Of a stretch of DNA of 64,000 bases, positions 1 to 64,000 are shown piece after piece. Where the stretch lies: NCBI RefSeq assembly GCF_003019035.1, contig NZ_CP027447.1. One strand, written 5' to 3'. The notes under the pieces are model-generated. The model ran no database searches and had not been told where the DNA came from. It saw only the letters and a list, made by a program, of their open reading frames with translations. A program made the translations under genes and the position numbers. Within the stretch, counting starts at the first letter, position 1. The number at the start of each line of letters is the position of its first letter. This stretch comes from Escherichia coli (lineage in GTDB: Bacteria > Pseudomonadota > Gammaproteobacteria > Enterobacterales > Enterobacteriaceae).

Positions 1-807
1 GAGAATGGTACTGATAGCAGCTTCGACGATAACATCGTTGATGTGCGCCGGATCGTCTTTGCCAATCCGCCCGTTGGCATCAATTTGCAGTTCAATATGC
101 AGACCGTTATTTTTCAGCAAAATGCAGGTCGGCGCAGCGGCATCGCCACGGTAACCGACAAACTGCGCCGGGGTACGTAACGTGGTTTCTTTACCATTTT
201 TCAACTGGATGCGTAATTGTTTATCGACCACCTTAAACGCCACCACATCCTGATAGCTGCCGTTTTCCAGCGGTAGTGATTCATCGAGGAAACGCCGAAC
301 CCAGGCGATAACCTGCTCACCGCGCTGCGGATCGTAGCCGCTGACCATCGCCCCTTCCTGCGGGATGATGTCGCTGCCGTATAACGCATCGTACAGTGAG
401 CCCCAGCGAGCGTTCGCCGCGTTCAGCGCGTAGCGGGCGTTCATTGCCGGAACCACCAGCTGTGGCCCCGCCTGGCTGGTGATTTCGCTGTCAATGCCCG
501 TGGTTTCCACTGTCACGCGCTCCGGTTGTGGCACCAGGTAGCCCAGTTCACGCAGGAAAGATTTATAGGCCGCTTTATCTTTAACCGGCCCCGGATTGCT
601 GCGATGCCACTCATCAAGCGCCGCCTGAATGCGATCGCGTTCTGCCAGCAACTGACGATTTTCTGGTGCCAGATCGTGAACGATCTCATCAAAATTGCGC
701 CAGAACGCCGCAGTGTCCAACCCTGTTCCCGGTAAAACTTCTTCATCCACAAAACGTTTAAAATTGGCGTTAATGCGTAAACGGCCCTGGGTTATGGTTT
801 GACTCAT
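1..807 (-). CDS. glcB: malate synthase G, 5' portion (gene continues past window start)
   Basis: Reverse complement of 781-807 reads ATG AGT CAA ACC ATA ACC CAG GGC CGT = MSQTITQGR, the GlcB N-terminus; frame stays open to position 1 (269 codons); last gene of glcDEFGB order. Confidence 0.85.
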
Positions 808-828
808 TGTTTATCTCCTCGTTTTCGC

Positions 829-1233
829 TTATTTCGCCAACACCGCTGCTGCCGCTTTCGCGACCTGCGCATCCTGTGCTCCGGTTAAACCAGAAACGCC
901 CACGGCACCAATAATTTGCCCATCCACAACAACCGGTACGCCACCTTCCAGCGACGTCAGTAACGGCGCAGTCACGAACGCGGTACGTCCGTTGTTCACC
1001 ATCTCTTCATAGCCCTTAGTTTCACGACGCCCCAGCGCGGCGGTACGCGCTTTCTCCTGGGAGATGTAAGCCGCAATCGGCGCGCAATCGTCCATGCGAC
1101 TTAACGCCAGCAGATGACCGCCGTCATCGGCAACAGCAATGGAAACAGACCAGTTGTTTTTCTGCGCCTCTTCCTGACCTGCGGCAATAATTGCACTCGC
1201 CATTTGCTGGCTAAGAATGACTTTAGTTTTCAT
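829..1233 (-). CDS. glcG: GlcG (heme-binding DUF336-family protein)
   Basis: 140-aa ORF; start moved to MKTKVIL to give 134 aa; position between glcF and glcB. Confidence 0.85.
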   Translation of the reverse strand: MKTKVILSQQMASAIIAAGQEEAQKNNWSVSIAVADDGGHLLALSRMDDCAPIAAYISQEKARTAALGRRETKGYEEMVNNGRTAFVTAPLLTSLEGGVPVVVDGQIIGAVGVSGLTGAQDAQVAKAAAAVLAK

Positions 1234-1237
1234 TTTG

Positions 1238-2461
1238 TTATTCCTTTTCAAGGGCTTGTTCTACAATTTCAATCCAGTGACGCACAGAGGTACGACCGGC
1301 GCTCGCCAGATGCGTCTGGCAACCAATGTTGGCGGTGACGATCATTTCCGGTTTGCCGCTTTCCAGCGCATTCATTTTGTTATCCCGCAGCTGGCGCGCC
1401 AGATCGGGATGCGTTAACGCATATGTTCCCGCCGACCCGCAGCACAGATGGCTGTCGGGAACGTCCGTTAAGGTAAATCCAAGACGAAGCAACACTTTTT
1501 CCACTTCGCCGTTCAGCTTTTGCGCATGTTGTAGGGTACACGGGCAGTGGAAGGCCAGTTTTTTATCGCCGCGAATTGCCAGTTTTTCCAGCGGTTCCTC
1601 GCGCAGAAGTTCGACTAAATCGACCGCCAGCTCACTGACCTGACGCGCTTTATCGGCATACAACGCATCGTTTTTCAGCATCTGCCCATACTCTTTGACA
1701 AACGCGCCACAACCGCTGGCGGTTTGCAAAATTGCCTCGGCACCTGCTTCAATCGCGGGCCACCAGGCATCAATATTATTGCGCGCCCGCGCCAGCCCTT
1801 TCTCTTGCGCATTAAGATGATAGTCCACCGCGCCACAACAGCCTGCTTCGTTAGCTGGCATGACGCTGATCCCCAGACGATCCAGCACTCGCGCAGTTGC
1901 CGCGTTGGTGTTGGGCGAAAGCGTAGGCTGGGCGCAGCCTTCCAGCATTAAAACCCGACGCTTATGGCGCAGCGGTGGACGCGGTTTAGCTTTCACGGTT
2001 TCAGCAGGCAGTTTTGCTCTGACCTGTTCCGGTAAAAACGGTCGCAGCACCAGCCCTACCTGCGTCAGCGCACGGAAGACCGCCGGACGCGGCACTACCT
2101 GGCGCAATCCTTCGCGCAGCATTCGCTCCGGCAGTGGGCGTTTCACTTTCTGCTCGACAATATCACGCCCGATATCCAGCAAATTGTGATAGCGCACACC
2201 AGAAGGACAGGTGGTTTCACAATTACGGCAAGTGAGACAGCGATCGAGATGTTCCTGCGTTTTAAGCGTGACGTCGTTGCCTTCCAGCACCTGTTTAATC
2301 AGATAGATGCGCCCGCGCGGCCCGTCCAGTTCATCGCCCAGAAGCTGATAGGTTGGGCAGGTTGCGGTACAAAATCCGCAGTGAACACAGGCGCGCAGGA
2401 TGCTGTCGGCTTCCAGCGCGCGCGCGTTCTGCCGCATCTCTTCAGTTAATTGGGTTTGCAT
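1238..2461 (-). CDS. glcF: glycolate oxidase iron-sulfur subunit
   Basis: Cys-rich ferredoxin-type motifs (CxxCxxCxxxCP) in translation; start set at MQTQLTEEMRQ giving 407 aa. Confidence 0.9.
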   Translation of the reverse strand: MQTQLTEEMRQNARALEADSILRACVHCGFCTATCPTYQLLGDELDGPRGRIYLIKQVLEGNDVTLKTQEHLDRCLTCRNCETTCPSGVRYHNLLDIGRDIVEQKVKRPLPERMLREGLRQVVPRPAVFRALTQVGLVLRPFLPEQVRAKLPAETVKAKPRPPLRHKRRVLMLEGCAQPTLSPNTNAATARVLDRLGISVMPANEAGCCGAVDYHLNAQEKGLARARNNIDAWWPAIEAGAEAILQTASGCGAFVKEYGQMLKNDALYADKARQVSELAVDLVELLREEPLEKLAIRGDKKLAFHCPCTLQHAQKLNGEVEKVLLRLGFTLTDVPDSHLCCGSAGTYALTHPDLARQLRDNKMNALESGKPEMIVTANIGCQTHLASAGRTSVRHWIEIVEQALEKE

Positions 2462-2471
2462 AGCCTGCTCC

Positions 2472-3524
2472 TCAAAGTTCCGCGTACATGCGACCGGGGT
2501 TAAACACGCCGCAAGGGTCGAGCTGCTGTTTAAGCTGCTGGTGATAGCGGAATAAAGGAGCCGGTAGCGGGGCAAAGCCACCATCTCCGGCACTAAAGCG
2601 GGTCGCATGACCGCCCGCGTTGCGGGCGATGCGATGGATTTGATTGTCATCGGCTGTCGATTTCAGCCAGCGTAGCGCCCCGCCCCAGTCGATCAGTTGC
2701 TCGCCGGGTAAATCTATCATCGGCGCATCGCTGGGTAAGGAAATGCGCCATAAGGTACCTGGTAACGAGAAGAACGGCAGTTGTTGTTCACGCAATTGCT
2801 GCCAGAACTGACCCGCAACCTCTTCGCCCCCCAGCAGTTCACGCGCTGCTTTTACCGATCCTTCGCCGCCCTCAAGGCGGATCCACAACGCATTGTCGAA
2901 GTAACATAAGCCACTAATGGGTAATGGCTGGAGTTGCCACTGGGCGATTTCATTCATGGCTTCTTGCAGGCTGATTTCCCGACGCAGGCTCAGGGAGGCG
3001 CGCGGTCGCGGTAACACTTTCATCGAGATTTCAGTGAGCACGCCAAGACAACCGTAGCTTCCGGCCATTAACCGTGAGAGATCGTATCCGGCAACGTTTT
3101 TCATCACTTCACCACCAAAACGCAGATGTTTTCCAGTGCCGGTAATGATGCGCGTGCCGAGGACAAAATCGCGGACCGAACCGCTCCACGGGCGACGCGG
3201 CCCCGCCAGCCCGCAGGCGACCATCCCGCCCCAGGTGGCTTCTTCACCATAATGTGGCGGCTCGCAGGGGAGCATTTGCCCGGCGCTCTCCAGCGCCGCT
3301 TCAATCGCCACCAGCGGCGTTCCGGCACGAGCGGTTATCACCAGCTCGGTCGGGTCGTAATTAACAATGCCGCGATGACAACGCACATCCAGCGTTTGCC
3401 CGGTGACAGGACGACCTAAAAAGGCTTTGCTATTGCTGCCCTGAATCACCAGCGGCGTTTTATCGCTAATCGCCTGATTCACCTGCTCCAGCAGCGCCTG
3501 GCTGTAATCACACTCGCGTAGCAT
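2472..3524 (-). CDS. glcE: glycolate oxidase FAD-binding subunit
   Basis: 350-aa ORF, FAD-binding PCMH-type domain; 1-nt overlap with glcD stop. Confidence 0.9.
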   Translation of the reverse strand: MLRECDYSQALLEQVNQAISDKTPLVIQGSNSKAFLGRPVTGQTLDVRCHRGIVNYDPTELVITARAGTPLVAIEAALESAGQMLPCEPPHYGEEATWGGMVACGLAGPRRPWSGSVRDFVLGTRIITGTGKHLRFGGEVMKNVAGYDLSRLMAGSYGCLGVLTEISMKVLPRPRASLSLRREISLQEAMNEIAQWQLQPLPISGLCYFDNALWIRLEGGEGSVKAARELLGGEEVAGQFWQQLREQQLPFFSLPGTLWRISLPSDAPMIDLPGEQLIDWGGALRWLKSTADDNQIHRIARNAGGHATRFSAGDGGFAPLPAPLFRYHQQLKQQLDPCGVFNPGRMYAEL

Positions 3525-5023
3525 CAGAAACGCTCCAGTTCAGGGAAAGGTAAATGACCGTGATGCACATGCATGGCACCAAATTCAGCACAGCGGTGTA
3601 GCGTGGGAATGTTTTTCCCAGGGTTCAGCAAACCATCGGGGTCAAACGCCGCCTTGACCGCATGGAAGGTCGTGATTTCATCGCTGTTGAACTGGGCGCA
3701 CATTTGATTGATTTTTTCGCGCCCAATGCCATGTTCCCCACTGATGCTGCCGCCAACTTCAACGCAAAGTTCGAGGATCTTCCCGCCCAGCTCTTCCGCG
3801 CGGGCAAATTCACCGGGTTCGTTGGCATCGAAAAGGATTAACGGGTGCATGTTGCCGTCTCCGGCATGAAAGACGTTGGCAACGCGTAAATCATATTGCT
3901 GCGATAAACGGGCAATGCCTTCCAGTACGCCAGGCAGCGCGCGGCGTGGGATGGTGCCATCCATACAGTAGTAATCCGGGGAAATGCGCCCCACTGCCGG
4001 GAATGCGTTCTTGCGGCCGGCCCAGAAACGTACGCGCTCTGCTTCGTCCTGTGCCAGACGGACGTCAGTCGCGCCCGCTTTCAACAAGATGTCGTTAACC
4101 CGCTCGCAGTCTTCCTGTACGTCAGACTCCACGCCGTCCAGCTCGCACAATAAAATCGCTTCGGCATCGACGGGATAACCGGCATGTATAAAATCTTCCG
4201 CCGCGCGGATCGACAGGTTATCCATCATCTCCAGCCCGCCGGGGATAATGCCATTGGCGATGATGTCACCAACCGCAAGTCCGGCTTTTTCTACCGAGTC
4301 AAAGCTGGCTAACAGCACCCGCGCCACGGGCGGCTTCGGCAGCAGTTTTACCGTCACTTCGGTGGTCACGCCGAGCATACCTTCCGATCCGGTAAACAGC
4401 GCCAGCAGGTCAAAACCAGGCGAATCCAGCGCGTCCGATCCCAGCGTCAGCGCCTCGCCATCCAGCGTTTGCACTTCAATTTTCAGCAGGTTATGTACGG
4501 TTAGACCATATTTCAGGCAGTGAACGCCACCGGCATTTTCCGCCACATTGCCGCCAATCGAACAGGCGATTTGTGAGGACGGATCCGGCGCGTAATAGAG
4601 ATTATGCGGCGCAACGGCCTGGGAGATCGCCAGGTTACGCACGCCCGGCTGCACGCGCGCACGGCGACCAACGGGGTTAATGTCGAGGATCTCTTTAAAG
4701 CGCGCCATCACCAACAACACACCTTTTTCCAGCGGCAGCGCGCCACCAGAAAGCCCGGTGCCTGCGCCACGGGTCACCACCGGCACACGCAGGCGGTGGC
4801 AGACAGCCAGAATCGCCGTCACCTGTTCCATCTGCTTAGGCAGAACAACCAGTAATGGACGCGTGCGATACGCGCTCAACCCGTCACACTCGTAAGGAAT
4901 GATCTCCTCATCGGTATGCAGGATCTCCAGTCCAGGGACATGCTCACGCAGTGCCATCAGTACCGATGTGCGGTCGACATCGGGTAAAGCGCCATCAAGA
5001 CGCTCTTCGTACAAGATGCTCAT
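3524..5023 (-). CDS. glcD: glycolate oxidase subunit GlcD (FAD-linked oxidase)
   Basis: 499-aa ORF, FAD-linked oxidase family; first gene of the minus-strand glc operon. Confidence 0.9.
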   Translation of the reverse strand: MSILYEERLDGALPDVDRTSVLMALREHVPGLEILHTDEEIIPYECDGLSAYRTRPLLVVLPKQMEQVTAILAVCHRLRVPVVTRGAGTGLSGGALPLEKGVLLVMARFKEILDINPVGRRARVQPGVRNLAISQAVAPHNLYYAPDPSSQIACSIGGNVAENAGGVHCLKYGLTVHNLLKIEVQTLDGEALTLGSDALDSPGFDLLALFTGSEGMLGVTTEVTVKLLPKPPVARVLLASFDSVEKAGLAVGDIIANGIIPGGLEMMDNLSIRAAEDFIHAGYPVDAEAILLCELDGVESDVQEDCERVNDILLKAGATDVRLAQDEAERVRFWAGRKNAFPAVGRISPDYYCMDGTIPRRALPGVLEGIARLSQQYDLRVANVFHAGDGNMHPLILFDANEPGEFARAEELGGKILELCVEVGGSISGEHGIGREKINQMCAQFNSDEITTFHAVKAAFDPDGLLNPGKNIPTLHRCAEFGAMHVHHGHLPFPELERF

Positions 5024-5273
5024 GAGTAGGCTTCGCTTTGTTGTGTTGTGTGGCAGCTGATTTTTGCGCGCTGCTTCTGTGAACAGTTATTAAGCGGGCT
5101 TTTCGTTTTCGTCTATCTCTTTAGCTACCGGTCAGACCATTTTTTTTCCAGCTCTGTGACCTTGTCTTGGTTAACTTAATGTTAAATTGATGTAACATAA
5201 TCACTTACGTGATGTGCGTGTTTTGCGAGTTAAGAACAGAAAAATTGGTCCTACCTGTGCACGAGGTCCGGGA
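5024..5273. promoter_or_regulatory. glcD / glcC divergent promoter-operator region
   Basis: 250-bp non-coding interval between divergently oriented glcD and glcC; regulatory role inferred from position. Confidence 0.5.
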
Positions 5274-6038
5274 ATGAAAGATGAACGTCGCCCTATTTGC
5301 GAAGTGGTTGCAGAGAGTATCGAACGGTTAATTATCGACGGCGTACTGAAGGTCGGTCAGCCGCTTCCCTCGGAACGTCGACTGTGTGAAAAGCTCGGCT
5401 TCTCACGCTCCGCACTGCGTGAAGGGCTGACCGTGCTGCGCGGGCGCGGGATTATTGAAACGGCGCAGGGTCGCGATTCTCGTGTCGCACGGCTTAATCG
5501 GGTGCAGGACACCAGCCCGCTGATCCATCTGTTCAGTACGCAGCCGCGAACGCTGTACGATCTGCTCGACGTTCGCGCATTACTGGAGGGCGAATCGGCA
5601 AGGCTGGCGGCAACGCTGGGAACCCAGGCTGATTTTGTTGTGATAACCCGCTGTTATGAAAAAATGCTCGCCGCCAGTGAGAACAACAAAGAGATTTCGC
5701 TGATCGAACATGCGCAGTTGGATCACGCTTTCCATCTCGCCATTTGTCAGGCTTCTCACAATCAGGTGCTGGAGTTTACGCTGCAATCATTGACCGACCT
5801 GATGTTTAATTCGGTGTTTGCCAGCGTAAATAATCTCTACCATCGACCACAGCAAAAAAAGCAGATCGATCGCCAGCATGCGCGGATCTACAACGCGGTG
5901 TTGCAGCGGCTGCCGCACGTCGCCCAGCGCGCAGCACGCGATCATGTGCGGACCGTGAAAAAGAATCTCCACGATATCGAGCTGGAAGGCCACCATTTGA
6001 TTCGCTCGGCGGTGCCGCTGGAGATGAAGCAGGGGTGA
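5274..6038 (+). CDS. glcC: GntR/FadR-family transcriptional activator of the glc operon
   Basis: 274-aa ORF trimmed to MKDERRP start (254 aa); N-terminal GntR winged-helix region. Confidence 0.9.
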   Translation: MKDERRPICEVVAESIERLIIDGVLKVGQPLPSERRLCEKLGFSRSALREGLTVLRGRGIIETAQGRDSRVARLNRVQDTSPLIHLFSTQPRTLYDLLDVRALLEGESARLAATLGTQADFVVITRCYEKMLAASENNKEISLIEHAQLDHAFHLAICQASHNQVLEFTLQSLTDLMFNSVFASVNNLYHRPQQKKQIDRQHARIYNAVLQRLPHVAQRAARDHVRTVKKNLHDIELEGHHLIRSAVPLEMKQG

Positions 6039-6044
6039 CTGCCA

Positions 6045-7187
6045 TCAAATCTGCTTTTCATACAATCGGTAACGCTTGTACGGCTCCGCCCCAATGCGTT
6101 CCAGCATGTTATTCATGCCTGTATTGGTTTCGAGGATCCATGACATCTCCAGCGCATCGATCTTCCGGCGGGCAAACGGATCGCGTAAGGCTTCAATCAA
6201 TAACAACGCAATCACCGGGCCGATGCGGCTGAACTGATACTCGTCCCGCACGCCCATCAGCGGTACTCGCGCAGTTCGCACACCGCTGACTTTTAAACGC
6301 CACAGCAATTTTGCCCAGCCGAAGGGAAAGAGCGATCCGTTCAGATCGGCAATCGCCTCGTTGATGTTTGGCAAGCCGACAATAAACGCGCAGGGTGCAG
6401 AATCAATCTCAGCGATGTAGATCATATCGTCCGGCACCAGATATTTAAGTTGGTCGCCCATGGTCGCGAATTCATGTTCGGTAAACGGCACAAATCCCCA
6501 GTTGTGCTGCCAGCCAGAATTGAAAATCTCACGCAGGATCTGCATCTCTTCGGCAAACCGCTGGCGATTGATGCAGCGAATGGTCACCTTCTTACGCACC
6601 TGATCCATCAGTTTTTTTAGCGCCGGAGAGAAAGTGAGATCGGTTCGCTGCATCCACCACGCCAGTAAATCAATGCCTTTGTGATAACCCAATTGTTCAA
6701 TATGCGCGGCATACCACGGTTTACCGTGCGGCATCATCGCACAGGGTGGTGTATCGAAACCTTCAATCAGTAATCCGCTTTCCTGATTGATATTCAGGCT
6801 GAAAGGCCCGCTGATCTTACTTGCACCTTGTGACTTCAACCACGCTTCCGCTGCGCCAAACAACGCGGCAAAAACCTGCGGATCATCAATGGCGTCAATC
6901 ATGCCGAAATGACCGGTATCTTTGCCGTAACGCTCGCGGTGCAAGGTATCTATTTGCGCGGTAATACGCCCAACTATCTGCCCCGCTTTTTTTGCCACCC
7001 ACGCCTGCCAGATGATATGGTCCGTCCCCGGATTTTTCGCAGACAAATGCTCGTTGCGTTCAATGAATAAAGGGGGTATCCAGTTTGGATCGTCGGGATA
7101 AAGTGATGACGGAAAAGCGATAAATGCCTTAAGGTCATTTTTATTAATTACTTTTTCAATTTTAATCATCAGCAGATCGCATTCCAT
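6045..7187 (-). CDS. yghO: GNAT-like N-acyltransferase, candidate amine N-acylating enzyme (possible ceramide-synthase analogue)
   Basis: 380-aa ORF recognised as YghO; acyl-CoA N-acyltransferase-like fold assignment is from memory of the family, not a motif I can point to; start could be 7169 (MIKIEKV). Confidence 0.7.
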   Translation of the reverse strand: MECDLLMIKIEKVINKNDLKAFIAFPSSLYPDDPNWIPPLFIERNEHLSAKNPGTDHIIWQAWVAKKAGQIVGRITAQIDTLHRERYGKDTGHFGMIDAIDDPQVFAALFGAAEAWLKSQGASKISGPFSLNINQESGLLIEGFDTPPCAMMPHGKPWYAAHIEQLGYHKGIDLLAWWMQRTDLTFSPALKKLMDQVRKKVTIRCINRQRFAEEMQILREIFNSGWQHNWGFVPFTEHEFATMGDQLKYLVPDDMIYIAEIDSAPCAFIVGLPNINEAIADLNGSLFPFGWAKLLWRLKVSGVRTARVPLMGVRDEYQFSRIGPVIALLLIEALRDPFARRKIDALEMSWILETNTGMNNMLERIGAEPYKRYRLYEKQI

Positions 7188-7530
7188 AGTTCTGTGGGTA
7201 ACAAATAATTAACGGTGACAAACAGGTTGCAACAGCAACGAACGGCACCTTAATAATCAACCCAATGAATACAAACGACGAATAAATAGTATTTATTAAT
7301 GATTACGATAAGGTCAGAGACTACACAGAAGCGCCACAATGCCTTTTGTCGATTTAAGGCGACCGGACAAGGCTCCTTCTTAATATATTCATAAATTAAA
7401 TATCATTCACAATAAAAACAAAAAACTCAAATTCATTATTTAAATCAATGTTCATTTTCACACTGATGAAAATACTATCTCATTTATCTTTTATGCCTAT
7501 ATAATCCACCGCATTATTGTCATTTTATTT
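7188..7530. promoter_or_regulatory. AT-rich divergent control region between yghO and the lipid-synthesis operon
   Basis: 343-bp strongly AT-rich non-coding interval (runs such as aataaatagtatttattaatgatta) between divergent genes. Confidence 0.45.
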
Positions 7531-9282
7531 TTGATATCCAATTTTTTCGTGGTGTATATGTCTAATAAAATCTTTACGCATTCCCTACCTATGCGCTATG
7601 CCGATTTTCCAACGCTGGTTGATGCTTTGGACTATGCCGCTCTGAGTAGCGCTGGAATGAATTTTTATGACAGACGTTGCCAACTTGAAGATCAACTGGA
7701 ATATCAGACGTTAAAAGCGCGTGCCGAAGCTGGTGCGAAGCGGTTGTTATCGCTGAACCTGAAAAAAGGCGATCGCGTGGCACTGATTGCCGAAACCAGT
7801 AGCGGGTTCGTAGAGGCTTTTTTTGCCTGCCAGTATGCCGGCTTAGTCGCCGTCCCGTTGGCGATTCCCATGGGCGTCGGTCAGCGGGATTCCTGGAGCG
7901 CCAAGCTGCAGGGTTTACTGGCAAGTTGCCAGCCCGCAGCCATTATCACTGGTGATGAGTGGTTGCCACTGGTCAATGCCGCGACGCATAACAACAACCC
8001 CGAATTACATGTTTTAAGCCACGCCTGGTTTAAGGCATTACCGGAAGCCGATGTTGCGCTCCAGCGTCCAGTTCCGAACGATATCGCCTACCTCCAGTAC
8101 ACCTCCGGCAGCACCCGTTTTCCCCGTGGCGTCATTATCACCCATCGCGAAGTGATGGCTAATCTACGTGCTATAAGCCACGATGGCATAAAATTACGCC
8201 CTGGCGACCGCTGCGTCTCCTGGCTGCCTTTCTACCATGATATGGGACTGGTCGGCTTTCTCCTGACCCCCGTCGCCACGCAGCTTTCAGTAGATTATTT
8301 GCGCACTCAGGATTTTGCCATGCGTCCTCTGCAATGGCTTAAATTGATCAGTAAAAATCGCGGCACCGTTTCCGTTGCGCCGCCGTTTGGCTATGAATTG
8401 TGCCAGCGCCGCGTGAATGAAAAAGATCTCGCTGAACTGGATCTTTCCTGCTGGCGCGTCGCTGGTATTGGTGCAGAACCCATCTCCGCAGAACAACTCC
8501 ATCAATTCGCTGAATGTTTCCGTCAGGTCAACTTTGACGATAAAACTTTCATGCCGTGCTACGGACTGGCAGAAAATGCGCTGGCTGTCAGCTTCTCTGA
8601 TGAAGCTTCCGGGGTTGTGGTTAACGAAGTGGATCGCGACATCCTCGAATATCAGGGCAAAGCCGTCGCGCCGGATGCTGAAACACGCGCCGTATCGACT
8701 TTCGTCAACTGCGGTAAAGCGTTGCCGGAACATGGCATTGAAATCCGCAATGAAGCAGGTATACCTGTCGCGGAACGTGTGGTAGGCCATATTTGCATCT
8801 CCGGCCCTAGCCTGATGAGCGGTTACTTTGGCGACCAGATTTCACAAGACGAGATTGCCGCGACGGGCTGGTTAGACACCGGCGACCTCGGTTATCTGCT
8901 GGACGGTTATCTGTATGTCACCGGACGCATTAAAGATCTGATTATTATTCGTGGCCGTAATATCTGGCCGCAGGATATTGAATATATTGCGGAACAGGAA
9001 CCGGAAATTCATTCTGGCGATGCGATTGCTTTTGTTACCGCCCAGGAAAAAATCATTTTGCAGATCCAGTGTCGGATCAGCGATGAAGAACGTCGCGGGC
9101 AGCTTATCCACGCGCTGGCAGCACGGATCCAAAGCGAATTTGGTGTGACCGCGGCTATCGATCTGTTGCCGCCCCACAGTATTCCCCGAACGTCCTCCGG
9201 CAAGCCTGCCCGTGCGGAAGCGAAAAAACGTTATCAGAAGGCTTATGCTGCAAGCCTTCATGTGCAGGAATCCCTGGCATGA
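7531..9282 (+). CDS. fatty acyl-AMP ligase / acyl-ACP synthetase (AMP-binding superfamily)
   Basis: 583-aa ORF with adenylation motif YTSGSTRFPRGV and C-terminal SSGKPAR-type motif; start may be 7558 or 7591; stop overlaps next start (ATGA). Confidence 0.8.
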   Translation: MISNFFVVYMSNKIFTHSLPMRYADFPTLVDALDYAALSSAGMNFYDRRCQLEDQLEYQTLKARAEAGAKRLLSLNLKKGDRVALIAETSSGFVEAFFACQYAGLVAVPLAIPMGVGQRDSWSAKLQGLLASCQPAAIITGDEWLPLVNAATHNNNPELHVLSHAWFKALPEADVALQRPVPNDIAYLQYTSGSTRFPRGVIITHREVMANLRAISHDGIKLRPGDRCVSWLPFYHDMGLVGFLLTPVATQLSVDYLRTQDFAMRPLQWLKLISKNRGTVSVAPPFGYELCQRRVNEKDLAELDLSCWRVAGIGAEPISAEQLHQFAECFRQVNFDDKTFMPCYGLAENALAVSFSDEASGVVVNEVDRDILEYQGKAVAPDAETRAVSTFVNCGKALPEHGIEIRNEAGIPVAERVVGHICISGPSLMSGYFGDQISQDEIAATGWLDTGDLGYLLDGYLYVTGRIKDLIIIRGRNIWPQDIEYIAEQEPEIHSGDAIAFVTAQEKIILQIQCRISDEERRGQLIHALAARIQSEFGVTAAIDLLPPHSIPRTSSGKPARAEAKKRYQKAYAASLHVQESLA

Positions 9283-10193
9283 ATCAAACTGTCGCGGTGA
9301 CGGGCGCTACCGGGTTTATCGGTAAATATATTATCGATAACCTGCTCGCCCGCGGCTTTCACGTTCGCGCATTGACGCGTACTGCCCGTGCTCACGTCAA
9401 TGACAATCTCATCTGGGTGCGCGGTTCTCTGGAAGATACTCATTCACTTAGCGAACTGGTTGCCGGAGCCAGCGTGGTGGTCCATTGCGCCGGGCAAGTG
9501 CGCGGGCACAAAGAAGAGATTTTTACCCGCTGTAACGTTGACGGCAGCCTGCGACTGATGCAAGCGGCAAAAGAGAGCGGCTTTTGCCAACGTTTTCTGT
9601 TTATCTCTTCGCTGGCGGCGCGCCATCCCGAACTCTCCTGGTACGCAAATTCCAAACACGTCGCCGAACAACGGCTGACTGCAATGGCTGATGAAATTAC
9701 GCTGGGCGTTTTTCGCCCGACAGCCGTGTATGGTCCCGGCGATAAAGAGTTAAAACCGCTGTTTGACTGGATGCTGCGCGGCCTGCTGCCACGACTTGGT
9801 GCGCCAGATACACAACTCTCTTTCCTGCACGTCACCGATTTTGCGCAAGCAGTGGGTCAGTGGTTAAGCGCCGAAACTGTACAGACGCAAACCTATGAAT
9901 TATGCGATGGCGTCGCTGGCGGCTATGACTGGCAACGCGTACGACAGCTTGCCGCCGAAGCCCGTTGTGGTTCTGTGCAGATGGTTGGCATTCCTCTGCC
10001 GGTACTCACCTGCCTTGCGGATATCAGTACTGCGTTGAGTCGCCTGGCAGGTAAAGAACCTATGCTGACCCGCTCGAAAATTCGTGAATTAACCCACGCC
10101 GACTGGTCGGCAAATAATAACCGTATTTCTGAAGATATTAATTGGTTTCCCGGGATTAGCCTGGAACACGCATTACGCAACGGGCTATTTTGA
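9279..10193 (+). CDS. NAD(P)-dependent epimerase/dehydratase-fold reductase
   Basis: 304-aa ORF; N-terminal Rossmann motif VTGATGFIGKYI; translationally coupled to upstream ligase. Confidence 0.8.
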   Translation: MNQTVAVTGATGFIGKYIIDNLLARGFHVRALTRTARAHVNDNLIWVRGSLEDTHSLSELVAGASVVVHCAGQVRGHKEEIFTRCNVDGSLRLMQAAKESGFCQRFLFISSLAARHPELSWYANSKHVAEQRLTAMADEITLGVFRPTAVYGPGDKELKPLFDWMLRGLLPRLGAPDTQLSFLHVTDFAQAVGQWLSAETVQTQTYELCDGVAGGYDWQRVRQLAAEARCGSVQMVGIPLPVLTCLADISTALSRLAGKEPMLTRSKIRELTHADWSANNNRISEDINWFPGISLEHALRNGLF

Positions 10194-10224
10194 TTGTCTT
10201 GTTTAAAGGTGTGTTAACGTTTCT

Positions 10225-10473
10225 ATGGTAAATCGTGAAATAGTAATGGATTACATCCTTTCCTGTTTACAGGATTTGGTCGAAAACGGTGTGGAAATTA
10301 AGCCCAACAGCGATCTCGTCAACGATCTTGGCCTGGAGTCGATCAAAGTGATGGATCTCTTAATGATGCTGGAAGACAGATTCGATATTTCCATTCCTAT
10401 TAATATTCTGCTGGATGTCAAAACCCCTGTGCAATTAATGGAAACTCTACTTCCATGGCTGGAGAATAAATAA
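10225..10473 (+). CDS. acyl carrier protein (dedicated)
   Basis: 82-aa acidic ORF with phosphopantetheine-attachment-type motif DLGLESIKVMDL; stop overlaps next start (TAATG); start may be 10246. Confidence 0.75.
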   Translation: MVNREIVMDYILSCLQDLVENGVEIKPNSDLVNDLGLESIKVMDLLMMLEDRFDISIPINILLDVKTPVQLMETLLPWLENK

Positions 10474-11645
10474 TGGGGCTATACGATAAATATGCGCGCC
10501 TTGCTGGCGAGCGACTGCAATTTAGTGACAACGGGTTAACGCCGTTTGGTACCTGTATTGATGAAGTGTATTCCGCCACCGAAGGTCGGATCGGCAATAA
10601 AAAAGTGATTCTGGCCGGGACCAATAATTATCTCGGTTTAACCTTTAATCATGATGCCATCGCCGAAGGTCAGGCAGCGTTAGCGGCCCAAGGCACCGGC
10701 ACCACCGGTTCTCGTATGGCTAATGGCAGTTATGCGCCGCATCTGGCGTTAGAGAAAGAGATTGCCGAGTTTTTCAATCGCCCTACCGCTATCGTTTTTT
10801 CAACCGGTTATACCGCTAATTTAGGCGTCATCAGCGCACTTGCCGACCATAACGCCGTGGTGTTACTGGATGCCGACAGCCACGCCAGTATTTATGACGC
10901 CTGTTCTCTCGGTGGCGCGGAAATTATTCGTTTCCGCCATAACGATGCTAAAGATCTGGAACGGCGCATGGTTCGCCTCGGTGAACGGGCGAAAGAGGCG
11001 ATTATCATCGTTGAGGGCATCTACAGCATGCTCGGTGACGTTGCGCCGTTAGCGGAAATTGTTGATATCAAACGTCGTCTCGGTGGTTATTTGATTGTCG
11101 ATGAAGCGCATTCGTTTGGCGTGTTAGGCGCAACGGGGCGCGGACTGGCTGAAGCCGTTGGCGTTGAAGATGATGTGGATATTATCGTTGGTACTTTCAG
11201 TAAAAGTCTGGCCTCGATTGGCGGTTTTGCTGTCGGTTCGGAAGCGATGGAAGTGTTGCGCTACGGCAGCCGCCCGTATATTTTTACCGCCTCTCCTTCT
11301 CCGTCCTGCATTGCGACCGTGCGCTCGTCGTTAAGAACCATTGCCTCACAACCAGAGCTGCGGCAAAAGCTGATGGATAACGCCAACCATCTGTATGACG
11401 GTCTGCAAAAACTGGGTTATGAGTTAAGTTCACATATTAGCCCGGTAGTGCCGGTAATAATCGGTTCGAAAGAGGACGGTTTACGCATCTGGCGCGAGCT
11501 TATTTCGCTGGGCGTTTATGTGAATCTTATCCTGCCACCTGCCGCGCCTGCAGGCATCACTCTGCTGCGCTGTAGCGTAAACGCTGCCCACAGTCATGAG
11601 CAAATCGATGCCATCATTCAGGCATTTGCTACTCTGAAGCAGTAA
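10473..11645 (+). CDS. PLP-dependent alpha-oxoamine synthase (serine palmitoyltransferase / KBL / BioF family)
   Basis: 390-aa ORF; class-II aminotransferase fold with PLP-lysine motif GTFSKSLASIGGF; K-12 bioF and kbl are located elsewhere. Confidence 0.8.
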   Translation: MGLYDKYARLAGERLQFSDNGLTPFGTCIDEVYSATEGRIGNKKVILAGTNNYLGLTFNHDAIAEGQAALAAQGTGTTGSRMANGSYAPHLALEKEIAEFFNRPTAIVFSTGYTANLGVISALADHNAVVLLDADSHASIYDACSLGGAEIIRFRHNDAKDLERRMVRLGERAKEAIIIVEGIYSMLGDVAPLAEIVDIKRRLGGYLIVDEAHSFGVLGATGRGLAEAVGVEDDVDIIVGTFSKSLASIGGFAVGSEAMEVLRYGSRPYIFTASPSPSCIATVRSSLRTIASQPELRQKLMDNANHLYDGLQKLGYELSSHISPVVPVIIGSKEDGLRIWRELISLGVYVNLILPPAAPAGITLLRCSVNAAHSHEQIDAIIQAFATLKQ

Positions 11646-11679
11646 TGTGAGCCCGCCGTGGTGTTGCGCCACGGCGGGT

Positions 11680-12759
11680 TTAATGTTGTCTGTCATACCA
11701 ATACACCAGGCTCAACGCCATCAGGACAAACGCTACCGGTAAACCGAGCGCGGTAACAGGTGCACTCAACGCAAATAGCAACCCCAGATTGACCATGATT
11801 TGATAGCTGATCCAGGTGAGTAAGCCAACGATGACGCCTACAGCGAGACGGCTACCCATCCCTGGCGAGCGCGGGGCGCTAAAGGTGAACGGCACAGCCA
11901 GCAAAATCATCGCCAGGGTCAGGATCGGTTGCCCCAGTTTTTCCCACAGTGCAAGGCGGTATTCGCTGCTGGGTTGTCCGGTTTCCTGCAAATAATGGAT
12001 GTAATGATTAAGCTGACGGACAGAAAAAGTATTCCCCGGCATCGATAACTCTTCAAGATCCATACTGGTGAAGGCCGATTGCCAGGCAAGATTATCTGAT
12101 GTTTCCAGCGTTTCTTTGCCATTCAACCATTTTTTATGATTCACACCATGCAGGATCCACGTTTTGTCGTCTTCAATGGAGGCACTGCGTGCAAAAATGT
12201 AGGATTCGAGCGAGAGATCGTCGCGATAATGAAATATCTCCACGCCCACAGGCTGGCCCTGCTCGTTCAGCGATTTCACCGTCACAAATTCATTACCGCG
12301 CCTGGCCCAAAGCATATTGCCGGTAATGTCATCGTCCTCCCCCAACGCGGTGGCAGTCGATTTGATTTGCAGCGCCTGTTGCTGCAATGGCGACGCCACC
12401 CACTCATCTATCGCGCCTAACGAAACAGTCCACAATATCCCGGCAACCAGCGCCACCAGTGCAATACGGAAGATAGAAAACCCAGTGCTGCGAATGGCGG
12501 TAAGCTCACTGTTTTTCGATAACTGCCCCAGGCCAACAATCCCTCCCAATAATGCGATAAATGGCGAAAGTTCGACCAGTGTACGCGGTAAGGTCATCAG
12601 CACCACCAGCACCGCCTGAGTCCAGCGATAACCGCCCGGGCTGACATCATCCAGTTCGTTAATCAGGTTGAAGGTGGTAAAAAGCGGCAGCAATAGCCCT
12701 GCGGCGGCGGCAAAACCGAGAAAGAGATGACGGATTAAATAGCGACTGAAAACATTCAT
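11680..12759 (-). CDS. LptG-like permease (YjgP/YjgQ family)
   Basis: Multi-pass membrane ORF; start set at MNVFSRYLIRH so that it overlaps the upstream gene stop by 4 nt (longest ORF extends to 12840). Confidence 0.7.
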   Translation of the reverse strand: MNVFSRYLIRHLFLGFAAAAGLLLPLFTTFNLINELDDVSPGGYRWTQAVLVVLMTLPRTLVELSPFIALLGGIVGLGQLSKNSELTAIRSTGFSIFRIALVALVAGILWTVSLGAIDEWVASPLQQQALQIKSTATALGEDDDITGNMLWARRGNEFVTVKSLNEQGQPVGVEIFHYRDDLSLESYIFARSASIEDDKTWILHGVNHKKWLNGKETLETSDNLAWQSAFTSMDLEELSMPGNTFSVRQLNHYIHYLQETGQPSSEYRLALWEKLGQPILTLAMILLAVPFTFSAPRSPGMGSRLAVGVIVGLLTWISYQIMVNLGLLFALSAPVTALGLPVAFVLMALSLVYWYDRQH

Positions 12760-13826
12760 CGGGAAAATTTCTGCAGCAAAGAGAAGTCGCGTGCGACCAG
12801 CATCAGCAGGCCCATTAGCATGAGTCCGGGTACTAACCACAAACCAGGAATGAGGGGAATCGCACCGTTAGCCACCAGCGTACGGCAGACGTCGCCGCCA
12901 TAAAAAATGGCAACAAACAGCAACGTCAGTGGCAATAACGTTGAAAATCGCCCTTGCCGCGGTTTTACCCGACTTAATGAAATGGCCAGCAGCGCCATCA
13001 ACAATGCGGTCAGGCCACGGCTTTGTCGCCATTGCAGTTCGGCATGATCGGCTGGAAAGACGGAGCGCGCCAGCTCCGTGACCGATTTTGCTTTGCGTTT
13101 GACGTTAGGGCTTTGATCCAGCTGATTCAGATGTAATTGCAGATTACGGTAGATCTGTTCGTTGTCGTCACGCCCCTGATGATCGAGAAGATAGGCGGTC
13201 CCGTTATGCAACATAACGGTCGGTTTCTCAGGTGATGGGTCAACCACATCAACCGAACGGGCGCGGAAAATGCGGGTTCGATTGGCAGTAGAAGTATAAA
13301 TCAGCGCGTCAGTCAGGCGATTATTATCCTGATCAACCGTCTGCGAAAGGATCATTCGTCCGTTATCGTTAGTGTTAAATTTCTTTGCCCGCAACTGGCG
13401 AACATCCAGCTCCGACTGCGACTGTTGCTCCAGTTGATAAATCTGCGCATAAGCCCACGGCCGACCATACATCGACAGAAGGGTGACAAAAATACTTAGC
13501 GGTATCGCCAGATAAAGAACGGCTTTGTACAAGCGTCCCGGACTGCCCCCCGCCGCAGAGATAGCGGTAATTTCCGAGTCGGTATACATCTGCCCTAGCG
13601 TCACGCCAACTGACACATACAGACCAACAGGTAACAACATCTCCAGTGCAATCAGCACTTTGTAGAAAACGATATCCAGCACAACATCAAGAGCTAAGGT
13701 CCCATTTGCCGCTTCGGTCAGATAACGCTGTGCGGAGTAGCTGGCGAAAATAAAGATCAGAAAACCGACGATAATCAGCACCAGACGGCGCGTACCACGC
13801 ATGATGTAGTGTTCAACCAGCTTCAT
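12756..13826 (-). CDS. LptF-like permease (YjgP/YjgQ family)
   Basis: 356-aa ORF, N-terminal TM helices, large periplasmic loop, C-terminal TM helices; paired with LptG-like gene. Confidence 0.7.
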   Translation of the reverse strand: MKLVEHYIMRGTRRLVLIIVGFLIFIFASYSAQRYLTEAANGTLALDVVLDIVFYKVLIALEMLLPVGLYVSVGVTLGQMYTDSEITAISAAGGSPGRLYKAVLYLAIPLSIFVTLLSMYGRPWAYAQIYQLEQQSQSELDVRQLRAKKFNTNDNGRMILSQTVDQDNNRLTDALIYTSTANRTRIFRARSVDVVDPSPEKPTVMLHNGTAYLLDHQGRDDNEQIYRNLQLHLNQLDQSPNVKRKAKSVTELARSVFPADHAELQWRQSRGLTALLMALLAISLSRVKPRQGRFSTLLPLTLLFVAIFYGGDVCRTLVANGAIPLIPGLWLVPGLMLMGLLMLVARDFSLLQKFSR

Positions 13827-13856
13827 CTCACTAACACCCTCAATCCTTTGAATTTT

Positions 13857-14420
13857 TTATTCATTGATCAGTTTCTGCGCCAGCGCAATGACATGATCTA
13901 CCTCTTCCGGCGTCAGGCTGCCGTCCTTTGCCCACTGAATTTGCCCGTCTTTATTCAGCACCAGAATGGTTGAACTCTGCTCCGGCAACCGCCAGGCAAC
14001 GCGTCCCAGTCCATTGCCGTCAATAACGAATTGCGCCCACGGATAGCGGCGTTTATTTTTTTCGATTTTGCCAACGACAAAATAGCCAGTACCGAAGATG
14101 GCATCATCGGTGTTCACAATGGTGGTGGGCTGAAAACGATCCTGCGGAAAGTTTGCCGCTTCAACCGCTTTAATTAACAGTGAGTTCTTTTTCTTCGCCG
14201 ACTTACGCCCGGCGATATACTGAATAATGCGGACTTTTCCCGCCAGCTGTGTGCTGTTCCACTTTTGGTAGTGAATTTCGTCGTCGCTATTCAGAAGCAG
14301 CTCGCCGCCTTCCTGGATATAAACGGGGGTAACCGTTTTGCCAGTGACGAAATTGTGTGCCTGCACACCCTGGGCTAAGAGCATGATAATCAGCGCAATA
14401 ATCAAACGAGATGACATCAT
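13857..14420 (-). CDS. secreted/periplasmic protein of unknown function (possibly thioredoxin-like fold)
   Basis: 187-aa ORF with N-terminal signal peptide MMSSRLIIALIIMLLAQGVQA; fold assignment is a guess. Confidence 0.55.
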   Translation of the reverse strand: MMSSRLIIALIIMLLAQGVQAHNFVTGKTVTPVYIQEGGELLLNSDDEIHYQKWNSTQLAGKVRIIQYIAGRKSAKKKNSLLIKAVEAANFPQDRFQPTTIVNTDDAIFGTGYFVVGKIEKNKRRYPWAQFVIDGNGLGRVAWRLPEQSSTILVLNKDGQIQWAKDGSLTPEEVDHVIALAQKLINE

Positions 14421-14428
14421 TGCTCCGG

Positions 14429-15253
14429 TTATAGCGGAAAACGCGAAATCAGCAGCTCTAAGCGCTGGCGAATATCGCTATCCAGCGCCACCGGTGCATC
14501 ATACGACTGGCGGTTTTCCATATCATCCGCCACCATGTCGTCGTGTTTATCCCCCATCAGGCCATTAATGGCGGCGAGGAAGCGGGAAATCTGTAACGCC
14601 TCTTTATTTTCAGGATCAAGCGATCTTAAGGTGTCGTAATAAGAAACCTGCTGGCTGATGATTTTTCGCACATCATGAAATTCCCTGCCGGTGAGTCGCG
14701 GTTTGGCAATTATCTCTTTCAGGGTATGCATTTGCTTTTGCCGATAGGCAATAAAACCGCTTACGCTTTCTAACTGGCTATGGCGTAATGAATAGTTCAC
14801 CAACGACCAGACCGGAGAGCTTAAATAAACCCGTAACAGGTTGCCGTAATACGACACAATATTTTTCTTACCGTTACGAAAACCGTCCTGAAAACGCCCC
14901 AAAAAAACGGTCGTTTTGCCGAATAAAAATCCGGCCTGATGCTTCTTTAAATACAGCCGTTGCGCAAAACGCAGGTGCTTGTAGCGCGCTCGCATGTATT
15001 TATACTTTTTGCGCTCATCGTCGGTAAGTATTTTGCCTTTTGCTTGTTTCAGCGTTAAGCGAAGTAACTCTTTGCGATTTACACCATCCAGCCAGAATCT
15101 CAAACATAAGGCATAATTGTCATGAATAATCTCCGGTGAACAGCGCAAAGTGATCGTTGGCGGCAAGCTAACCTGTGTGTCAATAACATCATTATCATCA
15201 ACAGCAATAAATAAACGCTCAATGACCTCAAGTGGAAAGTATTTTCTCATCAT
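14429..15253 (-). CDS. hypothetical basic protein, no recognisable domain
   Basis: 274-aa ORF; start overlaps yghQ stop (ATGA coupling) so likely translated. Confidence 0.55.
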   Translation of the reverse strand: MMRKYFPLEVIERLFIAVDDNDVIDTQVSLPPTITLRCSPEIIHDNYALCLRFWLDGVNRKELLRLTLKQAKGKILTDDERKKYKYMRARYKHLRFAQRLYLKKHQAGFLFGKTTVFLGRFQDGFRNGKKNIVSYYGNLLRVYLSSPVWSLVNYSLRHSQLESVSGFIAYRQKQMHTLKEIIAKPRLTGREFHDVRKIISQQVSYYDTLRSLDPENKEALQISRFLAAINGLMGDKHDDMVADDMENRQSYDAPVALDSDIRQRLELLISRFPL

Positions 15254-16602
15254 TGGAATTTTTCTCCGACTCCGTTATAGACCAATAAATGGCGACGGAG
15301 AAAAGTCCTTAATGTCGGTGCTAACGACAGGATCACATCCAGACATTGACCACCGAAATAAGCAAATGCAGCCCCCATTACGCCAAACAGATGACAAAAC
15401 ATAAACAACAAAATAACGTAAGCTAACGATGCAATAGTTTGTGCTATCAAAAAAGCGCGCTGTTTTCCCGCCATCAATAGCAATGACTCCTGAGGGAAGC
15501 CCAGCATCGAGATCACAATTGCGCCCAGCATCACCTGAATCAGGTCATACGCTTCGAGATACTTAACGCCAAACACCAGCGAAATAAGCGGCTTGCCGAC
15601 GATCAACACCGCGAGCGCCACCAGAATTCCGATTCCGCCCGCCAGTAAACCTGACTTCACGCCTAACAACCACGGTCTGGTGGTGCGCGGATCTAAACGC
15701 ATCACCTCTGGGTAAAAACTTTTGCCCAGTAAACCCGCTGGCGTTCCGGCGGCGTCGAAGAATGTCATGGCGATTTTAAATAACCCGGCGGCAGCGGGTC
15801 CTAACACGATCCCCACCAGCACTGTGCTGCACGAGTTACGCGCCGACCAGATGGAGTGGGCAATGTTGGTTGACCAGACAAAACTCCACGCGCCTTTGAT
15901 GTGTCGGGCAGACTCAAACAGATTCAATTTGAACGCGTTATGGATATTTCTGCGGCGTAATTCGCGCGCGGCAAACCACCAGTACATGGTGCCGCCAACC
16001 AGATTCGACACGTACCAGGCAATAACAAAGCCCGCAAAACCAAAGTCAAAATACCAGGCTACGACGCTCCCCGCTGCGCGCAGAAAAGGTTTCGTCGCTT
16101 GCTGTACAGCAATTAGATCGAAGCGATCTACCGCACGCAGAATGCCGGTCGGCGTGGAGGAAGCCATTGAAGGAATGAGCGTGCAATACAGCGCTGCCAG
16201 CCAAAAGCTTTGGTCATCCAGACCTAATGAATGGGAAAGAAAAGGGAGTAAGGCAATGCCGCCGACAATCGCCACCGCGCCGCTGACGATATCCAGCGAG
16301 AAGGAAAATGAGACGACATTGCGGAATTGCTGCGGATTATTGTTGGTTAATGCTGGTGTTCCGTACTGAACCACCAGCTGCCATGTCTGAAACTTAATAA
16401 AATCGCTGATCGACTTGGCGTACGATTGTACAATCACCAGTACGCCAAACATGGCGGGCGTCATCCCTTTACCGGCACACGAGAGCGCCAACAGACCCAG
16501 TAAAGCGCTCACGACATTACTGGAGCCTAACCAGGCGCTATTGCGAATAATGGTGCGAAACGCGCCATCTGCAAACCAATGTTTGATGTTAAAACCCGCC
16601 AA
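15250..16602 (-). CDS. yghQ: MOP-superfamily (Wzx/MurJ-like) flippase, full length
   Basis: 450-aa polytopic membrane ORF; recognised as YghQ but longer than the 355 aa I recall for K-12; start uncertain. Confidence 0.75.
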   Translation of the reverse strand: MAGFNIKHWFADGAFRTIIRNSAWLGSSNVVSALLGLLALSCAGKGMTPAMFGVLVIVQSYAKSISDFIKFQTWQLVVQYGTPALTNNNPQQFRNVVSFSFSLDIVSGAVAIVGGIALLPFLSHSLGLDDQSFWLAALYCTLIPSMASSTPTGILRAVDRFDLIAVQQATKPFLRAAGSVVAWYFDFGFAGFVIAWYVSNLVGGTMYWWFAARELRRRNIHNAFKLNLFESARHIKGAWSFVWSTNIAHSIWSARNSCSTVLVGIVLGPAAAGLFKIAMTFFDAAGTPAGLLGKSFYPEVMRLDPRTTRPWLLGVKSGLLAGGIGILVALAVLIVGKPLISLVFGVKYLEAYDLIQVMLGAIVISMLGFPQESLLLMAGKQRAFLIAQTIASLAYVILLFMFCHLFGVMGAAFAYFGGQCLDVILSLAPTLRTFLRRHLLVYNGVGEKFQ

Positions 16603-16647
16603 TTCAGCCTGACCTTATCGTTGATAGTAAAAAGTATCCCGCCAGCC

Positions 16648-17406
16648 TTAAGTTAAACTTCGGCGGTCAGAAACGATGGCAACCAGAGAAACCGCCTTCT
16701 GTGCCTGTTCCAGCACTTCGCTGTAAGGCGCTCTGGAATCAATCTCAAGAATTTTTGTGCCGTTATAGCCAATCGTCGACATGACGCCGATTTTGTCCTG
16801 CAGCTCGGCATAGTCATGGTCAGGCTTGCGGGAGATGGCAGTATCAATATCAATCCCCAAACGAATGATTAATTCAGGACGGTATTGCGCCATTTGTTGG
16901 TATAAACGCCGTTCGCGCTGCGCCAGAAACATGCTGATTTTCCCGGTCGCACGTTCGACGCCGATCCCCGGTCCGTCATAATAAAAGCCCGAAATTTCAG
17001 CCTGCGGGAAGCGATCGCTGACCACCAGAACGCCACTTTGCGCCAGTCGCTGAACCTTGCGTAGATTCGCCATTCTTCGCAGCGAGAAGCAGTACATAAT
17101 CACCGCCGCCCATACCGCCGGAGATTTGGTTTTCATGCTTTGGGTTTTCGAGGATTTGGCCGCCAGTCGCCGTTCGAGCCAGACGCCAACCAACGGCAAT
17201 CGTTTGATTTTGTCGCCGTCTTCGCCCGAGAGCAGCCCCAGATAGCGCCGCTCGGTTTGCCAGTGTTGTTGCAGCGATTTCACGAGGTCGGTGGTCAGTG
17301 TGGATTTACCGGTGCCATCACACCCGACCACCGCAATCAGCCCCGGAATGTAGTTGGGCTGCGGCGCGGTTGTACTATTAACAGTTTGTGTTTGTAGTGC
17401 GTCCAT
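16648..17406 (-). CDS. yghR: P-loop NTPase/kinase-like protein
   Basis: Walker A GCDGTGKST; conserved SDRFP and ARKPDH motifs shared with yghS and yghT; no ABC signature LSGGQ. Confidence 0.8.
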   Translation of the reverse strand: MDALQTQTVNSTTAPQPNYIPGLIAVVGCDGTGKSTLTTDLVKSLQQHWQTERRYLGLLSGEDGDKIKRLPLVGVWLERRLAAKSSKTQSMKTKSPAVWAAVIMYCFSLRRMANLRKVQRLAQSGVLVVSDRFPQAEISGFYYDGPGIGVERATGKISMFLAQRERRLYQQMAQYRPELIIRLGIDIDTAISRKPDHDYAELQDKIGVMSTIGYNGTKILEIDSRAPYSEVLEQAQKAVSLVAIVSDRRSLT

Positions 17407-17437
17407 TCGTTAAATCATCCCCTATCCATTTTGGTGA

Positions 17438-18151
17438 TCAGGAAAGCGCAGCGTGAATTGCGCGTAGTGACGCTTGCAGAATTTCATCGGCTGGTTGCCG
17501 ACCATCCAGTTCAAGGATCTTTGCGCCATTGAATGTCAGTTGCGGCGTAACGGCGATTTTTTCCTGTAACGCTGCCAGTTGGTGGTCAGGTTTACGCGCA
17601 AACGCGGTTTGTTCATCAATGCCAAGACGAATCAACAATACGGGCAAATAAGACGCCATCCATTGGTACAGCTTCAGCTCGCGCTGCCTTAACATTTTTA
17701 TCCAACCGTTACCGCCCGTGGTTTTTGCCAATTGCGGGCCATCAAAGCGAAAACCCGGCACTTCAACCTGCGGGTAGCGGTCGGTGATGAGCAGATAGCC
17801 TTGCTGGCTTTTACACAACATTTTGCGAAACTTGTACGCCCGCCAGCAGGAAAGCAGATAGATAACCAGCGCAGTAATATTGCCAGGCGGTGTGGAGGGC
17901 TTTTCGTGCACATGTGCCGCTTTACTTCGCAGATAACGCCCAAAAGGTGCGCCAATAACAGGGAGCTGTGAAATCCATTCGCCAATTCGCCCGGACGATT
18001 GCCCGAGATAAATGTGTTCTGTTGGCATTGTTGCTGCCAGTTCATTTACCAGGCTTGCCGTGAGGGTCGATTTACCTGAACCATCACATCCTACAATGGC
18101 AATAACACGCACTGGCGTGGAATTAATTATTGACATATTACGTTGATTCAC
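17438..18151 (-). CDS. yghS: P-loop NTPase/kinase-like protein (paralogue of yghR)
   Basis: Walker A GCDGSGKST; TDRYP and ARKPDH motifs. Confidence 0.8.
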   Translation of the reverse strand: MNQRNMSIINSTPVRVIAIVGCDGSGKSTLTASLVNELAATMPTEHIYLGQSSGRIGEWISQLPVIGAPFGRYLRSKAAHVHEKPSTPPGNITALVIYLLSCWRAYKFRKMLCKSQQGYLLITDRYPQVEVPGFRFDGPQLAKTTGGNGWIKMLRQRELKLYQWMASYLPVLLIRLGIDEQTAFARKPDHQLAALQEKIAVTPQLTFNGAKILELDGRQPADEILQASLRAIHAALS

Positions 18152-18324
18152 GAAAAACCCGGCAGCAAATAATGTATTGAATATTACGTGGTCCGTGCTC
18201 AGAATATCCGTTCAACCTTATTGTGACAATGGTTAATTGTGACATTGACCTGAATTACGCTTTCATAAAAACATATTAACCAAATAAATATTTTTAATGG
18301 ATATTTAAATTAAAGGATATATTC

Positions 18325-19017
18325 ATGCAGTCAATAACACCTCCATTAATTGCCGTTATTGGTAGCGATGGTTCAGGCAAGTCAACGGTGTGTGAACATC
18401 TCATTACCGTTGTCGAAAAATATGGTGCTGCCGAAAGAGTTCATTTAGGAAAACAGGCCGGAAATGTCGGTCGTGCAGTGACAAAATTACCGTTGATGGG
18501 AAAATCCTTACATAAAACAATTGAACGAAATCAGGTGAAAACAGCAAAAAAATTGCCAGGACCAGTTCCGGCGCTGGTAATTACAGCGTTTGTCGCCCGT
18601 CGCTTACTGCGCTTTCGTCATATGCTTGCCTGTCGTCGTCGCGGGTTAATTGTTCTAACCGACCGTTATCCTCAGGACCAAATTCCTGGCGCTTACGATG
18701 GTACAGTGTTCCCACCTAACATTGAAGGTGGTCGTTTTGTCTCATGGCTGGCAAGCTAGGAACGTAAAGCGTTTCACTGGATGGCGAGCCATAAACCGGA
18801 TCTGGTCATCAAACTCAATGTTGACCTTGAAGTTGCCTGCGCGCGTAAACCCGACCATAAACGGGAATCGCTGGCGAGGAAGATTGCCATAACGCCACAG
18901 TTAACCTTTGGCGGTGCACAACTGGTTGATATCGATGCTAATCAGCCACTGGAAAAGGTGCTGATTGATGCAGAAAAAGCGATTACGGATTTTATGACCG
19001 CGCGTGGTTATCACTAG
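18325..19017 (+). pseudogene. yghT: P-loop NTPase/kinase-like protein interrupted by an in-frame TAG at 18757-18759
   Basis: 144-aa and 78-aa ORFs are in the same frame; the 693-nt span is 231 codons (230 aa plus stop) with one internal TAG; Walker [10 protein letters not shown]. Confidence 0.6.
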
Positions 19018-19027
19018 TCAAAAATGG

Positions 19028-19058
19028 AAATGCCCGATCGCCAGGACCGGGCATTTTC
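19028..19058. terminator. stem-loop terminator between convergent yghT and pitB
   Basis: aaatgcccg / cgggcattt inverted repeat with 11-nt loop followed by TTTTC. Confidence 0.5.
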
Positions 19059-19065
19059 AGGAAGG

Positions 19066-20565
19066 TTAAATCAACTGCAATGCTATCCAGTACAACCCAC
19101 CAGAAAGAAAAATCGCCGCCGGTAAAGTAAACACCCACGCCATCAGGATGCTGGTTACCGTTTTACGCTGTAACCCACCGCCGTCCACCACCATCGTCCC
19201 TGCTACCGCAGACGAGAGGACGTGTGTTGTGGAGACGGGCATCCCAATATAACTGGCAAGGCCGATAGACACTGCCGCCGTCATTTGTGCCGCCATGCCT
19301 TGCGCATACGTCATGCCGCGCTTACCAATCTTCTCACCGATGGTCATCGCTACACGACGCCAGCCAATCATGGTGCCGATGCCGAGCGCCAGTGCTACCG
19401 CCATGATGATCCACACCGGTGCGTACTCAATGGTGCTTAACATATCGCTGCGCAGTTTTTTCAGCAGGTTCTGGTCTTCTTTACTGACGCCTGGCAGTTT
19501 CGCCAGCTTCGCGGAGGTATCAGAGATGCACAGCATAATGCGGCGCAGCTGGCTGCGCTGACTCACGCTTAACGGCTCGTAACTTTCCATATTGCCTGGC
19601 AGCATCGTTTTAACGCGCGCAATCGCATCAAAGGTATTTGCCGGATGACAGTGAAACTCTGTTACTTGCGTGCCATCAGTCGATGTCGCAGGCAATGGAG
19701 GTTCCATCGTAATCAACTTCTGCGGCAGTTCAGGATGCTGTTGCAGGTAGTGTTCGAAGTTGGTGACGGCATCGCGGGTACGGGTAATTTCATAGCCGGA
19801 CGCGTTCATATTGACGACGAAGCCAGCAGGGGCAATCCCCACCAGTACCAGCATCACCAGGCCGATCCCTTTCTGCCCGTCGTTCGCGCCGTGCGAAAAC
19901 GCCACGCCCGCAGCGGAAACAATCAGCGCAATACGCGTCCAGAATGGCGGCTTACGTTTGCCTTTTTTCTTTTTGCGATCTTCCGGAATGCGGTGAATAC
20001 GGTCACGCTTTTTCGTCCCGCTCCAGAAACGGCGCAGCAGGAAAATCAGACCACCCGCAATGACCAGGCCGACGATAGGGGAAACAATCAGCGAGGAGAA
20101 AATTTTGGTCACTTCACGCAGGTTTAACGCATCCATCACCGATGAGCCGGTTAACAGCGCGTTGGTTAAACCGATGCCGATAATCGCACCAATCAAGGTA
20201 TGCGAACTGGAGGCCGGTAAACCAAAGAACCACGTTCCCAGGTTCCAGATAATCGCCGCCAGCAGCATGGAAAAGACCATCGCCAGGCCGTGAGTTGACC
20301 CCATATTCAGCAACAAATCGGTTGGCAACATATGGACAATGGCATAGGCAACGCTAAGTCCGCCTAGCAATACGCCAAAAAAGTTAAAAAATGCCGCCAT
20401 CACCACAGCAAGTTGTGGTTGCATGGCACGAGTATAAATAACGGTTGCCACCGCATTCGCCGTGTCATGAAAACCATTGATTGCTTCGTAGAACAACACA
20501 AATGCCAGAGCAAGTAATAACAAAAGCCCTGTGTATATATCAAGGCCAACAAATAAATTTAGCAT
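19066..20565 (-). CDS. pitB: low-affinity inorganic phosphate transporter
   Basis: 499-aa ORF with PitA/PitB-type sequence ([35 protein letters not shown]); position next to yghT. Confidence 0.9.
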
Positions 20566-20806
20566 ATATTAGATTACGCCATTTTGAATTTACGAACGGA
20601 CGCATTATCAGTGACTTTAACGGCATGGGCAAAGTGAAATATCATTTTTTAACGATAAAAAGCGTGTTATTTCTTGTGTATCAGACAATAAGCATTCATT
20701 CAAAATCTTTAGAAATAATCAAAACACAAGTATTCCACTGGTTAATATATTCATATATTAAATAAATAAATATTGGAATATATAAATGTTGAATGTTTTG
20801 ATTAAT

Positions 20807-20841
20807 CCCCGAACTGATTATTCTTCATAATCAGTACGGGG
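20807..20841 (-). terminator. imperfect stem-loop downstream of gss
   Basis: ccccgaactgattat / ataatcagtacgggg inverted repeat just 3' of the gss stop. Confidence 0.35.
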
Positions 20842-20856
20842 TTGCTACAACATGTA

Positions 20857-22716
20857 TTACTCTTTCACCACAATTAGCGGTTCAATATCACTCTCTTTTT
20901 TGATGACCAGTGATTCATCACCGCGCAAACACGTCCCACCGTAGTTGCCGCCAACGGTGAAGGTACATACCTGAATGTATTTACCGTCCACTTTCGGCAA
21001 ACACCACAGTTGCTGATAGATGTTTTTCTGCTCGGCAAATTTACCGCTGGTTTTGTCCAGCACCTCTTCATGATGGCTGACCAGGTCGATATTGCTACCA
21101 CAGCGACCGGCGATCGGTTTCACTGCGTAACCTGTTTTTACCAGTTCATCATTAACAGTGAAATCGGTATCCAGCAGGTAACGATGGTGCGGGAACAGCG
21201 ACCAGAGGATCGGCAGAATCGCTTTGTTGCCGGGGATCACAGTCCACAGAGGTTCAAAGACCAGCACTTCCGGGCGCAGCAATACGTCGATAAGACGCAC
21301 TTCATTTTGCGGATGACCGGTACGGATCGGCACCGCAGCAAACTCACGGTCGCTGACTTCACGAATCTGATCAAACGCGGTTTCCCACGCCCAGGTTTTC
21401 CACACGCAGTTAACCAGTCGCCCTTCCCCATCAATCAGTTGCCCGGCAGCATCCCAGCCCAGTTCATCCAACCCACGCAAGATACGCGTTTCAAAGCCCG
21501 CCTGGTGCAGCGCCTGCTCCATAAACTGCGCGTGATAGTTTTCCTCGATATCTTTGTCCTGCATGATATGGACAAACGGACGTGCACGACTGTGTTTCCA
21601 GGCACCAGCCAGTTCGTTAATCAGCCCTTCCGCAGGATTGAAGCCGTTGCCTTTATAGCCCTGCTCCGCCCAACGTTCGAGGATCAAGCCCGCTTCGGTA
21701 TGACAGGAGGCGGAATCGGCGTTGTATTCGTAGACCTTCAGGCCACGTTCGTCCATGCAGAAATCCATACGACCGGTGATCATATGGTGACGGCGACGCT
21801 GCCAGGAGAGACGCAAACGTGGCCAGAGGATTTTCGGAATGTCGAACAGCGCCAGCAGGTTGTCATCTTTTAGCACCTTGTCGGTGGCGTGAAGATACAT
21901 CAGGTGCAGCTCGTTGGTGGCTTTAATCAGCTCCTGCTCTGCGCTCTCGGTAATGGTGTAGTAATGATACGGATCCTGATTGATCACCTGACCGTTGGCC
22001 TGCACGTAGGCATTTTGTAGCGGATCTTTTTCATCCAGCCATTTACCGTCAAACTGACCTTTGTTTTCCAGACGCGCTCCGCTGATTTTCAGCAGCTCGC
22101 CTGCAATTTCCGGCTGCGGTAAGCTGTAGTCGGTATCTTCCGTCTGGATCATCCAGCCCAGAATGGTGGTGTCATCAAACGTGTCTTTAAGGGTATAGCA
22201 GCCGTTTTCGACCACCATCTCCAGCTCGCGTGTCCACTGTTGCCCTTGCGGCAACGGGGAATGAATCACGTTCTGTTCCGCAATACGGACTTTGTTGCCA
22301 TGCAATTGAGTAATGATGGCGACATGGCCAGTGTCTTTAAATTCACCGCCTTTATCCCAGATAAGAAGCGCGCCCGCGACCGGTGCACGCGGCGAGCCAT
22401 TAGGAAATGCCTGCAATGGCAGGATGTTGTCATTAACCACTTCACGCAGGAAGCGCAGCGAGAAAATCTCCCACGCCATACCCACGTCAGTGAAGACCAC
22501 ACCGTAATTCAGAAAGAGAAAACGGCGAGCAAATTCAACGCATTGCCATTTGTGGCCCATATATTCGTCGTCGATATAGCTACGGAATACGGCGTCATCT
22601 TCGTATTCCTGCGGATCGAGAGAACTGTAATCTGAAGAGTAGATTGCTACCCCACCTGGGGCGTAGCCCAATAATGTCCCGAACGGGGCATCCTGGCTGG
22701 TCGTTCCTTTGCTCAT
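20857..22716 (-). CDS. gss: bifunctional glutathionylspermidine synthetase/amidase
   Basis: ORF begins MMSKGTTSQDAPFG; start placed at second Met to give 619 aa. Confidence 0.9.
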   Translation of the reverse strand: MSKGTTSQDAPFGTLLGYAPGGVAIYSSDYSSLDPQEYEDDAVFRSYIDDEYMGHKWQCVEFARRFLFLNYGVVFTDVGMAWEIFSLRFLREVVNDNILPLQAFPNGSPRAPVAGALLIWDKGGEFKDTGHVAIITQLHGNKVRIAEQNVIHSPLPQGQQWTRELEMVVENGCYTLKDTFDDTTILGWMIQTEDTDYSLPQPEIAGELLKISGARLENKGQFDGKWLDEKDPLQNAYVQANGQVINQDPYHYYTITESAEQELIKATNELHLMYLHATDKVLKDDNLLALFDIPKILWPRLRLSWQRRRHHMITGRMDFCMDERGLKVYEYNADSASCHTEAGLILERWAEQGYKGNGFNPAEGLINELAGAWKHSRARPFVHIMQDKDIEENYHAQFMEQALHQAGFETRILRGLDELGWDAAGQLIDGEGRLVNCVWKTWAWETAFDQIREVSDREFAAVPIRTGHPQNEVRLIDVLLRPEVLVFEPLWTVIPGNKAILPILWSLFPHHRYLLDTDFTVNDELVKTGYAVKPIAGRCGSNIDLVSHHEEVLDKTSGKFAEQKNIYQQLWCLPKVDGKYIQVCTFTVGGNYGGTCLRGDESLVIKKESDIEPLIVVKE

Positions 22717-22920
22717 CACTTTACCTTTAACAATACAACCTAAGCAGTTGGCGTAATTGTTGTGCTCTGATTACCTGCTCAGCGACATTAACCGGACAGA
22801 GGTCAGACTAATCATACACCTCATCGCAGCGGCTGGCGCAAAGGGTTAAAAAATTCACATTCTGTACAGCAAGTGACCTGCTACACTGCTTCAACACTAC
22901 CACTCAGAAGGCAACTCACT

Positions 22921-23787
22921 ATGACAGACAATACTTATCAGCCCGCGAAAGTCTGGACGTGGGATAAATCCGCTGGCGGCGCGTTCGCCAATATCAATCG
23001 CCCGGTTTCTGGTCCGACGCATGAAAAAACGCTGCCCGTTGGCAAACACCCATTACAACTTTATTCGCTGGGAACGCCGAACGGTCAGAAAGTAACGATT
23101 ATGCTTGAGGAGCTGCTGGCGCTGGGCGTTACTGGTGCAGAGTACGATGCCTGGCTGATACGCATAGGCGATGGCGATCAATTCTCCAGCGGCTTTGTCG
23201 AAGTGAACCCAAACTCGAAGATCCCGGCATTGCGCGACCATACCCATAATCCACCGATCCGCGTGTTTGAATCTGGTTCGATCCTGCTTTATCTGGCGGA
23301 GAAATTTGGCTATTTCCTGCCGCAGGATTTGGCAAAGCGTACTGAAACGATGAACTGGCTGTTCTGGTTACAGGGCGCGGCACCGTTCCTCGGCGGTGGT
23401 TTTGGTCACTTTTACCATTACGCGCCGGTGAAAATTGAGTACGCCATCAACCGCTTTACCATGGAAGCCAAGCGCCTGCTCGACGTGCTGGATAAGCAAC
23501 TGGCGCAGCACAAGTTTGTTGCGGGCGATGAGTACACCATTGCGGATATGGCGATCTGGCCGTGGTTTGGCAATGTGGTGTTAGGCGGCGTATATGATGC
23601 CGCAGAGTTTCTTGATGCGGGCAGTTATAAGCATGTACAACGCTGGGCGAAAGAAGTGGGCGAACGTCCGGCGGTGAAGCGTGGGCGTATTGTTAACCGC
23701 ATCAACGGACCGCTGAACGAGCAGTTGCATGAGCGCCATGACGCCAGTGATTTCGAGACGAATACGGAAGATAAGCGTCAGGGGTAA
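22921..23787 (+). CDS. yghU: glutathione S-transferase-like disulfide-bond reductase
   Basis: ORF trimmed to MTDNTYQPAKVW start (288 aa); GST fold. Confidence 0.9.
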   Translation: MTDNTYQPAKVWTWDKSAGGAFANINRPVSGPTHEKTLPVGKHPLQLYSLGTPNGQKVTIMLEELLALGVTGAEYDAWLIRIGDGDQFSSGFVEVNPNSKIPALRDHTHNPPIRVFESGSILLYLAEKFGYFLPQDLAKRTETMNWLFWLQGAAPFLGGGFGHFYHYAPVKIEYAINRFTMEAKRLLDVLDKQLAQHKFVAGDEYTIADMAIWPWFGNVVLGGVYDAAEFLDAGSYKHVQRWAKEVGERPAVKRGRIVNRINGPLNEQLHERHDASDFETNTEDKRQG

Positions 23788-23818
23788 GTCGCAACATTGG
23801 CAGGCTTATCGCTATGTA

Positions 23819-23848
23819 GCCGGATAAAGCATTTACGCCGCATCCGGC
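23819..23848. repeat. REP (repetitive extragenic palindromic) element
   Basis: gccggataaagcatttacgccgcatccggc between convergent yghU and hybG; matches enterobacterial REP pattern. Confidence 0.7.
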
Positions 23849-23856
23849 TTTAATCA

Positions 23857-24105
23857 TCACGCGCTGGTAATGTCGTAATCCATTTGGCGCAGCGCGTCTA
23901 ATGTGGCTTTGGCTTCATCTTCGTCGATGATGCTCATGGCAAATCCGACGTGTACCAGCACCCACTGGCCCAGCAGATCGGCAGGGTTACCTTCACAAAT
24001 CAGGGCGATATTCACGTCGCGCTTGATACCACATACTTCAACCTGCGCAAGCTGGTGAATATCCTCACCGACAGCCAGCACCTGGCCTGGAACGCCAATA
24101 CACAT
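23857..24105 (-). CDS. hybG: hydrogenase maturation chaperone (HypC family)
   Basis: 82-aa ORF starting MCIGVPGQV. Confidence 0.9.
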
Positions 24106-24117
24106 TGTTAACTCCGG

Positions 24118-24459
24118 TTATTCAACTTCAATACTTTTGACGATCAGCGAATCGCCGGTATCGACACGCAACCGCTCGCCATGACAGAGCGGACACTGCG
24201 CATCGTGCTGATGAATCTCCACCACCTGGCTGCAATCCCAGCACCAGGCCTGGGCGGGTTTATAGACGATATGTAAATCGCACCCTTGCGCCACCGTTCC
24301 GTGGCAGACAATTTCAAAACTAAAACGGACGGCGCTCTCCTCAACGCAGGAGAGCGCGCCAATTTCCAGCCACACGGCGGTGACGCGCTTAACATCGTGC
24401 TGCTCCGCCTGCCGTTGGATAATTTCAACGGCGCTCTGGCAAAGCGACAACTCATGCAT
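24118..24459 (-). CDS. hybF: hydrogenase nickel-incorporation protein (HypA family)
   Basis: Start set at MHELSLCQ (113 aa); CxxC zinc motifs. Confidence 0.9.
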   Translation of the reverse strand: MHELSLCQSAVEIIQRQAEQHDVKRVTAVWLEIGALSCVEESAVRFSFEIVCHGTVAQGCDLHIVYKPAQAWCWDCSQVVEIHQHDAQCPLCHGERLRVDTGDSLIVKSIEVE

Positions 24460-24940
24460 TTTCGCCACTCCTGCGGCCAAACAGCAGGGCGCGACGCCCT
24501 GCGTGTGGTACATCCGGATTCGTGACTGGCAGCGAAAGGATCATTCGTGCGCAGTCATCCGTCAGGCGTTGGCCCTCTTCAATCGACATGCTGTGCGAAA
24601 GCGGCGACATCAGCGAGCAGGAGAGGTATTGCGAAACACCGTCCAGTTCACCAACAGTAAAGGTCATAGTGCCATACGGCAGTTGCAGACCAATTTTTTC
24701 ACTCACTTTGCGCAGCGGCCAGAGTTGATCCGGGCCGGGGAAGATAACCGCACTCAGCATCCACGGGGTGATCACACACCCCGTCCACTGACCTTCGAAC
24801 AGCGTAAAGTCAGAAACATACACCGGCATTGAAGGATGCAGAAAAGAGAGATCGTGCATCGAACGCCGGGCAATTTCTTCAAACGCTGCCTGTACTTGCG
24901 CCTTCGGGGAGGTCTGGAAACCTGCTATCTCTTCAGTCAT
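24452..24940 (-). CDS. hybE: hydrogenase-2 operon chaperone
   Basis: Start set at MTEEIAGFQ (162 aa); overlaps hybF start and hybD stop. Confidence 0.85.
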   Translation of the reverse strand: MTEEIAGFQTSPKAQVQAAFEEIARRSMHDLSFLHPSMPVYVSDFTLFEGQWTGCVITPWMLSAVIFPGPDQLWPLRKVSEKIGLQLPYGTMTFTVGELDGVSQYLSCSLMSPLSHSMSIEEGQRLTDDCARMILSLPVTNPDVPHAGRRALLFGRRSGENA

Positions 24941-25427
24941 GAATCGCCTCCCGTGGGATAGCTTCCACGCCTGATTCGCGCAGCGCAGCCAGAACCTGCT
25001 CAAGCGCAGGTTCAATCATCGCTTCGACCGTCGGCGTTAAGCCGATGTGTGGCTCCAGTGATTCCGGGATCACGCCGACCAGGGTCAGCTTTTTCGGAAA
25101 CTCGCCGGTGAAGCGCAGGGCCGACAATACGTCGGCCAGGCCAAGCTGATGCGGAGAGATTTTGTTGGTAAACAACGCCGGAACTTCTTCATCCCGCAGG
25201 ATCATCATCGTTCCCGGCGCATTCTTTTTCGACACAATGGCATCCGCAATAATCAGATGATCGCGATTTGCCATGTCGCCAAGCAGCTCCATTCCCGCCG
25301 TGCCGCCATCGAGGATCTCAACATAATCCGGCAGAATGTATCGTTGCTCTAACGCTTCGACAATCCGCACACCGATAGCTTCATCGGTCAGCAAAATATT
25401 GCCGACCCCTAAGACTAAAATACGCAT
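24933..25427 (-). CDS. hybD: hydrogenase-2 maturation endopeptidase
   Basis: Start set at MRILVLGVGN (164 aa). Confidence 0.9.
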   Translation of the reverse strand: MRILVLGVGNILLTDEAIGVRIVEALEQRYILPDYVEILDGGTAGMELLGDMANRDHLIIADAIVSKKNAPGTMMILRDEEVPALFTNKISPHQLGLADVLSALRFTGEFPKKLTLVGVIPESLEPHIGLTPTVEAMIEPALEQVLAALRESGVEAIPREAIHD

Positions 25428-27130
25428 TACAGAACCTTCACTGAAACCACTTCGTTGCCGTCGGCATCCACTACGTGTACCGCACAGGCCATGCACGGGT
25501 CGAAGGAGTGAATGGTACGCACCACTTCCAGCGGTTTATTCGGATCGGCAACCGGTGTACCCACCAGCGACTGCTCGTAAGGACCGACGTCATCATTGAA
25601 GTTACGCGGACCAGAGTTCCAGGTTGATGGAACAACCGCCTGGTAGTTGCTGATGATACCGTCTTTAATAACCATCCAGTGAGACAGCATACCGCGCGGT
25701 GCTTCGAGGAAACCTACGCCTTTGAACTCACCCGTTGCCGGAATGTTCGGCTTCACAAAGGTGGTGTGATCGCCTTTGCCGATATTGGTGATCAGTGCAC
25801 TGTATTGATTTTGCAGGATATCCTGCAATTCGCAGCAGTGAACGGTACGACCAATAATACGGCCCAGCGTGGAGTGCAGTTGCGCCACTTCCAGCGTGTT
25901 GCCAGTCAGTTTCTGATAAATCGCAACGATTTCATTCAGTTTGTTCTGGGTAGACTCGCGTCCTGCCGCCAGTTTCACCAGCATGTTAGCCAGCGGACCC
26001 ACTTCTACCGTTTTGCCGTAGAAAGTCGGTGATTTCACCCAGGAGTATTTACCGTCGTCAGACCAACCATCATAAGCCGGAATGGTGGTACCTTCCCACG
26101 GTGCCTGCGGCGCTTCGTCTTTATACCAGGAGTGCTTCGCGCTCTCCTGAATGCCTTTAATCAGGTATTCATCGGAGTGGGAAGTGATCGGGCGATACGA
26201 GGACAGATCCGCATTCTCAATGTAGCCGCCCGGGAACAGGAAGCTGCCGTTTTTGCTGTCGGTCGGGAATTCCGGCACGCTCAGGTAGTTCACCGCACCT
26301 TTACCGCGCGTCAGCCATTCCGGGTAGAACGCGGCGATAACCGCGGTATCAACCTTATAAACCTGCTCAACAAAGTCGCTCAGTTTATCGATGAAAGACT
26401 TGATGTACATCAGGCGCTCAAGGTTCAGCACGCCCAGACCGTCGAGGTTGATTGGGTTAGCGACCCCACCTACCGCCAGGTTCTGAATGTGCGGCGTTTT
26501 ACCGCCCAGCAGCGCCACGACGCGGTTAGCGTCACGCTGGCACTCCAGCGCCTGCAGGTAGTGCGCTACCGCAATCAGGTTCACTTCCGGCGGCAGTTTC
26601 ATCGCCGGGTGACCCCAGTAGCCATTGGCGAAAATACCCAACTGACCGCTGGCAACCAGATCTTTGATCTTGTTCTGAACTTTGGTGAACTCTTCCGGGC
26701 TGTTCAGGTGCCAGGTCGAAACACCTTTCAGCATTTCGGAGGCTTTGGTTGGGTCAGCTTGCAGTGCAGAAGTGATGTCCACCCAGTCCAGCGCCGAGAG
26801 CTGATAGAAATGAACGATATGGTCATGCGTGGTGTGCGCAGCCAGAATGATGTTACGGATGTATTGCGCGTTAACCGGAACGTCGATATTCAGTGCACTT
26901 TCTGCCGCACGAACGGAAGACAGCGCGTGAGTGGTAGTACATACGCCACAGATACGTTGCACAATCATCCATGCATCGCGCGGATCGCGGTTTTTCACGA
27001 TCTCTTCCATGCCGCGCCACATGGTACCGGAAGCCCATGCTTTCGAAACGACGCCATTTTCGATTTCGCAATCGATGCGTAAATGCCCCTCAATACGGGT
27101 TACCGGATCAATAGTAATTCTCTGGCTCAT
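25427..27130 (-). CDS. hybC: [NiFe] hydrogenase-2 large subunit
   Basis: 567-aa ORF; N-terminal RxEGH and C-terminal DPCxxCxxH nickel-ligand motifs. Confidence 0.95.
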   Translation of the reverse strand: MSQRITIDPVTRIEGHLRIDCEIENGVVSKAWASGTMWRGMEEIVKNRDPRDAWMIVQRICGVCTTTHALSSVRAAESALNIDVPVNAQYIRNIILAAHTTHDHIVHFYQLSALDWVDITSALQADPTKASEMLKGVSTWHLNSPEEFTKVQNKIKDLVASGQLGIFANGYWGHPAMKLPPEVNLIAVAHYLQALECQRDANRVVALLGGKTPHIQNLAVGGVANPINLDGLGVLNLERLMYIKSFIDKLSDFVEQVYKVDTAVIAAFYPEWLTRGKGAVNYLSVPEFPTDSKNGSFLFPGGYIENADLSSYRPITSHSDEYLIKGIQESAKHSWYKDEAPQAPWEGTTIPAYDGWSDDGKYSWVKSPTFYGKTVEVGPLANMLVKLAAGRESTQNKLNEIVAIYQKLTGNTLEVAQLHSTLGRIIGRTVHCCELQDILQNQYSALITNIGKGDHTTFVKPNIPATGEFKGVGFLEAPRGMLSHWMVIKDGIISNYQAVVPSTWNSGPRNFNDDVGPYEQSLVGTPVADPNKPLEVVRTIHSFDPCMACAVHVVDADGNEVVSVKVL

Positions 27131-28305
27131 GCTTTGCTCGCCTCATGACGATTATGATCGTTTTGTTTTAAAGGAGGAAGTATCGGCAGTAGACGAATGA
27201 GTACGATGTAAGCGCAAATCTCAATAGCCACAAAACCAATAGAAATCAACAGTTCTTCCCAGGTCGGGAAGTAGGCGTAACCGCCGCCCGGGTTGAATGC
27301 CACCAGCGAATAGGTCAGACGCCAGGTTGCACAACCTAACAGCGCGCTCAGTGCTGACAGGAACAGCATGCGGGAATCATTACGCAGCTTCGCCACACGC
27401 AGAACGACCAGCGGGAAGAGCATCAGCAGGACTTCAATCCAGAACATCACGGAGTAGAAGTCACCGGCAAACGCTAACGACAGCTTGTCGCGATAGATAA
27501 GCTCGCCAAAGCGCAGCACGATGAAAATCGCCAGCAACACACTGATGGTGTTGGTCAGCTTAACGAACAGACTCTTTTCATCCGGACCGTTGCCACGCAG
27601 ACCCGCCTGCACCAGCGAACCTTCAAAGATGACAATTGAGAAGCCCATGATGAACGCCGTCAGCAGCGAGAACAGCGGCAACATTTCATAGCTTTGCCAC
27701 AGCGGATGCACCTTGTAGCCCGCCGAGATCATCAGCGACCCCATTGAAGACTGGTGCATGGTCGGCAGCAGCGCGCCAAGTGCAATGATGAAGAACATCA
27801 CCTTGTTCAGACGCTGTAGCGATACCTTCCAGCCCAGACGTTCAAACAGTGCCGGAGCAAACTCCAGTGCCATCACGCCGATATAGATGGTCATACAGAC
27901 CGCCGTCTCGAACAGTACCGAGTTCACGTTGAAGTGACCCGGAATGTAGAAGTACGGCAGGTTCCAGTAGCGACCCACGTCGATGGTGATCGACAAGCCA
28001 CCCAAGGAGTAACCGAACAGACTCGCCAACAGCGCCGGACGCACCAGCGGATGGTATTGCCCACGGTTAAAGACGTATACTGCCCACGCCAGCGCCCAGC
28101 CGCCACAGGCAAAGCCGGTACCGATCAACAGGTCAAACGCGATCCACACGCCCCACGGGAAGCCGCCGTTCAGGTCAGAGACAGAGCCAAGACCGAACAC
28201 CAGACGCTTCACAATCAGGAGCATACAGATGACGATTAACGGTCCAAAAATCATGACCGGTTTACTGATGATTTTGCCGCCCAGCGGTTGTGGATCATGA
28301 CTCAT
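27127..28305 (-). CDS. hybB: hydrogenase-2 integral membrane subunit
   Basis: 392-aa polytopic membrane ORF between hybA and hybC. Confidence 0.9.
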
Positions 28306-29281
28306 GATCGTCTCCTCCGTCGTGATGGTCGTTTTTGGTGTTGCGACGAACCAGCACGGTTAAGCCCGCCAGCACAGCCAGTGGTAGCATCATGCCTTTA
28401 TACAGGGTGTGTTGAATATTTTCGGAACGCGCACCGGTAGAAAGATCGTCCAGTTTCGGCAGGTCGAGATTTTCATAAGGCACACCCGTCAGTACCAGAA
28501 CCTGAGTACCGCCGCCCTCTTTCTCGCCGTACAGATGCGGATAATATTTCGGCACCGTATGCAGGTAAGTGTCGCCAGATTTCAGCGTCTGACGCGGATA
28601 GTGGTATTCGCTGCCAGGCTTCAGCGCCAGACGTTTTTTCGCCTCCGCCATCAGCTCTTCACGCGTACCGAAAATCACCGCGCCCGCCGGGCACACTTCT
28701 ACGCAGCCAGGCAGACCGCCTTTATCGAGACGTTCCACACCTTTCTGGTTGCACAGCTCGCACTTATGCAGCGCACCAAACGGGTTGTTGTAGTCGTACT
28801 TCGGCACATTGTATGGGCAGGCGACCATGCAGTAACGGCAGCCGGTGCACACATCTTTGTCGTAATGGACAATGCCGGTTTTCGGATCTTTTTTCAGTGC
28901 AGAGACCGGGCACACAGAGACACAGTTCGGATCGACGCAGTGCATACACTGTTTCTTAATGTACGCGTAGCCGTTCTCTTCCTGGTCTTTGTTGACACCC
29001 GTGCCGCTGGTCCACACCTGAATGATGTTATTGGTATACGGCGACAGTTTGTCGTTGTTCGACCAGGTCTGTTCCCCTTGCGGGTTACGTTCAGGGAAGT
29101 TGATATCCTGACACTTGGTGACGCAAGCCTGGCAGCCTACGCACAAGGTCGAGTCGTACAACATCCCCAGCGATCCCGGAATTGGCGGGCGGTTTTCAGC
29201 AGCCGCATGACTGACAGACGGCAACGCGCCCGTCAGCAATGCCCCGCAGGAGGCTGCTTTAATAAAATTACGTCTGTTCAC
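28295..29281 (-). CDS. hybA: hydrogenase-2 ferredoxin-type Fe-S subunit
   Basis: 328-aa ORF with twin-arginine signal ([15 protein letters not shown]) and multiple CxxCxxCxxxCP clusters. Confidence 0.9.
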
Positions 29282-29283
29282 GG

Positions 29284-30402
29284 TTATTCTCCCCGTGAGT
29301 CAGCGTTATCTTTCTTTTGCTGACGACCCAGTTCACGCACCGCCATCACGCTGACACCGGCAACCAGCCCAACCACACCGCCGAGCAAACCAATAGCGCC
29401 CGCAGAGACGTTGCCGCCTTCTTTAGCGTTAACGTCCGGTTTCTGTGAACGCGGAGTCTGATTTTCGACGTTGGCAAGCTGATGGATGCCTTTATGGAAG
29501 CCGATACCTTCTTCGTTACAGCCATAGCACGGGTGACCAATCGCCACCGGCCACACGCCGCCAACGTCGCAGAATTGCAGCGTTGAGCAGTTGCCGTAAG
29601 TTTCTGGCCCTTTACAGCCGAGGTGGTACAGGCACCAGCCTTCACGGTGGCCTTCGTCGCCGAACTCTTTCGCAAAGCGACCAGCATCGAAGTGCGGGCG
29701 ACGTTCACAGTGTTCGTGAATCAGACGGCCATAGGCGAAGGTCGGACGGTTTTTGTCATCCAGTTTCGGCGGCTTGCCGTAAGTGATAATGTGCGCAACG
29801 GTCGCGAGGAAGTTGTGCGGGTTCGGCGGGCAGCCCGGAATGTTGATAACGGTTTTGCCAGGCAGAACTTCTTGCAGGCTGACTGCGCCAGTTGGGTTAA
29901 CCCCAGCCGCGGCAACACCGCCCCACGCAGAGCAGGAACCGATAGCGATAATGGCTGCTGCGCCTTCCGCCGCTTTGCGGATGTGATCCACAATCGGCTC
30001 ACCGGCAACCATGCAATAAATACCATTATCTTTTAATGGGATGGAACCATCCACCACTAACACATACTGCCCTTTGTACTTCTCGAGAGCGTTATGTTTG
30101 TTCTCTTCGACCTGATGACCGAAGGCGGCGGAAAGCACTTCGTGATATTCCAGAGAGATAGTCTCCAGCACGAGGTTTTCTACCGTTGGATGCGTTGCAC
30201 GAAGCAGAGATTCCGTACAACCGGTACACTCCTGCGCGCCAATCCAGATAACTGGCGGACGCTGCGGGTTAGTAACCGATTCGGCCATCTCTGCCGCGGC
30301 TTTGCTACTTAACCCCATGGTGGCGGCTAATGCTGCACAAAGCTTCATGAAATCACGACGGTTAATGCCGTGAGAATGGATGAGGGTGTTATCTCCAGTC
30401 AT
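29284..30402 (-). CDS. hybO: [NiFe] hydrogenase-2 small subunit
   Basis: 372-aa ORF with Tat signal ([13 protein letters not shown]) and Fe-S cysteine ligands. Confidence 0.9.
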
Positions 30403-30590
30403 TTATAGTTATTCCGTTGCGAAGACCTGGCATATATTTTGCCTCAATCGCAAAATCAATAATGCGATCGATGCGCCATTTACCACACATTTATTATGGT
30501 TATCGATATCATGATACTGCGGCGGGGCGCTAAAACGAAGGGAAGAAGCATTAGTGTAATTAATTAAAGCAAGATAATACGTATGTTTGA
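30403..30590 (-). promoter_or_regulatory. hyb operon promoter region
   Basis: 188-bp AT-rich non-coding interval immediately upstream of hybO; regulatory role inferred from position. Confidence 0.4.
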
Positions 30591-30878
30591 TCAATTTTCG
30601 AGGCGATAACCGGCCATAAAAAAGCGCAACGTAGAACAGGAATTATTCTCACGAAAGAAATCCATTACCATCTCTTTATCCAGTCCATAGCGGCGCGTCA
30701 GAATACCCGCTTCCCAGGCGCTAAGCTGGCGATCTCCGGTCTTTTCGTACATCCGGTGTGAGTAGCCTAATACAAAACCGCGTTTATAATCGGCACAGTA
30801 TTTTGTCACATTAACCGCACTGTCGGCATGCGTTGCTTTTAATCCCGCCATTAAGCCTTTACCAAAATGGTTATTCAT
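30591..30878 (-). CDS. yghW: DUF2623-family small protein
   Basis: 95-aa ORF upstream of hyb operon. Confidence 0.8.
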
Positions 30879-30996
30879 CGTTCACCTCATTCGCTATATA
30901 TTGTCATATATAGCGATATTTTAGGCAAAGAACGACTTTTGCGCACGCTATTTTTTCATGCTTGTTTAAGACGTAATCCCGTAAGAGATAAACCTA

Positions 30997-31887
30997 TCAG
31001 GAGAGATATTTATCGAACCATTTCAGCGTCCTTTGCCAGGCAAGATCGGCGGCAGATTTGTCATAACGGGGCGTGGAATCATTATGGAATCCGTGATTAA
31101 CCCCCGGATAGATATACGCCTCATAGACCTTATTATTGGCTTTCAACGCCGCCTCGTAAGCAGGCCAGCCCTCGTTGATTCGGGTGTCCAGTTCCGCGTA
31201 GTGGAGTAGTAAAGGCGCTTCAATCTTCGCCACATCGGCAGTGGGTGCCTGTCGACCATAAAACGGCACCGCGCAGGCCAGTTCCGGATACGCGACAGCC
31301 GCCGCGTTCGATACGCCACCGCCATAGCAAAATCCGGTAATACCCACTTTGCCTGTCGCTTGCGGATAGCGTTGCATAAACTCAATTGCGGCAAAGAAAT
31401 CATTCATCAGTTTGGTTGGATCAACCTGCTGTTGCAGCTCACGACCTTTATCATCATTACCCGGATAACCTCCAACGGAACTTAAGCCGTCAGGTGCCAG
31501 GGCGATATACCCCGCCTTCGCCACTCGCCGTGCCACATCTTCGATATACGGATTCAGTCCACGATTCTCATGCACCACCACTACGGCTGGCGTTTTGCCG
31601 CTCATCTTTGCGGGCTTCACCAGATAACCCCGCACCTCGCCGTGACCATTTGGCGAAGGATACGTGATGTACTCAGCAACAATTTCCGGGTCGGTAAACT
31701 CTACCTGAGTCGCCAGCGCATAATTTGGCTTGAGCAAATCAAACAACGCTAATGCCGTCATCCCGCCTACCGCATACTTCGCCGCAAGGTTGAGGAACTC
31801 ACGTTTCGAGATTTTCCCGTGAGCGTAATAGTCGTAGTAATCCAGCAACTCTTGTGGGAAATCTTTGGCGGTTAAACGCGGCATCAT
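30997..31887 (-). CDS. yghX: dienelactone hydrolase-family protein, apparently intact
   Basis: Continuous ORF (310 aa from first Met, about 296 aa from MMPRL) with alpha/beta-hydrolase nucleophile elbow GFCYGG. Confidence 0.75.
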   Translation of the reverse strand: MMPRLTAKDFPQELLDYYDYYAHGKISKREFLNLAAKYAVGGMTALALFDLLKPNYALATQVEFTDPEIVAEYITYPSPNGHGEVRGYLVKPAKMSGKTPAVVVVHENRGLNPYIEDVARRVAKAGYIALAPDGLSSVGGYPGNDDKGRELQQQVDPTKLMNDFFAAIEFMQRYPQATGKVGITGFCYGGGVSNAAAVAYPELACAVPFYGRQAPTADVAKIEAPLLLHYAELDTRINEGWPAYEAALKANNKVYEAYIYPGVNHGFHNDSTPRYDKSAADLAWQRTLKWFDKYLS

Positions 31888-32040
31888 TGCACTCCTCAGT
31901 TGGTGTTTTTTTAAGCAAAGCATAAGCACGTGTTTTTGCCCAGTTTTTCGTCACTCTGTGAGCCAGACTACGGGATACGCGCTGGCGAATCGCTAAACTA
32001 GAAACATTGTTTCGAAATTGAACGGTGGAAAGGAGAGGTC

Positions 32041-33081
32041 ATGGTCTGGTTAGCGAATCCCGAACGTTACGGGCAGATGCAGTACCGCTATTGCGGAAAA
32101 AGTGGTTTGCGCCTGCCCGCGTTATCGCTCGGTTTATGGCACAATTTCGGTCACGTTAACGCGCTGGAATCACAGCGTGCGATCCTGCGTAAAGCGTTTG
32201 ATTTGGGCATTACGCACTTTGATTTAGCCAATAATTACGGGCCGCCTCCAGGAAGCGCAGAAGAGAACTTTGGTCGCCTGCTGCGCGAGGATTTTGCCGC
32301 TTATCGCGATGAACTGATTATCTCTACCAAGGCTGGCTACGATATGTGGCCCGGCCCTTACGGCTCTGGCGGTTCACGTAAATACCTGCTCGCCAGCCTC
32401 GACCAAAGCCTGAAGCGTATGGGGCTTGAGTATGTCGATATCTTTTACTCTCATCGCGTCGATGAAAATACGCCGATGGAAGAAACCGCCTCTGCGCTGG
32501 CTCATGCGGTACAAAGCGGTAAGGCGCTGTATGTCGGGATCTCCTCTTACTCGCCAGAGCGGACGCAAAAAATGGTCGAGTTACTGCGCGAGTGGAAAAT
32601 TCCGCTGTTAATTCATCAACCTTCGTACAATTTACTGAACCGCTGGGTGGATAAAAGCGGCCTGCTGAATACCCTGCAACATAACGGCGTGGGCTGCATT
32701 GCCTTTACTCCTCTGGCTCAGGGATTGCTGACCGGAAAATATCTCAACGGCATTCCGCAAGATTCACGGATGCATCGTGAAGGGAATAAAGTTCGTGGTC
32801 TGACGCCGAAAATGCTCACCGAAGCCAACCTCAACAGCCTGCGCTTATTGAATGAAATGGCACAGCAGCGTGGACAATCAATGGCGCAAATGGCGTTAAG
32901 CTGGTTGCTGAAAGATGAGCGAGTGACGTCGGTATTGATTGGTGCCAGCCGCGCGGAGCAACTTGAGGAGAACGTGCAGGCGCTGAATAATCTGACATTT
33001 AGCACCGAGGAGCTGGCGCAGATTGATCAGCATATCGCCGATGGCGAGCTGAATCTGTGGCAGGCGTCTTCCGATAAATGA
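32041..33081 (+). CDS. yghZ: aldo-keto reductase (L-glyceraldehyde 3-phosphate reductase)
   Basis: 346-aa AKR-family ORF. Confidence 0.9.
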   Translation: MVWLANPERYGQMQYRYCGKSGLRLPALSLGLWHNFGHVNALESQRAILRKAFDLGITHFDLANNYGPPPGSAEENFGRLLREDFAAYRDELIISTKAGYDMWPGPYGSGGSRKYLLASLDQSLKRMGLEYVDIFYSHRVDENTPMEETASALAHAVQSGKALYVGISSYSPERTQKMVELLREWKIPLLIHQPSYNLLNRWVDKSGLLNTLQHNGVGCIAFTPLAQGLLTGKYLNGIPQDSRMHREGNKVRGLTPKMLTEANLNSLRLLNEMAQQRGQSMAQMALSWLLKDERVTSVLIGASRAEQLEENVQALNNLTFSTEELAQIDQHIADGELNLWQASSDK

Positions 33082-33092
33082 CCTGTTAATAA

Positions 33093-33113
33093 CGGGCGCG
33101 AGAACCGCGCCCG
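33093..33113. terminator. bidirectional stem-loop between yghZ and yqhA
   Basis: GC-rich inverted repeat gggcgcg / cgcgccc with short loop. Confidence 0.5.
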
Positions 33114-33120
33114 AATCAGA

Positions 33121-33684
<564 letters not shown>

Positions 33685-33805
33685 TCAACATATACGTTAA
33701 ACCTTTGTCGCATGATGCTGAGGTTTAGGGATTTTCCTGGTTCCCTTATCAACGCATCGAGAGCGTCTACCCTTAAAGGACGTTGAACCTGAAGGGAGAA
33801 AAACG

Positions 33806-34690
33806 ATGTCTCATTTAAAAGACCCGACCACGCAGTATTACACTGGTGAATATCCCAAACAGAAACAACCGACGCCAGGCATCCAGGCGAAGATGACACC
33901 GGTACCGGATTGCGGCGAGAAAACCTATGTTGGTAGCGGTCGCCTGAAAGATCGTAAGGCACTGGTGACAGGGGGCGATTCCGGAATCGGTCGCGCTGCC
34001 GCCATCGCTTACGCGCGTGAAGGGGCTGACGTGGCGATCAGTTATCTTCCCGTGGAAGAAGAAGACGCTCAGGATGTGAAAAAGATCATTGAAGAATGCG
34101 GACGCAAAGCCGTTCTGCTGCCAGGCGATTTAAGCGATGAGAAATTTGCCCGTTCGCTGGTTCACGAAGCGCATAAGGCCTTAGGCGGGCTGGATATTAT
34201 GGCGCTGGTCGCCGGGAAACAGGTTGCCATTCCTGATATTGCAGACCTCACCAGCGAACAGTTTCAAAAGACCTTTGCCATTAACGTTTTCGCGCTATTC
34301 TGGCTAACCCAGGAAGCGATCCCCCTGCTACCGAAAGGTGCAAGTATTATCACCACTTCGTCAATCCAGGCATACCAGCCAAGCCCGCATTTACTGGACT
34401 ATGCGGCTACGAAGGCGGCGATTCTGAACTACAGCCGAGGCCTGGCAAAACAGGTCGCGGAGAAAGGTATTCGGGTGAATATTGTCGCGCCAGGCCCGAT
34501 CTGGACAGCACTGCAAATTTCCGGCGGGCAAACGCAGGATAAGATCCCGCAGTTTGGTCAGCAAACGCCGATGAAACGTGCGGGGCAACCGGCGGAACTG
34601 GCCCCTGTATATGTTTATCTGGCAAGTCAGGAATCGAGCTACGTCACCGCAGAAGTGCACGGCGTGTGCGGCGGCGAGCATTTAGGTTAA
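33806..34690 (+). CDS. yghA: short-chain dehydrogenase/reductase
   Basis: 294-aa ORF; SDR motif [10 protein letters not shown]. Confidence 0.9.
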
Positions 34691-34694
34691 AAAA

Positions 34695-34731
34695 ATGCCC
34701 GGTTGTGAAAAGCAACCGGGCATCATTTTTA
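34695..34731. terminator. bidirectional rho-independent terminator between yghA and exbD
   Basis: atgcccggttg / caaccgggcat 11-bp stem flanked by A-run upstream and T-run downstream. Confidence 0.65.
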
Positions 34732-35154
34732 TTTCGCTTTGGCAGTTTCTTCGCCAACCAGACCTATCTTCAGGTAACCCGCCTGATGCAGCGTATCCAT
34801 TACCTTCATCAACGTCTCGTAATCGACGGTTTTGTCCGCTCGGAAGAAGATGGTGGTGTCTTTCTTGCCTTCGGTTAACGCATTCAACGCCGTAATCATT
34901 GTTTCATCGGTGACCGGATCGTTACCGATAAACATCGAGTTGTCTGCCTTCACCGACAGATAAACCGGTTTTTCCGGGCGCGGCTGCGGCGTGCTGGTAG
35001 AAGCAGGCAAGTTCACCTTCACATCTACCGTCGCTAACGGTGCCGCCACCATAAAGATAATCAGCAGAACCAACATCACGTCGATAAACGGCGTCACGTT
35101 GATATCATGCATTTCGCCGTTATCGTCGAGGTTTTCGTTAAGATGCATTGCCAT
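34729..35154 (-). CDS. exbD: TonB-system energising protein ExbD
   Basis: 141-aa ORF. Confidence 0.9.
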   Translation of the reverse strand: MAMHLNENLDDNGEMHDINVTPFIDVMLVLLIIFMVAAPLATVDVKVNLPASTSTPQPRPEKPVYLSVKADNSMFIGNDPVTDETMITALNALTEGKKDTTIFFRADKTVDYETLMKVMDTLHQAGYLKIGLVGEETAKAK

Positions 35155-35160
35155 CGGACA

Positions 35161-35895
35161 TTATCCTGCGCGTAATTTTTGTGCAACACGAACCGGATGC
35201 GCAGCGGCGCTGGCTTCCAGATCCAGGTCACGGCTTTGCAGCAACAATACCTGCGCTGCAACATCACCCAGCATCGCTTTAAAGCCGCCAATCTGGCGTG
35301 CAAATACGTTATAGATAACGACCGCCGGAATCGCTGCCACGAGGCCGATTGCCGTTGCTAACAGAGCTTCTGCGATACCCGGCGCAACGACTGCCAGGTT
35401 AGTGGTCTGCGTTTGCGCGATACCAATAAAGCTGTTCATGATGCCCCAGACCGTACCAAACAGACCAACGAACGGCGAAATCGCGCCGATGGTTGCCAGA
35501 TAGCCGTTACCGCGGCCCATTTGACGACCTACTGCGGCGACCCGACGCTCCAGACGGAAGCTGGTACGTTCTTTAATACCTTCGTTATCGTCGCTGCCTT
35601 CTGACAGTTCCAGCTCATTCTGCGCTTCATTGAGCAAATGCAGGCTTAAGCTTTTGCTACCAAAATCAGCGGCGATATCGTTGGCCTGGTTTAAGGAACG
35701 CGCTTCAGCCAGCAGTTGCTGCTCGCGCTTAAGGCGACGCTTCTGATTGAAGAACTCTACGCTCTTACTGAAGAAGATTGCCCAGGTGACTACGGAGGCC
35801 AAAATAAGCCCAATCATCACGCACTTAACGACAATATCGGCGTGCTGATACATACCCCAGACGGAAAGGTCCGTCTGCATTAAATTATTACCCAC
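35161..35895 (-). CDS. exbB: TonB-system proton channel ExbB
   Basis: 244-aa ORF, MotA/TolQ/ExbB family. Confidence 0.9.
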   Translation of the reverse strand: MGNNLMQTDLSVWGMYQHADIVVKCVMIGLILASVVTWAIFFSKSVEFFNQKRRLKREQQLLAEARSLNQANDIAADFGSKSLSLHLLNEAQNELELSEGSDDNEGIKERTSFRLERRVAAVGRQMGRGNGYLATIGAISPFVGLFGTVWGIMNSFIGIAQTQTTNLAVVAPGIAEALLATAIGLVAAIPAVVIYNVFARQIGGFKAMLGDVAAQVLLLQSRDLDLEASAAAHPVRVAQKLRAG

Positions 35896-36113
35896 TGTGT
35901 ATCTCCAGGACGCAAGTCACAAAATCTGCGCATAATAATATCAAAACGACGTCGAATTGATAGTCGTTCTCATTACTATTTGCATACTGCCGTACCTTTG
36001 CTTTCTTTTCCTTGCGTTTACGCAGTAAAAAAGTCACCAGCACGCCATTTGCGAAAATTTTCTGCTTTATGCCAATTCTTCAGGATGCGCCCGCGAATAT
36101 TCATGCTAGTTTA

Positions 36114-36129
36114 GACATCCAGACGTATA
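36114..36129 (+). promoter_or_regulatory. tandem MetJ boxes upstream of metC
   Basis: agacatcc agacgtat, two 8-bp repeats resembling met-box consensus AGACGTCT, about 18 bp upstream of the metC start. Confidence 0.55.
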
Positions 36130-36146
36130 AAAACAGGAATCCCGAC

Positions 36147-37334
36147 ATGGCGGACAAAAAGCTTGATACTCAACTGGTGAATGCAGGACGCAGCAAAAAA
36201 TACACTCTCGGCGCGGTAAATAGCGTGATTCAGCGCGCTTCTTCGCTGGTCTTTGACAGTGTGGCAGCCAAAAAGCACGCGACGCGCAATCGCGCCAATG
36301 GCGAGTTGTTCTATGGACGGCGCGGAACGTTAACCCATTTTTCCTTACAACAAGCGATGTGTGAACTGGAAGGTGGCGCAGGCTGCGTGCTGTTCCCCTG
36401 CGGGGCGGCGGCGGTTGCTAATTCTATTCTTGCTTTTGTCGAACAGGGCGATCATGTGTTGATGACCAACACCGCCTATGAACCGAGTCAGGATTTCTGT
36501 AGCAAAATCCTCAGCAAACTGGGCGTAACGACATCGTGGTTTGATCCGCTGATTGGCGCAGATATCGTTAAACATGTGCAGCCAAACACTAAAATCGTGT
36601 TTCTGGAATCCCCAGGCTCCATCACCATGGAAGTCCACGACGTTCCGGCGATTGTTGCCGCCGTGCGCAGTGTGGTGCCGGATGCCATCATTATGATCGA
36701 TAACACCTGGGCGGCCGGTGTGCTGTTTAAGGCGCTGGATTTTGGCATCGATGTTTCCATTCAGGCCGCTACCAAATATCTGGTTGGGCATTCAGATGCG
36801 ATGATTGGTACTGCCGTATGCAATGCCCGTTGCTGGGAGCAGCTGCGGGAGAATGCCTATCTGATGGGCCAGATGGTCGATGCCGATACCGCTTATATAA
36901 CCAGCCGTGGCCTGCGCACTTTGGGTGTTCGCCTGCGTCAACATCATGAAAGCAGTCTGAAAGTGGCTGAGTGGCTGGCAGAACATCCGCAAGTAGCGCG
37001 AGTTAACCACCCTGCTCTGCCTGGCAGTAAAGGCCACGAATTCTGGAAACGAGACTTTACAGGTAGCAGCGGGCTATTTTCCTTTGTGCTTAAGAAAAAA
37101 CTCAATGATGAAGAGCTGGCGAACTATCTGGATAACTTCAGTTTATTCAGCATGGCCTACTCGTGGGGCGGGTATGAATCGTTGATCCTGGCAAATCAAC
37201 CAGAACATATCGCCGCCATTCGTCCACAAGGCGAGATCGATTTTAGCGGGACCTTGATTCGCCTGCATATTGGTCTGGAAGATGTCGACGATCTGATTGC
37301 CGATCTGGACGCCGGTTTTGCGCGAATTGTATAA
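36147..37334 (+). CDS. metC: cystathionine beta-lyase
   Basis: 440-aa ORF trimmed to [15 protein letters not shown] start (395 aa); PLP fold. Confidence 0.9.
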
Positions 37335-37473
37335 CATTGCCACTTTTGGACAATTTTGCAGACATTTTATTGTGAAAAGTCTTAAATTGTTGCGTCCGGG
37401 ATCAAGGCGTCCCGGACGATTCAGGAGTACAATAGGCAGATAAAGGCTTAAACGCTGTTCCACAGGAAAGTCC

Positions 37474-38133
37474 ATGGCTGTTATTCAAGATATCATCGCT
37501 GCGCTCTGGCAACACGACTTTGCCGCGCTGGCGGATCCTCATATTGTTAGCGTTGTTTACTTTGTCATGTTTGCCACGCTGTTTTTAGAAAACGGCCTGC
37601 TGCCCGCCTCATTTTTGCCAGGCGACAGCTTGTTGATATTGGCTGGCGCATTGATTGCCCAGGGGGTTATGGATTTTCTGCCTACGATTGCGATTCTGAC
37701 CGCCGCAGCAAGTCTGGGCTGCTGGTTAAGTTATATTCAGGGGCGCTGGTTAGGGAATACCAAAACGGTGAAAGGCTGGCTGGCACAGCTTCCTGCTAAA
37801 TATCACCAGCGCGCCACCTGCATGTTTGACCGCCACGGTCTGCTGGCGCTGCTGGCTGGACGTTTTCTTGCATTTGTCCGTACGTTGCTGCCAACCATGG
37901 CGGGAATTTCCGGTCTGCCAAACCGCCGCTTCCAGTTTTTCAACTGGTTAAGCGGATTGCTGTGGGTCAGCGTGGTAACCAGTTTCGGCTATGCATTAAG
38001 TATGATTCCGTTCGTTAAACGCCATGAAGATCAGGTAATGACGTTCCTGATGATCCTGCCAATTGCCTTGTTAACCGCTGGCTTGTTAGGCACGCTGTTT
38101 GTGGTGATTAAAAAAAAATACTGTAACGCCTGA
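37474..38133 (+). CDS. yghB: DedA-family inner membrane protein
   Basis: 219-aa ORF. Confidence 0.9.
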
Positions 38134-38143
38134 CGATTTTCCC

Positions 38144-38175
38144 CGTTCCCGGTTGCTGCACCGGGAACGTATTTA
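38144..38175. terminator. stem-loop terminator between yghB and yqhC
   Basis: cgttcccggt / accgggaacg 10-bp perfect stem, 6-nt loop, followed by tatttaatt. Confidence 0.6.
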
Positions 38176-39129
38176 ATTCCCCTGCATCGCCCGCATTCTT
38201 GCCGCATCTTCCCCCGGCGTCACACCAAAGTAACGTTTAAACTCACGGCTAAATTGCGATGCGCTTTCGTAACCGACGCGCATCGCTGCCGCACTGGCTT
38301 TCATGCCGTCGTGGATGATCATCATCCGCGCCTTATGCAGACGGTAATTCTTCAAATACTGCAACGGCGAGGTGCTGGTGACAGACTTAAAATTATGGTG
38401 GAACGCCGATACGCTCATGTTGGCTTCTGCCGCCAGTTGCTCGACGCTCAGGTTTTCGGTGTATTTATTCTCAATCCGTTTCAGCACGCGGCTAATCAGG
38501 CTGAAGTGAGTCTGGCGACTGACCAGCGCCAGTAACGCGCCGCCGCAAGGTCCGGTCAGCACGTAGTACAGAATTTCGCGGATGATCTGTTTGCCGAGAA
38601 TACGCGCATCCAGTGGTCGCTCCATCACGTCGAGTAACCGCTCCGCCGCGCATAAAATCTCTTCTGATAACGTGGCAGAGTTAATCCCGCTGGCTGCCAT
38701 CGACGGCTGGAAATGCTCATCTTCGCCAATGTCCATCAACAGTTCCTGTAACTGCAAAATATCGACATTGAGACGCAACCCTGCCAGCGGCACCTCTGAC
38801 GTGGCATAGGTTTCGCACTCAAACGGCAACGGCACCGTCAGCAGCAGGTATTCATTGGCATCATAACGAAACACGCGTTCATTGATATAACCGATTTTAT
38901 GCCCGGAAAAGAGAATTATGATGCCAGGCTCGTACATCACCGGTGTGCGTGCGAAGGGCGTCTCGCCATACAACAAACGCACATCGGGCAACAGCTCTGA
39001 CAAACTATTTTCTTTATTTTTCAGTTTATTAACTTTATCCGCCAGCAAGCGGCAAATCTCTTCACGTTTCATATCGCGTAATTTCTTAGGAATAATGCGG
39101 CAATTTGATTGTGCGCAATTTTGTAGCAT
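38173..39129 (-). CDS. yqhC: AraC-family transcriptional activator of yqhD-dkgA
   Basis: 375-aa ORF trimmed to [10 protein letters not shown] start (318 aa); C-terminal AraC HTH. Confidence 0.85.
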
Positions 39130-39265
39130 TTCTCCAGCACTCTGGAGAAATAGGCAAGACATTGGCAGAAATGAGCATTGAGAGGTACGGCGCTGGCGAC
39201 CACAATGAAAAACATCAGGCAGACCGATCTCTGCCCTCATATTGGCCCAGCAAAGGGAGCAAGTA

Positions 39266-40429
39266 ATGAACAACTTTAATCTGCACACCCCAACCCGCAT
39301 TCTGTTTGGTAAAGGCGCTATCGCTGGTTTACGCGAGCAAATTCCTCATGGCGCCCGCGTATTGATTACCTACGGCGGCGGCAGCGTGAAAAAAACCGGC
39401 GTTCTCGATCAAGTTCTGGATGCCCTGAAAGGCATGGACGTGCTGGAATTTGGCGGTATTGAGCCAAACCCGGCTTATGAAACGCTGATGAACGCCGTGA
39501 AACTGGTTCGCGAACAGAAAGTGACCTTCCTGCTGGCGGTTGGCGGCGGTTCTGTACTGGACGGCACCAAATTTATCGCCGCAGCGGCTAACTATCCGGA
39601 AAATATCGATCCGTGGCACATTCTGCAAACGGGCGGCAAAGAGATTAAAAGCGCCATCCCGATGGGCTGTGTGCTGACGCTGCCAGCAACCGGTTCAGAA
39701 TCCAACGCAGGCGCGGTGATCTCCCGTAAAACCACAGGCGACAAGCAGGCATTCCATTCTGCCCATGTTCAACCCGTATTTGCCGTGCTCGATCCGGTTT
39801 ATACCTACACTCTGCCGCCGCGTCAGGTGGCTAACGGTGTAGTGGATGCCTTTGTGCACACCGTGGAACAGTATGTTACCAAACCGGTTGATGCCAAAAT
39901 TCAGGACCGTTTCGCAGAAGGCATTTTGTTGACGCTGATCGAAGATGGTCCGAAAGCCCTGAAAGAGCCAGAAAACTACGATGTGCGCGCCAACGTCATG
40001 TGGGCGGCGACGCAGGCGCTGAACGGTTTGATTGGCGCTGGCGTACCGCAGGACTGGGCAACGCATATGCTGGGCCACGAACTGACTGCGATGCACGGTC
40101 TGGATCACGCGCAAACACTGGCTATCGTCCTGCCTGCACTGTGGAATGAAAAACGCGATACCAAGCGCGCTAAGCTGCTGCAATATGCTGAACGCGTCTG
40201 GAACATCACTGAAGGTTCCGACGATGAGCGTATTGACGCCGCGATTGCCGCAACCCGCAATTTCTTTGAGCAATTAGGCGTGCCTACCCACCTCTCCGAC
40301 TACGGTCTGGACGGCAGCTCCATCCCGGCTTTGCTGAAAAAACTGGAAGAGCACGGCATGACCCAACTGGGCGAAAATCATGACATTACGCTGGATGTCA
40401 GCCGCCGTATATACGAAGCCGCCCGCTAA
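39266..40429 (+). CDS. yqhD: NADPH-dependent aldehyde reductase (iron-type alcohol dehydrogenase)
   Basis: Start set at [17 protein letters not shown] (387 aa). Confidence 0.95.
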
Positions 40430-40533
40430 GCTTTTTACGCCTCAAACTTTCGTTTTCGGGCATTTCGTCCAGACTTAAGTTCACAACACCTCACCGGAGC
40501 CTGCTCCGGTGAGTTCATATAAAGGAGGAACGT

Positions 40534-41361
40534 ATGGCTAATCCAACCGTTATTAAGCTACAGGATGGCAATGTCATGCCCCAGCTGGGACTGGGCGTCT
40601 GGCAAGCAAGTAATGAGGAAGTAATCACCGCCATTCAAAAAGCGTTAGACGTGGGTTATCGCTCGATTGATACCGCCGCGGCCTACAAGAACGAAGAAGG
40701 TGTCGGCAAAGCCCTGAAAAATGCCTCAGTCAACAGAGAAGAACTGTTCATCACCACGAAACTGTGGAACGACGACCACAAGCGCCCCCGCGAAGCCCTG
40801 CTCGACAGCCTGAAAAAACTCCAGCTTGATTATATCGACCTCTACTTAATGCACTGGCCCGTTCCCGCTATCGACCATTATGTCGAAGCATGGAAAGGCA
40901 TGATCGAATTGCAAAAAGAGGGATTAATCAAAAGCATCGGCGTGTGCAACTTCCAGATCCATCACCTGCAACGCCTGATTGATGAAACTGGCGTGACGCC
41001 TGTTATTAATCAGATCGAACTTCACCCGCTGATGCAACAACGCCAGCTACATGCCTGGAACGCGACACACAAAATCCAGACCGAATCCTGGAGCCCATTA
41101 GCGCAAGGAGGGAAAGGCGTTTTCGATCAGAAAGTCATTCGCGATCTGGCAGATAAATACGGCAAAACCCCGGCGCAGATTGTTATCCGCTGGCATCTGG
41201 ATAGCGGCCTGGTGGTGATCCCGAAATCGGTCACACCTTCACGTATTGCCGAAAACTTTGATGTCTGGGATTTCCGTCTCGACAAAGACGAACTCGGCGA
41301 AATTGCAAAACTCGATCAGGGCAAGCGTCTCGGTCCCGATCCTGACCAGTTTGGCGGCTAA
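40534..41361 (+). CDS. dkgA: 2,5-diketo-D-gluconate reductase A / methylglyoxal reductase
   Basis: 275-aa AKR-family ORF starting MANPTVIKLQDGNVMPQLGLG. Confidence 0.95.
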   Translation: MANPTVIKLQDGNVMPQLGLGVWQASNEEVITAIQKALDVGYRSIDTAAAYKNEEGVGKALKNASVNREELFITTKLWNDDHKRPREALLDSLKKLQLDYIDLYLMHWPVPAIDHYVEAWKGMIELQKEGLIKSIGVCNFQIHHLQRLIDETGVTPVINQIELHPLMQQRQLHAWNATHKIQTESWSPLAQGGKGVFDQKVIRDLADKYGKTPAQIVIRWHLDSGLVVIPKSVTPSRIAENFDVWDFRLDKDELGEIAKLDQGKRLGPDPDQFGG

Positions 41362-41560
41362 CGTGCAAATTCTCCCGGTGGCGGTAATGTTCCGCTACCG
41401 GACTTTTCAGAAATCATTTATTCCCCTCGCGTCCCGCCCGTTGCTACTCTTCCTTGTTCAGGAATGCCAAATATAAGGACATCATCATGCAGAGCCGGAA
41501 GCTCTTAAAGGAACAACTCATCTACACCCGGGATAAACGCAACGGAGAGGTGAAAAACAG

Positions 41561-42487
41561 ATGAAAATAATACTTCTGTTTTTAGCAGCCCTGGCAAGTT
41601 TTACCGTACACGCGCAGCCTCCTTCACAGACCGTAGAACAAACAGTCCGGCAGATTTATCAGAACTATAAATCAGATGCCAGTACGCCTTATTTCGGTGA
41701 AACCGGAGAGCGGGCGATAACTTCTGCGCGTATTCAACAGGCGCTTACCCTGAACGACAATCTTACACTACCGGGCAATATTGGCTGGCTGGATTATGAT
41801 CCGGTTTGTGATTGTCAGGATTTTGGCGATCTGGTGTTAGAAAGCGTAGCGATAACCCAACCTGACGCCGATCATGCCGATGCCGTTGTGCGCTTTCGTA
41901 TCTTTAAAGACGATAAAGAAAAGACCACGCAGACACTGAAAATGGTGGCGGAAAATGGTCGTTGGGTCATTGACGATATTGTCAGCAATCATGGCAGCGT
42001 CTTACAAGCGGTTAATAGCGAGAATGAAAAAACGCTGGCCGCTATAGCTTCGTTGCAAAAAGAACAGCCGGAAGCCTTTGTTGCCGAACTCTTTGAACAT
42101 ATTGCTGATTATAGCTGGCCGTGGACGTGGGTGGTTTCCGACTCTTACCGCCAGGCGGTCAATGCCTTCTATAAAACCACCTTCAAGACTACCAACAATC
42201 CCGATGAAGATATGCAAATAGAACGGCAATTTATTTACGACAATCCGATCTGTTTTGGCGAAGAGTCGCTATTTTCACGCGTTGATGAAATCCGTGTCCT
42301 GGAGAAAACCGCCGATTCCGCCCGCATTCATGTTCGTTTTACGCTGACCAATGGCAACAACGAAGAGCAAGAACTGGTTTTACAGCGGCGCGAAGGTAAG
42401 TGGAAAATCGCTGATTTTATCCGCCCGAACAGCGGCAGCCTACTTAAGCAGATTGAGGCAAAAACCGCCGCCAGATTAAAACAATGA
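41561..42487 (+). CDS. yqhG: DUF3828-family periplasmic protein
   Basis: 308-aa ORF with signal peptide MKIILLFLAALASFTVHA. Confidence 0.85.
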   Translation: MKIILLFLAALASFTVHAQPPSQTVEQTVRQIYQNYKSDASTPYFGETGERAITSARIQQALTLNDNLTLPGNIGWLDYDPVCDCQDFGDLVLESVAITQPDADHADAVVRFRIFKDDKEKTTQTLKMVAENGRWVIDDIVSNHGSVLQAVNSENEKTLAAIASLQKEQPEAFVAELFEHIADYSWPWTWVVSDSYRQAVNAFYKTTFKTTNNPDEDMQIERQFIYDNPICFGEESLFSRVDEIRVLEKTADSARIHVRFTLTNGNNEEQELVLQRREGKWKIADFIRPNSGSLLKQIEAKTAARLKQ

Positions 42488-42537
42488 GCTGAATTAAATA
42501 ACAATTAGCCGGAACAATAAATAAAAGGGAACACTAT

Positions 42538-42795
42538 ATGAAAACGATTTTCACCGTGGGAGCTGTTGTTCTGGCAACCTGCTTGCTCAGTGGCTGCGTC
42601 AATGAGCAAAAGGTCAATCAGCTGGCGAGCAATGTGCAAACATTAAATGCCAAAATCGCCCGGCTTGAGCAGGATATGAAAGCATTACGCCCACAAATCT
42701 ATGCTGCCAAATCCGACGCTAACAGAGCCAATACGCGTCTTGATGCCCAGGACTATTTCGATTGCCTGCGCTGCTTGCGTATGTACGCAGAATGA
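42538..42795 (+). CDS. yqhH: Lpp-like outer membrane lipoprotein
   Basis: 85-aa ORF with lipobox LLSGC and coiled-coil body. Confidence 0.85.
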
Positions 42796-42803
42796 TAAAA
42801 AAA

Positions 42804-42838
42804 TTCCCGGCAGCATTCTGTTACCGGGGATATTTTTT
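42804..42838 (+). terminator. stem-loop with T-tract downstream of yqhH
   Basis: ttcccggcagcattctgttaccgggga followed by tatttttt. Confidence 0.5.
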
Positions 42839-45056
42839 AACGTCCAACCGCCGCTTTAGGGCGTTTCTTCGCACCAGCATTCTGCAGGCGAGATTGCGTA
42901 GACGACGCTTTTTTTGCCGTAGCAGGCGTCTGACGCTGGGTCGCCATCGGCGTATGTTTAGTCAACGCCGGACGGGTATTGCGGTTCTGGCGACGAGCCT
43001 CACGCATCTCTTCAATGGTTGGCGCAGGCACTAAGCAATCGCGACGGCTGCCAATCAGATGCTTTTTGCCCATCGCTTCCAGCGCCTGGCGGATTAACGG
43101 CCAGTTTGCCGGATCGTGGTAACGCAACAACGCTTTATGCAGACGACGCTGTTTGTCGCCCTTCGGCACGAAGACGTCTTCACTCTTATAACCAATCTTC
43201 GCCAGCGGGTTTTTGCCGGTGTAATACATGGTGGTCGAGTTAGCCAGCGGCGACGGATAGAAGTTCTGCACCTGGTCGAGGCGGAAACGATGCTTTTTCA
43301 GCCACAGCGCCAGATTCACCATATCTTCATCACGCGTACCCGGGTGCGCGGAGATGAAATACGGGATCAGATACTGTTCTTTACCTGCCTGTTTCGAGTA
43401 AGTATCGAACAGCTCTTTAAAGCGGTCATAGCTGCCCATGCCCGGCTTCATCATCTTCGATAACGGCCCTTCTTCGGTATGTTCCGGGGCAATCTTCAGA
43501 TAACCGCCAACGTGATGGGTCGCCAGCTCTTTGATATAGCGCGGATCTTCCACGGCGATGTCATAACGTACGCCGGAAGCGATCAGGATCTTTTTAATGC
43601 CTTTCAGATCACGAGCGCGGCGATAGAGGTTGATCGTCGGTTCGTGGTTAGTGTCCATGTGCGGACAAATATCCGGATAAACGCACGACAAACGACGGCA
43701 GGTTTGCTCAGCGCGTGGCGATTTGCAGCGCAACATATACATGTTGGCAGTTGGCCCACCGAGATCGGAAATTACGCCTGTAAAACCTGGAACGGTGTCG
43801 CGGATCGCTTCGATCTCATTAATGATCGAATCTTCCGAACGGCTCTGAATAATGCGCCCTTCGTGCTCGGTAATAGAACAGAAAGAGCAGCCGCCAAAGC
43901 AGCCACGCATAATGTTGACCGAGAAACGAATCATTTCGTAAGCCGGAATTCGGGCATTACCGTAAGCCGGATGCGGCACGCGCTTGTACGGCAGCGCAAA
44001 GACGCTATCCATCTCTTCGGTAGAAAGCGGAATAGCAGGCGGGTTGATCCATACATAGCGGTCGCCATGTTTTTGCATCAATGCGCGGGCGCAGCCTGGG
44101 TTAGTTTCGTGGTGCAGAATGCGCGAAGCATGGGCGTACAGCACTTTATCGCCCTTCACTTTCTCGAAAGAAGGCAGCAACACGTAGGTTTTTTCCCACG
44201 GTTTCGGGCGTGGTGGCTGCACGGTTACAGCTTTGGCTTCCTGCTTTTTCGGAGCTACCGGTTTGTTATCCGCGCACGGCAAATCTTCGCCATACGGATG
44301 CGGGATTGGGTCGATTTTCCCTGGGGTATCAAGACGGGTGGAATCCACACCGCTCCAGCCTGGCAACGCCTCTTTTACGATAATCGCGGTATTACGCACA
44401 TCGCGGATTTCACTAATCGGCTCGCCCATCGCCAGACGGTGCGCCACTTCCACCAGCGGACGCTCACCGTTACCAAACATCAGCATGTCGGCTTTCGAAT
44501 CCACCAACACGGAACGGCGCACGGTATCGGACCAGTAATCATAATGCGCGGTACGGCGCAGGCTGGCCTCAATACCGCCGAGGATCACCGGCACATCTTT
44601 CCACGCCTCTTTACAACGTTGGGTATAAACCAGTGTGGCGCGATCCGGACGCTTACCCGCGACATTATCTGGCGTGTAGGCATCGTCATGACGTAAACGG
44701 CGATCGGCGGTATAGCGGTTGATCATCGAGTCCATGTTGCCAGCAGTAACGCCGAAAAACAGATTCGGTTTACCCAGACGCATGAAATCGTCTTTACTGC
44801 TCCAGTCTGGCTGAGCGATGATCCCAACGCGAAAGCCCTGCGCTTCCAGCATACGACCGCAAATCGCCATCCCGAAGCTTGGGTGATCGACATACGCGTC
44901 GCCAGTAACCAAAATGATGTCGCAGCTATCCCAGCCAAGTTGATCCATCTCTTCACGTGACATCGGCAAAAACGGTGCCGGTCCAAAACAGGCGGCCCAG
45001 TACTGCGGCCAGGAGAACAGGTCGCGATCCGGTTGGATCAGGGAGATAGAGCTCAT
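42837..45056 (-). CDS. ygiQ: radical SAM-superfamily protein (UPF0313)
   Basis: 739-aa ORF; radical-SAM cysteine motif CFGGCSFC. Confidence 0.9.
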
Positions 45057-45307
45057 TTTGCTTCCAGAAATGATAAAAAAATAATCAAAGGCCGGGGATT
45101 ATACGCTGTATCACGCGCGGAAATGAAGTGATGTTGATGAACGGTGGCGAAATACCCTGGTGAGGTTTTTCACTGCCCGACTTGGGCAAGCACATTTAAG
45201 GCTGGCGGTATCGTGGCAACTGCCGCTACTATTTATGCCGATCAGCAACGTTCAAATCATATTGCACGACGATCGGCTATCCGAGGACACCCACAGTAAG
45301 GCAAGGT

Positions 45308-46057
45308 ATGGAACAGGTTATTACAAAGCGCCGCTATTACGATATTGGTCTACAGATTGAAGAGCTGCTGTATTCAGGCGTATTTAAGGCCGGAGAACGC
45401 TTACCTTCAGAACGTGAACTGAGCGAGCGGTTTAATACCAGCCGAACTACCATTCGTGAAGCCATCATTATGCTGGAACTGAAAGGCGTATTGAATGTGA
45501 AGCAAGGGTCAGGGATTTTCTTTGTCGACTCCACCGATAAGCTCAACCAGAAATCATTAATGCCCTATTCAGAAATTGGCCCGTTTGAACTGTTGCAGGC
45601 GCGTCAGGTGATTGAGAGCAATATTACTGGTTTTGCAGCCAGCCAGATTAGCTTTAACGAGTTACAAGAGTTAAAGAAAATCATTAGCTTGCAGGAAAAC
45701 GCTATCGCTGCGGAAAGTGATAAATTTGAAGACCTGGATCACCGATTTCATAGCATTATTGCCGAAGCGACGCAAAATCGGGTACTCATCAAACAAGCCG
45801 CTGAATTATGGCGGGCAGTGCGCACAGAAAACCCCCGCTGGAAGAAACTTAACTACAAGTACCTGCATGAAAAGCATTTGCGTCTGCAATGGCTGGAAGA
45901 TCACCGGGCTATTTTCCTGGCTCTGCAACAGAAAGATTCAGAGCTCGCCAGGGAAGCGTCCTGGAGACATCTGGAAAACAGCAAAAATGAACTGATCAAA
46001 ATCTTCAAACAAGACGCTTCCATCAGCGATTTTGATGACTTTTTCTTCGCTCGTTAA
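45308..46057 (+). CDS. GntR/FadR-family transcriptional regulator
   Basis: 249-aa ORF; N-terminal winged HTH (ERLPSERELSERFNTSRTTIREA), FCD-type C-terminal domain. Confidence 0.8.
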   Translation: MEQVITKRRYYDIGLQIEELLYSGVFKAGERLPSERELSERFNTSRTTIREAIIMLELKGVLNVKQGSGIFFVDSTDKLNQKSLMPYSEIGPFELLQARQVIESNITGFAASQISFNELQELKKIISLQENAIAAESDKFEDLDHRFHSIIAEATQNRVLIKQAAELWRAVRTENPRWKKLNYKYLHEKHLRLQWLEDHRAIFLALQQKDSELAREASWRHLENSKNELIKIFKQDASISDFDDFFFAR

Positions 46058-46379
46058 CCTTCATTAGTCCAGAGCTGGCGTGAAAAATGACGCTGGCTCT
46101 GCGTTGCACCCTCCACTGGTATACGCTCTCTTCTCAATTGGTCTAATAAATCGATTATCATCAGATATCTTAGATTAGCGGCAATTATCCCAAAAACTGA
46201 CTTCTAAAAAACTTTCCTTTCATTTTATTCATATAACTCATTGATACAGATATAAATAACGCCTTGTTGTTCTGTTTCGTACTTTTACCTTTCTCTGCAA
46301 GCGTGATGCATCTCTCTGTTTTTGGTCTAGTGAATTATGTAAATTGGTATACACACAAGCCACCAGGAGTAAGAGCATA

Positions 46380-47852
46380 ATGTCAGGGAACGAAAGTATC
46401 GATGCCGCCCACTATGATCAGGTAACCACCTGGCCTCGGGGCGGGTTACAGGCAGATATTGTCCATATTGGTTTTGGCGCTTTTCATCGCGGACACCAGG
46501 CTGTCTACACGGATCTCACTAATCAACTTTCGGACACCCGCTGGGGGATCTTTGAGATCAACCTGTTTGGTGATGCTCAACTGATCGAAAACTTAAATGC
46601 GCAAAATGGGCTGTTTTCGGTTGTGGAAACATCTGCATCGCAATCTACCTCACGCCTTGTGCGTTCGGTGGCTGGCGGTATTCATACCCCCAGAGATGGC
46701 ATTGCCGCAGCAATCCATAAACTGGCTGAACCTCAGGTAAAAATCGTTTCATTAACCATCACCGAGAAAGGTTATTGCCTCGATCCGCAAACACGTTCAC
46801 TTGATCTCACCAATGGATTAATCCAACACGATCTACAAAACCCGGATGCGCCTCTGTCAGCTATTGGCGTGATCGTCTGTGCTTTGCAACAACGTAAAGC
46901 GACAGGACTCGCCGCTTTTAGTGTGCTCTCCTGTGACAACTTGCCAGACAATGGGCATCTGACGCGCAATGCCGTTCTCGGTTTTGCCCGACAACTGGAC
47001 CAGCCCCTGGCTCAGTGGATCGAAGAAAATGTCTCATTTCCAGGCACGATGGTAGATCGCATTGTTCCGGCAATGACTGAATCGCAATTCGCCTTACTGG
47101 AAACGAAAACCGGTTATGCCGATCCCTGCGGGATCGTCTGCGAATCATTTCGTCAGTGGGTGATCGAAGATAATTTTGTGCGCGGACGACCACAATGGGA
47201 TAAAGCCGGCGCGATGTTTGTCAGCAATGTTCAGCCTTATGAAGAGATGAAGTTACGCATGTTAAATGGTAGCCATTCATTTCTGGCTTATAACGGCTCG
47301 CTGGCAGGCTATGAGTTTATCTGGCAATGCATGGAAGACGCTAATTTTCGTTCCATTACCCACCAACTGATGATTAATGAACAAGCCCGAACACTTAATC
47401 CAGACTTAAATATCAACATCCAGGAATACGCCGACCTGTTAATTGAACGCTTTAGCAACCGTAACGTTGCACACCGTACCGGGCAAATAGCCATGGACGG
47501 TTCACAAAAGCTTCCCCAGCGTGCACTGACGCCCTGGCTGAAATTACATCAGCAAAAGCAAAACAATGCTGTTCTGTCACTGCTCGTTGCTGGTTGGTTG
47601 CATTATGTCATTGATGCTGTTGAGAAAAGCCAGTCTGTCGCTGATCCAATGAATGACCAATTTCAGGCGCTAATAAAGGAACAACAAGACGCATGGCAAC
47701 AGGCGCTCGCATTACTGCACCTTAGCGCCATATTTGGTGATTTAAGCAACCATCAGCCATTTATAAATGAAATAAAAATCGCCTTTGCGAATATAAAAAA
47801 CAAAGGCATCAAGGCCACCATCAGCCAATTATTATCGGATGAGCAGAAATGA
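46380..47852 (+). CDS. mannitol-dehydrogenase-family oxidoreductase (fructuronate/mannonate-reductase-like)
   Basis: Start moved from TTG at 46344 to ATG at 46380 preceded by aggag RBS (MSGNESIDAAHY); long-chain mannitol DH family features. Confidence 0.75.
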   Translation: MSGNESIDAAHYDQVTTWPRGGLQADIVHIGFGAFHRGHQAVYTDLTNQLSDTRWGIFEINLFGDAQLIENLNAQNGLFSVVETSASQSTSRLVRSVAGGIHTPRDGIAAAIHKLAEPQVKIVSLTITEKGYCLDPQTRSLDLTNGLIQHDLQNPDAPLSAIGVIVCALQQRKATGLAAFSVLSCDNLPDNGHLTRNAVLGFARQLDQPLAQWIEENVSFPGTMVDRIVPAMTESQFALLETKTGYADPCGIVCESFRQWVIEDNFVRGRPQWDKAGAMFVSNVQPYEEMKLRMLNGSHSFLAYNGSLAGYEFIWQCMEDANFRSITHQLMINEQARTLNPDLNINIQEYADLLIERFSNRNVAHRTGQIAMDGSQKLPQRALTPWLKLHQQKQNNAVLSLLVAGWLHYVIDAVEKSQSVADPMNDQFQALIKEQQDAWQQALALLHLSAIFGDLSNHQPFINEIKIAFANIKNKGIKATISQLLSDEQK

Positions 47853-48865
47853 AAACATTAATTTGTCAGCAGCCTGGCGTTATGGAATATGTGGAAAAGG
47901 ATATTCCCACACCAGCAGATAATGAAGTGCTGTTAAAAATCAAAGCTGTGGGTATTTGTGGTACTGATATTCACGCTTTTGCCGGCAGACAGCCTTTTTT
48001 TAGCTACCCACGTGTATTAGGTCATGAAATATGCGCCGAAGCGGTTTCGCGAGGCAGCCAGTGCCAAACAGCACAATCAGGCCAGCGCTATTCCGTCATC
48101 CCATGCATTCCGTGTGGCGAGTGCGCAGCCTGTCGGGAAGAGAAAACGAACTGCTGCGAACGTGTTTCGCTGTATGGCGTGCATCAGGATGGGGGTTTTA
48201 GTGAGTACCTTGCGGTACGTGAAGACAACCTTGTGCCTCTCCCTGACGAGGTCAGCGACAGTGCCGGAGCATTGGTTGAATGTTTCGCCATTGGTGCACA
48301 TGCCGTTCGTCGGGCAGAGATCAAGGCTGAACAAAACGTACTGGTGGTTGGCGCTGGGCCAATCGGTCTGGCTACCGCGGCCATCGCCAGGGCTAAAGGG
48401 GCGCATGTTGTTGTTGCTGATATTGATTGTCAACGTCGCCAGCACGTTGTGGATCATCTGGCAATTAATGTCTTCGACCCAACACAGGAAGGTTTTATTG
48501 CCGCGCTTAGTGAAGTATTTGGCGGCGAACTGGCTTGCGTAGTCCTGGATGCGACGGGAAATAAAGCTTCAATGAGTCATGATGTAAATCTTATTCGTCA
48601 TGGCGGCAAAATTGTTTTCATCGGTTTGTACATTGGTGAACTTGTTATTGACGATCCGACCTTCCATAAAAAAGAGACAACGTTACTCAGCAGCCGCAAT
48701 GCCACACGGGAAGATTTTGCGTTGGTGATTGAACTGATGCGCAGCAATAAAATTCACGAAAATTTAATGAAAAACCAGGCGTTCAATTTCTTTAGTGTTG
48801 GCGAAGATTACCAGCGTAACGTTGTAGAAAATAAAAATATGGTCAAGGGTGTGATCACTTTTTAA
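47849..48865 (+). CDS. Zn-dependent medium-chain alcohol/polyol dehydrogenase
   Basis: 338-aa ORF; catalytic GHE motif, structural-zinc Cys cluster CGECAACREEKTNCC, Rossmann GAGPIG; ATGA overlap with upstream gene. Confidence 0.8.
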   Translation: MKTLICQQPGVMEYVEKDIPTPADNEVLLKIKAVGICGTDIHAFAGRQPFFSYPRVLGHEICAEAVSRGSQCQTAQSGQRYSVIPCIPCGECAACREEKTNCCERVSLYGVHQDGGFSEYLAVREDNLVPLPDEVSDSAGALVECFAIGAHAVRRAEIKAEQNVLVVGAGPIGLATAAIARAKGAHVVVADIDCQRRQHVVDHLAINVFDPTQEGFIAALSEVFGGELACVVLDATGNKASMSHDVNLIRHGGKIVFIGLYIGELVIDDPTFHKKETTLLSSRNATREDFALVIELMRSNKIHENLMKNQAFNFFSVGEDYQRNVVENKNMVKGVITF

Positions 48866-48875
48866 GGGAACAAAT

Positions 48876-49886
48876 ATGACAACTGTTTATGTCAGTGAAG
48901 AAAATTTAAAATCACTGGTGCACCACAAATTACATACCGCCGGGCTGGATACCGACACCACACAACAGGTGACAGATGTTTTAGTACATGCCGATATTAC
49001 AGGTGTGCATTCACATGGTGTTATGCGTGTCGAACATTATTGCACCCGCCTTGCTGCCGGAGGGTTAAATAAAGCCCCGCAGTTTAGCATTGAGCAAATT
49101 TCACCGTCAGTGGCCATTCTCGACTCTGACGACGGAATGGGGCATTCCGCATTAATTAGCGCCACTGAGCACGCTATTAAACTGGCCCAGCAAGAGGGCC
49201 TCGGTTTTGTTAGCGTTAAAAACACGTCTCACTGTGGTGCGTTATCTTATTTTGCAGAGATGATCACCAACAAAGGGTTGGTTGCTATCGTAATGACGCA
49301 AACCGATACCTGTGTGGCTCCCCATGGCGGCGCCGAGCGCTTTTTGGGAACTAACCCCATCGCCTTTGGTTTCCCGGTGGAAAACAGCCATCCGATGATT
49401 GTTGATATGGCGACCAGTGCCACGGCTTTCGGCAAAATACTTCATGCAAAGGAAACCGGAAAACATATTGGTGAAGGGCTGGCGATAGATAAAAACGGTT
49501 ATGGCACCACTGATCCGTATAAGATTGAAAACCTGCTACCTTTCGGCCAACACAAAGGTTCAGGCATTGCACTGGCTATTGATGCACTGACTGGCGTGCT
49601 GATGAATGCGAATTTTGGCAACCATATTGTTCGCATGTATGGTGATTATGACAAGATGCGTAAGCTGGCAAGTTTGGTTATTGCCATCGATCCGAAAAAG
49701 CTCGGCAATCCTGTTTTTGCAAAAACCATGGCGCAAATGGTCACGGAGTTGCATGCCGTTAAACCGGCTCCCGGTATCGAAAAAGTGTTAGCGCCGAACG
49801 ATCCGCAAATGCACTACAAAGAAAAATGCCAACAGGAAGGTATTCCGGTTCCGGCAGGAATATTCCATTATCTGGCAGAGAATTAA
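48876..49886 (+). CDS. Ldh2-family (malate/L-lactate dehydrogenase 2-type) oxidoreductase
   Basis: 336-aa ORF with Ldh2-family features (HSHGVMRVEHY, GTNPIAFG). Confidence 0.75.
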   Translation: MTTVYVSEENLKSLVHHKLHTAGLDTDTTQQVTDVLVHADITGVHSHGVMRVEHYCTRLAAGGLNKAPQFSIEQISPSVAILDSDDGMGHSALISATEHAIKLAQQEGLGFVSVKNTSHCGALSYFAEMITNKGLVAIVMTQTDTCVAPHGGAERFLGTNPIAFGFPVENSHPMIVDMATSATAFGKILHAKETGKHIGEGLAIDKNGYGTTDPYKIENLLPFGQHKGSGIALAIDALTGVLMNANFGNHIVRMYGDYDKMRKLASLVIAIDPKKLGNPVFAKTMAQMVTELHAVKPAPGIEKVLAPNDPQMHYKEKCQQEGIPVPAGIFHYLAEN

Positions 49887-49958
49887 TCACTACTTTTTAT
49901 TATAACGATAGAAAAGCGCTGTATTTATCGTTTCTGTTATATTAACCAGGAGCAAGAT

Positions 49959-50942
49959 ATGAAAGCACTTCGTCCTCTGACGGCATCGCTTATGCTGTTA
50001 ACCAGTTGTTTTTTAGTTTCCAATACCACACTGGCAAAAACAACATTAAAACTCAGTCATAATCAGGATAAAAGCCATGCTGTCCATAAAGCATTAAGCT
50101 ATTTAGCGGATAAAACCAAAGAGTATTCTAATGGTGAATTAGTTATTCGCATTTACCCAAATGCGACATTAGGTAATGAGCGTGAATCACTGGAATTAAT
50201 GAACTCCGGTGCATTACAGATGGTTAAGGTTAATGCTGCATCACTAGAATCATTTGCCCCGGATTACAGCCTTTTCAGTCTGCCGTTCTTATTTCGCGAC
50301 CGTGATCACTATTATCGTGTTCTGCAAAGTGATTTAGGTAAAAAAATACTTAAGTCATCAGAAAGCAAAGGTTTTGTTGGTATTACGTACTATGACGGCG
50401 GTGCGAGAAGTTTTTATTCCAATAAACCGATTACAAAACCTGAAGATTTAGCGGGAATGAAAATCAGGGTTCAACAAAGCCCCAGCGCCATTGCAATGAT
50501 GAAAGCACTCGGTGGTGTCGCTACCCCGATGGCGCAAGGCGAACTCTACACCGCACTTCAGCAAGGTGTGGTTGATGGCGGAGAGAACAATACCGTTGTC
50601 TATTCCGATATGCGTCACGCCGAAGTCGCAAAAGTCTATTCACGTGATGAACACACCATGGTACCTGATGTGTTAATTATCAGCACCGACGTGTTGAATA
50701 AACTTGGTGATAAAGAGCGCACGGCATTATTAAAAGCAGCCGATGAGTCAATGATGCAGATGAAGGACGTCATCTGGCCTGCGGCTGAAAAAGAAGCCTA
50801 CGACAAAATGAAAGGGATGAACGCAACAGTTGTTGATGTTGATAAATCCGCTTTCAAAGAACGCGTCAAACCGTTATACGATGAATTCAAGGCGAAAGAT
50901 GCACAATCCGCCAAAAACCTTGAGCAAGTAGAAAGTATGTAA
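49959..50942 (+). CDS. TRAP transporter substrate-binding protein (DctP family)
   Basis: 327-aa ORF with signal peptide and DctP-type sequence. Confidence 0.8.
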   Translation: MKALRPLTASLMLLTSCFLVSNTTLAKTTLKLSHNQDKSHAVHKALSYLADKTKEYSNGELVIRIYPNATLGNERESLELMNSGALQMVKVNAASLESFAPDYSLFSLPFLFRDRDHYYRVLQSDLGKKILKSSESKGFVGITYYDGGARSFYSNKPITKPEDLAGMKIRVQQSPSAIAMMKALGGVATPMAQGELYTALQQGVVDGGENNTVVYSDMRHAEVAKVYSRDEHTMVPDVLIISTDVLNKLGDKERTALLKAADESMMQMKDVIWPAAEKEAYDKMKGMNATVVDVDKSAFKERVKPLYDEFKAKDAQSAKNLEQVESM

Positions 50943-50983
50943 CCCTAATGGGCAGGTAATTCCTGCCTTTTCATGGAAGACTT

Positions 50984-51466
50984 ATGCGAACACTCACTCA
51001 TATTCTTAATAAGATCCTTGCCGGATGTTGCCGCATTATTCTCGCCATTATGGTGTTCTGCGTAACCTGGCAAGTTATTGCACGTTTTATTTTTAACGCT
51101 CCCAGCACTGTGCTTGATGAGTTCACCCAGATTTTATTTATGTGGATGATTTTACTTGGTGGTGTATATACTGCGGGGTTAAAAAAACATCTGGCCATTG
51201 ATTTGTTGGCTCAAAAACTTCCGGCTGCATCTGTTCTGACGCTTGACTGTTTTATCCAAATTATTATTACGGTCTTTGCGGTTATTTTCATGATCTATGG
51301 CGGGAATATTGTTGTTGAAAAAGCACAACATGTTGGACAAATCTCTCCTGTATTAAAATGGCCGATGGATAAGGTTTATTGGGTTATGCCTGCCAGTGGG
51401 CTTATTCTGGTCTGGTATTCAGTGATGAATATCATCGACAACTATCGCAAATGGAATTCTCATTAA
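50984..51466 (+). CDS. TRAP transporter small permease (DctQ family)
   Basis: 160-aa ORF with four predicted TM helices. Confidence 0.75.
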   Translation: MRTLTHILNKILAGCCRIILAIMVFCVTWQVIARFIFNAPSTVLDEFTQILFMWMILLGGVYTAGLKKHLAIDLLAQKLPAASVLTLDCFIQIIITVFAVIFMIYGGNIVVEKAQHVGQISPVLKWPMDKVYWVMPASGLILVWYSVMNIIDNYRKWNSH

Positions 51467-51476
51467 CGAGGGAAGT

Positions 51477-52781
51477 ATGGACATTGAATATATCTACCCC
51501 GTCTTAATTTTATTTGGCAGTTTTGCCGTCATGCTGGCAATCGGTGTGCCAATTACTTTTGCGATTGGTCTTTCTTCGCTGTTATCTATTATTACTGCCT
51601 TACCACCCGATGCCGCCATTTCTGTGATTTCGCAAAAGATGACTGTGGGGCTGGATGGCTTTACGCTATTAGCCATTCCCTTCTTCGTGTTAGCCGGAAA
51701 CATTATGAATACCGGTGGTATAGCCAGACGACTGGTTAACCTGGCGCAAGCATTAGTTGGGCGTCTTCCTGGCTCACTGGCTCATTGTAATATCCTCGCG
51801 AATACACTGTTTGGTGCGATTTCAGGTTCAGCCGTTGCGTCAGCCGCAGCGGTAGGTGGGATTATGTCACCACTGCAAGAAAAAGAGGGCTATGATCCGG
51901 CGTTCTCTGCGGCGGTTAATATTGCCTCTGCCCCCATTGGCCTGATGATCCCACCGAGCAATGTGTTGATTGTTTATTCCCTCGCCAGTGGCGGGACTTC
52001 TGTCGCTGCGTTGTTCTTAGCTGGATATCTGCCGGGCATCCTCACCGCTGTTGCCTTAATGTTTGTAGCTGCACTTTATGCCCGACGTCACCATTACCCA
52101 GTGGCCGAACGCATCAATTACCGTCAGTTTTTACAGGTATTCCGCGAATCAATTCCTAGCCTGATGCTTATTTTTATCATTATTGGCGGTATTATCGCAG
52201 GGGTATTTACGCCCACAGAAGCATCAGCAATAGCGGTAATTTATAGTTTAGCCCTGGCGATGATTTACCGGGAAATCACCATCAAGAAACTCAATGACAT
52301 CCTGTTAGACTCCGTAGTAACCAGTTCAATTGTTCTGTTGCTGGTAGGCTGCTCGATGGGGATGTCATGGGCCATGACGAATGCTGATGTTCCTGAGTTG
52401 ATCAACGAACTGATTACCCGCGTTTCGGATAACAAATGGGTCATTCTATTTATTATTAATATCATTCTGTTGATCGTCGGTACCTTTATGGATATCACGC
52501 CGGCGATCCTGATATTTACACCTATTTTCCTGCCGATCGCCCAGCATCTGGGGATTGATCCGATTCACTTCGGCATCATTATGGTTTTCAACTTAACCAT
52601 TGGCCTTTGCACACCACCTGTCGGCACCATTCTGTTTGTGGGGTGCAGCATTGGTAAGGTCAGTATCGACAGGGCAATAAAACCATTACTGCCGATGTTT
52701 CTGGCATTGTTTGTAGTAATGGCAATTATTTGTTATTTCCCGCAGCTTAGTCTGATGCTGCCAGGATTATTTTCGACCTGA
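51477..52781 (+). CDS. TRAP transporter large permease (DctM family)
   Basis: 434-aa polytopic ORF. Confidence 0.8.
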   Translation: MDIEYIYPVLILFGSFAVMLAIGVPITFAIGLSSLLSIITALPPDAAISVISQKMTVGLDGFTLLAIPFFVLAGNIMNTGGIARRLVNLAQALVGRLPGSLAHCNILANTLFGAISGSAVASAAAVGGIMSPLQEKEGYDPAFSAAVNIASAPIGLMIPPSNVLIVYSLASGGTSVAALFLAGYLPGILTAVALMFVAALYARRHHYPVAERINYRQFLQVFRESIPSLMLIFIIIGGIIAGVFTPTEASAIAVIYSLALAMIYREITIKKLNDILLDSVVTSSIVLLLVGCSMGMSWAMTNADVPELINELITRVSDNKWVILFIINIILLIVGTFMDITPAILIFTPIFLPIAQHLGIDPIHFGIIMVFNLTIGLCTPPVGTILFVGCSIGKVSIDRAIKPLLPMFLALFVVMAIICYFPQLSLMLPGLFST

Positions 52782-52814
52782 TACACAATGAAGACTGCAT
52801 ACTGAGTAATTTTC

Positions 52815-52840
52815 AATGCCCCACCACTCTGTGGGGCATT
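52815..52840. terminator. stem-loop between convergent TRAP permease gene and ftsP
   Basis: aatgccccac / gtggggcatt 10-bp perfect stem with 6-nt loop. Confidence 0.5.
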
Positions 52841-52851
52841 GAATTGGTCCA

Positions 52852-54264
52852 TTACGGTACCGGATTGACCAACAGTTGCCCAATCGAACCACGGTCCGCC
52901 ATTTCCAGCGTCTGACTGTTGAAGTAGAACGGGAAGTGCGCCCAGGAAGGCTGACCGAAATAAACAAGCAGCTCCACTTGTCCGTCAACCCAAACGGTAT
53001 CTTTCCAGCCTCTGTCTTCCGGGAACGGCATCGCGCCATTCACGTTACGGATCTGGAACATCACGCCTTCAATATGGAACGCTTGCGGCTCGTCCGCGCG
53101 TACCGTCCAGCGTTCCCACGTTCCTTGCTGCGCGGTGACATCAATACGGTTGACGTCCCACAGCTGTCCATTAATCCCCGGGTCATCACCCAGACTGATA
53201 TCGCGACTGCGAATCGGCGAACCAGCCATGATTTCAGTTGGCAGCAGGCGCATCGGAAGACTGTCTGTGACCAGCGGCAGAAGGCCGGTTGGGCGCAGCG
53301 TTAGCACCAGGGTAGAAACCAGAATACTGGATGGCTCAAAGAAGCCGCGAATACGATCAACAATGCTCGCCGCTTCACCACAGGTGATCGACACTTCATC
53401 ACCGTTGCTCATATCCACCAGAATCTCGCGGCGCTCGCCCGGTGCCAGCGAAAGTTGCTTCACCGATACAGGAGCGGGCAGGAATCCCTGATCGCCAGAA
53501 ATCACATGTAACGGGCGACCATCGCTCATCTGTAGTTGATAGCGACGAGAGTTCGACGCGTTCAACAGACGCAAGCGCACCCAGCCACGCGAGACTTCAA
53601 CGTACGGGCTTTGTACACCGTTAACCAGCAGCGTATCGCCAACAAAGCCGCCGCTTCCCGGTTCGTTATATTCCGGCGTACCAAAGTTATCCAGCCGTTT
53701 ATCCTGAATAATGACCGGAAAATCATCCACACCATAATGGTTGGGGATAGGCAGCGATTTGCTGACTTCATCTTCCACCAGCCACATTCCGGCAAGGCCG
53801 TTATAGACCTGCTGAGCCGTGCGGTTGGGAGTATTGGCGTGATACCACAGAGTAGCTGCGTTCTGGCGAATGGGCAGTACGGGTGCCCAGTCAGCGTTTG
53901 GCGACATCATCCGTGCCGGACCGCCCATCAGCGGGCCTGGTACCTGTAGCCCGGCCACCGTCATTGAGACATTTTCTGTCAGGCGGTTGCTGTAAATAAG
54001 CTTAACATCGTCGCCCTTCCAGACGCGGATAGTCGGCCCCAGGTAACGACCATTGATTCCCCAAACCGACGCGCGTGTCCCTGGCGTAAATGACCAGTGC
54101 GCACGTTGTACAGTCATAAACAGCGGTTGCCCACGGCGAGATTCAAGCAGCGGCGGAACGGGTAGCGGTTGCTGTTGCCCGGCTGCGCTGGCCTTCAGGG
54201 GAACAGCGCCTGCACAAAGTGCAATCCCCGATGCCTGAATGAACTGACGCCGACTGAGTGACAT
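52852..54264 (-). CDS. ftsP: cell division protein FtsP (SufI), multicopper-oxidase fold
   Basis: 470-aa ORF with Tat signal MSLSRRQFIQASG. Confidence 0.9.
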   Translation of the reverse strand: MSLSRRQFIQASGIALCAGAVPLKASAAGQQQPLPVPPLLESRRGQPLFMTVQRAHWSFTPGTRASVWGINGRYLGPTIRVWKGDDVKLIYSNRLTENVSMTVAGLQVPGPLMGGPARMMSPNADWAPVLPIRQNAATLWYHANTPNRTAQQVYNGLAGMWLVEDEVSKSLPIPNHYGVDDFPVIIQDKRLDNFGTPEYNEPGSGGFVGDTLLVNGVQSPYVEVSRGWVRLRLLNASNSRRYQLQMSDGRPLHVISGDQGFLPAPVSVKQLSLAPGERREILVDMSNGDEVSITCGEAASIVDRIRGFFEPSSILVSTLVLTLRPTGLLPLVTDSLPMRLLPTEIMAGSPIRSRDISLGDDPGINGQLWDVNRIDVTAQQGTWERWTVRADEPQAFHIEGVMFQIRNVNGAMPFPEDRGWKDTVWVDGQVELLVYFGQPSWAHFPFYFNSQTLEMADRGSIGQLLVNPVP

Positions 54265-54338
54265 ATTTGCTCCATGTAAAACTGGCTAAAGTAATACCGT
54301 GCAGGAAAGTGTTCCCCGCAAAAATACAGATTGCCGAC

Positions 54339-55076
54339 TTAAACTTTTCCGGCGGCTTCGCGCTCTGCGACTTCTTTATCGAGCTCGGCGATTTTTTGTT
54401 CCATTATCGAACGACAATGGGCAGCCAGCTCACGAACCTGATCTTTGCCATACTGACTGACGTCAATTGGCGGCAGCATTTCGACAATCACCAGACCGTT
54501 GTGCAGTCGATTAAGATTAATCTTATTCGAAGTTGTAGAGACGCACACGGGAATAATCGGGACGCCCGCCGCAATTGCCGCGTGAAATGCCCCGGTCTTG
54601 AACGGCAGCAGGCCGCGACCACGGCTGCGGGTTCCTTCCGGGAACATCCAGATGGAAATACGGCGTTTTTTGAAGTGATTCACGACTTCCGCAATAGTGC
54701 CGTGAGCTTTAGTGCGATTGTTTCTGTCGATCAATAAGTTGCCGGTTAACCAGTACAACTGCCCGAAGAAGGGGATCCACAGCAAGCTCTTTTTACCTAC
54801 CGTCACCGTCGGCGGTTGCACAATGTTCGATGCTGTGACCATGTCATAGTTGTTCTGGTGGTTAGCGATATAGATAGCATTGCCGTAGCTTTCAGCATCC
54901 GCAGGTTTGCGGCACTCAACTTTCAGGCCGAACAGCGGTGCAAGACGACCAAACATATGCCCAAAGGTGGCCACATGTTTCGGGTTACGCGGGCTGAAAA
55001 GGCAGTAAATGGAGCCGAATACACAGACTAAGATGCTGTAAATCACGGTAATAATAAGACGAAAGATATATAGCAT
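54339..55076 (-). CDS. plsC: 1-acyl-sn-glycerol-3-phosphate acyltransferase
   Basis: 245-aa ORF; acyltransferase HxxxxD motif (NHQNNYD). Confidence 0.9.
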   Translation of the reverse strand: MLYIFRLIITVIYSILVCVFGSIYCLFSPRNPKHVATFGHMFGRLAPLFGLKVECRKPADAESYGNAIYIANHQNNYDMVTASNIVQPPTVTVGKKSLLWIPFFGQLYWLTGNLLIDRNNRTKAHGTIAEVVNHFKKRRISIWMFPEGTRSRGRGLLPFKTGAFHAAIAAGVPIIPVCVSTTSNKINLNRLHNGLVIVEMLPPIDVSQYGKDQVRELAAHCRSIMEQKIAELDKEVAEREAAGKV

Positions 55077-55238
55077 AACACCCTCTGAAGGTCTGAGAGA
55101 CTGGCATTGTACGTCACCTGAAATCAGGTTAGGGCATTGTTAAAAGCCGCTCTCTGGAAAAGCGTATTGTTAATCGCAACGCATGAATAAACAACGGTTT
55201 CAAGGGAATTTTTATCGTTTCCGGGGGTAGAATACGCT

Positions 55239-55268
55239 GCCGGATGACGACTTAACGTTTCATCCGGC
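55239..55268. repeat. REP-like palindromic element between parC and plsC
   Basis: gccggatgacgacttaacgtttcatccggc. Confidence 0.55.
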
Positions 55269-55309
55269 GTTCCTTGCAAGCGGGAGGAAACAGCGCCCTC
55301 CCCGGCATA

Positions 55310-57568
55310 TTACTCTTCGCTATCACCGCTGCTGGCACGGCGAGGAGAGTCGATCTCAACACGATCGATACGCTGCAAACCGCGCATCAACGTACCGCGG
55401 CGTCCACGTTCGCCAGTGACTTTCTGTAGCTCTTCCGGACGCAGTTTAATTTTGCGTTTCCCAACATGAATGGTCAGCGTGCTTTGCGGCGGCAGAACGT
55501 ACAGTTGCGCCAGACCATCTTCTCCACGCGCGGCTTCTGCCGATGGAATGTTGATAATCTTGTTGCCTTTGCCCTTCGACAGCTGCGGCAGATCGCTTAC
55601 CGGGAACATCAACATACGGCCTGCCTGAGTGATTGCCAGCAGCATATCGGAAGCATCTTCAATCACCACCGGCGGCATAACATGGGCATTTTCCGGTAAG
55701 GTGATCAAAGCCTTACCTGCACGGTTACGCGCCACCAGATCGTTAAAGGTGCAGACGAAACCGTAACCCGCATCGGAAGCCATCAGCAGTTTCTGATCGT
55801 CGCTTTCCATCAGCATATGGTCAACGGTCGCTCCAGGCGGCAACGTTAATTTGCCGGTGAGCGGTTCGCCCTGACCACGCGCCGACGGCAGCGTAATCGG
55901 GTCGATGGCATAGCTACGACCGGTGGAATCAACAAACACTACCGGTTGGTTGCTCTTACCTTTCACCGCCGCTTTGAAGCTATCGCCCGCTTTATAATTC
56001 AGGCCCGGCGCGTCGATATCATGGCCTTTAGCGCTGCGTACCCAGCCCATCTGCGACAGCACAATGGTGACAGGTTCAGACGGCAGCATGTCGTGCTCGC
56101 TCATCGCTTTCGCTTCTTCGCGTTCCTGCAACGGCGAACGACGTTCGTCACCGTAGGCTTGCGCGTCTGCCTGCAGTTCTTTCTTCAGCAGGTTATTCAT
56201 TTTACGCTCGGAAGCCAAAATGCCCTGCAACTGGTCGCGCTCTTTTTCCAGCTCACTCTGCTCACCGCGAATCTTCATCTCTTCCAGTTTGGCAAGATGA
56301 CGCAGTTTCAGTTCGAGGATCGCTTCCGCCTGGGTTTCCGTAAGGCCAAACCGCGACATCAGCGCCGGTTTCGGTTCATCTTCATTACGAATGATCTCAA
56401 TCACTTCGTCGATATTGAGAAACGCCACCAGCAAACCTTCGAGGATATGCAGGCGCTTGAGGACTTTCTCCAGACGATAGTTCAGTCGGCGGCGCACGGT
56501 ATCGCGGCGGAACACCAGCCATTCGGAGAGGATTTCCAGCAGGTTTTTCACCGCCGGACGACCATCCAGACCGATCATATTGAGGTTAATGCGATAGCTC
56601 TTTTCCAGATCGGTGGTAGCGAAGAGGTGGTTCATCACCTGATCCATATCCACGCGGTTGGAACGCGGCACAATCACCAGACGGGTCGGGTTCTCGTGGT
56701 CAGATTCATCGCGCAGATCGTCAACCATCGGCAGCTTTTTGTTGCGCATTTGCGCAGCAATTTGCTCCAGTACGCGCGCACCTGAAACCTGATGCGGCAA
56801 TGCGCTGATAACCACCGCGCCATCTTCTTTCTTCCAAACCGCGCGCATACGCACTGAACCACGTCCGTTCTCGTAGATTTTACGAATCTCGGCGCGCGAA
56901 GTGATAATTTCCGCTTCAGTCGGATAATCCGGCCCCTGCACGATATCCAGCAGCTGATCGAGCGTGGTTTTCGGCTGGTCGATTAATGCGATTGCCGCCT
57001 GAGCCACTTCACGCAGGTTATGCGGTGGAATATCGGTCGCCATGCCGACGGCAATACCGGTGGTGCCGTTAAGCAAAATGTTTGGCAGACGGGCAGGCAG
57101 CATTTTCGGCTCCTGCAAAGTGCCGTCGAAGTTTGGCACCCAGTCAGCCGTCCCCTGCCCCAGCTCGCTCAATAGCAGCTCGGAATATTTCGACAACCGG
57201 GATTCGGTGTAACGCATTGCCGCGAACGATTTCGGATCGTCCGGCGCACCCCAGTTCCCCTGACCATCAACCAGCGGATAACGGTAAGAGAACGGCTGCG
57301 CCATCAGGACCATCGCTTCATAACAGGCACTATCGCCGTGCGGATGGTATTTACCCAGTACGTCACCGACGGTACGGGCCGATTTTTTAAATTTGGCGCT
57401 GGCATTCAGGCCCAGCTCAGACATCGCATACACAATGCGGCGCTGAACAGGTTTCAGACCATCACCAATAAACGGCAACGCACGGTCCATGATCACGTAC
57501 ATGGAGTAGTTTAAGTAGGCGTTTTCCGTAAATTCATGTAGCGCAAGGCGCTCTGCCATATCGCTCAT
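55310..57568 (-). CDS. parC: DNA topoisomerase IV subunit A
   Basis: 752-aa ORF; GyrA/ParC family with active-site region AMRYTE. Confidence 0.95.
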
Positions 57569-57705
57569 TAATTCTGATTCCTCAACTTATTCGCCAGCCT
57601 TCAAAGGGGCAATATTGCCGGAGATACTACATTATCTGCCGCGTCGAGTCACAGGAGATCAGCGTGAATAGCGCCGCCAGACGTGCTCCGACGGCGATAA
57701 AGGCA

Positions 57706-59313
57706 TCAATGTGCCTTGATATACAACTCTTTGCTGTAGACATAATCCTGGGGATTATGCAGCGGAAAACCGCCAACGTAGGGTTTAAGCAGTTTGATTA
57801 ACGGCTGATAGTAGATAGGAATCAGCGGTGCCTGCTGGTTGATGATCACTTCTGCCTGCTGATACAACGCATTACGCTTTGTTGCATCAGCCGTTTGTGC
57901 CGCCTGGTTTAGTAAGGCGTCATACTGCGCGTTTTTCCAGTGGCCGACATTTTCCTCGCTATCGCTCTTAAGCGTGTTCAGAAAGGTGGAGGCATCATTG
58001 TACGTCGCATCCCACGACTGCCGAGACAACATGAAATCACCGGCTCGTCGGGCATCAAGATAAGTTTTCCACTCCATTGTGCGCAGCGTCACCTGTGCAC
58101 CCAGCCATTTTTTCCATTCGGAAGACAACGCTATCGCGGTCTTTTCATGCAGATCGTACTTGTTGTAGAACAGCTCAAAGCGTAGCGGATGAGAGGCGTC
58201 GTATCCCGCCTGTTTCAGCAAGACTTTTGCCATCGCGACGCGCTCACTCATTGGCTTTTGCAGTTCATCGAACGTCGTCGCGCTAAAGCCTTTTACCTCT
58301 GGCGGCGTCAGCGTGGTTGCGGGCGTTCTCAACCCCAGTACCTTTTGCGCAATAAGCTGTCGATCAACCGTAAGATATAGCGCCCGACGCACCCGCACAT
58401 CGTTAAATGGCGGTTTCTCAAGGTTAAAGTTGTAATATTCGCTGTTCAGACGCGGGATAATTCGTAGCTCGCCAGGCAGTGATTTTTCAATGGCGGGAAT
58501 TTGCTGCGCCGGAACCCAGGTGAGATCGACCTCTCCCGCGCGATAGCGGTTATAGCCGGTGACCGAATTATCCAGCGCCAGATACTCAACCTGTTGCAAT
58601 ACTGTATGTTGCGCATCGCGGTACTTTGGATTTTTGCGTGCAGTAATCTTTTCGTTAACTACCCACTGATCAAGCACAAAGGCACCGTTGTAAACCATGT
58701 TCCCTGGCTTACTCCAGCTATCGCCATGTTTAGCGATGACATGATGAGGAACCGGGAACAGCGTCGGCCAGGCGAGCATCGTCGTGAACCAAGGAACCGG
58801 CTGCTCAAGCGTAACTTCAAGAGTACGATCATCCATCGCTTTGACACCCAGCGATGTAACATCTGCTTTACCCGCAACAATAGCCGCGGCATTGTTAATG
58901 TGCGCCTGTGCCAGATAGCCAGCAAAAGGGCTTGCCGTTTTCGGGTCAACCGCACGTTGCCAGCCGAGGACAAAATCCTCTGCCGTCAGAGGCTGACCGT
59001 CTGACCACTGCAAACCGCTACGCAGATGGAAAATATAGCGCTTGCCGCCGTCCAGTATCTCCCAGCGTTCAGCCTGAGCGGGCTGCACCTGGCCTTCACC
59101 GTCCATCCATACCAGACCTTCAAACAGATCCAGCACAATCTGCGCGGCAGTATTCTCCTCTACCTTTTGCGGGTCGAGCGTGCCTGGGTCGCTATGATTG
59201 TTGTAACGAAAGACTTGTTGCGGGGCGAGCGGTGTGTTGGCGGGAACGTCAGCAGCGTAGAGAGGAGCCGCACTTACCAGGCTGACCAGCCATAATAAAT
59301 TTCGCGTATACAT
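57706..59313 (-). CDS. ygiS: periplasmic solute-binding protein of an oligopeptide-type ABC system
   Basis: 556-aa ORF trimmed to MYTRNLLWLVSL start (535 aa); SBP family 5. Confidence 0.85.
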   Translation of the reverse strand: MYTRNLLWLVSLVSAAPLYAADVPANTPLAPQQVFRYNNHSDPGTLDPQKVEENTAAQIVLDLFEGLVWMDGEGQVQPAQAERWEILDGGKRYIFHLRSGLQWSDGQPLTAEDFVLGWQRAVDPKTASPFAGYLAQAHINNAAAIVAGKADVTSLGVKAMDDRTLEVTLEQPVPWFTTMLAWPTLFPVPHHVIAKHGDSWSKPGNMVYNGAFVLDQWVVNEKITARKNPKYRDAQHTVLQQVEYLALDNSVTGYNRYRAGEVDLTWVPAQQIPAIEKSLPGELRIIPRLNSEYYNFNLEKPPFNDVRVRRALYLTVDRQLIAQKVLGLRTPATTLTPPEVKGFSATTFDELQKPMSERVAMAKVLLKQAGYDASHPLRFELFYNKYDLHEKTAIALSSEWKKWLGAQVTLRTMEWKTYLDARRAGDFMLSRQSWDATYNDASTFLNTLKSDSEENVGHWKNAQYDALLNQAAQTADATKRNALYQQAEVIINQQAPLIPIYYQPLIKLLKPYVGGFPLHNPQDYVYSKELYIKAH

Positions 59314-59421
59314 GGTATTCCTTACCGGAGAAATTATAAGCCCAACAACAATACGCCTGTGGCATTGTTCGCTCAAACTTATCGCGAGTGATTTGGCTCA
59401 CACTCCGGTAAAGATTCCCCA

Positions 59422-59904
59422 TCACGCTAACGGTACATAAACATCCGTTTCCAGTCGCTGCTCTGTCATCCCTTCGGCAAGATTGGTGTAGTGAAACAGG
59501 ATCGGGGCTTTGCGCATTTTTTCGCCGCTTGCTGGAAGCCAGTGGCGAATGATGCCCCATATCGTGTGTGAAATATCGTCCAGCTCGCCAACATGGCGGG
59601 CCACAGCATAACGTCCACCGGTAAGTTCACCATTACTTACGCCATAACGATTATCGGGGATCGGTTCGCTAACGCTGCCGCAGATATCAAAGCGAAACGC
59701 TTCTGGTGCGGTGGTGGCAGGGTCGTCCCAGGCGACGCCAAAAGTCTGGCTTTGGTTAACAGGAGAAAGCCCCGTCTCTTTACGCCACATGATAAATTTC
59801 GCCACGCTGTAGTTGAGCAACTCAGGGCTACAGCGGTGCGGCAACATCGCCACAGGGATTGATGGGAAATCGATAATATTTACATCCAGTGTCAGGTTTG
59901 TCAT
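59422..59904 (-). CDS. ygiV: GyrI-like small-molecule-binding domain protein
   Basis: 160-aa ORF. Confidence 0.8.
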   Translation of the reverse strand: MTNLTLDVNIIDFPSIPVAMLPHRCSPELLNYSVAKFIMWRKETGLSPVNQSQTFGVAWDDPATTAPEAFRFDICGSVSEPIPDNRYGVSNGELTGGRYAVARHVGELDDISHTIWGIIRHWLPASGEKMRKAPILFHYTNLAEGMTEQRLETDVYVPLA

Positions 59905-59956
59905 TTTGCCTCCCTGCGAAATTATTCCCGGGAACGCGTCCCGGGAGCGGTAACAA

Positions 59957-60349
59957 TTACGGATTTACTTTGCGGATCTGTTTGACGTCAATTTCAACAG
60001 AGTTCCAGTCTTTATCGACTTCACCCTGAATCTCAACCGTATCTTTCGGCGTCACCGTCACGCCGTTCCAGCGTTTGTGGTCGATATCAACATTGATAGT
60101 ACCGCTGGCATCTTTGAACACGTAGAGATCGTCAGAGATGCGTTCAACGATATTGCCGCGTAGGGTTACCCAGGTGTCGTCACGCAGGGATTTTGCGCTT
60201 TCTACGGTCGTTACGCTGCCGTTCGGCCCCTGGAATCCTCCGGCCTGACTTTGCGTTGCCGATGGGCCAGAAAAACCTCCCTGCTCTGCTGCCATAACCG
60301 GTGCACTGCACAGGGCCATTACTGCGATTACTGCTGCGAATTTTTTCAT
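59957..60349 (-). CDS. ygiW: BOF/OB-fold periplasmic stress protein (VisP)
   Basis: Start set at MKKFAAVIAVMALCSAPVMA (130 aa); signal peptide. Confidence 0.85.
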   Translation of the reverse strand: MKKFAAVIAVMALCSAPVMAAEQGGFSGPSATQSQAGGFQGPNGSVTTVESAKSLRDDTWVTLRGNIVERISDDLYVFKDASGTINVDIDHKRWNGVTVTPKDTVEIQGEVDKDWNSVEIDVKQIRKVNP

Positions 60350-60500
60350 GTTTATTACTCCCTTTAATGTCTGTTTCCGAGCATTTAACAAGATAGTCCT
60401 TAACAACTTCTTAAGGGAAAAAAATAAAATTTAATGCTGTACAGAGCGCGTTACAACACGGTTTACTGGCAGCAAATACGGTTATCGCAGGGATGAAAAA

Positions 60501-61160
60501 ATGCGAATTTTACTGATAGAAGATGACATGCTGATTGGCGACGGCATCAAAACGGGCCTTAGTAAAATGGGTTTTAGCGTCGACTGGTTTACACAAGGTC
60601 GTCAGGGAAAAGAGGCGCTATATAGCGCGCCTTATGATGCGGTGATCCTGGATTTAACCTTACCGGGCATGGATGGTCGCGATATTTTGCGCGAATGGCG
60701 AGAAAAAGGTCAGCGTGAGCCGGTTTTGATCCTGACCGCGCGCGATGCGCTGGCGGAACGTGTAGAAGGGCTGCGTCTGGGAGCTGACGATTATCTGTGT
60801 AAACCTTTTGCGTTGATAGAAGTCGCCGCCAGGCTGGAAGCTCTGATGCGCCGAACCAACGGCCAGGCCAGCAACGAGCTGCGCCACGGCAACGTCATGC
60901 TCGACCCCGGCAAACGTATCGCCACGCTGGCTGGCGAACCCTTAACGCTGAAGCCAAAAGAATTTGCCCTGCTGGAATTACTGATGCGTAACGCTGGTCG
61001 GGTACTGCCGCGCAAACTGATTGAAGAGAAACTGTATACCTGGGACGAAGAGGTCACCAGTAATGCCGTTGAAGTGCATGTGCATCATCTGCGACGCAAA
61101 CTCGGCAGTGATTTTATTCGTACCGTTCATGGTATTGGCTACACATTAGGTGAGAAATGA
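60501..61160 (+). CDS. qseB: OmpR-family response regulator
   Basis: 219-aa ORF; receiver domain plus winged-helix; 4-nt overlap with qseC. Confidence 0.9.
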
Positions 61161-62506
61161 AATTTACCCAACGTCTTAGTCTGCGAGTCAGGCTGACGCT
61201 AATCTTTTTAATTCTGGCCTCAGTGACCTGGCTGCTTTCCAGCTTTGTCGCCTGGAAACAAACAACGGATAACGTCGATGAGTTGTTCGACACCCAACTG
61301 ATGCTGTTTGCCAAGCGGTTAAGTACGCTCGATCTCAACGAAATCAACGCGGCAGATCGCATGGCACAGACGCCAAATAAATTAAAACACGGTCATGTTG
61401 ATGACGATGCGCTGACCTTTGCCATCTTTACCCACGACGGCAGAATGGTCCTTAACGATGGCGATAACGGAGAAGATATTCCCTATAGCTATCAACGGGA
61501 AGGTTTTGCTGACGGGCAACTGGTCGGTGAAGACGATCCCTGGCGTTTTGTCTGGATGACCTCACCTGATGGCAAATATCGCATCGTTGTTGGTCAGGAA
61601 TGGGAATACCGTGAAGACATGGCGCTGGCGATTGTTGCCGGGCAATTGATCCCGTGGCTTGTCGCACTGCCGATTATGTTAATCATCATGATGGTACTAC
61701 TGGGTCGTGAACTCGCGCCGCTGAACAAACTGGCGCTGGCACTACGTATGCGTGACCCTGACTCGGAAAAACCACTAAACGCGACGGGCGTACCCAGCGA
61801 AGTGCGTCCACTGGTTGAGTCGTTGAATCAACTGTTCGCCCGCACACATGCGATGATGGTTCGTGAACGACGCTTTACCTCCGACGCAGCTCACGAACTT
61901 CGTAGCCCGTTAACGGCGCTGAAAGTGCAAACCGAAGTTGCGCAGCTCTCTGACGATGATCCGCAGGCGCGGAAAAAAGCGCTGCTTCAATTACATTCCG
62001 GAATCGATCGTGCTACTCGTCTGGTTGATCAACTGCTCACGCTATCGCGGCTGGACTCACTGGATAACCTTCAGGACGTCGCGGAGATCCCGCTTGAAGA
62101 TCTCCTGCAATCGTCGGTGATGGATATTTACCACACGGCGCAGCAGGCGAAAATTGACGTGCGACTGACACTCAATGCCCACGGCATCAAACGCACCGGA
62201 CAACCGCTATTGCTAAGTTTGTTGGTGCGAAATTTGCTGGATAACGCCGTGCGCTACAGTCCACAGGGCAGCGTGGTGGACGTCACGCTGAATGCCGATA
62301 ATTTCATCGTGAGGGATAACGGCCCCGGTGTGACACCAGAGGCACTGGCGAGAATTGGCGAACGCTTCTATCGCCCACCCGGACAAACCGCTACCGGCAG
62401 TGGACTTGGGCTATCGATTGTCCAGCGAATCGCCAAATTGCATGGCATGAATGTTGAGTTTGGGAATGCGGAACAAGGTGGATTTGAGGCGAAGGTAAGC
62501 TGGTAA
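61157..62506 (+). CDS. qseC: sensor histidine kinase
   Basis: 449-aa ORF; two TM helices, H-box AAHELRSPL, ATPase domain. Confidence 0.9.
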
Positions 62507-62513
62507 CTTCTCT

Positions 62514-62550
62514 GTCTATGAGAGCCGTTAAAACGACTCTCATAGACTTT
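62514..62550 (+). terminator. rho-independent terminator downstream of qseC
   Basis: gtctatgagag / ctctcatagac 11-bp perfect stem followed by ttt. Confidence 0.6.
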
Positions 62551-62551
62551 A

Positions 62552-62884
62552 CTAATAGCAAAATATAAACCGTCCCCCAAAAAGCCACCAACCACAACCC
62601 AGACAAATAACGAGCGAGAATACATATAGCCAAAACTCGAACATTTCCCGCATAAAGAGTTTTCTTAAGATAAGAATAATAAGTGGCGTCAGAAGAAAAA
62701 ATGCTGCAATCATTGCTTGCAATATACGATCTTCGCCTGAAACGGAAGGTATACTGCAAATATTGTCTCCCGACTCAAGCATCCAGTCATACTTATTGAA
62801 AGCAAAAAAAGCATCTATTAACCAATAAGTAAGCATTATGTATAACAGAGCTTCAAATATTGTTTGAATTTTATGCTTTAACAT
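62552..62884 (-). CDS. ygiZ: small inner membrane protein
   Basis: 110-aa hydrophobic ORF. Confidence 0.8.
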   Translation of the reverse strand: MLKHKIQTIFEALLYIMLTYWLIDAFFAFNKYDWMLESGDNICSIPSVSGEDRILQAMIAAFFLLTPLIILILRKLFMREMFEFWLYVFSLVICLGCGWWLFGGRFIFCY

Positions 62885-63241
62885 ATGTTAGCACTCTCTA
62901 AAAAAGTCCAGTCGGAGATCTGGTTTTCGATACCCTCCAGTAAATCTATTTAAAATAATCTGCGTAACACGCTGATATTTTCATTTTTAGTTATTCAACA
63001 CCACAATTATCAACTCGCAGAAAGTCCACACCAACGTTGTAAATTAACCCTGTGCTAGTTGGAATGATGAGAAATTGCTATCAGTATTGTCATTTTCAGA
63101 AAATATTTATCCCGCATCGGTGAATCAGAGCAAGATCAGACTTTTGCTAAATTCGCAAAAGACTTTGCACATTTTGCTAATTTCACCGTACCGCTCTGTG
63201 ACGTACTATAGTCGGTAAACGTCTCACCTTGAGGTTAAAAA

Positions 63242-63823
63242 ATGAGCAACATCCTGATTATCAACGGCGCGAAAAAATTCGCCCACTCCAATGGTCAACT
63301 GAACGACACCCTGACCGAAGTCGCGGATGGCACACTGCGCGACCTCGGGCATGATGTCCGCATCGTTCGCGCCGACAGCGACTACGATGTCAAAGCGGAA
63401 GTACAAAACTTTCTCTGGGCTGATGTGGTGATCTGGCAGATGCCAGGCTGGTGGATGGGCGCGCCGTGGACAGTGAAAAAATACATTGATGATGTATTCA
63501 CCGAAGGTCACGGGACGCTGTATGCCAGCGATGGTCGTACCCGCAAAGATCCGTCGAAAAAATACGGCTCCGGCGGCCTGGTACAGGGCAAAAAATATAT
63601 GCTTTCTCTGACCTGGAACGCACCAATGGAAGCCTTCACCGAAAAAGATCAGTTCTTCCACGGCGTTGGTGTTGACGGTGTGTACCTGCCGTTCCATAAA
63701 GCAAACCAATTCCTTGGCATGGAACCGCTGCCGACATTTATCGCTAATGACGTGATAAAAATGCCTGATGTTCCCCGCTATACTGAAGAATATCGCAAGC
63801 ATCTTGTGGAAATTTTTGGTTAA
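63242..63823 (+). CDS. mdaB: NADPH:quinone oxidoreductase
   Basis: 193-aa ORF MSNILIINGAKKFAHSNGQLN. Confidence 0.95.
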   Translation: MSNILIINGAKKFAHSNGQLNDTLTEVADGTLRDLGHDVRIVRADSDYDVKAEVQNFLWADVVIWQMPGWWMGAPWTVKKYIDDVFTEGHGTLYASDGRTRKDPSKKYGSGGLVQGKKYMLSLTWNAPMEAFTEKDQFFHGVGVDGVYLPFHKANQFLGMEPLPTFIANDVIKMPDVPRYTEEYRKHLVEIFG

Positions 63824-63853
63824 CTAGAGCTCTGGCTTTAGAAGGAGTTAACC

Positions 63854-64000
63854 ATGATTACAGTAATCGCAGAAATCCGTACTCGTCCTGGTCAACATCA
63901 CCGTCAGGCAGTGTTGGATCAGTTTGCTAAAATCGTTCCAACCGTACTGAAAGAAGAAGGTTGCCACGGCTATGCGCCAATGGTGGATTGCGCTGCTGGC
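63854..64000 (+). CDS. ygiN: quinol monooxygenase, 5' portion (gene continues past window end)
   Basis: ATG at 63854 preceded by ggagtt RBS; translation MITVIAEIRTRPGQHHRQAVLDQF. Confidence 0.85.
   Translation, partial: MITVIAEIRTRPGQHHRQAVLDQFAKIVPTVLKEEGCHGYAPMVDCAAG

Follow-up and report, generated by a model that had tools for sequence, protein, structure and literature searches.

Three thymidylate-kinase-fold paralogs and a CHAD-like protein as a possible head-group module in the sphingolipid locus of Escherichia coli

The genes considered here lie in a window of 64,000 nucleotides from an Escherichia coli genome (GCF_003019035.1, NZ_CP027447.1), which is the whole stretch of DNA that was analysed, and they form part of a locus for the synthesis and export of a sphingolipid (Table 1). 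Within this locus, yghS and yghR follow one another in tandem with a gap of 31 bp, and yghT is divergent from them across an AT-rich spacer of 173 bp, as a preliminary description of this DNA had also outlined.

Table 1. Features of the E. coli sphingolipid locus. Positions are counted from the first letter of the window; counts out of 78 refer to the comparison set of proteobacterial loci.
Feature	Position	Strand	Description
yghO	6045..7187	-	bacterial ceramide synthase / N-acyltransferase homolog (RefSeq)
aasR-cerR-acpR-spt	7558..11645	+	ceramide-precursor operon (RefSeq); convergent with the kinase operon
hairpin, 16-bp stem	11648..11682	.	likely bidirectional terminator; between convergent spt and lptG2
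lptG2	11680..12759	-	lptG paralog (RefSeq); 29/78 loci; closes the minus-strand operon
lptF2	12756..13826	-	lptF paralog (RefSeq); 30/78 loci
YtfJ-family gene	13857..14420	-	periplasmic protein; TIGR01626 E 3e-64; 31/78 loci, all Enterobacterales-type
unnamed CHAD-like gene	14429..15253	-	274 aa; overlaps yghQ stop by 4 nt; same operon as yghS-yghR
yghQ	15250..16602	-	MOP-family (Wzx-like) flippase; follows yghR directly in the operon; NCBIfam MOP model E 3e-9
yghR	16648..17406	-	252 aa; R-type thymidylate-kinase-fold P-loop kinase; ORF, RefSeq 'ATP-binding protein YghR'
yghS	17438..18151	-	237 aa; S-type thymidylate-kinase-fold P-loop kinase; opens the 7-gene minus-strand operon
yghS/yghT promoter region	18152..18324	.	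AT-rich, divergent; GC ~0.44-0.45 vs ~0.52 in flanks
yghT	18325..19017	+	T-type paralog, divergent from yghS; pseudogene in the window
premature TAG in yghT	18757..18759	+	Gln145 to amber (translation '*' at codon 145); CAG in other strains
hairpin, 12-bp stem	19028..19056	.	between convergent yghT and pitB

The paralogy of YghR, YghS, and YghT is far above chance. YghR and YghS share 44% identity over 218 residues (BLASTP, E 8e-63), and YghS and YghT share 37% over 217 residues (E 9e-54), values that, together with the reading frames, agree with the three paralogous P-loop genes originally recognized. All three proteins are basic (pI 9.6-9.9), and their alignment reveals the common motifs G-x-DG-x-GKST, DR[FY]PQ, and RKPDH. 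The Walker A motif is found exactly as first reported, as GCDGTGKST in YghR, GCDGSGKST in YghS, and GSDGSGKST in YghT, and the same is true of the DR motif, which reads SDRFPQ in YghR and TDRYPQ in both YghS and YghT. The lid motif had been given as ARKPDH throughout, which holds for YghS and YghT but not for YghR, where Ser takes the place of Ala (SRKPDH). An LSGGQ-type ABC signature is absent from the alignment of the three proteins, again as previously noted. A PADLOC scan for anti-phage defence systems gave P-loop-level noise only.

Because of its in-frame TAG, yghT is a pseudogene in the window. The preliminary description had taken it as a protein-coding gene, with the right span and with the stop codon overlooked. 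The intact reading frame extends to only 144 aa (18325-18759), and the ARKPDH lid motif lies downstream of the TAG. Over 36.6 kb the window differs from E. coli SCU-301 at 4 positions, including the C-to-T change that makes the stop codon. When 4606 complete E. coli genomes are searched for the exact 61-mer around the TAG, 5 carry it. At least four of these are O55:H7 strains, and in O55:H7 strain RM12579 the identical allele is recorded by RefSeq as a pseudogene with 'internal stop'. The nonsense loss of yghT both here and in O55:H7 shows that at least one member of the trio is dispensable.

YghR, YghS, and YghT have the three-layer fold of the thymidylate or NMP kinases, complete with P-loop, DRX motif, and lid. 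A fold search returns the thymidylate-kinase fold, one of those initially envisaged for the trio, and no ABC fold. In a family-profile alignment with thymidylate kinases, the P-loop Asp, the S-x-x-R helix, the DRY motif, and the lid are all in register, and both of the arginines that clamp phosphates in those enzymes are kept. The thymidylate kinases are reached only with the family profile; as a single query against Pfam and PDB (phmmer), YghS gives P-loop-level matches only. The P-loop, SxxR, DR[YF]PQ, and RKPDH motifs are retained across the R, S, and T orthogroups described below, with DR[YF]PQ at least 90% conserved in each. In dTMP kinases and PPK2s, the DRX arginine clamps both the donor and the acceptor phosphates (PMC12995831).

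RefSeq gives the products of yghS and yghT the name 'dTMP kinase', which is probably wrong. The trio resembles Tmk (PF02223, TIGR00041) in fold, P-loop, DRX motif, and lid, but lies far under the family cut-off, with 30.9 bits for YghR, 24.8 for YghS, and 25.5 for YghT against the 83.25 bits of TIGR00041 (dTMP kinase), and the match of YghS to the Pfam model Thymidylate_kin (PF02223) is below significance (i-E 0.025). The dTMP-site segment after beta-2 (FPxR / REPGG) is replaced in all three orthogroups by (Y/H)LGxxxG, for example YLGxxSG, and it is in this segment, the acceptor region in thymidylate kinases, that the R, S, and T orthogroups diverge from one another. The three proteins also differ from Tmk by an insertion of ~30 residues and by being paralogs bound to a lipid locus. 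A separate, essential tmk gene is present in E. coli. Assignment to the nucleotide kinases or ABC ATPases had been regarded at the outset as the outcome that would speak against a lipid substrate; the fold is indeed nucleotide-kinase-like, yet the sequences do not pass as members of the dTMP kinase family.

The 274-residue protein encoded in the same operon is identified here as having a CHAD-like fold of the polyphosphate-binding type. It is all-helical, consists of two four-helix bundles, and matches solved CHAD structures; it has a pI of 9.6 and contains invariant Arg, Lys, and His residues, among them R88, K92, H93, R95, H193, and R196. When the Pfam model PF05235 is run against 36 family members, one is matched at E <= 1e-3 (best 2.6e-5) and two at E <= 0.1, with no match for the E. 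coli protein. CHAD domains are specific polyphosphate binders (PMC6537752), and the archaeal polyphosphate kinase PPK3 has as its signature a pair of thymidylate-kinase paralogs together with a CHAD gene (PMC12995831). PPK3 is represented by Saci_2019/Saci_2020 and by a homolog from S. tokodaii (PDB 2plr/5h70); its subunits are annotated as dTMP kinases and are without dTMP kinase activity, and the regulatory subunit, rPPK3, is without the DRX arginine (PMC12995831).

In a similar manner, yghS and yghR are two adjacent paralogs of the thymidylate-kinase superfamily, kept in alpha-, beta-, and gammaproteobacteria, with a CHAD-like gene in their operon. In contrast to PPK3, every YghR/S/T paralog keeps the DRX arginine, leaving no evident regulatory subunit, the paralogs are usually three rather than two, and they are accompanied by a MOP flippase in a locus devoted to making and exporting a sphingolipid. 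The genes ppx, sixA, and pst are found neither in the locus of the window nor among the recurrent neighbour families, and pitB abuts yghT in 10 enterobacterial loci. With the family profile, canonical thymidylate kinases score 48 bits against 29.5 for the PPK3 homolog 2plr, to which no specific sequence affinity is seen.

The comparison set for the kinases comprises 78 alpha-, beta-, and gammaproteobacterial loci, 53 of which count as long loci. Average-linkage clustering on identity distances resolves three orthogroups, R, S, and T, with 57-61% identity within and 36-45% between them; R and T each have 62 members, and T is the outgroup to R+S. YghR, YghS, and YghT thus belong to three anciently diverged orthogroups. 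The layout of a divergent yghT and a tandem yghS-yghR recurs in all three proteobacterial classes, 41 of the 53 long loci carry a single gene of each type, and YghS and YghR also occur as natural fusion proteins (P0121, P0122, and P0124). The commonest neighbours of the kinases are YghQ (51 loci), the CHAD-like protein (50), Spt (45, counted to a distance of 10 kb), CerR (44), and AasR (39). Of the Enterobacterales loci that span 18 kb or more, all 27 have Spt no further than 10 kb from the kinases; among the long loci of other proteobacteria, ceramide genes are linked in 11 of 26 and absent within 10 kb in the other 15. The coupling of the trio to a lipid locus, proposed earlier from this single sequence, recurs in the comparison set, and its distribution is not detached from that of the locus. 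Sphingomonadales and Acetobacter, which have kinase loci without ceramide linkage, are sphingolipid producers. Rhodobacterial spt genes are scattered in Sphingomonadaceae (PMC9386255). Overall, the comparison shows the trio, the CHAD-like protein, and the YghQ flippase to be a conserved module across proteobacteria.

YghQ lies at a median distance of 127 bp from the kinases, and natural fusions join a flippase, an N-domain, and a kinase (P0216 and P0268) or a GT4 glycosyltransferase and a kinase (P0249). MOP flippases typically carry lipid-diphosphate-linked cargo. Members of the broader kinase family, fused to flippases or to a GT4 glycosyltransferase, are also found in Wzx/Wzy polysaccharide loci with neither a CHAD gene nor spt, and therefore the family is not intrinsically sphingolipid-specific. 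In one of these (L083), a Polysacc_synt flippase is followed by a fused kinase and a second paralog inside a Wzy/GT4/sulfotransferase locus. These relatives branch off further away and have an additional N-terminal domain, and no CHAD-like gene is found in the four such loci searched (L083-L086). The 250-residue N-terminal domain of the ~500-residue fusion relatives has no Pfam match and does not correspond to the 274-residue neighbour (HMM search E 0.23, hhalign probability 0.9%).

Several enzymes of lipid-phosphate metabolism accompany the R/S/T kinases in other proteobacteria, where homologs of LmtA, LpxE, the PgpB/SepP PAP2 phosphatases, and DgkA are operonic with them. All 10 measured copies of the LmtA-like lipid-phosphate methyltransferase lie within 300 bp of a kinase gene, and 9 of them share its strand. 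Near the kinases are also found LpxE-like PAP2 phosphatases (15 of the 78 loci), SepP/PgpB-like PAP2 phosphatases (8), DgkA-like kinases (15), and OlsC/LpxO-like acyl hydroxylases (17). The lipid-A phosphate modifiers and DgkA are accessory in these taxa, absent from the E. coli window, and unrelated to YghRST. The presence of such lipid-phosphate-modifying homologs in these operons argues that the product of the pathway is a phosphorylated membrane lipid.

In the homologous locus of Caulobacter, the position equivalent to that of YghRST is taken by CpgB and the CPG2 genes (CC_1152, 1153, and 1158-1161). The two loci share yghO/bCerS, aasR, cerR, acpR, spt, lptF2G2, and a Polysacc_synt-type flippase, and the presumed product of each is an anionic sphingolipid destined for the outer membrane. 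YghO has been equated with CC_1154 (aca / bCerS), and the AasR, AcpR, and Spt orthologs of E. coli B / BL21 have been assayed biochemically (PMC9386255); these first steps are the only studied part of the locus. LptF2G2 of Caulobacter, which bind the housekeeping LptB, have been linked to the export of sphingolipids (bioRxiv 10.64898/2026.04.12.717747). The head-group genes differ. CpgB (CC_1160), the ceramide kinase, belongs to the diacylglycerol/sphingosine-kinase family and is no P-loop enzyme (PMC11324152, S1 Text), and no Pfam or NCBIfam match to such a domain is found in YghRST. The other CPG2 genes are of the nucleotidyltransferase, CDP-alcohol transferase, or phosphoesterase types, none of which occurs in the E. 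coli-type locus; by annotation this also contains no glycosyltransferase or polyprenyl-phosphate transferase gene, and has instead the thymidylate-kinase-like trio, the CHAD-like protein, and YtfJ. Homology of YghRST to the Caulobacter head-group genes was considered and rejected on the published domain assignments, and the analogy once drawn with the Caulobacter ceramide kinase is thereby reduced to a likeness that is at most functional (PMC11324152).

The reading that we favour, tentatively and at somewhat less than even probability, is that YghS, YghR, the CHAD-like protein, and YghQ, together with YghT where it is intact, constitute a sphingolipid head-group module that builds a ceramide di- or oligophosphate. 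Thymidylate kinases transfer phosphate onto phosphate rather than onto a hydroxyl group, and this chemistry, taken with the CHAD-fold partner, points to a phosphoanhydride in preference to the simple ceramide phosphorylation suggested in the preliminary description. In outline, ceramide would be made by YghO, AasR, CerR, AcpR, and Spt, and then phosphorylated once by a DgkA-type lipid kinase, the gene for which adjoins the locus in many relatives, Serratia, Rosenbergiella, and Carnimonas among them. There is no dgkA gene inside the E. coli locus, where the housekeeping DgkA could serve; E. coli DgkA phosphorylates ceramide in vitro. With ATP, the thymidylate-kinase-like enzymes would then add phosphate to the existing phosphate of ceramide, as thymidylate kinase does on dTMP and PPK3 on polyphosphate, so that a di- or oligophosphate of ceramide would form at the cytoplasmic face. 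YghS and YghR may act here as a pair or heteromer, and YghT, dispensable in some lineages, this strain included, on a different acceptor or in a later step. Finally, the CHAD-like protein would bind the phosphate chain, YghQ would flip the lipid, and LptB2-LptF2G2 with YtfJ would export it to the outer membrane. In this scheme, what the enzymes act on and what they make, the association of YghS with YghR, the part played by DgkA, and the path of export are all inferred. A bolder version, rather unlikely as a whole, would have most E. coli strains and many other proteobacteria make a lipid class not seen before, a ceramide with a phosphoanhydride-linked oligo- or polyphosphate, its chain built by PPK3-like YghS/YghR(/YghT) and held by a CHAD-like chaperone. 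After flipping by YghQ, this lipid would be delivered to the outer membrane by LptB2F2G2, where it would resemble LPS as an anionic lipid of the surface.

Other roles for the kinases have to be weighed against this head-group module. They could be plain hydroxyl kinases, each paralog phosphorylating another hydroxyl (C1-OH, C3-OH, or acyl 2-OH) of the long-chain base or ceramide to give a mono-, bis-, or tris-phosphate without a phosphoanhydride. Deoxynucleoside kinases have an ERS-type motif with a catalytic Glu in place of DR[YF]; the trio has the DR[YF] of thymidylate kinases along with both clamping arginines, and hydroxyl phosphorylation would account neither for the conserved presence of the CHAD-like protein nor for the DgkA-like neighbours, making this an unlikely account. 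It is improbable that the kinases serve YghQ-type flippases in general, with a polyprenyl-linked or glycan intermediate or some other non-sphingolipid cargo as acceptor and the link to spt secondary to a shared export route. YghQ is the most frequent and the closest neighbour, and the flippase and GT4 fusions, the Wzy/GT4/sulfotransferase locus, and the 15 long loci devoid of a nearby ceramide gene all fit this idea, but the E. coli-type locus lacks the corresponding transferases, the R/S/T clade itself is found beside Spt, and the polysaccharide-locus relatives belong to the more distant, longer branch. Moreover, the unlinked Sphingomonadales and Acetobacter are themselves sphingolipid producers. 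Scattering of spt, as in Sphingomonadaceae (PMC9386255), tells against this idea too.

A further alternative, of similarly low probability, is a soluble PPK3-like polyphosphate kinase, in which YghS/R(/T) and the CHAD-like protein would synthesize polyphosphate or use it to regenerate ATP, for instance as a local source of ATP or phosphate for export, and the lipid would be left unmodified. The gene signature is that of PPK3 (PMC12995831), and the phosphate transporter gene pitB next to yghT would suit such a role. Against it stand the lack of ppx, sixA, and pst and of any paralog without the DRX arginine, the lack of specific affinity to 2plr in the profile search, and the gene content of the operons, in which the module is joined by a flippase and by enzymes of lipid modification, not by genes of polyphosphate metabolism. 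In addition, E. coli already has PPK1. That the proteins are real nucleotide kinases, acting on dTMP or another NMP to provide nucleotides for head-group activation or as redundant tmk paralogs, is scarcely probable. The fold, the motif register, and the RefSeq name speak for it, as do the NTP-dependent activation steps proposed for the Caulobacter pathway (PMC11324152), but the family scores and the replaced dTMP-site segment do not, the E. coli locus has no nucleotidyltransferase, three separately conserved orthogroups on one lipid locus would be unexpected for nucleotide salvage, and the analogous PPK3 subunits bear the same name without the activity (PMC12995831). Equally, it is very doubtful that they are NTPases with a regulatory or scaffolding role, which would bind or hydrolyse ATP to gate YghQ or LptF2G2 and phosphorylate nothing. 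The flippase fusions fit such a role, as does the fact that sphingolipid loci encode no ATPase of their own for LptF2G2; all three orthogroups nevertheless keep every catalytic motif of a kinase, the lid and the arginines that clamp the acceptor among them. Neither an ABC signature nor an ABC fold is present and Caulobacter LptF2G2 bind the housekeeping LptB (bioRxiv 10.64898/2026.04.12.717747), on which grounds YghRST were rejected as candidates for the missing LptF2G2 ATPase.

The proposed head-group module provides a concrete candidate for the missing head-group chemistry, by a route different from the CPG2 pathway of Caulobacter, and would, if true, join archaeal PPK3 as the second known case in which paralogs of thymidylate kinase have been put to use in the chemistry of phosphate chains. 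A phosphate-rich sphingolipid on the E. coli surface would bear on outer-membrane biology, on interactions with polymyxin and cationic peptides, and on host recognition. The literature searched contains no description of the sphingolipid product of the E. coli locus, and searches on yghR/S/T function, on bacterial sphingolipids with thymidylate kinase, and on CHAD with sphingolipids found nothing relevant, in keeping with the earlier remark that the trio is uncharacterised.

Within E. coli, spt is found in 4134 of 5426 complete genomes, or about three quarters, and around 600 genomes, including K-12, keep yghRST without spt. In K-12, a deletion associated with IS5 has removed most of the locus, and this probably explains how yghRST came to remain 'uncharacterised ATP-binding proteins'. 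The spacer between yghS and yghT contains a sigma-70-like site on the minus strand (18229-18201). Expression of yghS in K-12 is up 3.1-fold on SlyA overexpression, and the gene is cross-listed with regulon and binding sets coded 'K, O' (PMC5797941), which we take to be H-NS binding studies. A FlhDC SELEX peak also lies within the yghS/yghT spacer (PMC9962212).

The YghR, YghS and YghT proteins are a trio of thymidylate-kinase fold that keeps its catalytic motifs and, together with a CHAD-fold protein and a MOP flippase, makes up a conserved module. The module is physically linked to the genes for ceramide synthesis and LptF2G2, and is operonically associated with lipid-phosphate-modifying enzymes. 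Judged by fold, motifs and gene context, the trio probably represents, in some form, the head-group phosphotransferases of the sphingolipid pathway. Within the E. coli B lineage, five ceramide genes have been published and AasR, AcpR and Spt have been assayed (PMC9386255), and yghRST is discussed neither there nor in any other paper found by literature search. New here are the thymidylate-kinase fold combined with failed dTMP-kinase membership, the ancient R, S and T orthogroups with their fixed gene order, the CHAD-fold partner, and a PPK3-like signature within a sphingolipid export locus.

The window DNA is E. coli chromosome and shows four differences from strain SCU-301 over 36.6 kb. The preliminary description had placed three uncharacterised paralogs at 16648-19017; the ORFs are found there, the genes had already been named with their function unassigned, and the trio is real rather than an artefact. 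Paralogy is clear between YghR and YghS (44% identity, E 8e-63) and between YghS and YghT (37%, E 9e-54). The reported Walker A motif G(C/S)DG(T/S)GKST and the (S/T)DR(F/Y)PQ motif occur in all three, and there is no ABC signature motif, which sets them apart from ABC ATPases. The ARKPDH motif, also ascribed to all three, is present in YghS and YghT, while YghR has serine in front of RKPDH. The early stop in yghT was missed at that stage. It truncates the product to 144 aa, the codon being CAG in SCU-301 and nearly all other strains. Among 4606 complete E. coli genomes just 5 have the allele, O55:H7 strains accounting for at least four, and RefSeq flags yghT there as a pseudogene. The functional candidates in this strain are therefore YghR and YghS only. 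The other single-base differences from SCU-301 (3233, 19549 and 31906) all lie outside the trio region.

Features of the window in and around the yghRST genes
Feature	Position	Strand	Remark
hairpin	11648-11682		16-bp stem (10 G-C pairs), exactly between the stop codons of spt and lptG2
274-aa CHAD-like ORF	14429-15253	-	annotated "hypothetical protein"; in yghS-lptG2 operon
yghR	16648-17406	-	252 aa
yghS	17438-18151	-	237 aa
yghT	18325-19017	+	premature TAG
in-frame TAG	18757-18759	+	yghT codon 145
pitB	19066-20565	-	phosphate transporter

The minus-strand operon yghS-yghR-yghQ-(274-aa ORF)-ytfJ-like-lptF2-lptG2 is closely packed, with successive gaps of 31, 45, -4, 8, 30 and -4 bp, and yghT diverges from yghS across an AT-rich spacer of 173 bp. 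The aasR-cerR-acpR-spt genes are convergent with this operon, yghO lying further upstream, and the hairpin between the two convergent ends is likely a bidirectional terminator. At the opposite end, pitB abuts yghT convergently with a 12-bp-stem hairpin between them; this adjacency, which 10 enterobacterial loci show (Escherichia, Pseudocitrobacter, Hafnia, Citrobacter), may be coincidence or a tie to phosphate supply.

Single-sequence searches with the trio gave matches at the P-loop level only, plus a weak dTMP-kinase signal, whereas the family profile matched thymidylate kinases in the PDB at E 1e-11. The P-loop including its Asp, the S-x-x-R helix (FSANR in thymidylate kinase), DRY and the lid (KPDVVFYLNV...NR against kPdLvirLnvd..A..RKP) all align in register. 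The FPxR / REPGG segment that follows beta-2 in thymidylate kinases is absent, with (Y/H)LGxxxG in its place, and the dTMP-kinase family model gives the trio 25-31 bits, where the curated cut-off is 83. Because the motifs are in register while the score is sub-cut-off and this segment is replaced, the trio belongs to the thymidylate-kinase superfamily but does not qualify, by sequence, as true dTMP kinases.

Scanning a single genome from each species yielded 78 loci. Their sources are Enterobacterales, Xanthomonadales-type genera (Rhodanobacter, Luteibacter), Carnimonas, Azomonas, Halioglobus, Nitrotoga, Gallionellaceae, Rhodocyclaceae, Methylotenera, Sphingomonadales, Acetobacter, Myxococcales and others. 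The 201 kinase copies cluster as R (62), S (about 70) and T (62), the orthogroups of YghR, YghS and YghT, with 57-61% identity within groups, 36-45% between them, and T as outgroup. Exactly one of each is present in 41 of the 53 loci of at least 18 kb. A divergent yghT, with yghS and yghR in that order, is met repeatedly in beta- and gammaproteobacteria, Sphingopyxis and Acetobacter have S-R-T-yghQ(-CHAD-like) on one strand, and S and R also occur naturally fused (P0121, P0122, P0124). The P-loop, SxxR, DR[YF]PQ and RKPDH are kept in all three groups, which diverge mostly in the segment after beta-2, the acceptor region of thymidylate kinases. Three active enzymes that differ in acceptor, or a heteromer, would fit such a pattern; redundancy does not.

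When all ORFs of the 78 loci were clustered, the commonest neighbour families were exactly the E. coli locus genes: YghQ (51 loci), the 274-aa protein (50), Spt (45), CerR (44), AasR (39), YtfJ (31), LptF2 (30), LptG2 (29) and YghO (26). Spt lies within 10 kb in all 27 long Enterobacterales loci; among the 26 long loci of other taxa, ceramide genes are present in 11, and YghQ or the 274-aa protein in 20. In Serratia the entire yghT-to-lptG2 block is inverted beside spt, and the block therefore moves as a unit. Next in frequency are homologs of enzymes acting on lipids or lipid phosphates: an OlsC/LpxO-like acyl hydroxylase (17 loci, every copy on the kinase strand), a DgkA-like kinase (15), an LpxE-like PAP2 phosphatase (15), an LmtA-like lipid-phosphate O-methyltransferase (11, lying less than 300 bp from a kinase gene in 10 of 10 copies measured) and a SepP/PgpB-like PAP2 phosphatase (8). 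The DgkA-like (DAGK_prokar) gene sits at the sphingolipid-locus edge in many Enterobacterales and Carnimonas (Serratia marcescens, L002 2279-2644; Carnimonas, L030 12218-12679), and none is found in the E. coli window. In taxa other than Enterobacterales, the kinase genes share operons with LmtA-like methyltransferases and both kinds of PAP2 lipid phosphatase, and a DUF2147-like periplasmic protein takes the position of enterobacterial YtfJ (examples of these neighbours: L064 7067-7807; L058 2113-2658; L061 12497-13168).

The 274-aa protein is confidently assigned a CHAD fold. One or two members of its family reach Pfam CHAD (best i-E 2.6e-5), and certain Arg, Lys and His residues are invariant throughout. 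CHAD domains bind inorganic polyphosphate specifically (PMC6537752). In Luteibacter (L037) the gene is present twice in tandem, and another locus (L040) also has two copies.

This partner brings the locus strikingly close to archaeal PPK3 (PMC12995831), which shares a thymidylate-kinase paralog pair, a CHAD gene and misannotation as dTMP kinase. The PPK3 regulatory subunit, however, lacks the DRX arginine that the R, S and T groups all retain, neither ppx nor sixA occurs near the trio in the E. coli locus, and with the family profile canonical thymidylate kinases outscore 2plr, the structure of the Sulfolobus tokodaii PPK3 homolog. Membership of PPK3 is for these reasons not established, and a soluble PPK3-like polyphosphate kinase seems quite improbable. 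RefSeq/PGAP does name yghS and yghT "dTMP kinase", at 25 bits against the 83-bit cut-off; this looks like over-annotation spread through thousands of genomes, and true nucleotide kinases are the least credible reading. Scarcely more credible are non-catalytic regulators, the catalytic motifs being kept in every group.

A flippase-linked kinase with a non-sphingolipid cargo, also quite improbable, recalls the wider family. A profile search found 2167 cluster representatives; about one-third of the best 150 have some 250 aa added at the N terminus, a domain without Pfam match (consensus within it: ...YCHWKSNEHLEEALAGETDLDLLVD...), and in a few the kinase is joined to a MOP flippase (P0216, P0268) or, in P0249, to a GT4 glycosyltransferase. 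In L083, one such gene follows a Polysacc_synt flippase and precedes a second paralog as well as GT4 and Wzy genes. Distant relatives (P0216, P0268, P0249, P0169 / L083 5721-9482) lie in Wzx/Wzy polysaccharide loci and are followed by a second paralog; the L083 locus has no CHAD-like gene. Given these fusions and this setting, the superfamily branch is associated broadly with MOP flippases and membrane-linked substrates, and the R/S/T plus CHAD-like clade is its sphingolipid-linked version. The preliminary description had favoured simple hydroxyl kinases, by analogy with the Caulobacter ceramide kinase step, and this is unlikely. The analogy holds for position in the pathway and not for homology, as CpgB (PMC11324152) is DAGK-type, another family. 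The two loci share bCerS, AasR, CerR, AcpR, Spt, LptF2G2 and a flippase, but the Caulobacter head-group genes (CpgB, nucleotidyltransferases, CDP-alcohol transferase, phosphoesterase) have no E. coli counterpart, so that the trio, together with the CHAD-like protein and YtfJ, has the look of an alternative module for the head group.

As head-group phosphotransferases, the trio would act at the cytoplasmic face, and our tentative proposal is that it adds phosphate to phosphorylated ceramide. A DgkA-type kinase could supply the starting ceramide-1-phosphate; DgkA of E. coli is known to act on ceramide in vitro, phosphorylating it. Phosphate-onto-phosphate transfer, as in thymidylate kinase and PPK3, would give a ceramide di- or oligophosphate whose phosphate chain would be bound by the CHAD-like protein. 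The lipid might then be flipped by YghQ, lipid diphosphates being typical cargo of MOP flippases, and, on the Caulobacter data, exported by LptB2F2G2. In other taxa, the phosphates may be trimmed or capped by PAP2 phosphatases and LmtA-like methyltransferases.

In K-12 MG1655 (L087; NC_000913.3, 3130146-3131340), IS5 (IS5LO/insH9) stands in place of the stretch from aasR into the 3' part of yghQ, the replacement beginning at the yghO 5' end, and truncated yghO, truncated yghQ and intact yghRST are retained as an orphan remnant. This replacement accounts for the trio occurring in more genomes than spt (4743 and 4134 of 5426), and the orphaning in K-12 is probably why the trio was never given a function. 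K-12 yghS is induced 3.1-fold on SlyA overexpression and is cross-listed with published data sets, taken here as H-NS binding studies (PMC5797941), and on these grounds silencing of the locus in laboratory culture is probable.

Follow-up and report, generated by a model that had tools for sequence, protein, structure and literature searches.

A recurrent amber codon at a former Dcm site of Escherichia coli yghT, most likely a very young pseudogene

The closest described counterpart of the change reported here comes from lacI, where amber hotspots at the second C of CCAGG are about tenfold over-represented, according to the part of a review (PMC12606429) that treats the work of Coulondre et al. 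1978. Methylated bases are mutation hotspots (PMC4938668), and both Dcm methylation and the very-short-patch (VSP) repair carried out by Vsr have been described (PMC3527292). Other counterparts are found in yghT itself. A pseudogene with an ‘internal stop’ is recorded by PGAP in O55:H7 strains, as we read in CB9615 (G2583_RS31310) and 2013C-4465 (A5955_RS30905), two of the five complete genomes concerned, and the gene is knocked out in nature by the nonsense alleles G79* and L108*, by IS1 and by outright absence.

The yghT locus analysed here lies in a 64,000-nt stretch of E. coli DNA, referred to below as the window. It shares with the lacI hotspots the CCAGG motif, the second C as the base struck, the change from C to T, the replacement of CAG (Gln) by TAG (amber) and recurrence in independent lineages. 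It differs in being a fixed natural allele of wild clones, at a site presumed to be methylated, rather than part of a laboratory mutant collection, and in that the natural variation of the window contains no general excess of changes at Dcm sites. With the O55:H7 pseudogene it has in common the TAG at codon 145, the split into 144 and 78 aa and an undamaged downstream frame, whereas the haplotype (8 nt, with I133V in the 144-aa fragment), the phylogroup background and the independent origin set the two apart. The other natural knock-outs inactivate the same, apparently dispensable gene, but at different positions and by different types of mutation. Our reading, to which we assign a probability of about 0.82, is that the window carries a real, clonally inherited change of Gln145 to amber, that yghT is most likely a non-functional and very young pseudogene, and that the change most likely arose by deamination of 5-methylcytosine (5mC).

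The interrupted yghT frame and its relatives

Translation of positions 18325–19017 on the plus strand bore out the frame claimed in the original prediction, with 231 codons including the terminal TAG, an ATG start and a lone internal TAG at 18757–18759, flanked as gca agc TAG gaa cgt (Table 1). The list of open reading frames agrees with the proposed division into 144 aa (18325–18759) and 78 aa (18781–19017), the latter beginning at the next ATG. The length and residue that the prediction gave for the K-12 protein were also right: yghT of MG1655 (b2986) spans 693 nt, encodes 230 aa and reads CAG (Gln) at codon 145, within the sequence AGCCAGGAA.

Table 1 Features at and around yghT in the window
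Feature	Position	Strand	Basis
yghT frame with one premature amber codon, most likely a young pseudogene	18325..19017	+	orthologue annotated yghT in SCU-301, EC958, 536, LR-28 and K-12
5' ORF, 144 aa plus TAG; retains Walker A P-loop and D113-R114-Y115	18325..18759	+	
Walker A / P-loop GSDGSGKS, residues 13–20	18361..18384	+	translation; weak P-loop NTPase matches all centred on residues 8–30
Premature amber TAG, ancestral CAG (Gln145); T at 18757 derived	18757..18759	+	
CTAGG, a lost Dcm site (CCAGG) whose inner cytosine, target of Dcm, was at 18757	18756..18760	.	Dcm sites of relatives
3' remnant ORF, 78 aa from Met153	18781..19017	+	ORF list
12-bp hairpin, terminator-like, between convergent yghT and pitB	19028..19056	.	
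yghS, intact P-loop paralogue, divergent from yghT	17438..18151	-	
pitB, convergent with yghT	19066..20565	-	

We used megablast to compare the yghT region with 5,426 complete E. coli genomes. It was found in 4,735 of them, none 100% identical to the window, and the closest was SCU-301 (NZ_CP051751.1), isolated from a rectal swab of a healthy student; the next-best complete genomes were ~98.5–99.0% identical over 25-kb blocks. When all 64,000 positions were compared, the window and SCU-301 differed by six substitutions and no indels, with three of the six at homopolymer edges, and between 18200 and 19150 the sole difference was T in the window versus C in SCU-301 at 18757, which corresponds to position 792144 of the SCU-301 record. 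Polarizing the six differences with LR-28 and 536 as outgroups showed that just two of the derived bases are in the window (18757, yghT Q145*; 62578, ygiZ W103G) and the other four in SCU-301. C at 18757 is found in LR-28, 536, K-12 and EC958 and in all complete gene carriers except five; aligning the codon across E. coli genomes, as had been proposed, gave CAG in more than 4,700 other complete carriers. The intact ancestral YghT, identical to the SCU-301 protein, is present on 168 contigs. Because only the T distinguishes the gene from that of SCU-301 and the outgroups have C, the yghT stop is a single, very recent, lineage-specific change from C to T in an otherwise untouched gene.

The same allele has been recovered repeatedly. 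A lookup in a collection of 15 billion proteins (NCBI and Logan) placed the exact 144-aa product on 106 contigs and the 78-aa remnant on 109. Logan contigs of runs SRR28455285, SRR28454730, SRR28455157 and SRR27538930 equal the window over 4.5–20.4 kb, and these four run assemblies carry both the T at 18757 and the window’s base at 19549. A scan of JGI metagenome contigs for a 27-mer carrying the T gave 0 matches. The TAG allele is that of a repeatedly sequenced clone, and with the base change and its polarity established we regard it as practically certain that this is a real, inherited nonsense mutation. The original description of a strain-specific nonsense mutation is therefore right about the change of CAG to TAG, most likely inactivating the P-loop paralogue yghT, and too narrow about its distribution, since the allele lies on 106 contigs and the same stop is found in O55:H7.

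The window’s other derived base, at 62578, changes codon 103 of ygiZ (minus strand) from TGG to GGG, giving W103G in the DUF2645 protein YgiZ, and is located at the edge of a C5/A5 homopolymer pair. Because exactly this variant protein is found on 86 contigs, the longest of which is shared with the 144-aa yghT fragment, G103 is genuine and approximately coincides with the clone that has the yghT TAG. At 3233, in codon 98 of glcE (minus strand), it is SCU-301 that holds the derived base, with CCAGG converted to CCCGG (putative GlcE W98G) at the central base of a Dcm motif. Two of the six differences between the window and SCU-301 fall inside CCWGG motifs, which cover 1.36% of the window.

Two differences in gene content were also seen in these comparisons. 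At 7558–16602, between yghO and yghR, the window contains a nine-gene cluster adjoined by yghR (16648–17406) and yghS (17438–18151). Its genes encode a fatty acyl-AMP ligase, an NAD-dependent epimerase/dehydratase, an acyl carrier protein, a serine palmitoyltransferase (spt), LptF-like and LptG-like permeases, a YtfJ-family protein, a hypothetical protein and a full-length, 450-aa polysaccharide-synthesis protein (yghQ), with the sphingolipid-type spt adjoining second copies of lptFG. The cluster is also present in SCU-301, LR-28 and 536; it is missing from K-12, which has IS5 at the spot beside a shortened yghQ. Between ygiQ and yqhH, LR-28 has two additional hypothetical genes (20590–22046 of its sequence; ~42,700 in the window) that the window, SCU-301 and 536 lack.

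Recurrence of the stop and its Dcm context

Complete genomes with the same stop were retrieved using a 41-mer centred on the T, which is unable to seed megablast on genomes carrying C. It matched exactly five: O55:H7 strains CB9615, RM12579, DEC5D and TB182A, plus 2013C-4465. Their TAG allele differs from that of the window at eight other positions, located both before and after the stop (18721 and 18795 being closest to it), and only the T sets it apart from the allele of the sister O55:H7 strain USDA5905. Because each TAG allele is nested in its own haplotype, Q145* has, judged from these haplotypes, two independent origins, one in the window’s clone and one in an O55:H7 subclade.

Nonsense alleles elsewhere in the gene were sought with a composite query that combined every nonsense 41-mer for six haplotype backgrounds, 155 distinct 41-mers in total and free of wild-type 28-mers. 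Across the 5,426 complete genomes this query detected only G79* (GGA to TGA; 26 genomes), L108* (TTA to TGA; 5 genomes) and Q145* (the 5 O55:H7 genomes). Together with the window there are four independent nonsense lineages, two of them at codon 145. Both G79* (G to T) and L108* (T to G) are transversions. G79* is the commonest yghT nonsense allele in complete genomes, and its 26 genomes have a K-12-like haplotype. It is likewise inside a Dcm motif (18556–18561; CCTGG to CCTTG), where it alters the G opposite the other strand’s methylated C, and does not have the signature of deamination.

In its ancestral form the sequence at 18756–18760 was CCAGG, a Dcm (CCWGG) site with 18757 as the inner cytosine, and the change at the site is from AGCCAGGAA to AGCTAGGAA. 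Dcm sites are found at 18556, 18685 and 18756 in the yghT of relatives; the third, present in SCU-301, EC958 and K-12, has been lost only in the TAG alleles of the window and O55:H7. A single-base change could create a stop in yghT in 82 ways, spread over 67 sites and including 14 transitions; of these, CAG to TAG at Q145 alone falls on a Dcm 5mC position. Six other CAG codons of the gene lie outside CCAGG. Because the dcm–vsr locus occurs in 5,367 of the 5,426 complete E. coli genomes, the clone of the window very probably has it as well, and we infer that the site is methylated in this strain. Spontaneous deamination of 5mC at 18757 would then have produced thymine and a T:G mismatch, which, if missed by the VSP repair of Vsr, would have turned CCAGG into CTAGG.

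Recurrence at the one Dcm nonsense site gives modest support for a hotspot and is suggestive rather than decisive, with the chance of a coincidence at codon 145 among the three other nonsense lineages being roughly 0.04–0.08. A general excess of transitions at Dcm 5mC positions was sought in the alignment of the window, LR-28 and 536, and none was found: between the window and LR-28, 3 of 358 such positions showed a transition, compared with 652 of 32,326 other G/C positions. Transitions between lineages were rarer at Dcm 5mC positions (0.6–0.8%) than at other G/C positions (2.0–2.2%), with p = 0.03–0.13 depending on the pair, and this deficit may be due to efficient or over-correcting VSP repair or to selection. 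Because there was no excess, the hotspot effect is not visible at the population level here, and we therefore treat 5mC deamination as a probable but far from assured origin of the yghT T.

The main competing account is an ordinary random transition to which methylation is irrelevant, with the coincidence in O55:H7 due to chance; yghT would still be a real pseudogene. This account gains from the lack of a Dcm 5mC excess, if anything a deficit, between lineages over 64 kb, and from the small basis of the recurrence, which comes from only four nonsense lineages at the chance level given above, with the other two alleles being transversions. What it leaves to luck is that the one nonsense site of 82 on a Dcm-methylated C is also the only one struck twice, in a species in which dcm–vsr is near universal and for which CCAGG-to-CTAGG amber hotspots are experimentally established (PMC12606429). 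We consider a random transition possible, if doubtful.

Translation of the interrupted gene and other readings

Under the preferred reading of a very young pseudogene, release factor 1 would end translation at codon 145 and leave a 144-residue fragment. The truncation drops the last 86 residues (145–230) while the P-loop and DRY motif are retained. The best match of YghT to a solved structure is the thymidylate kinase of T. maritima (3hjn), a weak hit (E 0.09), and in this weak alignment the stop falls after Walker A and D113-R114-Y115 and ahead of the part matched to the conserved PDLtfyiDVD strand and to the beginning of the LID. On that alignment the fragment would lack a core strand and, beyond it, a basic LID-like segment; with some of the core sheet and the protein’s last third gone, the 144-aa fragment is probably inactive. 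The TAG allele has no other lesion in the gene. The ATG of the 78-aa remnant is 22 nt past the stop, AGGA at 18758–18761 lies 19 nt upstream, and no Shine–Dalgarno sequence was found suitably spaced from the ATG at 18781, for which reason the remnant is probably untranslated or barely translated. No polar effect of the stop is expected because no gene on the same strand follows yghT.

A gene that still functions could in principle come about by readthrough of UAG145, whether by a supE-type tRNA-Gln(CUA), which restores the wild-type Gln, or by a near-cognate tRNA-Gln, or by cooperation of the 144-aa piece with a re-initiated 78-aa piece. The frame after the stop is undamaged in both TAG lineages, an ATG follows within 22 nt, and a suppressor inserting Gln would rebuild the native protein exactly. 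However, an intact frame is expected of a very recent mutation, with one derived change in the gene and two in 64 kb, and the stop is not conserved, the codon being other than CAG in only 5 of the 4,735 complete carriers. In addition, the 100 nt past the TAG fold no better than shuffled sequences (z = 0.38) and the ATG at 18781 is preceded by no usable Shine–Dalgarno sequence. There were no tRNA genes in the 64-kb window, and at the yghT locus Rfam returned nothing beyond a chance hit (E 0.63). With no structure, no Rfam family and no tRNA gene in the window, a recoding or readthrough signal was rejected, and retained function is very unlikely. Decay of the frame downstream of the TAG, which the original prediction had named, together with fixation of the TAG across a broad clade, as grounds for refutation, was seen in neither TAG lineage.

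Vsr cuts T:G mismatches in CTWGG/CCWGG context. Codon 145 might on this basis be a two-way hypermutable switch, in which Dcm methylation would drive CCAGG to CTAGG (off) and Vsr would bias replication errors back to CCAGG (on), so that repeated Q145* would represent switching, or selection for loss of yghT, and not one-way decay. The observations are compatible with such a switch: both TAG lineages have an intact frame past the stop, and the TAG allele makes up a large share of its own haplotype (106 contigs versus 168 with the intact protein). No reversion was seen, however, and the simpler reading of a young pseudogene fits all of these observations; we judge a switch to be quite improbable.

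The identity of the base in the two lineages could also reflect import of the T on a short gene-conversion tract from an O55:H7-like donor. None of the eight O55:H7-specific differences came along, which would require a tract of <74 bp, and each TAG allele is separated by a single base from the sister allele of its own lineage. Recombination from O55:H7 was rejected for want of donor SNPs flanking the T, and import is highly improbable.

Finally, an artefact with CAG as the true codon, such as a base miscalled in a long-read assembly because the Dcm motif is methylated, would suit the facts that nanopore reads err from base modifications at methylated motifs (PMC11610603), that 18757 is exactly a Dcm 5mC and that 0 complete RefSeq genomes match the window at 100%, but it is barely credible given the 144-aa product on 106 contigs, four SRA run assemblies identical to the window, T included, for up to 20 kb, and an O55:H7 TAG allele in 5 complete genomes and on 219 contigs. 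The sequencing error that the original prediction had listed as an option is ruled out by the four independent Logan run assemblies, and these and the contig counts led us to reject an error at the methylated motif after the homopolymer-edge differences had been weighed too.

Family assignment, dispensability and meaning

Family models place YghT only loosely. It scored 25.5 bits against TIGR00041 (cut-off 83.25) and 25.5 against NF005923 (cut-off 193), Pfam PF02223 gave E 0.43, and the Pfam matches cover a weak P-loop only; the 78-aa remnant searched alone against family models had no match. From these scores YghT would be a P-loop kinase-like NTPase at most. RefSeq/PGAP labels both yghS and yghT ‘dTMP kinase’. 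As an equivalog assignment for YghT this is not supported, with scores below the curated cut-offs, an insignificant Pfam match and a best PDB match at E 0.09, and the label looks like over-annotation of a distant P-loop kinase-like family. Among the literature mentioning yghT, we found no paper on its function.

The yghT region is absent from 691 of the 5,426 complete genomes (about 13%), and IS1 interrupts the gene in at least three genomes. AVS0247, AH21C062 and strain 21220 otherwise match the window at 99.7% in this region; an IS1 insertion divides their yghT, which is annotated as two thymidylate-kinase fragments, and represents a further independent route to loss of the gene. Because the region is missing from so many genomes, and because of the IS1 insertions and the nonsense alleles, yghT looks dispensable on these genome comparisons.

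The yghT of the window carries a real nonsense mutation, a known kind of event that most likely makes it an ordinary pseudogene, and the identical stop is already annotated as a pseudogene in O55:H7. Gene callers entered the 144-aa and 78-aa products as separate proteins; the locus should be annotated as a yghT pseudogene with an internal stop and not as two small genes. The T at 18757 could act as a marker SNP of the clone. For the biology of the gene, the four nonsense lineages, the IS1 insertions and the ~13% absence add to the evidence that yghT is dispensable. Codon 145 is a natural, twice-arisen case, in two unrelated E. coli clones, of what is most likely the textbook Dcm/5-methylcytosine amber hotspot.

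Follow-up and report, generated by a model that had tools for sequence, protein, structure and literature searches.

Two palindromes with a common outer stem lie at gene ends in the 64-kb stretch of Escherichia coli chromosome analysed here, which we call the window. The first, P1, is gccggataaagcatttacgccgcatccggc at positions 23819-23848, inside the 69-nt gap between yghU and hybG; the second, P2, is gccggatgacgacttaacgtttcatccggc at positions 55239-55268, inside the 233-nt gap between parC and plsC. An initial annotation of this DNA presented P1 as a textbook REP and P2 as its relative. The question is whether both are members of the REP family and, if they are not, what separates them and what each may do to the RNA that contains it.

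The answer is ordinary known biology, and its biological weight is small: REPs, the polymorphism of their copy number between strains, their targeting by IS621 and their role as hairpins at mRNA 3' ends are all established already. It carries a caution, namely that a palindrome of the form GCCGGAT...ATCCGGC is insufficient for calling a REP.

The two palindromes and their genes

The annotated sequences and positions are exact, and both palindromes are real inverted repeats. A search for such repeats gives outer arms of 8 nt for P1 (23818-23825 and 23842-23849) and arms of 9 nt separated by a 12-nt loop for P2 (55239-55247 and 55260-55268), with 100% complementarity in each case. The pattern GCC[GT]GAT-N8-30-ATC[CA]GGC matches only P1 and P2 in the 64-kb window, against 0.06 matches in dinucleotide shuffles. 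Folding z-scores, computed on 38-mers, are -2.8 for P1 on the + strand and -4.3 for P2 on the - strand. Perfect inverted repeats of at least 9 bp are common in the window (32 k-mer hits, spread over about 18 loci, where shuffles give 5.7) and, because they are so frequent there, a hairpin by itself is unremarkable.

The yghU reading frame (22873-23787, + strand), taken from the list of open reading frames and from the yghU annotation in matching genomes, ends with a TAA codon at 23785-23787, 28 nt upstream of the GTAG of P1. The hybG reading frame (23857-24105, - strand, from the same list) ends with the tandem stop codons UGA UGA, placed at 23854-23859 on the - strand from the frame and the sequence. 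On that strand, the hairpin of P1 starts 8 nt past the first hybG stop, or 5 nt past the doubled UGA UGA. Both palindromes had been described as lying at convergent gene ends, which is true of the pair formed by yghU (+) and hybG (-) but not of parC (55310-57568) and plsC (54339-55076): these are in tandem on the minus strand, with plsC downstream of parC.

P1 is a slightly decayed y-type REP

The names y-type REP and BIME-2 belong to the nomenclature of Gilson, Bachellier and Hofnung. REPs are written here with their GTAG first, according to the convention of Ton-Hoang et al. 2012 (PMC3333891).

The number of copies was evaluated identically for the two palindromes, by blastn with word size 11 and E up to 10 on 5426 complete E. 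coli genomes. The 43-mer of P1 is found in at least 40 places per genome in 5425 of these 5426 genomes. REPs are a family of about 600 members per E. coli genome (PMC3333891).

A more sensitive comparison uses a covariance model, R1, built from an alignment, A1, together with the known two-helix structure of REPs. Alignment A1 is based on 31 copies with a 5' GTAG, 20 of them unique, extracted from 170 kb of strain MG1655. When the window is scanned with R1, filters off, the sole significant match is full-length and covers positions 23816-23848 on the + strand, with 30.2 bits (E=7e-6). Applied to MG1655, R1 gives 37.8-60 bits to 40 REPs, including about ten copies outside the training set, 17.9-27.9 bits to three decayed copies, and 12-15.5 bits to the wrong strand of true REPs. 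The score of P1 is thus lower than those of the canonical K-12 REPs and higher than those of the decayed K-12 copies.

The anatomy of P1 accounts for the details. In REP orientation (23816-23848, + strand), it consists of a 5' GTAG followed by an imperfect hairpin and reads GTAG-CCGGATAAAGCATTTACGCCGCATCCGGC; on the - strand it is the iREP GCCGGATGCGGCGTAAATGCTTTATCCGGCTAC. The y consensus derived from alignment A1 is GTAGGCCGGATAAGGCGTT[TC]ACGCCGCATCCGGC. Compared to the published y REP, TGCCGGATGCGGCGTAAACGCCTTATCCGGCCTAC (PMC11208160), P1 has two transitions and a 1-nt deletion. The missing nucleotide is one G between GTAG and the stem: the GTAG at the foot of the hairpin (23816-23819, + strand) overlaps the stem by 1 nt, its last G doubling as the first stem base, and the alignment of P1 to R1 has a 1-nt gap, with GTAGCCGG in place of GTAGGCCGG. 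In the inner part (23826-23841, + strand), compared with alignment A1, we find the canonical AA/GC two-base stem mismatch (23826-27 opposite 23840-41), G>A substitutions at 23828 and 23831, and the loop TTTA at 23832-35. The two substitutions yield A.C mismatches in the RNA of the + strand and G.U wobbles in the RNA of the - strand, which is the hyb strand; folding the whole yghU-hybG gap gives -22.9 kcal/mol for the - strand and -18.5 kcal/mol for the + strand.

Copy number, profile score, GTAG and stem mismatch all identify P1 as a genuine member of a high-copy family, and it has the other attributes of a y-type REP of the BIME-2 kind, with an outer stem GCCGGAT/ATCCGGC, a TTTA loop and an extragenic position. 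It is not a textbook one, however: P1 is a solo element, its 1-nt deletion and two G>A changes, the latter weakening the inner stem, leave it at 30.2 bits against 38-60 for canonical copies, and a strict consensus does not detect it. Indeed, a search with the 34-nt y-REP consensus, at up to 3 mismatches, finds nothing in the window, because P1 combines two substitutions with a deletion that shifts its tail. The RefSeq copies of MG1655 and W3110 contain no repeat features.

The REP-associated transposase TnpA_REP (RAYT) binds only if both GTAG and the stem mismatch are present, and its cleavage also needs GTAG (PMC3479197; PMC3333891). The loss of 1 nt in the spacing of GTAG, together with the weakened inner stem, suggests that P1 may be inert for TnpA_REP.

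P2 has the outer stem of a REP and little else

With the same blastn settings, the 44-mer of P2 is found in a median of 1 place per genome, with a maximum of 2, in 5425 genomes, and it is at least 99% identical in 5238 records. The initial annotation proposed a whole-genome search in which uniqueness would speak against a repeated family; P1, with its 40 places or more, came through this search, and P2, with its median of 1, did not. The uniqueness of P2 is established with BLAST at word size 11 on the genomes and with the profile on 234 kb of E. coli sequence.

Model R1 gives P2 a score of 9.3 bits on the - strand and 8.3 bits on the + strand (E = 2-3.6), with the outer 7 bp alone aligned. 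This score falls among 26 chance-level matches in the window and below the antisense echoes of true REPs (12-15.5 bits), and the K-12 orthologue of P2 likewise scores 9.3 bits. The foot of the hairpin has no GTAG on either strand: the sense strand reads GAAC there, the opposite strand CGCT. There is no mismatch in the stem either, GCCGGATGA/TCATCCGGC being a perfect 9 bp, and a perfectly palindromic stem abolishes the binding of TnpA_REP (PMC3333891). A search of Rfam returns just two chance-level matches near P2, both below the gathering score.

Since P2 occupies a single place per genome, scores at the level of noise, and lacks both GTAG and stem mismatch, it does not belong to the present-day REP family. 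The supposed relation to P1 comes down to the outer 7-bp stem GCCGGAT/ATCCGGC, the only part that the two palindromes share. That both would nevertheless belong to the same REP family, at convergent gene ends, is very unlikely: chance would provide the pattern GCCGGAT..ATCCGGC 0.06 times per window, and P2 has the outer stem of a y REP, the 30-nt hairpin length, and a TTAA loop to compare with TT[TC]A, but stem and length are all that it really has in common with y-type REPs, it is found in 1 place per genome against at least 40 for P1, its 9.3 bits (E=2) are surpassed by antisense echoes of real REPs, the two features needed for the binding of TnpA_REP are missing, and parC and plsC are not convergent. 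Copy number, GTAG and stem mismatch are thus what separates the true member, P1, from its look-alike, P2.

A polymorphic slot between yghU and hybG

Both palindromes had been considered ordinary core-genome features. This applies to P2, which is fixed in E. coli, but not to P1, whose slot is polymorphic. Of the 5426 complete E. coli genomes, 5417 contain a match to a 701-nt piece around P1, which strain SCU-301 has with 100% identity. The allele of the window is nevertheless a minority type, found in 829 of the 5426 genomes, a number consistent with the 797 records in which blastn finds the exact 43-mer of P1; a two-REP gap similar to that of K-12 is found in 3750. It is known that the number of BIMEs at a locus varies between strains (PMC3333891).

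In MG1655, the gap is 122 nt long and contains a y REP (46.6 bits), a 13-nt linker and an inverted z2 REP (56.3 bits), in the layout of a BIME-2. The y + z2 pair is present in this gap in K-12, ABU 83972 and CUVET17-972; in the window, the scan with R1 gives a single REP in the gap, and thus no BIME. ABU 83972 has a third allele (locus L089, 260-430), with a full y REP starting with GTAG (59.1 bits), the linker, and a z2 iREP (56.3 bits) followed by a remnant, GCATCCGGC, directly before tttaatca. The same 9 nt, GCATCCGGC, form direct repeats on both sides of the linker and z2, and a deletion between them would yield the right junction of the window. The left flank of the window and the P1 REP itself have also diverged from the other alleles, and for this reason the alleles of the gap are old haplotypes.

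In CUVET17-972 (locus L088, NZ_CP115370.1 739309-739856), an IS621 is inserted in the same gap, directly after ATCAGGCCT of the z2 iREP. IS621 belongs to the IS110 family, with its bridge-RNA recombinase, and its natural target is ATCAGGCCTAC in z-type REPs (PMC11208160); the insertion in CUVET17-972 agrees with this published target. The allele of the window does not offer such a site: it has no z REP, and its tail, ATCCGGCTAC, does not match ATCAGGCCTAC. A long gap in HH45 (locus L087, 175-325) was considered as a third REP form and rejected: its extra 150 nt or so are poly-C/poly-G junk, located in the z2 iREP tail at its CT core, the core site of IS621, and the long gap probably results from misassembly at a REP or IS621 site.

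The REP-associated recombination mentioned in the initial annotation is supported at this slot, where one-REP, two-REP and IS621-disrupted alleles are now documented across 5426 E. coli genomes. These alleles could matter for the processing of the 3' end of the hyb operon and for REP-PCR typing.

The parC-plsC gap across enterobacterial species

We compared the parC-plsC region of 80 enterobacterial species (loci L007-L086). The synteny of the two genes is found in all 80, and in 76 of them a hairpin of -10 kcal/mol or lower lies within 45 nt of the parC stop, with a sequence that is specific to each genus. In the window this is hairpin 1, GGGAGGG-N7-CCUCCC (55282-55302, - strand, -11.7 kcal/mol), which starts 7 nt past the parC stop and is conserved in position. 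P2 (55239-55268) comes next on the - strand; its sense RNA is GCCGGAUGA-AACGUUAAGUCG-UCAUCCGGC, with a folding energy of -17.2 kcal/mol and no U-tract after it. Among the 80 species, P2 is present in the five Escherichia loci (L007-L011) and there alone; the other 75 retain hairpin 1 and lack P2.

In the Escherichia loci, P2 lies within a segment of about 70 nt, specific to the genus, between hairpin 1 and a block upstream of plsC. The block on its plsC side, aaaatttcccgtaaaa.cgttgtt.attc...ttgcgattaacaatacgc, is shared across genera. Within Escherichia, the 140 nt next to plsC are almost unchanged, while the part next to parC diverges. All five loci have a P2 hairpin of -15.8 to -19.3 kcal/mol that keeps the outer stem, invariant save for one change of G-C to G-U. 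The E. albertii hairpin, at -19.3 kcal/mol, differs in most of its inner 14 nt and forms an inner stem anew.

The origin of P2 can be conjectured from these comparisons. P2 may be what is left of an old REP that entered the region after parC in the ancestor of Escherichia, has since lost its GTAG and its mismatch, and survives as a solo hairpin; we regard this as a tentative reading, somewhat doubtful on present evidence. In its favour, P2 appears as an insertion when the gap is compared with those of Citrobacter, Enterobacter and Klebsiella; its 5' foot is GTAa in Escherichia sp. E1V33 and, in E. albertii, GTAc, R1 giving the latter copy 17.2 bits (E=0.004 in 15.7 kb); and an ungapped comparison of P2 with the y REP gives 24 identical positions out of 34. 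Moreover, Salmonella enterica subsp. arizonae (locus L012, 958-1040) has a BIME of two E. coli-type REPs in the same slot, directly after the parC stop, with 23.6 and 39.6 bits according to R1. These REPs take the place of both hairpin 1 and P2, and no other parC-plsC gap that we checked outside Escherichia contains any. However, the Salmonella REPs stand where hairpin 1 would be, and not after it, which points to a separate event; the inner 16 nt of P2 match the y REP at 8 positions out of 16 which, given that palindromy halves the number of independent positions, is not significant; random sequence of the same composition would, by extrapolation, provide about 4 such outer-stem palindromes per genome; and no intermediate form appears among the compared loci.

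It seems unlikely that P2 arose by chance and has no function, or that it is a neutral relic. It is true that perfect 9-bp hairpins are common, with about 18 loci in the window, that evolution is fast on the parC side of the gap, and that no RNA 3' end is mapped at P2 in K-12. Against this, five Escherichia species retain the outer stem despite strong divergence of the inner 14 nt and of the 3' flank, the E. albertii version re-forms its inner stem, and the folding z-score of P2 is -4.3. Two natural variants of P2, both C>U, keep their pairing as G.U in the sense RNA alone, which is a weak hint of constraint at the level of RNA; but two G.U-compatible variants could be due to chance, about 1 time in 4. 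The hairpin could also persist by template-switch mutation in a quasi-palindrome, and not by selection.

On the sense strand of P2 (55248-55279, - strand; around 995-1030 in loci L007-L011), one can read AAGG(A/U)A, followed after 7-8 nt by an AUG, two codons and a stop. The resulting mini-ORFs, MKR*, MKC* and MRH*, occur in all six of the six Escherichia variants, with the AUG buried in the stem, and the 3-codon length is kept in E. albertii even though most of its inner hairpin differs in sequence from that of E. coli. The mini-ORF probably results incidentally from the GGATGA stem and the TT(G)A loop. If P2 were a selected RNA element specific to Escherichia, neither REP nor relic, which is highly improbable, the mini-ORF or a ribosome-sensitive hairpin could tune the fate of the parC 3' end or read-through to plsC.

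The slot of hairpin 1, right after the parC stop, has a different content in Pseudocitrobacter (loci L037 and L076), where it contains another repeat-like palindrome, ccctctcccc...ggggagaggg.

What the hairpins may do to RNA 3' ends

Two stable GC-rich hairpins just downstream of stop codons could be taken for intrinsic (Rho-independent) terminators, P1 of hybG and yghU, and P2 of parC; relatives of hairpin 1 do have T-runs in some genera, with at least 5 T in the next 8 nt after the post-parC hairpin in 17 of the 80 species. We find this quite unlikely. A consensus terminator scan of both strands in 23600-24000 and 54900-55500 finds no terminator-like site, the tails of P1 and P2 are not U-rich on either strand, and in K-12 a Rho-termination region lies past the yghU-hybG gap on either strand. 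A promoter scan of the two gaps gives zero sites, and we found nothing relevant in the literature on a parC/plsC terminator.

Adams et al. 2021 (PMC7815308) place these two Rho-termination regions of K-12 at 3139530 (-), antisense to yghU and 64 nt past the gap, and at 3139969 (+), antisense to hybG/hybF and 254 nt past the gap. In aerobic Term-seq data of the same strain, which has the two-REP allele, neither the REPs nor P2 nor hairpin 1 coincide with a listed dominant 3' end (PMC7815308). The initial annotation supposed that the palindromes mark transcript 3' ends; the K-12 data do not show this at either site, and the Rho regions lie beyond the yghU-hybG gap. The hyb operon, which is anaerobic, and parC may have been too weakly expressed in those Term-seq conditions.

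Because the Rho regions lie beyond the gap on both strands, we infer that both convergent transcripts cross the REPs. Their position fits a model in which PNPase and RNase II shorten Rho-terminated RNAs as far as a stable stem-loop that has no U-tract, in some cases a REP (PMC6061677). Under this model, the yghU and hybG transcripts of the window would both run through P1 and be ended further on by Rho; the 3'-5' exonucleases PNPase and RNase II would then trim them to the stem-loop of P1, and the mRNA upstream would be protected. P2, transcribed in the 3' region of parC, would be a second U-less stem-loop blocking 3' exonucleases, and an exonuclease barrier is its most likely role, one that is compatible with an origin as an old REP.

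Both P1 and P2 resemble the U-less protective 3' stem-loops of Dar & Sorek 2018 (PMC6061677), being stable stem-loops downstream of an open reading frame with no uridine tract, although their assignment follows from structure and position, and the K-12 dataset has no mapped end at either. Annotated REPs account for 24% of this class (PMC6061677), and since they are no more than that, a non-REP hairpin such as P2 fits in it. On the whole, it is likely that P1 is a decayed y REP in a polymorphic slot, that P2 is a single-copy hairpin that is not a REP, and that both would act by stopping exonucleases.

The distance of 8 nt between the hybG stop and the hairpin of P1 leads to another conjecture for the hyb strand. 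According to Liang et al. 2015, as cited in PMC5082802, a REP that lies no more than 15 nt from a stop codon causes ribosomes to stall and sets off trans-translation. P1, known here by its position, resembles the stop-proximal REPs of Liang, Rudd & Deutscher 2015 in this respect, as far as they are described in PMC5082802, and it may stall terminating ribosomes and lower the output of HybG. It differs from them in that hybG ends with tandem UGA UGA codons, and that the K-12 stem starts 16 nt after the stop.

The sole dominant Term-seq end of the parC-plsC gap in K-12 lies away from both hairpins, at 3163495(-), or about position 55090 of the window, 14 nt before the ATG of plsC; it is a strong 'orphan' end, scored as not Rho-dependent (PMC7815308). 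The end points to a short leader RNA or to processing immediately upstream of plsC. It falls in the plsC-proximal part of the gap (55077-55213, - strand), which is outside both palindromes, near-invariant in Escherichia and partly conserved across genera. The block contains no match to the sigma-70 consensus; it is probably a promoter, an operator or a leader of plsC. Its conserved core has an inverted repeat, TTGTTtATTC ... GATTAACAA, common to many enterobacterial genera.

Follow-up and report, generated by a model that had tools for sequence, protein, structure and literature searches.

In Escherichia coli, the homodimeric molybdate sensor ModE reportedly represses modABC while bound over the promoter and start region (Grunden et al. 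1999). ModE activator sites exist too, at dmsA and napF. In addition, the ModE-molybdate complex binds at moaA and activates the S1 promoter (as cited from Anderson et al. 2000). The E. coli ModE consensus has been published as ATCGNTATATA-N6-TATATANCGAT (Rodionov et al. 2004, PMC545781, citing Studholme and Pau 2003), and the Mo-box consensus in other Proteobacteria, for example at the Geobacter modDABC site, is atCGnTATATA-N6-TATATAnCGat.

Here, we propose that a palindrome upstream of yghW, in a 64,000-nt (64-kb) stretch of E. coli DNA that we call the window, is probably a ModE operator. Genomic SELEX and reporter assays have reportedly revealed that morA, on the other strand at yghW, has a promoter that depends on ModE; that system shares both the locus and the regulator with ours, and the difference is that the target was reportedly assigned to a short-peptide gene of the opposite strand. 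The title of the study (Kurata et al. 2013) names direct ModE control of morA, and passages that cite it refer to yghW/morA as an overlapping gene pair. Judging from this title and these citing passages, ModE binding and control at the yghW/morA locus are already published, and the element is of a known kind.

In MG1655, the sequence upstream of modA contains CGTTATATT-GTCGCC-TACATAACG, which ends 21 nt before the ATG and agrees with 14 of the 16 positions of the ModE core (CGNTATATA-N6-TATATANCG), and the sequence upstream of moaA contains CGCTATATA-CATGAT-TACATAGCG, with 15 of 16. The yghW, modA and moaA sites have a 9+6+9 geometry in common, and of these the yghW box comes closest to the consensus (16/16 in the core). 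Like the yghW box, the modA operator is located just upstream of the ribosome-binding site and start codon (21 nt before the ATG, compared with 13 nt at yghW), and both sites hold a -10-like hexamer within the left half. The two genes differ in that modABC encodes a transporter, whereas the function of YghW is unknown, and ModE binding and repression at yghW are predicted. The moaA site, in contrast, is activating and lies beside the S1 promoter, ~170 nt ahead of the coding region, whereas the yghW site abuts the ribosome-binding site and, by overlapping the -10, occupies the position of a repressor. The Mo-boxes of other Proteobacteria, which we compared by motif only, follow the same consensus but belong to other genes and taxa.

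Sequence and chance expectation of the palindrome

The earlier note, made from the sequence alone, had described a palindrome, cgctatata-ttgtca-tatatagcg, at 30892-30915, 14-37 nt ahead of the yghW start codon, counted from its first base. We confirmed the palindrome at this position, but its arm length of 9 bp had been understated: the perfect arms are 11 nt long (30891-30901 and 30906-30916) and enclose a centre of 4 nt, the repeat is separated from the start codon by 13 nt, and the yghW-strand reading is ATCGCTATATA-TGACAA-TATATAGCGAa. The window is K-12-like, with 100% identity to MG1655 over a 141-nt query around the palindrome, and window coordinates are converted to those of NC_000913.3 by adding 3,115,859.

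First-order Markov simulations gave an expectation of 0.15 perfect inverted repeats per 64 kb for arms of at least 11 nt and loops of at most 10 nt. The window contained four such repeats, of which that at yghW is A+T-rich and the other three (34695-34723, 40490-40513 and 52812-52843) are G+C-rich stems of the terminator type. One of these, at 34695-34723, separates convergent open reading frames (ORFs), is flanked on either side by A/T runs and resembles a bidirectional terminator.

All parts of the locus are given as read on the minus strand. The putative ModE operator (Mo-box) with its flanks (30890-30917), assigned by consensus match and conservation, reads AT-CGCTATATA-TGACAA-TATATAGCG-AA and is followed by TGAGGTGAACG-ATG. 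It consists of an upstream, promoter-proximal half-site CGCTATATA (30907-30915), a 6-nt spacer (30901-30906; TGACAA in K-12) and a half-site proximal to the start codon, TATATAGCG (30892-30900). A Shine-Dalgarno sequence, GAGGTG (30882-30887), was read from the sequence 3 nt upstream of the ATG, and a purine-rich block occupies this place in all species aligned. The yghW coding sequence (30591-30878), found in the ORF list and in the RefSeq annotation, encodes 95 amino acids of the DUF2623 family (Pfam PF11115, E = 4.6e-53). On the other side of the spacer, the dienelactone-hydrolase gene yghX (30997-31929) appears in the ORF list as an open frame of 310 amino acids; in RefSeq MG1655, yghX is a pseudogene and a small gene, yqhI, is annotated over its 5' part.

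Match to the ModE consensus and co-expression with modABC

Our search led to ModE because a transcriptome decomposition of Salmonella groups yghW with modA, modB and modC. The yghW box agrees with the published consensus at 19 of the 20 specified positions, including all 16 of the core. The expected number of 16/16 matches to the core is ~1e-5 in 64 kb and ~1e-3 in a 4.6-Mb genome, and the yghW box was the only match to this pattern in the window with fewer than three mismatches. Five other candidates, namely the motifs of LexA, NrdR, Zur and MntR and the H-NS high-affinity motif, did not fit in spacing or half-sites and were dropped once the ModE consensus had been found. A literature search by motif strings returned only noise, such as a mutagenesis primer for SopF.

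Indirect evidence comes from published expression data. The 'molybdate iModulon' of Salmonella comprises modA, modB, modC, STM0770, STM0771, STM3142 and yghW; expression of StdEF lowers modABC and yghW together; and in an E. coli sigma-70 mutant, yghW is reduced 13-fold and modA 2.3-fold. These parallel changes of yghW with modABC or modA are consistent with co-repression by ModE, without proving it. Since they come from Salmonella and from indirect perturbations, the co-expression data might, if not strand-specific, partly reflect antisense transcripts. Our search of the E. coli literature found no explicit statement linking yghW to ModE, apart from the citations concerning morA.

Conservation of the box among species

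We aligned the regions upstream of yghW from 80 other Enterobacteriaceae species and E. coli (81 in total), which were obtained by a protein-pattern scan with one genome per species. The genera include Escherichia, Citrobacter, Salmonella, Klebsiella, Raoultella, Kluyvera, Kosakonia, Enterobacter, Lelliottia, Phytobacter, Yokenella, Cedecea, Buttiauxella and Shimwellia. The earlier note had made its reading depend on conservation in orthologous upstream regions, and the box was present in every one: CGNTATATA-N6-TATATANCG was found with at most one mismatch among the 16 core positions in 81/81 sequences, and without mismatch in 73/81. When the ~3-kb loci were scanned in full (257 kb), each contained exactly one box at a threshold of two mismatches. 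The distance from the end of the box to the yghW start codon was 12-23 nt, except in one species with an insertion, where it was 75 nt. In this species, Enterobacter sp. JUb54 (locus L058, 1397-1500), ~60 nt are inserted between the box and the yghW ribosome-binding site, and the box itself is intact. The neighbouring genes vary among the loci, with yghX upstream in 16, gpr in 24 and hybO downstream in 30.

The information content of the alignment was 1.8-2.0 bits at the specified arm positions, compared with 0.8-1.1 bits at the two N positions, and fell to near 0 bits 30-40 nt upstream of the box and from ~10 nt downstream. Within the promoter-proximal half-site (columns 0-8), all columns except the consensus N reached 1.9-2.0 bits, and within the other half-site (columns 15-23), all except the N reached 1.8-2.0 bits; the 6-nt spacer is the most variable part of the box between species. 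Within the arms, free variation is limited to the third position counted from either outer end, and the variable arm positions of the yghW boxes are thus exactly the two N positions of the ModE consensus. The 81-sequence alignment accordingly displays purifying selection on the ModE contact positions, and none on the N positions or the spacer.

A search for a second ModE site upstream, at AAATAGCGCTA, which is conserved in some genera, yielded a best candidate with at least 4 mismatches in 16 positions. In many genera, a short block 20-30 nt ahead of the box is also conserved (for example, loci L028, L033, L036 and L037; ~30944-30952 in the window). It reads AAATAGCGCTAGCC, with the palindrome TAGCGCTA, and takes the form AAATAGCGTGCGC in E. 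coli. With at least 4 mismatches in 16 positions, this block is no further ModE site; in some genera, it provides a -35-like TAGCCA at a distance of 18 nt from the TATAAT within the box.

Variation within E. coli

Of 5,426 complete E. coli genomes, 5,420 carry the region. Five native E. coli loci, aligned over 177 nt, show one difference at an N position, three in the palindrome centre and one elsewhere, a pattern that is as expected for a ModE site. The centre (30901-30906) is the main polymorphic spot of the yghW-yghX spacer, with TTGTCA, TCGCCA, TCGTAA and TTGCCA as its plus-strand forms.

In E. coli AF18 (locus L090, NZ_OZ547212.1 2731792-2741848), the 3' end of yghX, the spacer with the box and the first 17 codons of yghW have been copied (~4880-5280 of the locus). 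In this copy, the 17 codons are fused in frame to mdtM, which encodes a multidrug efflux pump, beside an IS1 element (junction near L090 4945); one half-site is mutated (TATATAGCA) and the Shine-Dalgarno sequence is weakened to AAAGTG. The yghW'-mdtM junction was found in 661 of the 5,426 complete genomes (12%), and it could couple the mdtM pump to the yghW promoter.

Position of the promoter and a model of repression

On the yghW strand, a -10 hexamer, TATAAT, is located at offset +5, inside the upstream half-site, in 76 of the 81 sequences (mean match, 5.83/6). Columns 9 and 10 of the spacer (A and T) are conserved because of this hexamer, although the ModE consensus leaves them free. Transcription from it would be predicted to start ~7 nt downstream, in the second half-site; ModE would therefore occlude the -10/start region, and the mRNA would not include the two arms of the palindrome together.

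Within the genus Escherichia, the register is less clear. There, the hexamer inside the box has decayed to TATATG, and the best-scoring hexamer in other Escherichia species in our promoter register scan was TAAAAT, an Escherichia-specific alternative that adjoins the box upstream (30918-30923, minus strand; offset -8). A genomic-SELEX peak of the RpoD holoenzyme has been mapped in vitro to the yghW-yghX spacer (Shimada 2014), for which a script predicted the sigma-70 promoter TTGCCT-17-GACAAT (30900-30928, minus strand; -35 at 30928-30923 and -10 at 30905-30900). This predicted K-12 -10, GACAAT, falls in the palindrome centre and is conserved in neither O26 nor O157, and its assignment is therefore weak. 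Because TATATG is degraded and GACAAT differs among E. coli strains, the promoter register in the window is uncertain. In every candidate register, the box covers the start or lies just downstream of it. The supplements of Kim 2012 contain no entry for a yghW transcription start. Binding of the spacer by the RpoD holoenzyme alone in vitro is what a repressor-controlled promoter would be expected to show, and the best reading of the overlap with the -10/start region, judged from the sequence, is a repressor-type placement that makes promoter occlusion a candidate mechanism.

We accordingly favor the interpretation, to which we assign a probability of roughly 85%, that the palindrome is a ModE operator and that ModE-molybdate would cover the -10/start region of yghW, repressing this gene together with modABC. 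Of the two possibilities raised in the earlier note, a binding site for a dimeric regulator and a 5'-UTR hairpin, the former thus gains support: the box matches the consensus, is conserved and overlaps a -10 that is itself conserved, and the regulator can be named as ModE. We observed directly that the box agrees with the ModE consensus, has the geometry of the modA and moaA sites, is conserved and overlaps a conserved -10 hexamer, and from this we infer physical binding of ModE at this site, the sign of the regulation and the exact start of transcription.

The following sequence of events can be envisaged. When molybdate is sufficient, ModE-molybdate would bind the half-sites CGCTATATA and TATATAGCG with their 6-bp spacing; the box that they form spans the -10/start region of yghW, and 13 nt separate its end from the start codon. 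Because the box covers this region, bound ModE would exclude or block RNA polymerase, and yghW would be repressed along with modABC. Under molybdate limitation, ModE would leave the DNA and yghW would be expressed. Given the symmetry of the box, ModE bound there could additionally control the opposite-strand promoter reported for morA.

Is yghW or morA the target?

The most serious competitor to this interpretation accepts the box as a ModE operator but holds that its functional target in E. coli is the non-annotated morA on the opposite strand, with yghW unregulated or affected only incidentally. The title and the overlapping-pair description cited above speak for morA, as does the placement of morA antisense to yghW that the SELEX and reporter experiments reportedly gave. 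Within the box, the K-12 plus strand offers a good -10-like hexamer, TATATT (30897-30902), and a plus-strand hairpin followed by TATTTT could act within such a transcript. However, this hexamer becomes TATATC in O26, O157 and JL05, and at the mirror position of the box a TATAAT on the opposite strand occurs in only 23/81 sequences, as against 76/81 on the yghW strand. Moreover, the box is placed relative to yghW in 80 species, whereas the sequence on its other side is unrelated between genera, and the gene that is grouped with modABC in Salmonella is yghW. We therefore consider exclusive control of morA improbable, albeit deserving of attention, and the two targets are not mutually exclusive.

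Since the linkage between box and yghW extends over ~80 species while the other side is unrelated and the mirror -10 is rare, yghW appears to be the conserved target, and morA may be an additional, lineage-specific one. A plus-strand ORF of 77 amino acids (30867-31100 in the window) begins 12 nt inside yghW, antisense to it, and runs through the box into the spacer; this ORF or the plus-strand TATATT may relate to the published, non-annotated morA. A broader proposal, which we regard as evenly poised between being right and wrong, is that yghW is the conserved, primary target of the box, that YghW is a core member of the molybdate-starvation response across Enterobacteriaceae, that morA is a lineage-specific by-product of a symmetric operator and that mdtM is possibly coupled to the yghW promoter in the genomes with the junction.

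RNA structures and other regulators

The second possibility raised in the earlier note, that the palindrome forms an RNA hairpin in the yghW 5' UTR and acts on mRNA stability or ribosome access, gained no support. If transcribed, such a hairpin would be stable (-13.7 kcal/mol for the 28-mer; z = -4.8 for the 71-nt leader), but the same holds for any perfect palindrome; in K-12, an outer helix could additionally pair with the Shine-Dalgarno sequence, but this anti-SD helix is absent from the consensus fold given by RNAalifold. We counted base pairs and applied RNAalifold to 77-81 orthologous sequences, and found that the arms are kept as sequence, not as pairs. Three pairs are invariant, and the variable pair was C-G in 32, C-A in 28, T-G in 10 and T-A in 6 across the 81 sequences, with no association between its two sides; among 65 distinct sequences, it was unpaired in 25. 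The RNAalifold folding energy was -3.7 kcal/mol, covariation contributed -0.02 kcal/mol and no compensatory pair was found, and a scan of 30500-31300 against Rfam gave no match at E <= 1. In addition, the conserved -10 within the box predicts a start inside the palindrome. We therefore regard a functional 5'-UTR hairpin as highly improbable.

Even less credible is a plus-strand intrinsic terminator, formed by the stem-loop and the following TATTTTAGG. A consensus scan lists the palindrome as terminator-like on the plus strand, and the A-run on the yghW strand, which is the plus-strand T-run, is conserved beside the box. However, G-C pairs account for just 3 of 11 in the stem, in contrast to the G+C-rich stems of the three other perfect repeats of the window, and no plus-strand gene ends here, so that a plus-strand transcript would run antisense through yghW; invariant A-T pairs and a match to the ModE consensus would likewise be unexpected in a terminator. 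On the basis of the stem composition and the lack of an upstream plus-strand gene, we rejected this explanation. On the yghW strand, no U-run follows the stem.

That the box is instead the operator of another regulator, for example of YghW itself autoregulating yghW, fits the co-occurrence of box and yghW in every genome examined and the small size and unknown function of YghW, but we give it scarcely any credence.

Implications for YghW

YghW is restricted to Enterobacteriaceae-like genomes, in which it is highly conserved. Structure prediction yielded a five-helix bundle, with a pLDDT of 89 for the best model and 44-50 for the other four, and a fold search with the model returned generic matches only.

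Our results leave the knowledge of how ModE works unchanged. What they add is that a palindrome is now tied to a named regulator, ModE, and to a signal, molybdate, and is under strong selection in ~80 species. As the yghW box is among the best natural matches to the ModE consensus, it is useful for motif models and for molybdate biosensors. The comparison among species also raises the question of which target is the conserved one, the published morA or yghW. Accordingly, yghW, which has so far been linked only to solvent tolerance, is worth study as a gene of molybdate limitation.

Follow-up and report, generated by a model that had tools for sequence, protein, structure and literature searches.

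An intact yghX allele in Escherichia coli encodes a dienelactone hydrolase-family protein with a predicted Tat-type signal peptide and represents the majority state of the species

All dienelactone hydrolases (DLHs) share a cysteine nucleophile, and in ClcD, the carboxymethylenebutenolidase of Pseudomonas knackmussii, the role of Glu36 is well established. The closest relative of known structure to the gene considered here is the protein of PDB entry 4ZV9, which was deposited as an "uncharacterized protein" and whose source is E. coli O157:H7 Sakai (PMC8533429). The same protein has been purified as "EcoDLH" and assigned a Cys-His-Asp triad in a preprint, according to which the active-site cysteine is oxidised or modified in the crystal and neither paraoxon nor FDDEP is detectably turned over by the enzyme; the main text of the preprint profiles the paraoxon-active enzymes only and gives no esterase or lactonase values for EcoDLH (bioRxiv 10.1101/2025.10.30.685675).

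In K-12 MG1655, the locus is annotated as the yghX pseudogene (b4658), which is overlapped by the small gene yqhI (b4755). YqhI is one of the small proteins that were found in K-12 by epitope tagging on the chromosome, in a paper that also names a K-12 fragment "yghX_2" (PMC6001520). A literature search for the name yghY, which the initial annotation gave to a K-12 fragment, returned nothing relevant, and the current K-12 record consists of the yghX pseudogene and yqhI. Nearly all of the literature that we found on yghX uses the pseudogene in K-12 as a site of integration, many metabolic-engineering papers treating it as a neutral "pseudogene" position, and none of it characterises the enzyme. 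Earlier records already cover the gene, the family to which it belongs, its structure and the K-12 frameshift, and the intact reading frame described here is a confirmed but ordinary observation.

We examined yghX in a window of 64,000 nucleotides of E. coli DNA (contig NZ_CP027447.1 of assembly GCF_003019035.1). The open reading frame listing contains an uninterrupted minus-strand frame at 30997–31929, which has 310 codons from a GTG and carries the motif GFCYGG (residues 184–189 in the 295-residue numbering used throughout). The chance of 310 stop-free codons is ~(61/64)^310, about 3e-7. The initial annotation had described a continuous frame of 296–310 codons at the yghX position, with GFCYGG as the nucleophile elbow of an alpha/beta-hydrolase. 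The elbow is present, the range is correct, and the gene order hybO-yghW-yghX-gpr-yqhA is shared by the window, K-12 and five further strains, with yghW (30591–30878) and gpr (32041–33081) flanking yghX and hybO lying upstream. Over 1,141 bp, the window allele is 100% identical to a genome in which PGAP annotates an 888-bp CDS, WP_001309763.1, as "YghX family hydrolase", and the 295-residue protein of the window is identical to WP_001309763.1. The protein also matches the NCBIfam YghX model NF041440 over its full length (profile positions 1–292 of 292; 588 bits against a cut-off of 460), so that the claim of an intact yghX frame at this locus is confirmed by both the ORF and the model match.

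The start codon was assigned by comparing alleles. Following the Shine-Dalgarno sequence GAGGAG, the window has two adjacent ATG codons, at 31885–31887 and then at 31882–31884, while the six other alleles compared (K-12, CFT073, O157, O104, GPEC1352 and PK8275) read ACG-ATG. Since this second ATG is present in all six and PGAP calls a CDS of 888 bp, we take it as the conserved start, which gives the 295-residue product. The upstream GTG at 31927–31929 reads GCG (within ACGCGC) in four of the six other alleles, and no Shine-Dalgarno sequence lies ahead of it. Starts at the GTG (310 residues) and at the first ATG (296 residues) were both rejected because neither is conserved among the alleles, and the extension that they define is probably not translated as part of YghX. 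A single C-to-T change at 31885–31887 gives the window allele its first ATG, and with it an optional extra N-terminal Met. The features of the locus are as follows.

31892–31897, minus strand: Shine-Dalgarno sequence GAGGAG, 7 nt 5' of the conserved ATG (read from the sequence; invariant in seven alleles).
31885–31929, minus strand: in-frame 5' extension of the maximal ORF (GTG at 31927–31929, extra ATG at 31885–31887; allele comparison).
30997–31884, minus strand: yghX coding sequence, 295 amino acids plus stop, start ATG at 31882–31884 (ORF; PGAP CDS of 888 bp; NF041440).
31711–31884, minus strand: residues 1–58, predicted Tat-type signal peptide (PF23678; family alignment; conservation pattern).
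31801–31806, minus strand: Lys27-Arg28, the site of the twin arginines of the family (family alignment).
31774–31776, minus strand: Tyr37 codon (TAT), site of the 2-bp (TA) deletion of K-12 (pairwise alignment; three-frame translation of K-12).
31003–31635, minus strand: DLH alpha/beta-hydrolase domain, residues 84–294 (Pfam PF01738).
31567–31569, minus strand: Glu106 codon in an H-E-N-R-G motif, the putative equivalent of ClcD Glu36 (alignment with 4U2C; Glu in 27 of 33 family members).
31414–31416, minus strand: Thr157 codon (ACC), site of the 1-bp (C) deletion of K-12 (pairwise alignment; translation).
31327–31329, minus strand: Cys186 codon (TGC), predicted nucleophile in GFCYGG (aligned with ClcD position 123; Cys in 31 of 33 family members).
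31186–31188, minus strand: Asp233 codon (GAC), predicted triad acid (aligned with ClcD Asp171; 33 of 33).
31093–31095, minus strand: His264 codon (CAC), predicted triad base (aligned with ClcD His202; His in 31 of 33).

The family counts refer to 33 sequences, the query and 32 full-length homologues aligned with it, out of 4,901 representatives that an exhaustive homologue search returned at E ≤ 1e-10. The catalytic domain matches Pfam PF01738 across the entire profile (positions 1–217 of 217; 3e-48; 164.5 bits against a gathering score of 21). The partner in the ClcD alignment was 4U2C, a C123S variant with serine at position 123. On this alignment the predicted family triad, Cys186-Asp233-His264, is complete, and Glu106 is called auxiliary by its equivalence to Glu36. 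A search of the PDB returned 4ZV9 at E 7e-161, in which the orthologue of O157:H7 Sakai starts at about residue 60. In Foldseek, the AlphaFold2 model of YghX (pLDDT 96.6) superposed on 4ZV9 with a TM score of 0.99 and an rmsd of 1.0 Å over 237 columns; for ClcD (1DIN), the TM score was 0.84.

The initial annotation had named a Ser-Asp-His triad as the catalytic set to look for. A classical serine hydrolase with this triad would have the G-x-Nu-x-G elbow pattern that YghX has, and YghX gives weak Pfam matches to families of serine peptidases and esterases in the same clan, but the residue at its elbow is Cys186, which aligns with Cys123 of ClcD and is a cysteine in 31 of the 33 homologues, and the 4ZV9 protein has been published with a Cys-His-Asp triad. 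The reading as a serine hydrolase is refuted by the elbow cysteine, and we give it practically no weight. Of the triad that was named, the serine is absent, while the Cys-Asp-His triad of the family is complete on alignment.

We consider it very likely that the window carries an ordinary intact yghX allele, which would encode a 295-residue precursor made up of a Tat-type signal (residues 1–58) and a hydrolase of the DLH fold (residues 59–295). By analogy with the family, the Cys thiolate would attack the carbonyl of an ester or lactone, an acyl-thioenzyme would form, and water would then free the acid. The suggestion in the initial annotation that the enzyme is functional in this strain is borne out as far as in silico tests reach, since all of them agree (the NF041440 match, the triad, dN/dS and a 98%-identical crystal structure); the intact frame, the family, the triad, the fold, the purifying selection and the two K-12 lesions with their frequencies are direct results of the analysis, whereas the catalytic activity, the export route, the signal cleavage and the substrate class are what we infer for the protein.

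A different activity has been proposed for YghX from its GxCxG box and by analogy with PHA synthases, namely that of a polymerase for short-chain poly-(R)-3-hydroxybutyrate (cPHB). As related in a review, Rychlewski et al. list ysgA, ycjY and yghX as candidates by fold similarity and the GXCXG box, and the review places most cPHB polymerase activity in the periplasm, which would fit an exported YghX (PMC3709699). However, yghX is frameshifted in K-12, where cPHB was studied, and the best sequence and structure matches of YghX are all to DLH-type hydrolases and not to PHA synthases. The GxCxG box is the sole basis of the proposal. We therefore regard a polymerase as very improbable and treat YghX as a predicted hydrolase.

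Alignment with K-12, which the initial annotation had proposed as the way to locate the frameshift, showed that the two sequences are not identical over the interval. The DNA of K-12 MG1655 is 99% identical to that of the window, with two deletions and 10 substitutions in the pairwise alignment, and the deletions are one of 2 bp in codon 37 and one of 1 bp in codon 157. The description of K-12 yghX in the initial annotation as a frameshifted pseudogene is correct as to the pseudogene (b4658), but there are two compensating frameshifts (−2 and −1) and not one. Together the deletions remove 3 bp, so that residues 38–156 (about 120 codons) fall out of frame, after which the correct frame resumes. 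Beyond these two deletions, alignment and translation of the K-12 copy revealed no further stop or lesion. When the two affected codons are masked, the only protein difference from the window is Y229F, a common polymorphism that is also found in O157 and O104, which argues that the inactivation is recent.

Frame 0 of the K-12 copy ends after 47 codons and yields YqhI, which reads MPRLT...LAAK followed by CGRRDDGISVV. The small protein (K-12 yqhI corresponds to 31741–31884 of the window) consists of YghX residues 1–36 and 11 frameshifted residues, and it is the only detected translated remnant of the inactivated K-12 copy. The paper naming YqhI sought a domain match for it, with its origin from YghX unmentioned (PMC6001520).

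We scored both deletion sites in a sample of 5,426 complete E. coli genomes, of which 5,425 have the 1,141-bp region, using probes of 40–42 nt centred on each junction and requiring each 28-mer seed to span the junction. At site 1 (2 bp, codon 37), 1,251 genomes were K-12-type and at least 3,588 were intact (3,333 window-type and 255 CFT073-type), with 586 unclassified genomes that carry other SNP variants. At site 2 (1 bp, codon 157), there were 1,199 K-12-type, 4,221 intact and 5 unclassified genomes; site 2 is the better estimator, because 5,420 of the 5,425 genomes are classified. In most E. coli yghX is intact, with K-12 as the outlier. Being in the majority, the intact form is, by inference, ancestral. 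The initial annotation had set the intact copy of this strain against K-12, but an intact copy is not special to the strain: it is the majority form (4,221 of 5,426 genomes intact at site 2) and is routinely annotated.

Carriers of the deletions include the K-12 derivatives W3110, MC4100 and DH1 as well as natural isolates of human, pig, poultry and water origin. In ETEC H10407, yghX bears the PGAP flag "frameshifted" and has the same 885-bp length as in K-12. In K-12 and in about one in five sequenced E. coli, natural phylogroup-A-like isolates such as ETEC H10407 among them, the copy has been inactivated recently. The site 1 deletion exceeds the site 2 deletion by 52 genomes, and about 50 genomes likely have the first lesion alone. 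Assuming nested sets, the counts suggest that the 2-bp deletion came before the 1-bp deletion.

Because yghX has been lost in about a fifth of the genomes, the gene is dispensable in at least one lineage. An intact frame could belong to a gene that is effectively silent or decaying, cryptic and en route to loss. In K-12, in ETEC H10407 and in over 1,200 further genomes the gene was lost with no obvious consequence, and the purified EcoDLH was inactive on two phosphotriesters according to the main text of the preprint. Moreover, a consensus scan for promoters and terminators over 30400–32200 gave match counts no better than those of shuffled sequence, with nothing usable and no convincing sigma-70 promoter in the yghX-gpr spacer. 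Set against this are the substitution rates. When intact alleles of six distantly related lineages were compared (the window, CFT073, O157:H7, O104:H4, GPEC1352 and PK8275), dN/dS was 0.04–0.12 in all 15 pairs, with dS up to 0.23, and such values across phylogroups show clear and strong purifying selection on the intact yghX. The triad and the Tat motif are conserved, and homologues are widespread (the 4,901 representatives at E ≤ 1e-10). In addition, the same promoter and ribosome-binding region yields detectable YqhI in K-12, and the 60 nt upstream of yghX differ between K-12 and the window at only 2 positions; since YqhI is detected from the same start and ribosome-binding site behind a nearly identical upstream region, the intact gene is likely expressed. 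A silent or decaying gene therefore seems to us quite unlikely, and a live gene under selection is the reading that we retain.

The N-terminal segment of YghX has the parts of a Tat-type signal peptide. Residues 1–36 match the Pfam YqhI-like family PF23678 (1.5e-21), and the segment can be divided into an n-region (1–25), S-K-R-E-F-L (26–31), an h-region (32–52), Pro53 and A-L-A (56–58), with the 4ZV9 construct beginning directly after Ala58. The consensus of the 33 family sequences is LYDxYxHxxxxRRxFL, followed by a variable stretch rich in Ala, Gly, Ser and Leu and then by P-x-x-A-x-A. Position 27 is Arg in 28, Lys in 3 and His in 2 of the 33 sequences, position 28 is Arg in 30 and position 30 is Phe in 28; at the predicted cleavage site, Ala is found at −3 in 20 and at −1 in 24. 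Conservation is lowest in the h-region, which is mildly hydrophobic (the maximum 12-mer Kyte-Doolittle value is 1.59, at residues 37–48), and highest in the motif and the c-region.

All 120 close enterobacterial homologues have KR at positions 27–28, whereas 28 of the 33 diverse homologues have RR. With KR and not RR, the YghX signal would be rejected by strict Tat predictors. Signals with KR are known to stay Tat substrates, both in engineered mutants and in the natural protein TtrB (PMC1182353). In the order proposed here, the RR of the family would be replaced by KR in enterobacteria, and a weakly hydrophobic h-region, a proline and a signal-peptidase site of the Ala-x-Ala type would follow. 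From the RRxFL-type motif, the h-region, the AxA, the conservation pattern and the start of the 4ZV9 construct, we infer that YghX is a periplasmic enzyme exported by Tat in E. coli, a reading drawn from sequence features that we hold to be probable on balance. The reaction would probably take place in the periplasm, following Tat export of the folded protein.

The N-terminal 58 residues could instead be a retained element, such as an active-site cap or a membrane anchor, and YghX would then be active in the cytoplasm or on the inner membrane. In the AlphaFold2 model, residues 1–60 (window 31705–31884) are three short helices with a pLDDT of 92–96 and a whole-chain pTM of 0.93, which is atypical for a cleaved signal peptide. 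The n-region (1–25) is more conserved among enterobacteria than the catalytic domain (94.5% versus 87.4%) and has a Pfam family of its own, PF23678, and the enterobacterial sequences have KR, not RR. However, RRxFL followed by a variable A/G/S/L-rich h-region, a proline and Ala-x-Ala is the signature of a Tat signal, and the h-region is the least conserved part, unlike a packed helix. Furthermore, the truncated protein, which starts at about residue 60, folds, crystallises and superposes on the model at 1.0 Å, which means that the fold can form without the N-terminus. We regard a retained element as somewhat doubtful; predicted export by Tat remains our preferred reading.

A bolder version of the export reading would make YghX an unrecognised Tat substrate of E. 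coli, with a long, conserved n-region (YqhI-like in Pfam, LYDxYxH) as a functional module docking onto the folded enzyme ahead of its export and with YqhI as the orphaned remnant of this module. The n-region might serve as a handle for proofreading or of a chaperone-like kind, or it might be a pro-peptide that covers the reactive Cys186. Such a substrate would have been missed because K-12 lacks YghX and because the signal carries KR in place of RR. We offer this version as speculation and think it rather unlikely. A literature search for a periplasmic dienelactone hydrolase with a twin-arginine signal returned nothing relevant. The predicted Tat signal with KR and the conserved n-region, which went unnoted in the initial annotation, are the only part of the present analysis with some novelty.

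The genomic surroundings of the homologues gave no operon or substrate clue: at three distant homologue loci (P0140, P0124 and P0137), the gene stands alone and the neighbours differ from locus to locus (glyoxalase-like, cytochromes, PQQ dehydrogenase, kinase). Elsewhere in the window, several segments differ from K-12. An 8.4-kb segment between yghO and yghQ (7148–15533) is absent from K-12, where IS5 (insH9) sits. In a strain that matches it at 100%, the segment is annotated with a fatty acyl-AMP ligase, an NAD epimerase/dehydratase, an acyl carrier protein, a serine palmitoyltransferase (spt), LptG- and LptF-like permeases, a YtfJ-family protein and others, and it looks like a cluster for the biosynthesis and export of a lipid, perhaps sphingolipid-like. 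A 7.7-kb island between ygiQ and ftsP (45104–52850), also absent from K-12, holds genes for a GntR/FadR-family regulator, for three dehydrogenases (mannitol-DH family, Zn-ADH and Ldh family) and for a three-gene TRAP transporter, and is probably a sugar-acid utilisation module. At approximately 59415–59419, the window lacks the K-12 toxin-antitoxin pair mqsR-mqsA (927 bp, K-12 3167820–3168746), with 5 bp between the homology blocks. The yghA-exbD spacer (at 34727/34728 of the window) is longer by 233 bp in K-12, and the yghU-hybG gap (23789–23850) is 62 bp in the window versus 115 bp in K-12; these two length differences may be REP-type elements.

The K-12 annotation is not the norm of the species, as yghX appears to be a live gene under selection in most E. 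coli. The "small protein" YqhI of K-12 is the head of a broken predicted signal peptide.

Compared with the described systems, YghX of the window is closest to 4ZV9/EcoDLH, whose gene is the same and occupies the same locus; over the mature parts the identity is 98% (V69F, S135N and Y229F), and the triad is identical. The crystal construct lacks residues 1–59, and the window allele has the extra, non-conserved ATG 5' of the start; nothing of substance separates the two. K-12 b4658/b4755 is the orthologous locus, with 99% identical DNA and the same start codon and Shine-Dalgarno sequence, but it lacks 2 bp at codon 37 and 1 bp at codon 157, and its reported translated product is the 47-residue YqhI only. 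With ClcD (1DIN), YghX shares the Pfam family, the fold (TM score 0.84) and the equivalents of Cys123-Asp171-His202 and Glu36. In contrast to YghX, ClcD, at ~25% identity, is a cytoplasmic enzyme of 236 residues that has no N-terminal signal and is encoded in a chlorocatechol operon, while yghX is a stand-alone gene without aromatic-degradation neighbours. The next-best solved relative, the putative DLH of Klebsiella pneumoniae (KpDLH, 3F67; E 8e-24, 28% identity), has the GFCxGG motif, the Asp and the His, but belongs to another subfamily; its alignment begins at residue 82, and the solved chain lacks a YqhI-like N-terminus. The KR-type Tat signals, those of Salmonella TtrB and of engineered SufI and TorA, resemble the N-terminal segment of YghX in K-R-x-F-L, a mildly hydrophobic h-region and AxA, whereas the n-region of YghX, for which export is predicted from sequence, is unusually long (25 residues), acidic and strongly conserved.

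Follow-up and report, generated by a model that had tools for sequence, protein, structure and literature searches.

Tandem met boxes upstream of metC in Escherichia coli: a known MetJ operator and the probable geometry of its promoter

The window under study, a 64-kb stretch of Escherichia coli DNA, contains the gene metC, encoding cystathionine beta-lyase, and upstream of it the divergently oriented gene exbB, followed by exbD. The two divergent genes are separated by an intergenic region of 251 bp, in which two adjacent 8-bp units similar to the consensus of the methionine repressor MetJ are located shortly before the metC start codon. The features of the region, including two candidates for the -10 element of the metC promoter, are as follows.

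35895 to 35161, minus strand: exbB, divergent ORF upstream of metC, then exbD
36104..36112, plus strand: predicted extended -10 element TGcTAGTTT, TGCTAGTTT (hexamer TAGTTT at 36107-36112), proposed from conservation
36113..36120, plus strand: met box 1, AGACATCC, matching the consensus AGACGTCT at 6/8 positions; 8.96 bits by the published matrix
36121..36128, plus strand: met box 2, AGACGTAT, matching AGACGTCT at 7/8 positions; 9.96 bits
36126..36131, plus strand: alternative, less likely -10 candidate TATAAA, with a -35-like ATGCTA at 36103-36108 and a 17-bp spacer
36135..36138, plus strand: Shine-Dalgarno-like AGGA, 9-12 nt before the ATG; AGG is kept in the alignments
36147..37334, plus strand: metC coding sequence, cystathionine beta-lyase, 395 aa, from the ORF and the RefSeq annotation of the matching region

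The units AGACATCC and AGACGTAT stand in register and occupy positions 36113-36128. The initial annotation had reported both strings as tandem met boxes upstream of metC at 36114-36129; the strings are present and adjacent, but the coordinates were one base too high, and the interval 36114-36129 actually reads GACATCCAGACGTATA. Their closeness to the MetJ consensus, claimed in the same place, was borne out, with two mismatches to AGACGTCT in box 1 and one in box 2 (3/16 overall). The distance from the 3' end of the pair to the metC ATG (36147) is 18 bp.

Scoring was based on the half-metbox information matrix and thresholds of Augustus and Spicer 2011 (PMC3228920, Table 3), according to which every box has to reach at least one quarter of the consensus score (3.15 bits) and the full site at least the consensus score itself, 12.58 bits. 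The pair scores 18.92 bits in total, and the scan with a MetJ weight matrix, which had been proposed as a check of the initial annotation, identified it as the only passing pair in the 64-kb window, with a runner-up of 10.85 bits. When at most 3 mismatches are allowed, the pair is also the sole match to the double consensus AGACGTCTAGACGTCT on either strand of the window, while shuffled sequences yielded a mean of 0.09 matches, with at least one match in 9 of 100 shuffles. A third met box was considered and rejected: the octamers flanking the pair score -1.73 and -8.70 bits, and the array accordingly comprises exactly two boxes. The junction between the boxes is C/A, the consensus being T/A; this junction and the presence of only two boxes characterize the metC site as a minimal operator. 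Met boxes are typically found within ~75 bp of the start codon (PMC3228920), and a pair 18 bp from the ATG of a methionine-biosynthesis gene fits this expected promoter location. The sequence-level attributes of a MetJ operator, namely, tandem in-register boxes, score, promoter location and conservation above that of the flanks, are thus all present at this site.

Good single boxes elsewhere in the window are isolated and lie within coding sequence. A perfect consensus box AGACGTCT (12.58 bits) at 43172-43179, inside a minus-strand ORF of 739 aa, is probably a chance occurrence, since the adjacent octamers are not box-like and the two-box requirement is unmet. In a tblastn search of the 64-kb window for metJ, with an approximate MetJ query, no match was better than E = 1; the absence of metJ from the window is expected, because metJ is b3938 and metC is b3008. 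In a published survey, metJ was found in 122/122 non-symbiotic Enterobacteriales (PMC3228920).

Comparison with the K-12 metC promoter, the other check proposed initially, showed that the exbB-metC intergenic region is identical to that of strain MG1655 at 251/251 positions, and the identity extends over 732 bp (35531-36262), including the whole intergenic region. Window positions correspond to positions of NC_000913.3 minus 3116089, which places the boxes at 3152202-3152217 of that genome. The operator of K-12 b3008 metC does not differ from that of the window in its 16-mer, its two boxes, its 18.92 bits or its 18-bp distance, whereas the metC coding sequence differs at 40/1188 nucleotides and in 4 amino acids (E40A, I98V, L144V and N321D; MG1655 to window). 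These differences indicate that the window belongs to an E. coli strain other than MG1655, and the divergence of the coding sequence beside an identical segment of 732 bp looks like ordinary allelic or recombinational mosaicism. Among complete E. coli genomes, 305 bp around the site are matched in 5422 of 5426 (in 5398 at 99% identity or more), where RefSeq annotates the ORF under this match as metC. Over the 57 bp from 36090 to 36146, which include the site, 5050 of the 5422 genomes are 100% identical, and in the three variant genomes inspected all changes fall outside the 16-mer, which is intact.

For the comparative survey, one genome per species was searched with a degenerate pattern for a 10-residue MetC motif, which gave 120 loci; a MetC orthologue was confirmed by tblastn in 119 of them, with 62-98% identity, and up to 300 bp upstream of the inferred start codon were scanned with the matrix for 116 loci. 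A passing pair located 13-22 bp before the ATG, with scores of 14.98-22.93 bits, was found in 32 loci, all of the Enterobacteriaceae type and belonging to the genera Escherichia, Citrobacter, Kluyvera, Kosakonia, Enterobacter, Lelliottia, Pluralibacter, Pseudescherichia, Phytobacter, Pseudocitrobacter, Cedecea, Siccibacter and Mangrovibacter. Where MetC is at least 78% identical, 32 of 34 loci carry a passing pair; the remaining two belong to a Pantoea and to a metagenome-assembled genome in which a recognisable remnant, GGACATCCAGCCGTAC, stays below the threshold at 11.36 bits. In addition to the 32 loci, the pair AGACATCCAGACGGAT with a score of 15.82 bits was found in Shimwellia pseudoproteus (L103, 4344-4359). 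The matrix scan of upstream regions revealed no passing pair in Erwinia, Pantoea, Tatumella, Pectobacterium, Dickeya, Yersinia and Rahnella, nor in 21 Pasteurellales, 8 Vibrionales and 8 Orbales.

In an alignment of 33 sequences (the 32 loci and the window) anchored on the boxes, the mean column conservation is 0.93 over the 16 box columns versus 0.48 and 0.53 in the distal flanks. Within box 1, columns 2-4 and 6-8 are invariant, and only A or G is found at positions 1 and 5; variation within the boxes is mostly confined to positions tolerated by the matrix. Two sequences adjoining the boxes are conserved as well, TCATGnTAGTTT directly upstream (0.79) and AAAA directly downstream (0.94).

The metC operator was reportedly first described, together with the metC sequence, by Belfaiza et al. 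in 1986. In the title of that paper, metB and metC are said to 'possess a similar regulatory region', and the same 1986 work is cited in PMC3228920 for the requirement of at least two adjacent boxes for functional repression. Table S1 of PMC3228920 gives agacatccagacgtat for b3008 metC, a site of 2 boxes that scores 18.92 bits and lies 18 bp from the start; the 16-mer, box number, score and distance computed for the window coincide with these values exactly, and metC is among the known operators on which the matrix was trained. Binding of MetJ to the shared metC/exbB intergenic fragment of E. coli was reported from gel shift assays, and the known E. coli operators, including that of metC, were assayed with lacZ fusions in the wild type and a metJ deletion strain (PMC3228920); repression ratios were below 0.25 for most of the known operators. 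The divergent gene exbB was not regulated (PMC3228920). A 2025 paper (PMC12188003) cites Kang 2011 for the derepression of metC when metJ is mutated in E. coli, and the role of S-adenosylmethionine (SAM) as the MetJ corepressor is restated in a 2026 paper (PMC12977542). The repression of metC by MetJ, which the initial annotation had invoked as known, is supported by published binding and reporter assays. At the level of orders, metboxes of metC were found in 81/119 Enterobacteriales, 0/16 Vibrionales and 0/19 Pasteurellales (PMC3228920), and metC is classed in a comparative study as a 'genome-specific' member of the regulon. In both comparative studies, MetJ control of metC comes out as patchy and not universal. 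The metC operator found here is already known, and no new MetJ biology is involved.

MetJ, a ribbon-helix-helix repressor with SAM as its corepressor, occupies each 8-bp box as one dimer, and dimers on neighbouring boxes bind cooperatively. The segment 36113-36128, a minimal array of two boxes, is very probably the operator through which MetJ acts on the E. coli metC promoter. With abundant methionine and SAM, two MetJ dimers would load cooperatively on these 16 bp; the array abuts or overlaps the core promoter, and bound MetJ would block the formation of a productive RNA polymerase complex, so that cystathionine beta-lyase synthesis would be shut down when methionine and SAM are plentiful. 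The boxes fall within the RNA polymerase footprint under either of the two promoter candidates considered below, and their position, as had been supposed, is therefore compatible with repression. No evidence against function as a MetJ operator was found. An objective matrix scan picked out this textbook regulatory site well above background, and its main use is that of a positive control, the role that it had been given at the outset; apart from the one-base slip, the annotation and coordinates of metC are coherent.

The promoter itself was located by sequence comparison, since a simple scan for sigma-70 -35/-10 consensus pairs between 35800 and 36300 returned no promoter pair. The motif TGnTAnnnT is present in 33/33 sequences of the Enterobacteriaceae type; in the last 60 nt before metC it was found in 50/75 Enterobacterales loci versus a chance value of 0.03, mostly in the form caTGnTAACGTaag, and its occurrence across Enterobacterales does not depend on the presence of met boxes. 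The motif lies further upstream of metC in Yersinia, Rahnella, Dickeya and Brenneria. The loci with the motif include the window and L003, L009, L012, L017, L019, L021-L023, L025, L029, L030, L032, L043, L050, L051, L063, L064, L066, L069, L072, L073, L080, L084, L088, L090, L094, L096, L098, L100, L110, L112, L114 and L117. The near-invariant positions, TG, T at -12, A at -11 and T at -7, are those important for an extended -10 element, and the motif would most simply be read as such. In the window, TGCTAGTTT has TG at -15/-14, T at -12, A at -11 and T at -7, a combination for which a good -35 is not required. Judged from these sequence comparisons, the metC promoter is probably the extended -10 element TGcTAGTTT, with a start near 36117-36121 and the boxes placed at about -6 to +10. 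This geometry is only modest new material, the MetJ operator itself being already known.

The same operator could serve another promoter, consisting of the -35 ATGCTA, a 17-bp spacer and the -10 TATAAA, with a start near 36138, although this arrangement is considered unlikely. In that case the boxes, at -25 to -10, would occupy the spacer and reach three bases into the -10, and repression by MetJ would be classical promoter occlusion. The spacing of 17 bp is ideal, TATAAA matches the consensus at 5/6 positions, and TATAAAA is kept in most Enterobacteriaceae, including the four A's outside box 2. The abstract of the 1986 metC paper reportedly also mentions a 'Pribnow box'. However, TATAAA is without T at -7, and a start near 36138 would leave a 9-nt leader and drop the conserved AGGA (36135-36138) from the mRNA. 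In Cedecea, Siccibacter, Enterobacter R1 and Mangrovibacter, TGnTA is separated from the boxes by an additional 5 to 6 bp and GGTTAAAC, CGTTTAAAC or a similar sequence takes the place of TATAAA, so that both the spacing and the hexamer of this arrangement fail there, while TGnTAnnnT persists. Erwiniaceae, which are without met boxes, keep TGnTAACGT at a similar distance from the ATG but have no good -10 downstream of it. A -35 role for the TGnTA block is at odds with the variability of the first T of TTGACA; the pattern of near-invariant positions T,G,n,T,A,n,n,n,T suits an extended -10 element and not a -35. The absence of T at -7 in TATAAA, the loss of AGGA that a start near 36138 would entail, the persistence of the motif in genera devoid of TATAAA and its order-wide occurrence all favour the extended -10 element TGcTAGTTT.

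The sequence AAAA after box 2 (36129-36132) is as highly conserved as the boxes and lies outside the scoring box. The extended -10 model leaves it unexplained, and it could speak for TATAAA as the -10 element; it may reflect a preference of MetJ for particular flanks, belong to the alternative -10 TATAAA, or form an A-rich element of the leader. ACGTAAG departs from the consensus yet is strictly conserved, which may point to a further constraint, and the unusually strict conservation of caTGnTAACGTaag might, less likely, reflect a site of a second regulator in addition to a -10. An A/T tract of moderate conservation, AAAATTTTCTGCTTTAT, is located at 36054-36070, ~50-65 bp upstream of the predicted metC start; it may, speculatively, be an UP-element-like sequence for a promoter lacking a -35. 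The consensus scan also returned four terminator-like hits on the minus strand inside the metC coding sequence.

Conservation of the 16-mer as a core promoter or leader, with an incidental resemblance to met boxes and no action of MetJ, is very improbable: the conserved block does overlap predicted promoter elements, but the pairs of the 32 orthologous loci are all above the MetJ matrix threshold, and Erwinia and Pantoea keep both the motif and the exbB-metC synteny with unrelated sequence at the position of the boxes, which shows that the promoter does not require the 16-mer. The gel shift and in vivo repression (PMC3228920), as well as the derepression mentioned in the passage of PMC12188003, also speak against it.

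Still less probable is control of the divergent exbB-exbD by this operator, instead of or besides metC. The 251-bp intergenic region is shared by both genes, and the fragment is bound by MetJ in vitro, but the boxes are 218 bp from the exbB start codon versus 18 bp from that of metC, and in the published reporter assay exbB was not regulated (PMC3228920). The exbB-proximal half of the intergenic region, moreover, has a conserved block of its own with a Fur-box-like sequence.

A functionless chance match to the consensus has a negligible probability, for although 0.53 passing pairs per window (~0.5 per 64 kb) were obtained on average in 500 dinucleotide-preserving shuffles, a pair of at least 18.92 bits was reached in only 3/500, and the metC pair, 18 bp upstream of a gene of methionine biosynthesis, is kept at this position in other genera and is supported by published experiments (PMC3228920).

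The operators of metA, metB/metJ, metF, metE/metR, metK and metNIQ are likewise represented by tandem in-register 8-bp boxes near the promoters of methionine genes, and their scores come from the same matrix. The metC operator has two boxes, the minimum for repression, while the other operators consulted in Table S1 have two to four (PMC3228920); among them, metB/metJ has 4 boxes with 31.2 bits and metE/metR has 3 boxes with 21.08 bits. For metF, five boxes are given in a review.

In Serratia, the metC operator also consists of two boxes before the orthologous gene and beside the same TGnTAACGT motif. A different pair, AAACGTCTGGATGGCT, was found in four of five Serratia loci (L019, L022, L063 and L072) 60-73 bp before the metC ATG, and this pair is already listed for Spro_4212 in Table S1 (Augustus and Spicer, PMC3228920). 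Unlike the E. coli pair, which is located downstream of the -10, the Serratia pair lies upstream of the motif and ends 14 nt before the -10 hexamer, i.e., over the -35 region. The different sequence and position suggest a separate origin of MetJ control in Serratia. Shimwellia pseudoproteus keeps an ancestral-type motif, GTGATAACGT, 13 nt upstream of its boxes; this spacing indicates that the distance from the promoter motif to the boxes differs among lineages.

Within Erwiniaceae (Erwinia, Pantoea and Tatumella), exbB and metC are divergent in several loci and stand about 220-300 bp apart; this shared arrangement was found in Erwinia and in several Pantoea and Tatumella (L021, L043, L051, L064, L069, L088 and others). 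Most Erwiniaceae loci share TGnTAnnnT, in the form TGnTAACGT, about 39-47 nt before the ATG, but their metC has no pair passing the matrix and unrelated sequence where Enterobacteriaceae have the boxes. The chances are about even that an order-wide extended -10 core promoter received MetJ control at least twice, at different places. If so, the boxes of Enterobacteriaceae would have been added across the start site, with the ancestral TAACGTAAG remodelled to TAGTTTAGAC, and those of Serratia over the -35, while Erwiniaceae, Yersinia and others would have kept the bare promoter. Together with the Serratia arrangement, metC would then represent a gene at the edge of the regulon gaining repressor sites at different positions on a conserved promoter.

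Several further features are present in the region. The exbB-proximal half of the intergenic region (35890-35990, especially about 35955-35985) is very strongly conserved across Enterobacteriaceae and contains AATTGATAGTCGTTCTCATTACTATTTGC, a candidate Fur box over the exbB promoter by its resemblance to the Fur consensus. Between 34000 and 38500, the only Rfam match at E <= 1 is a sub-threshold one to STnc310, a Salmonella sRNA, at 34680-34734 in the region of the yghA end and the exbD 3' part (22.3 bits versus a gathering score of 40, E = 0.75), which is probably noise unrelated to the met-box site. A conserved block in the middle of the intergenic region, TTTCCTTGCGTTTACGCAGTAAAAAAG (36007-36031), is not terminator-like on either strand and consists of the palindrome TGCGT-TT-ACGCA followed by a run of A.
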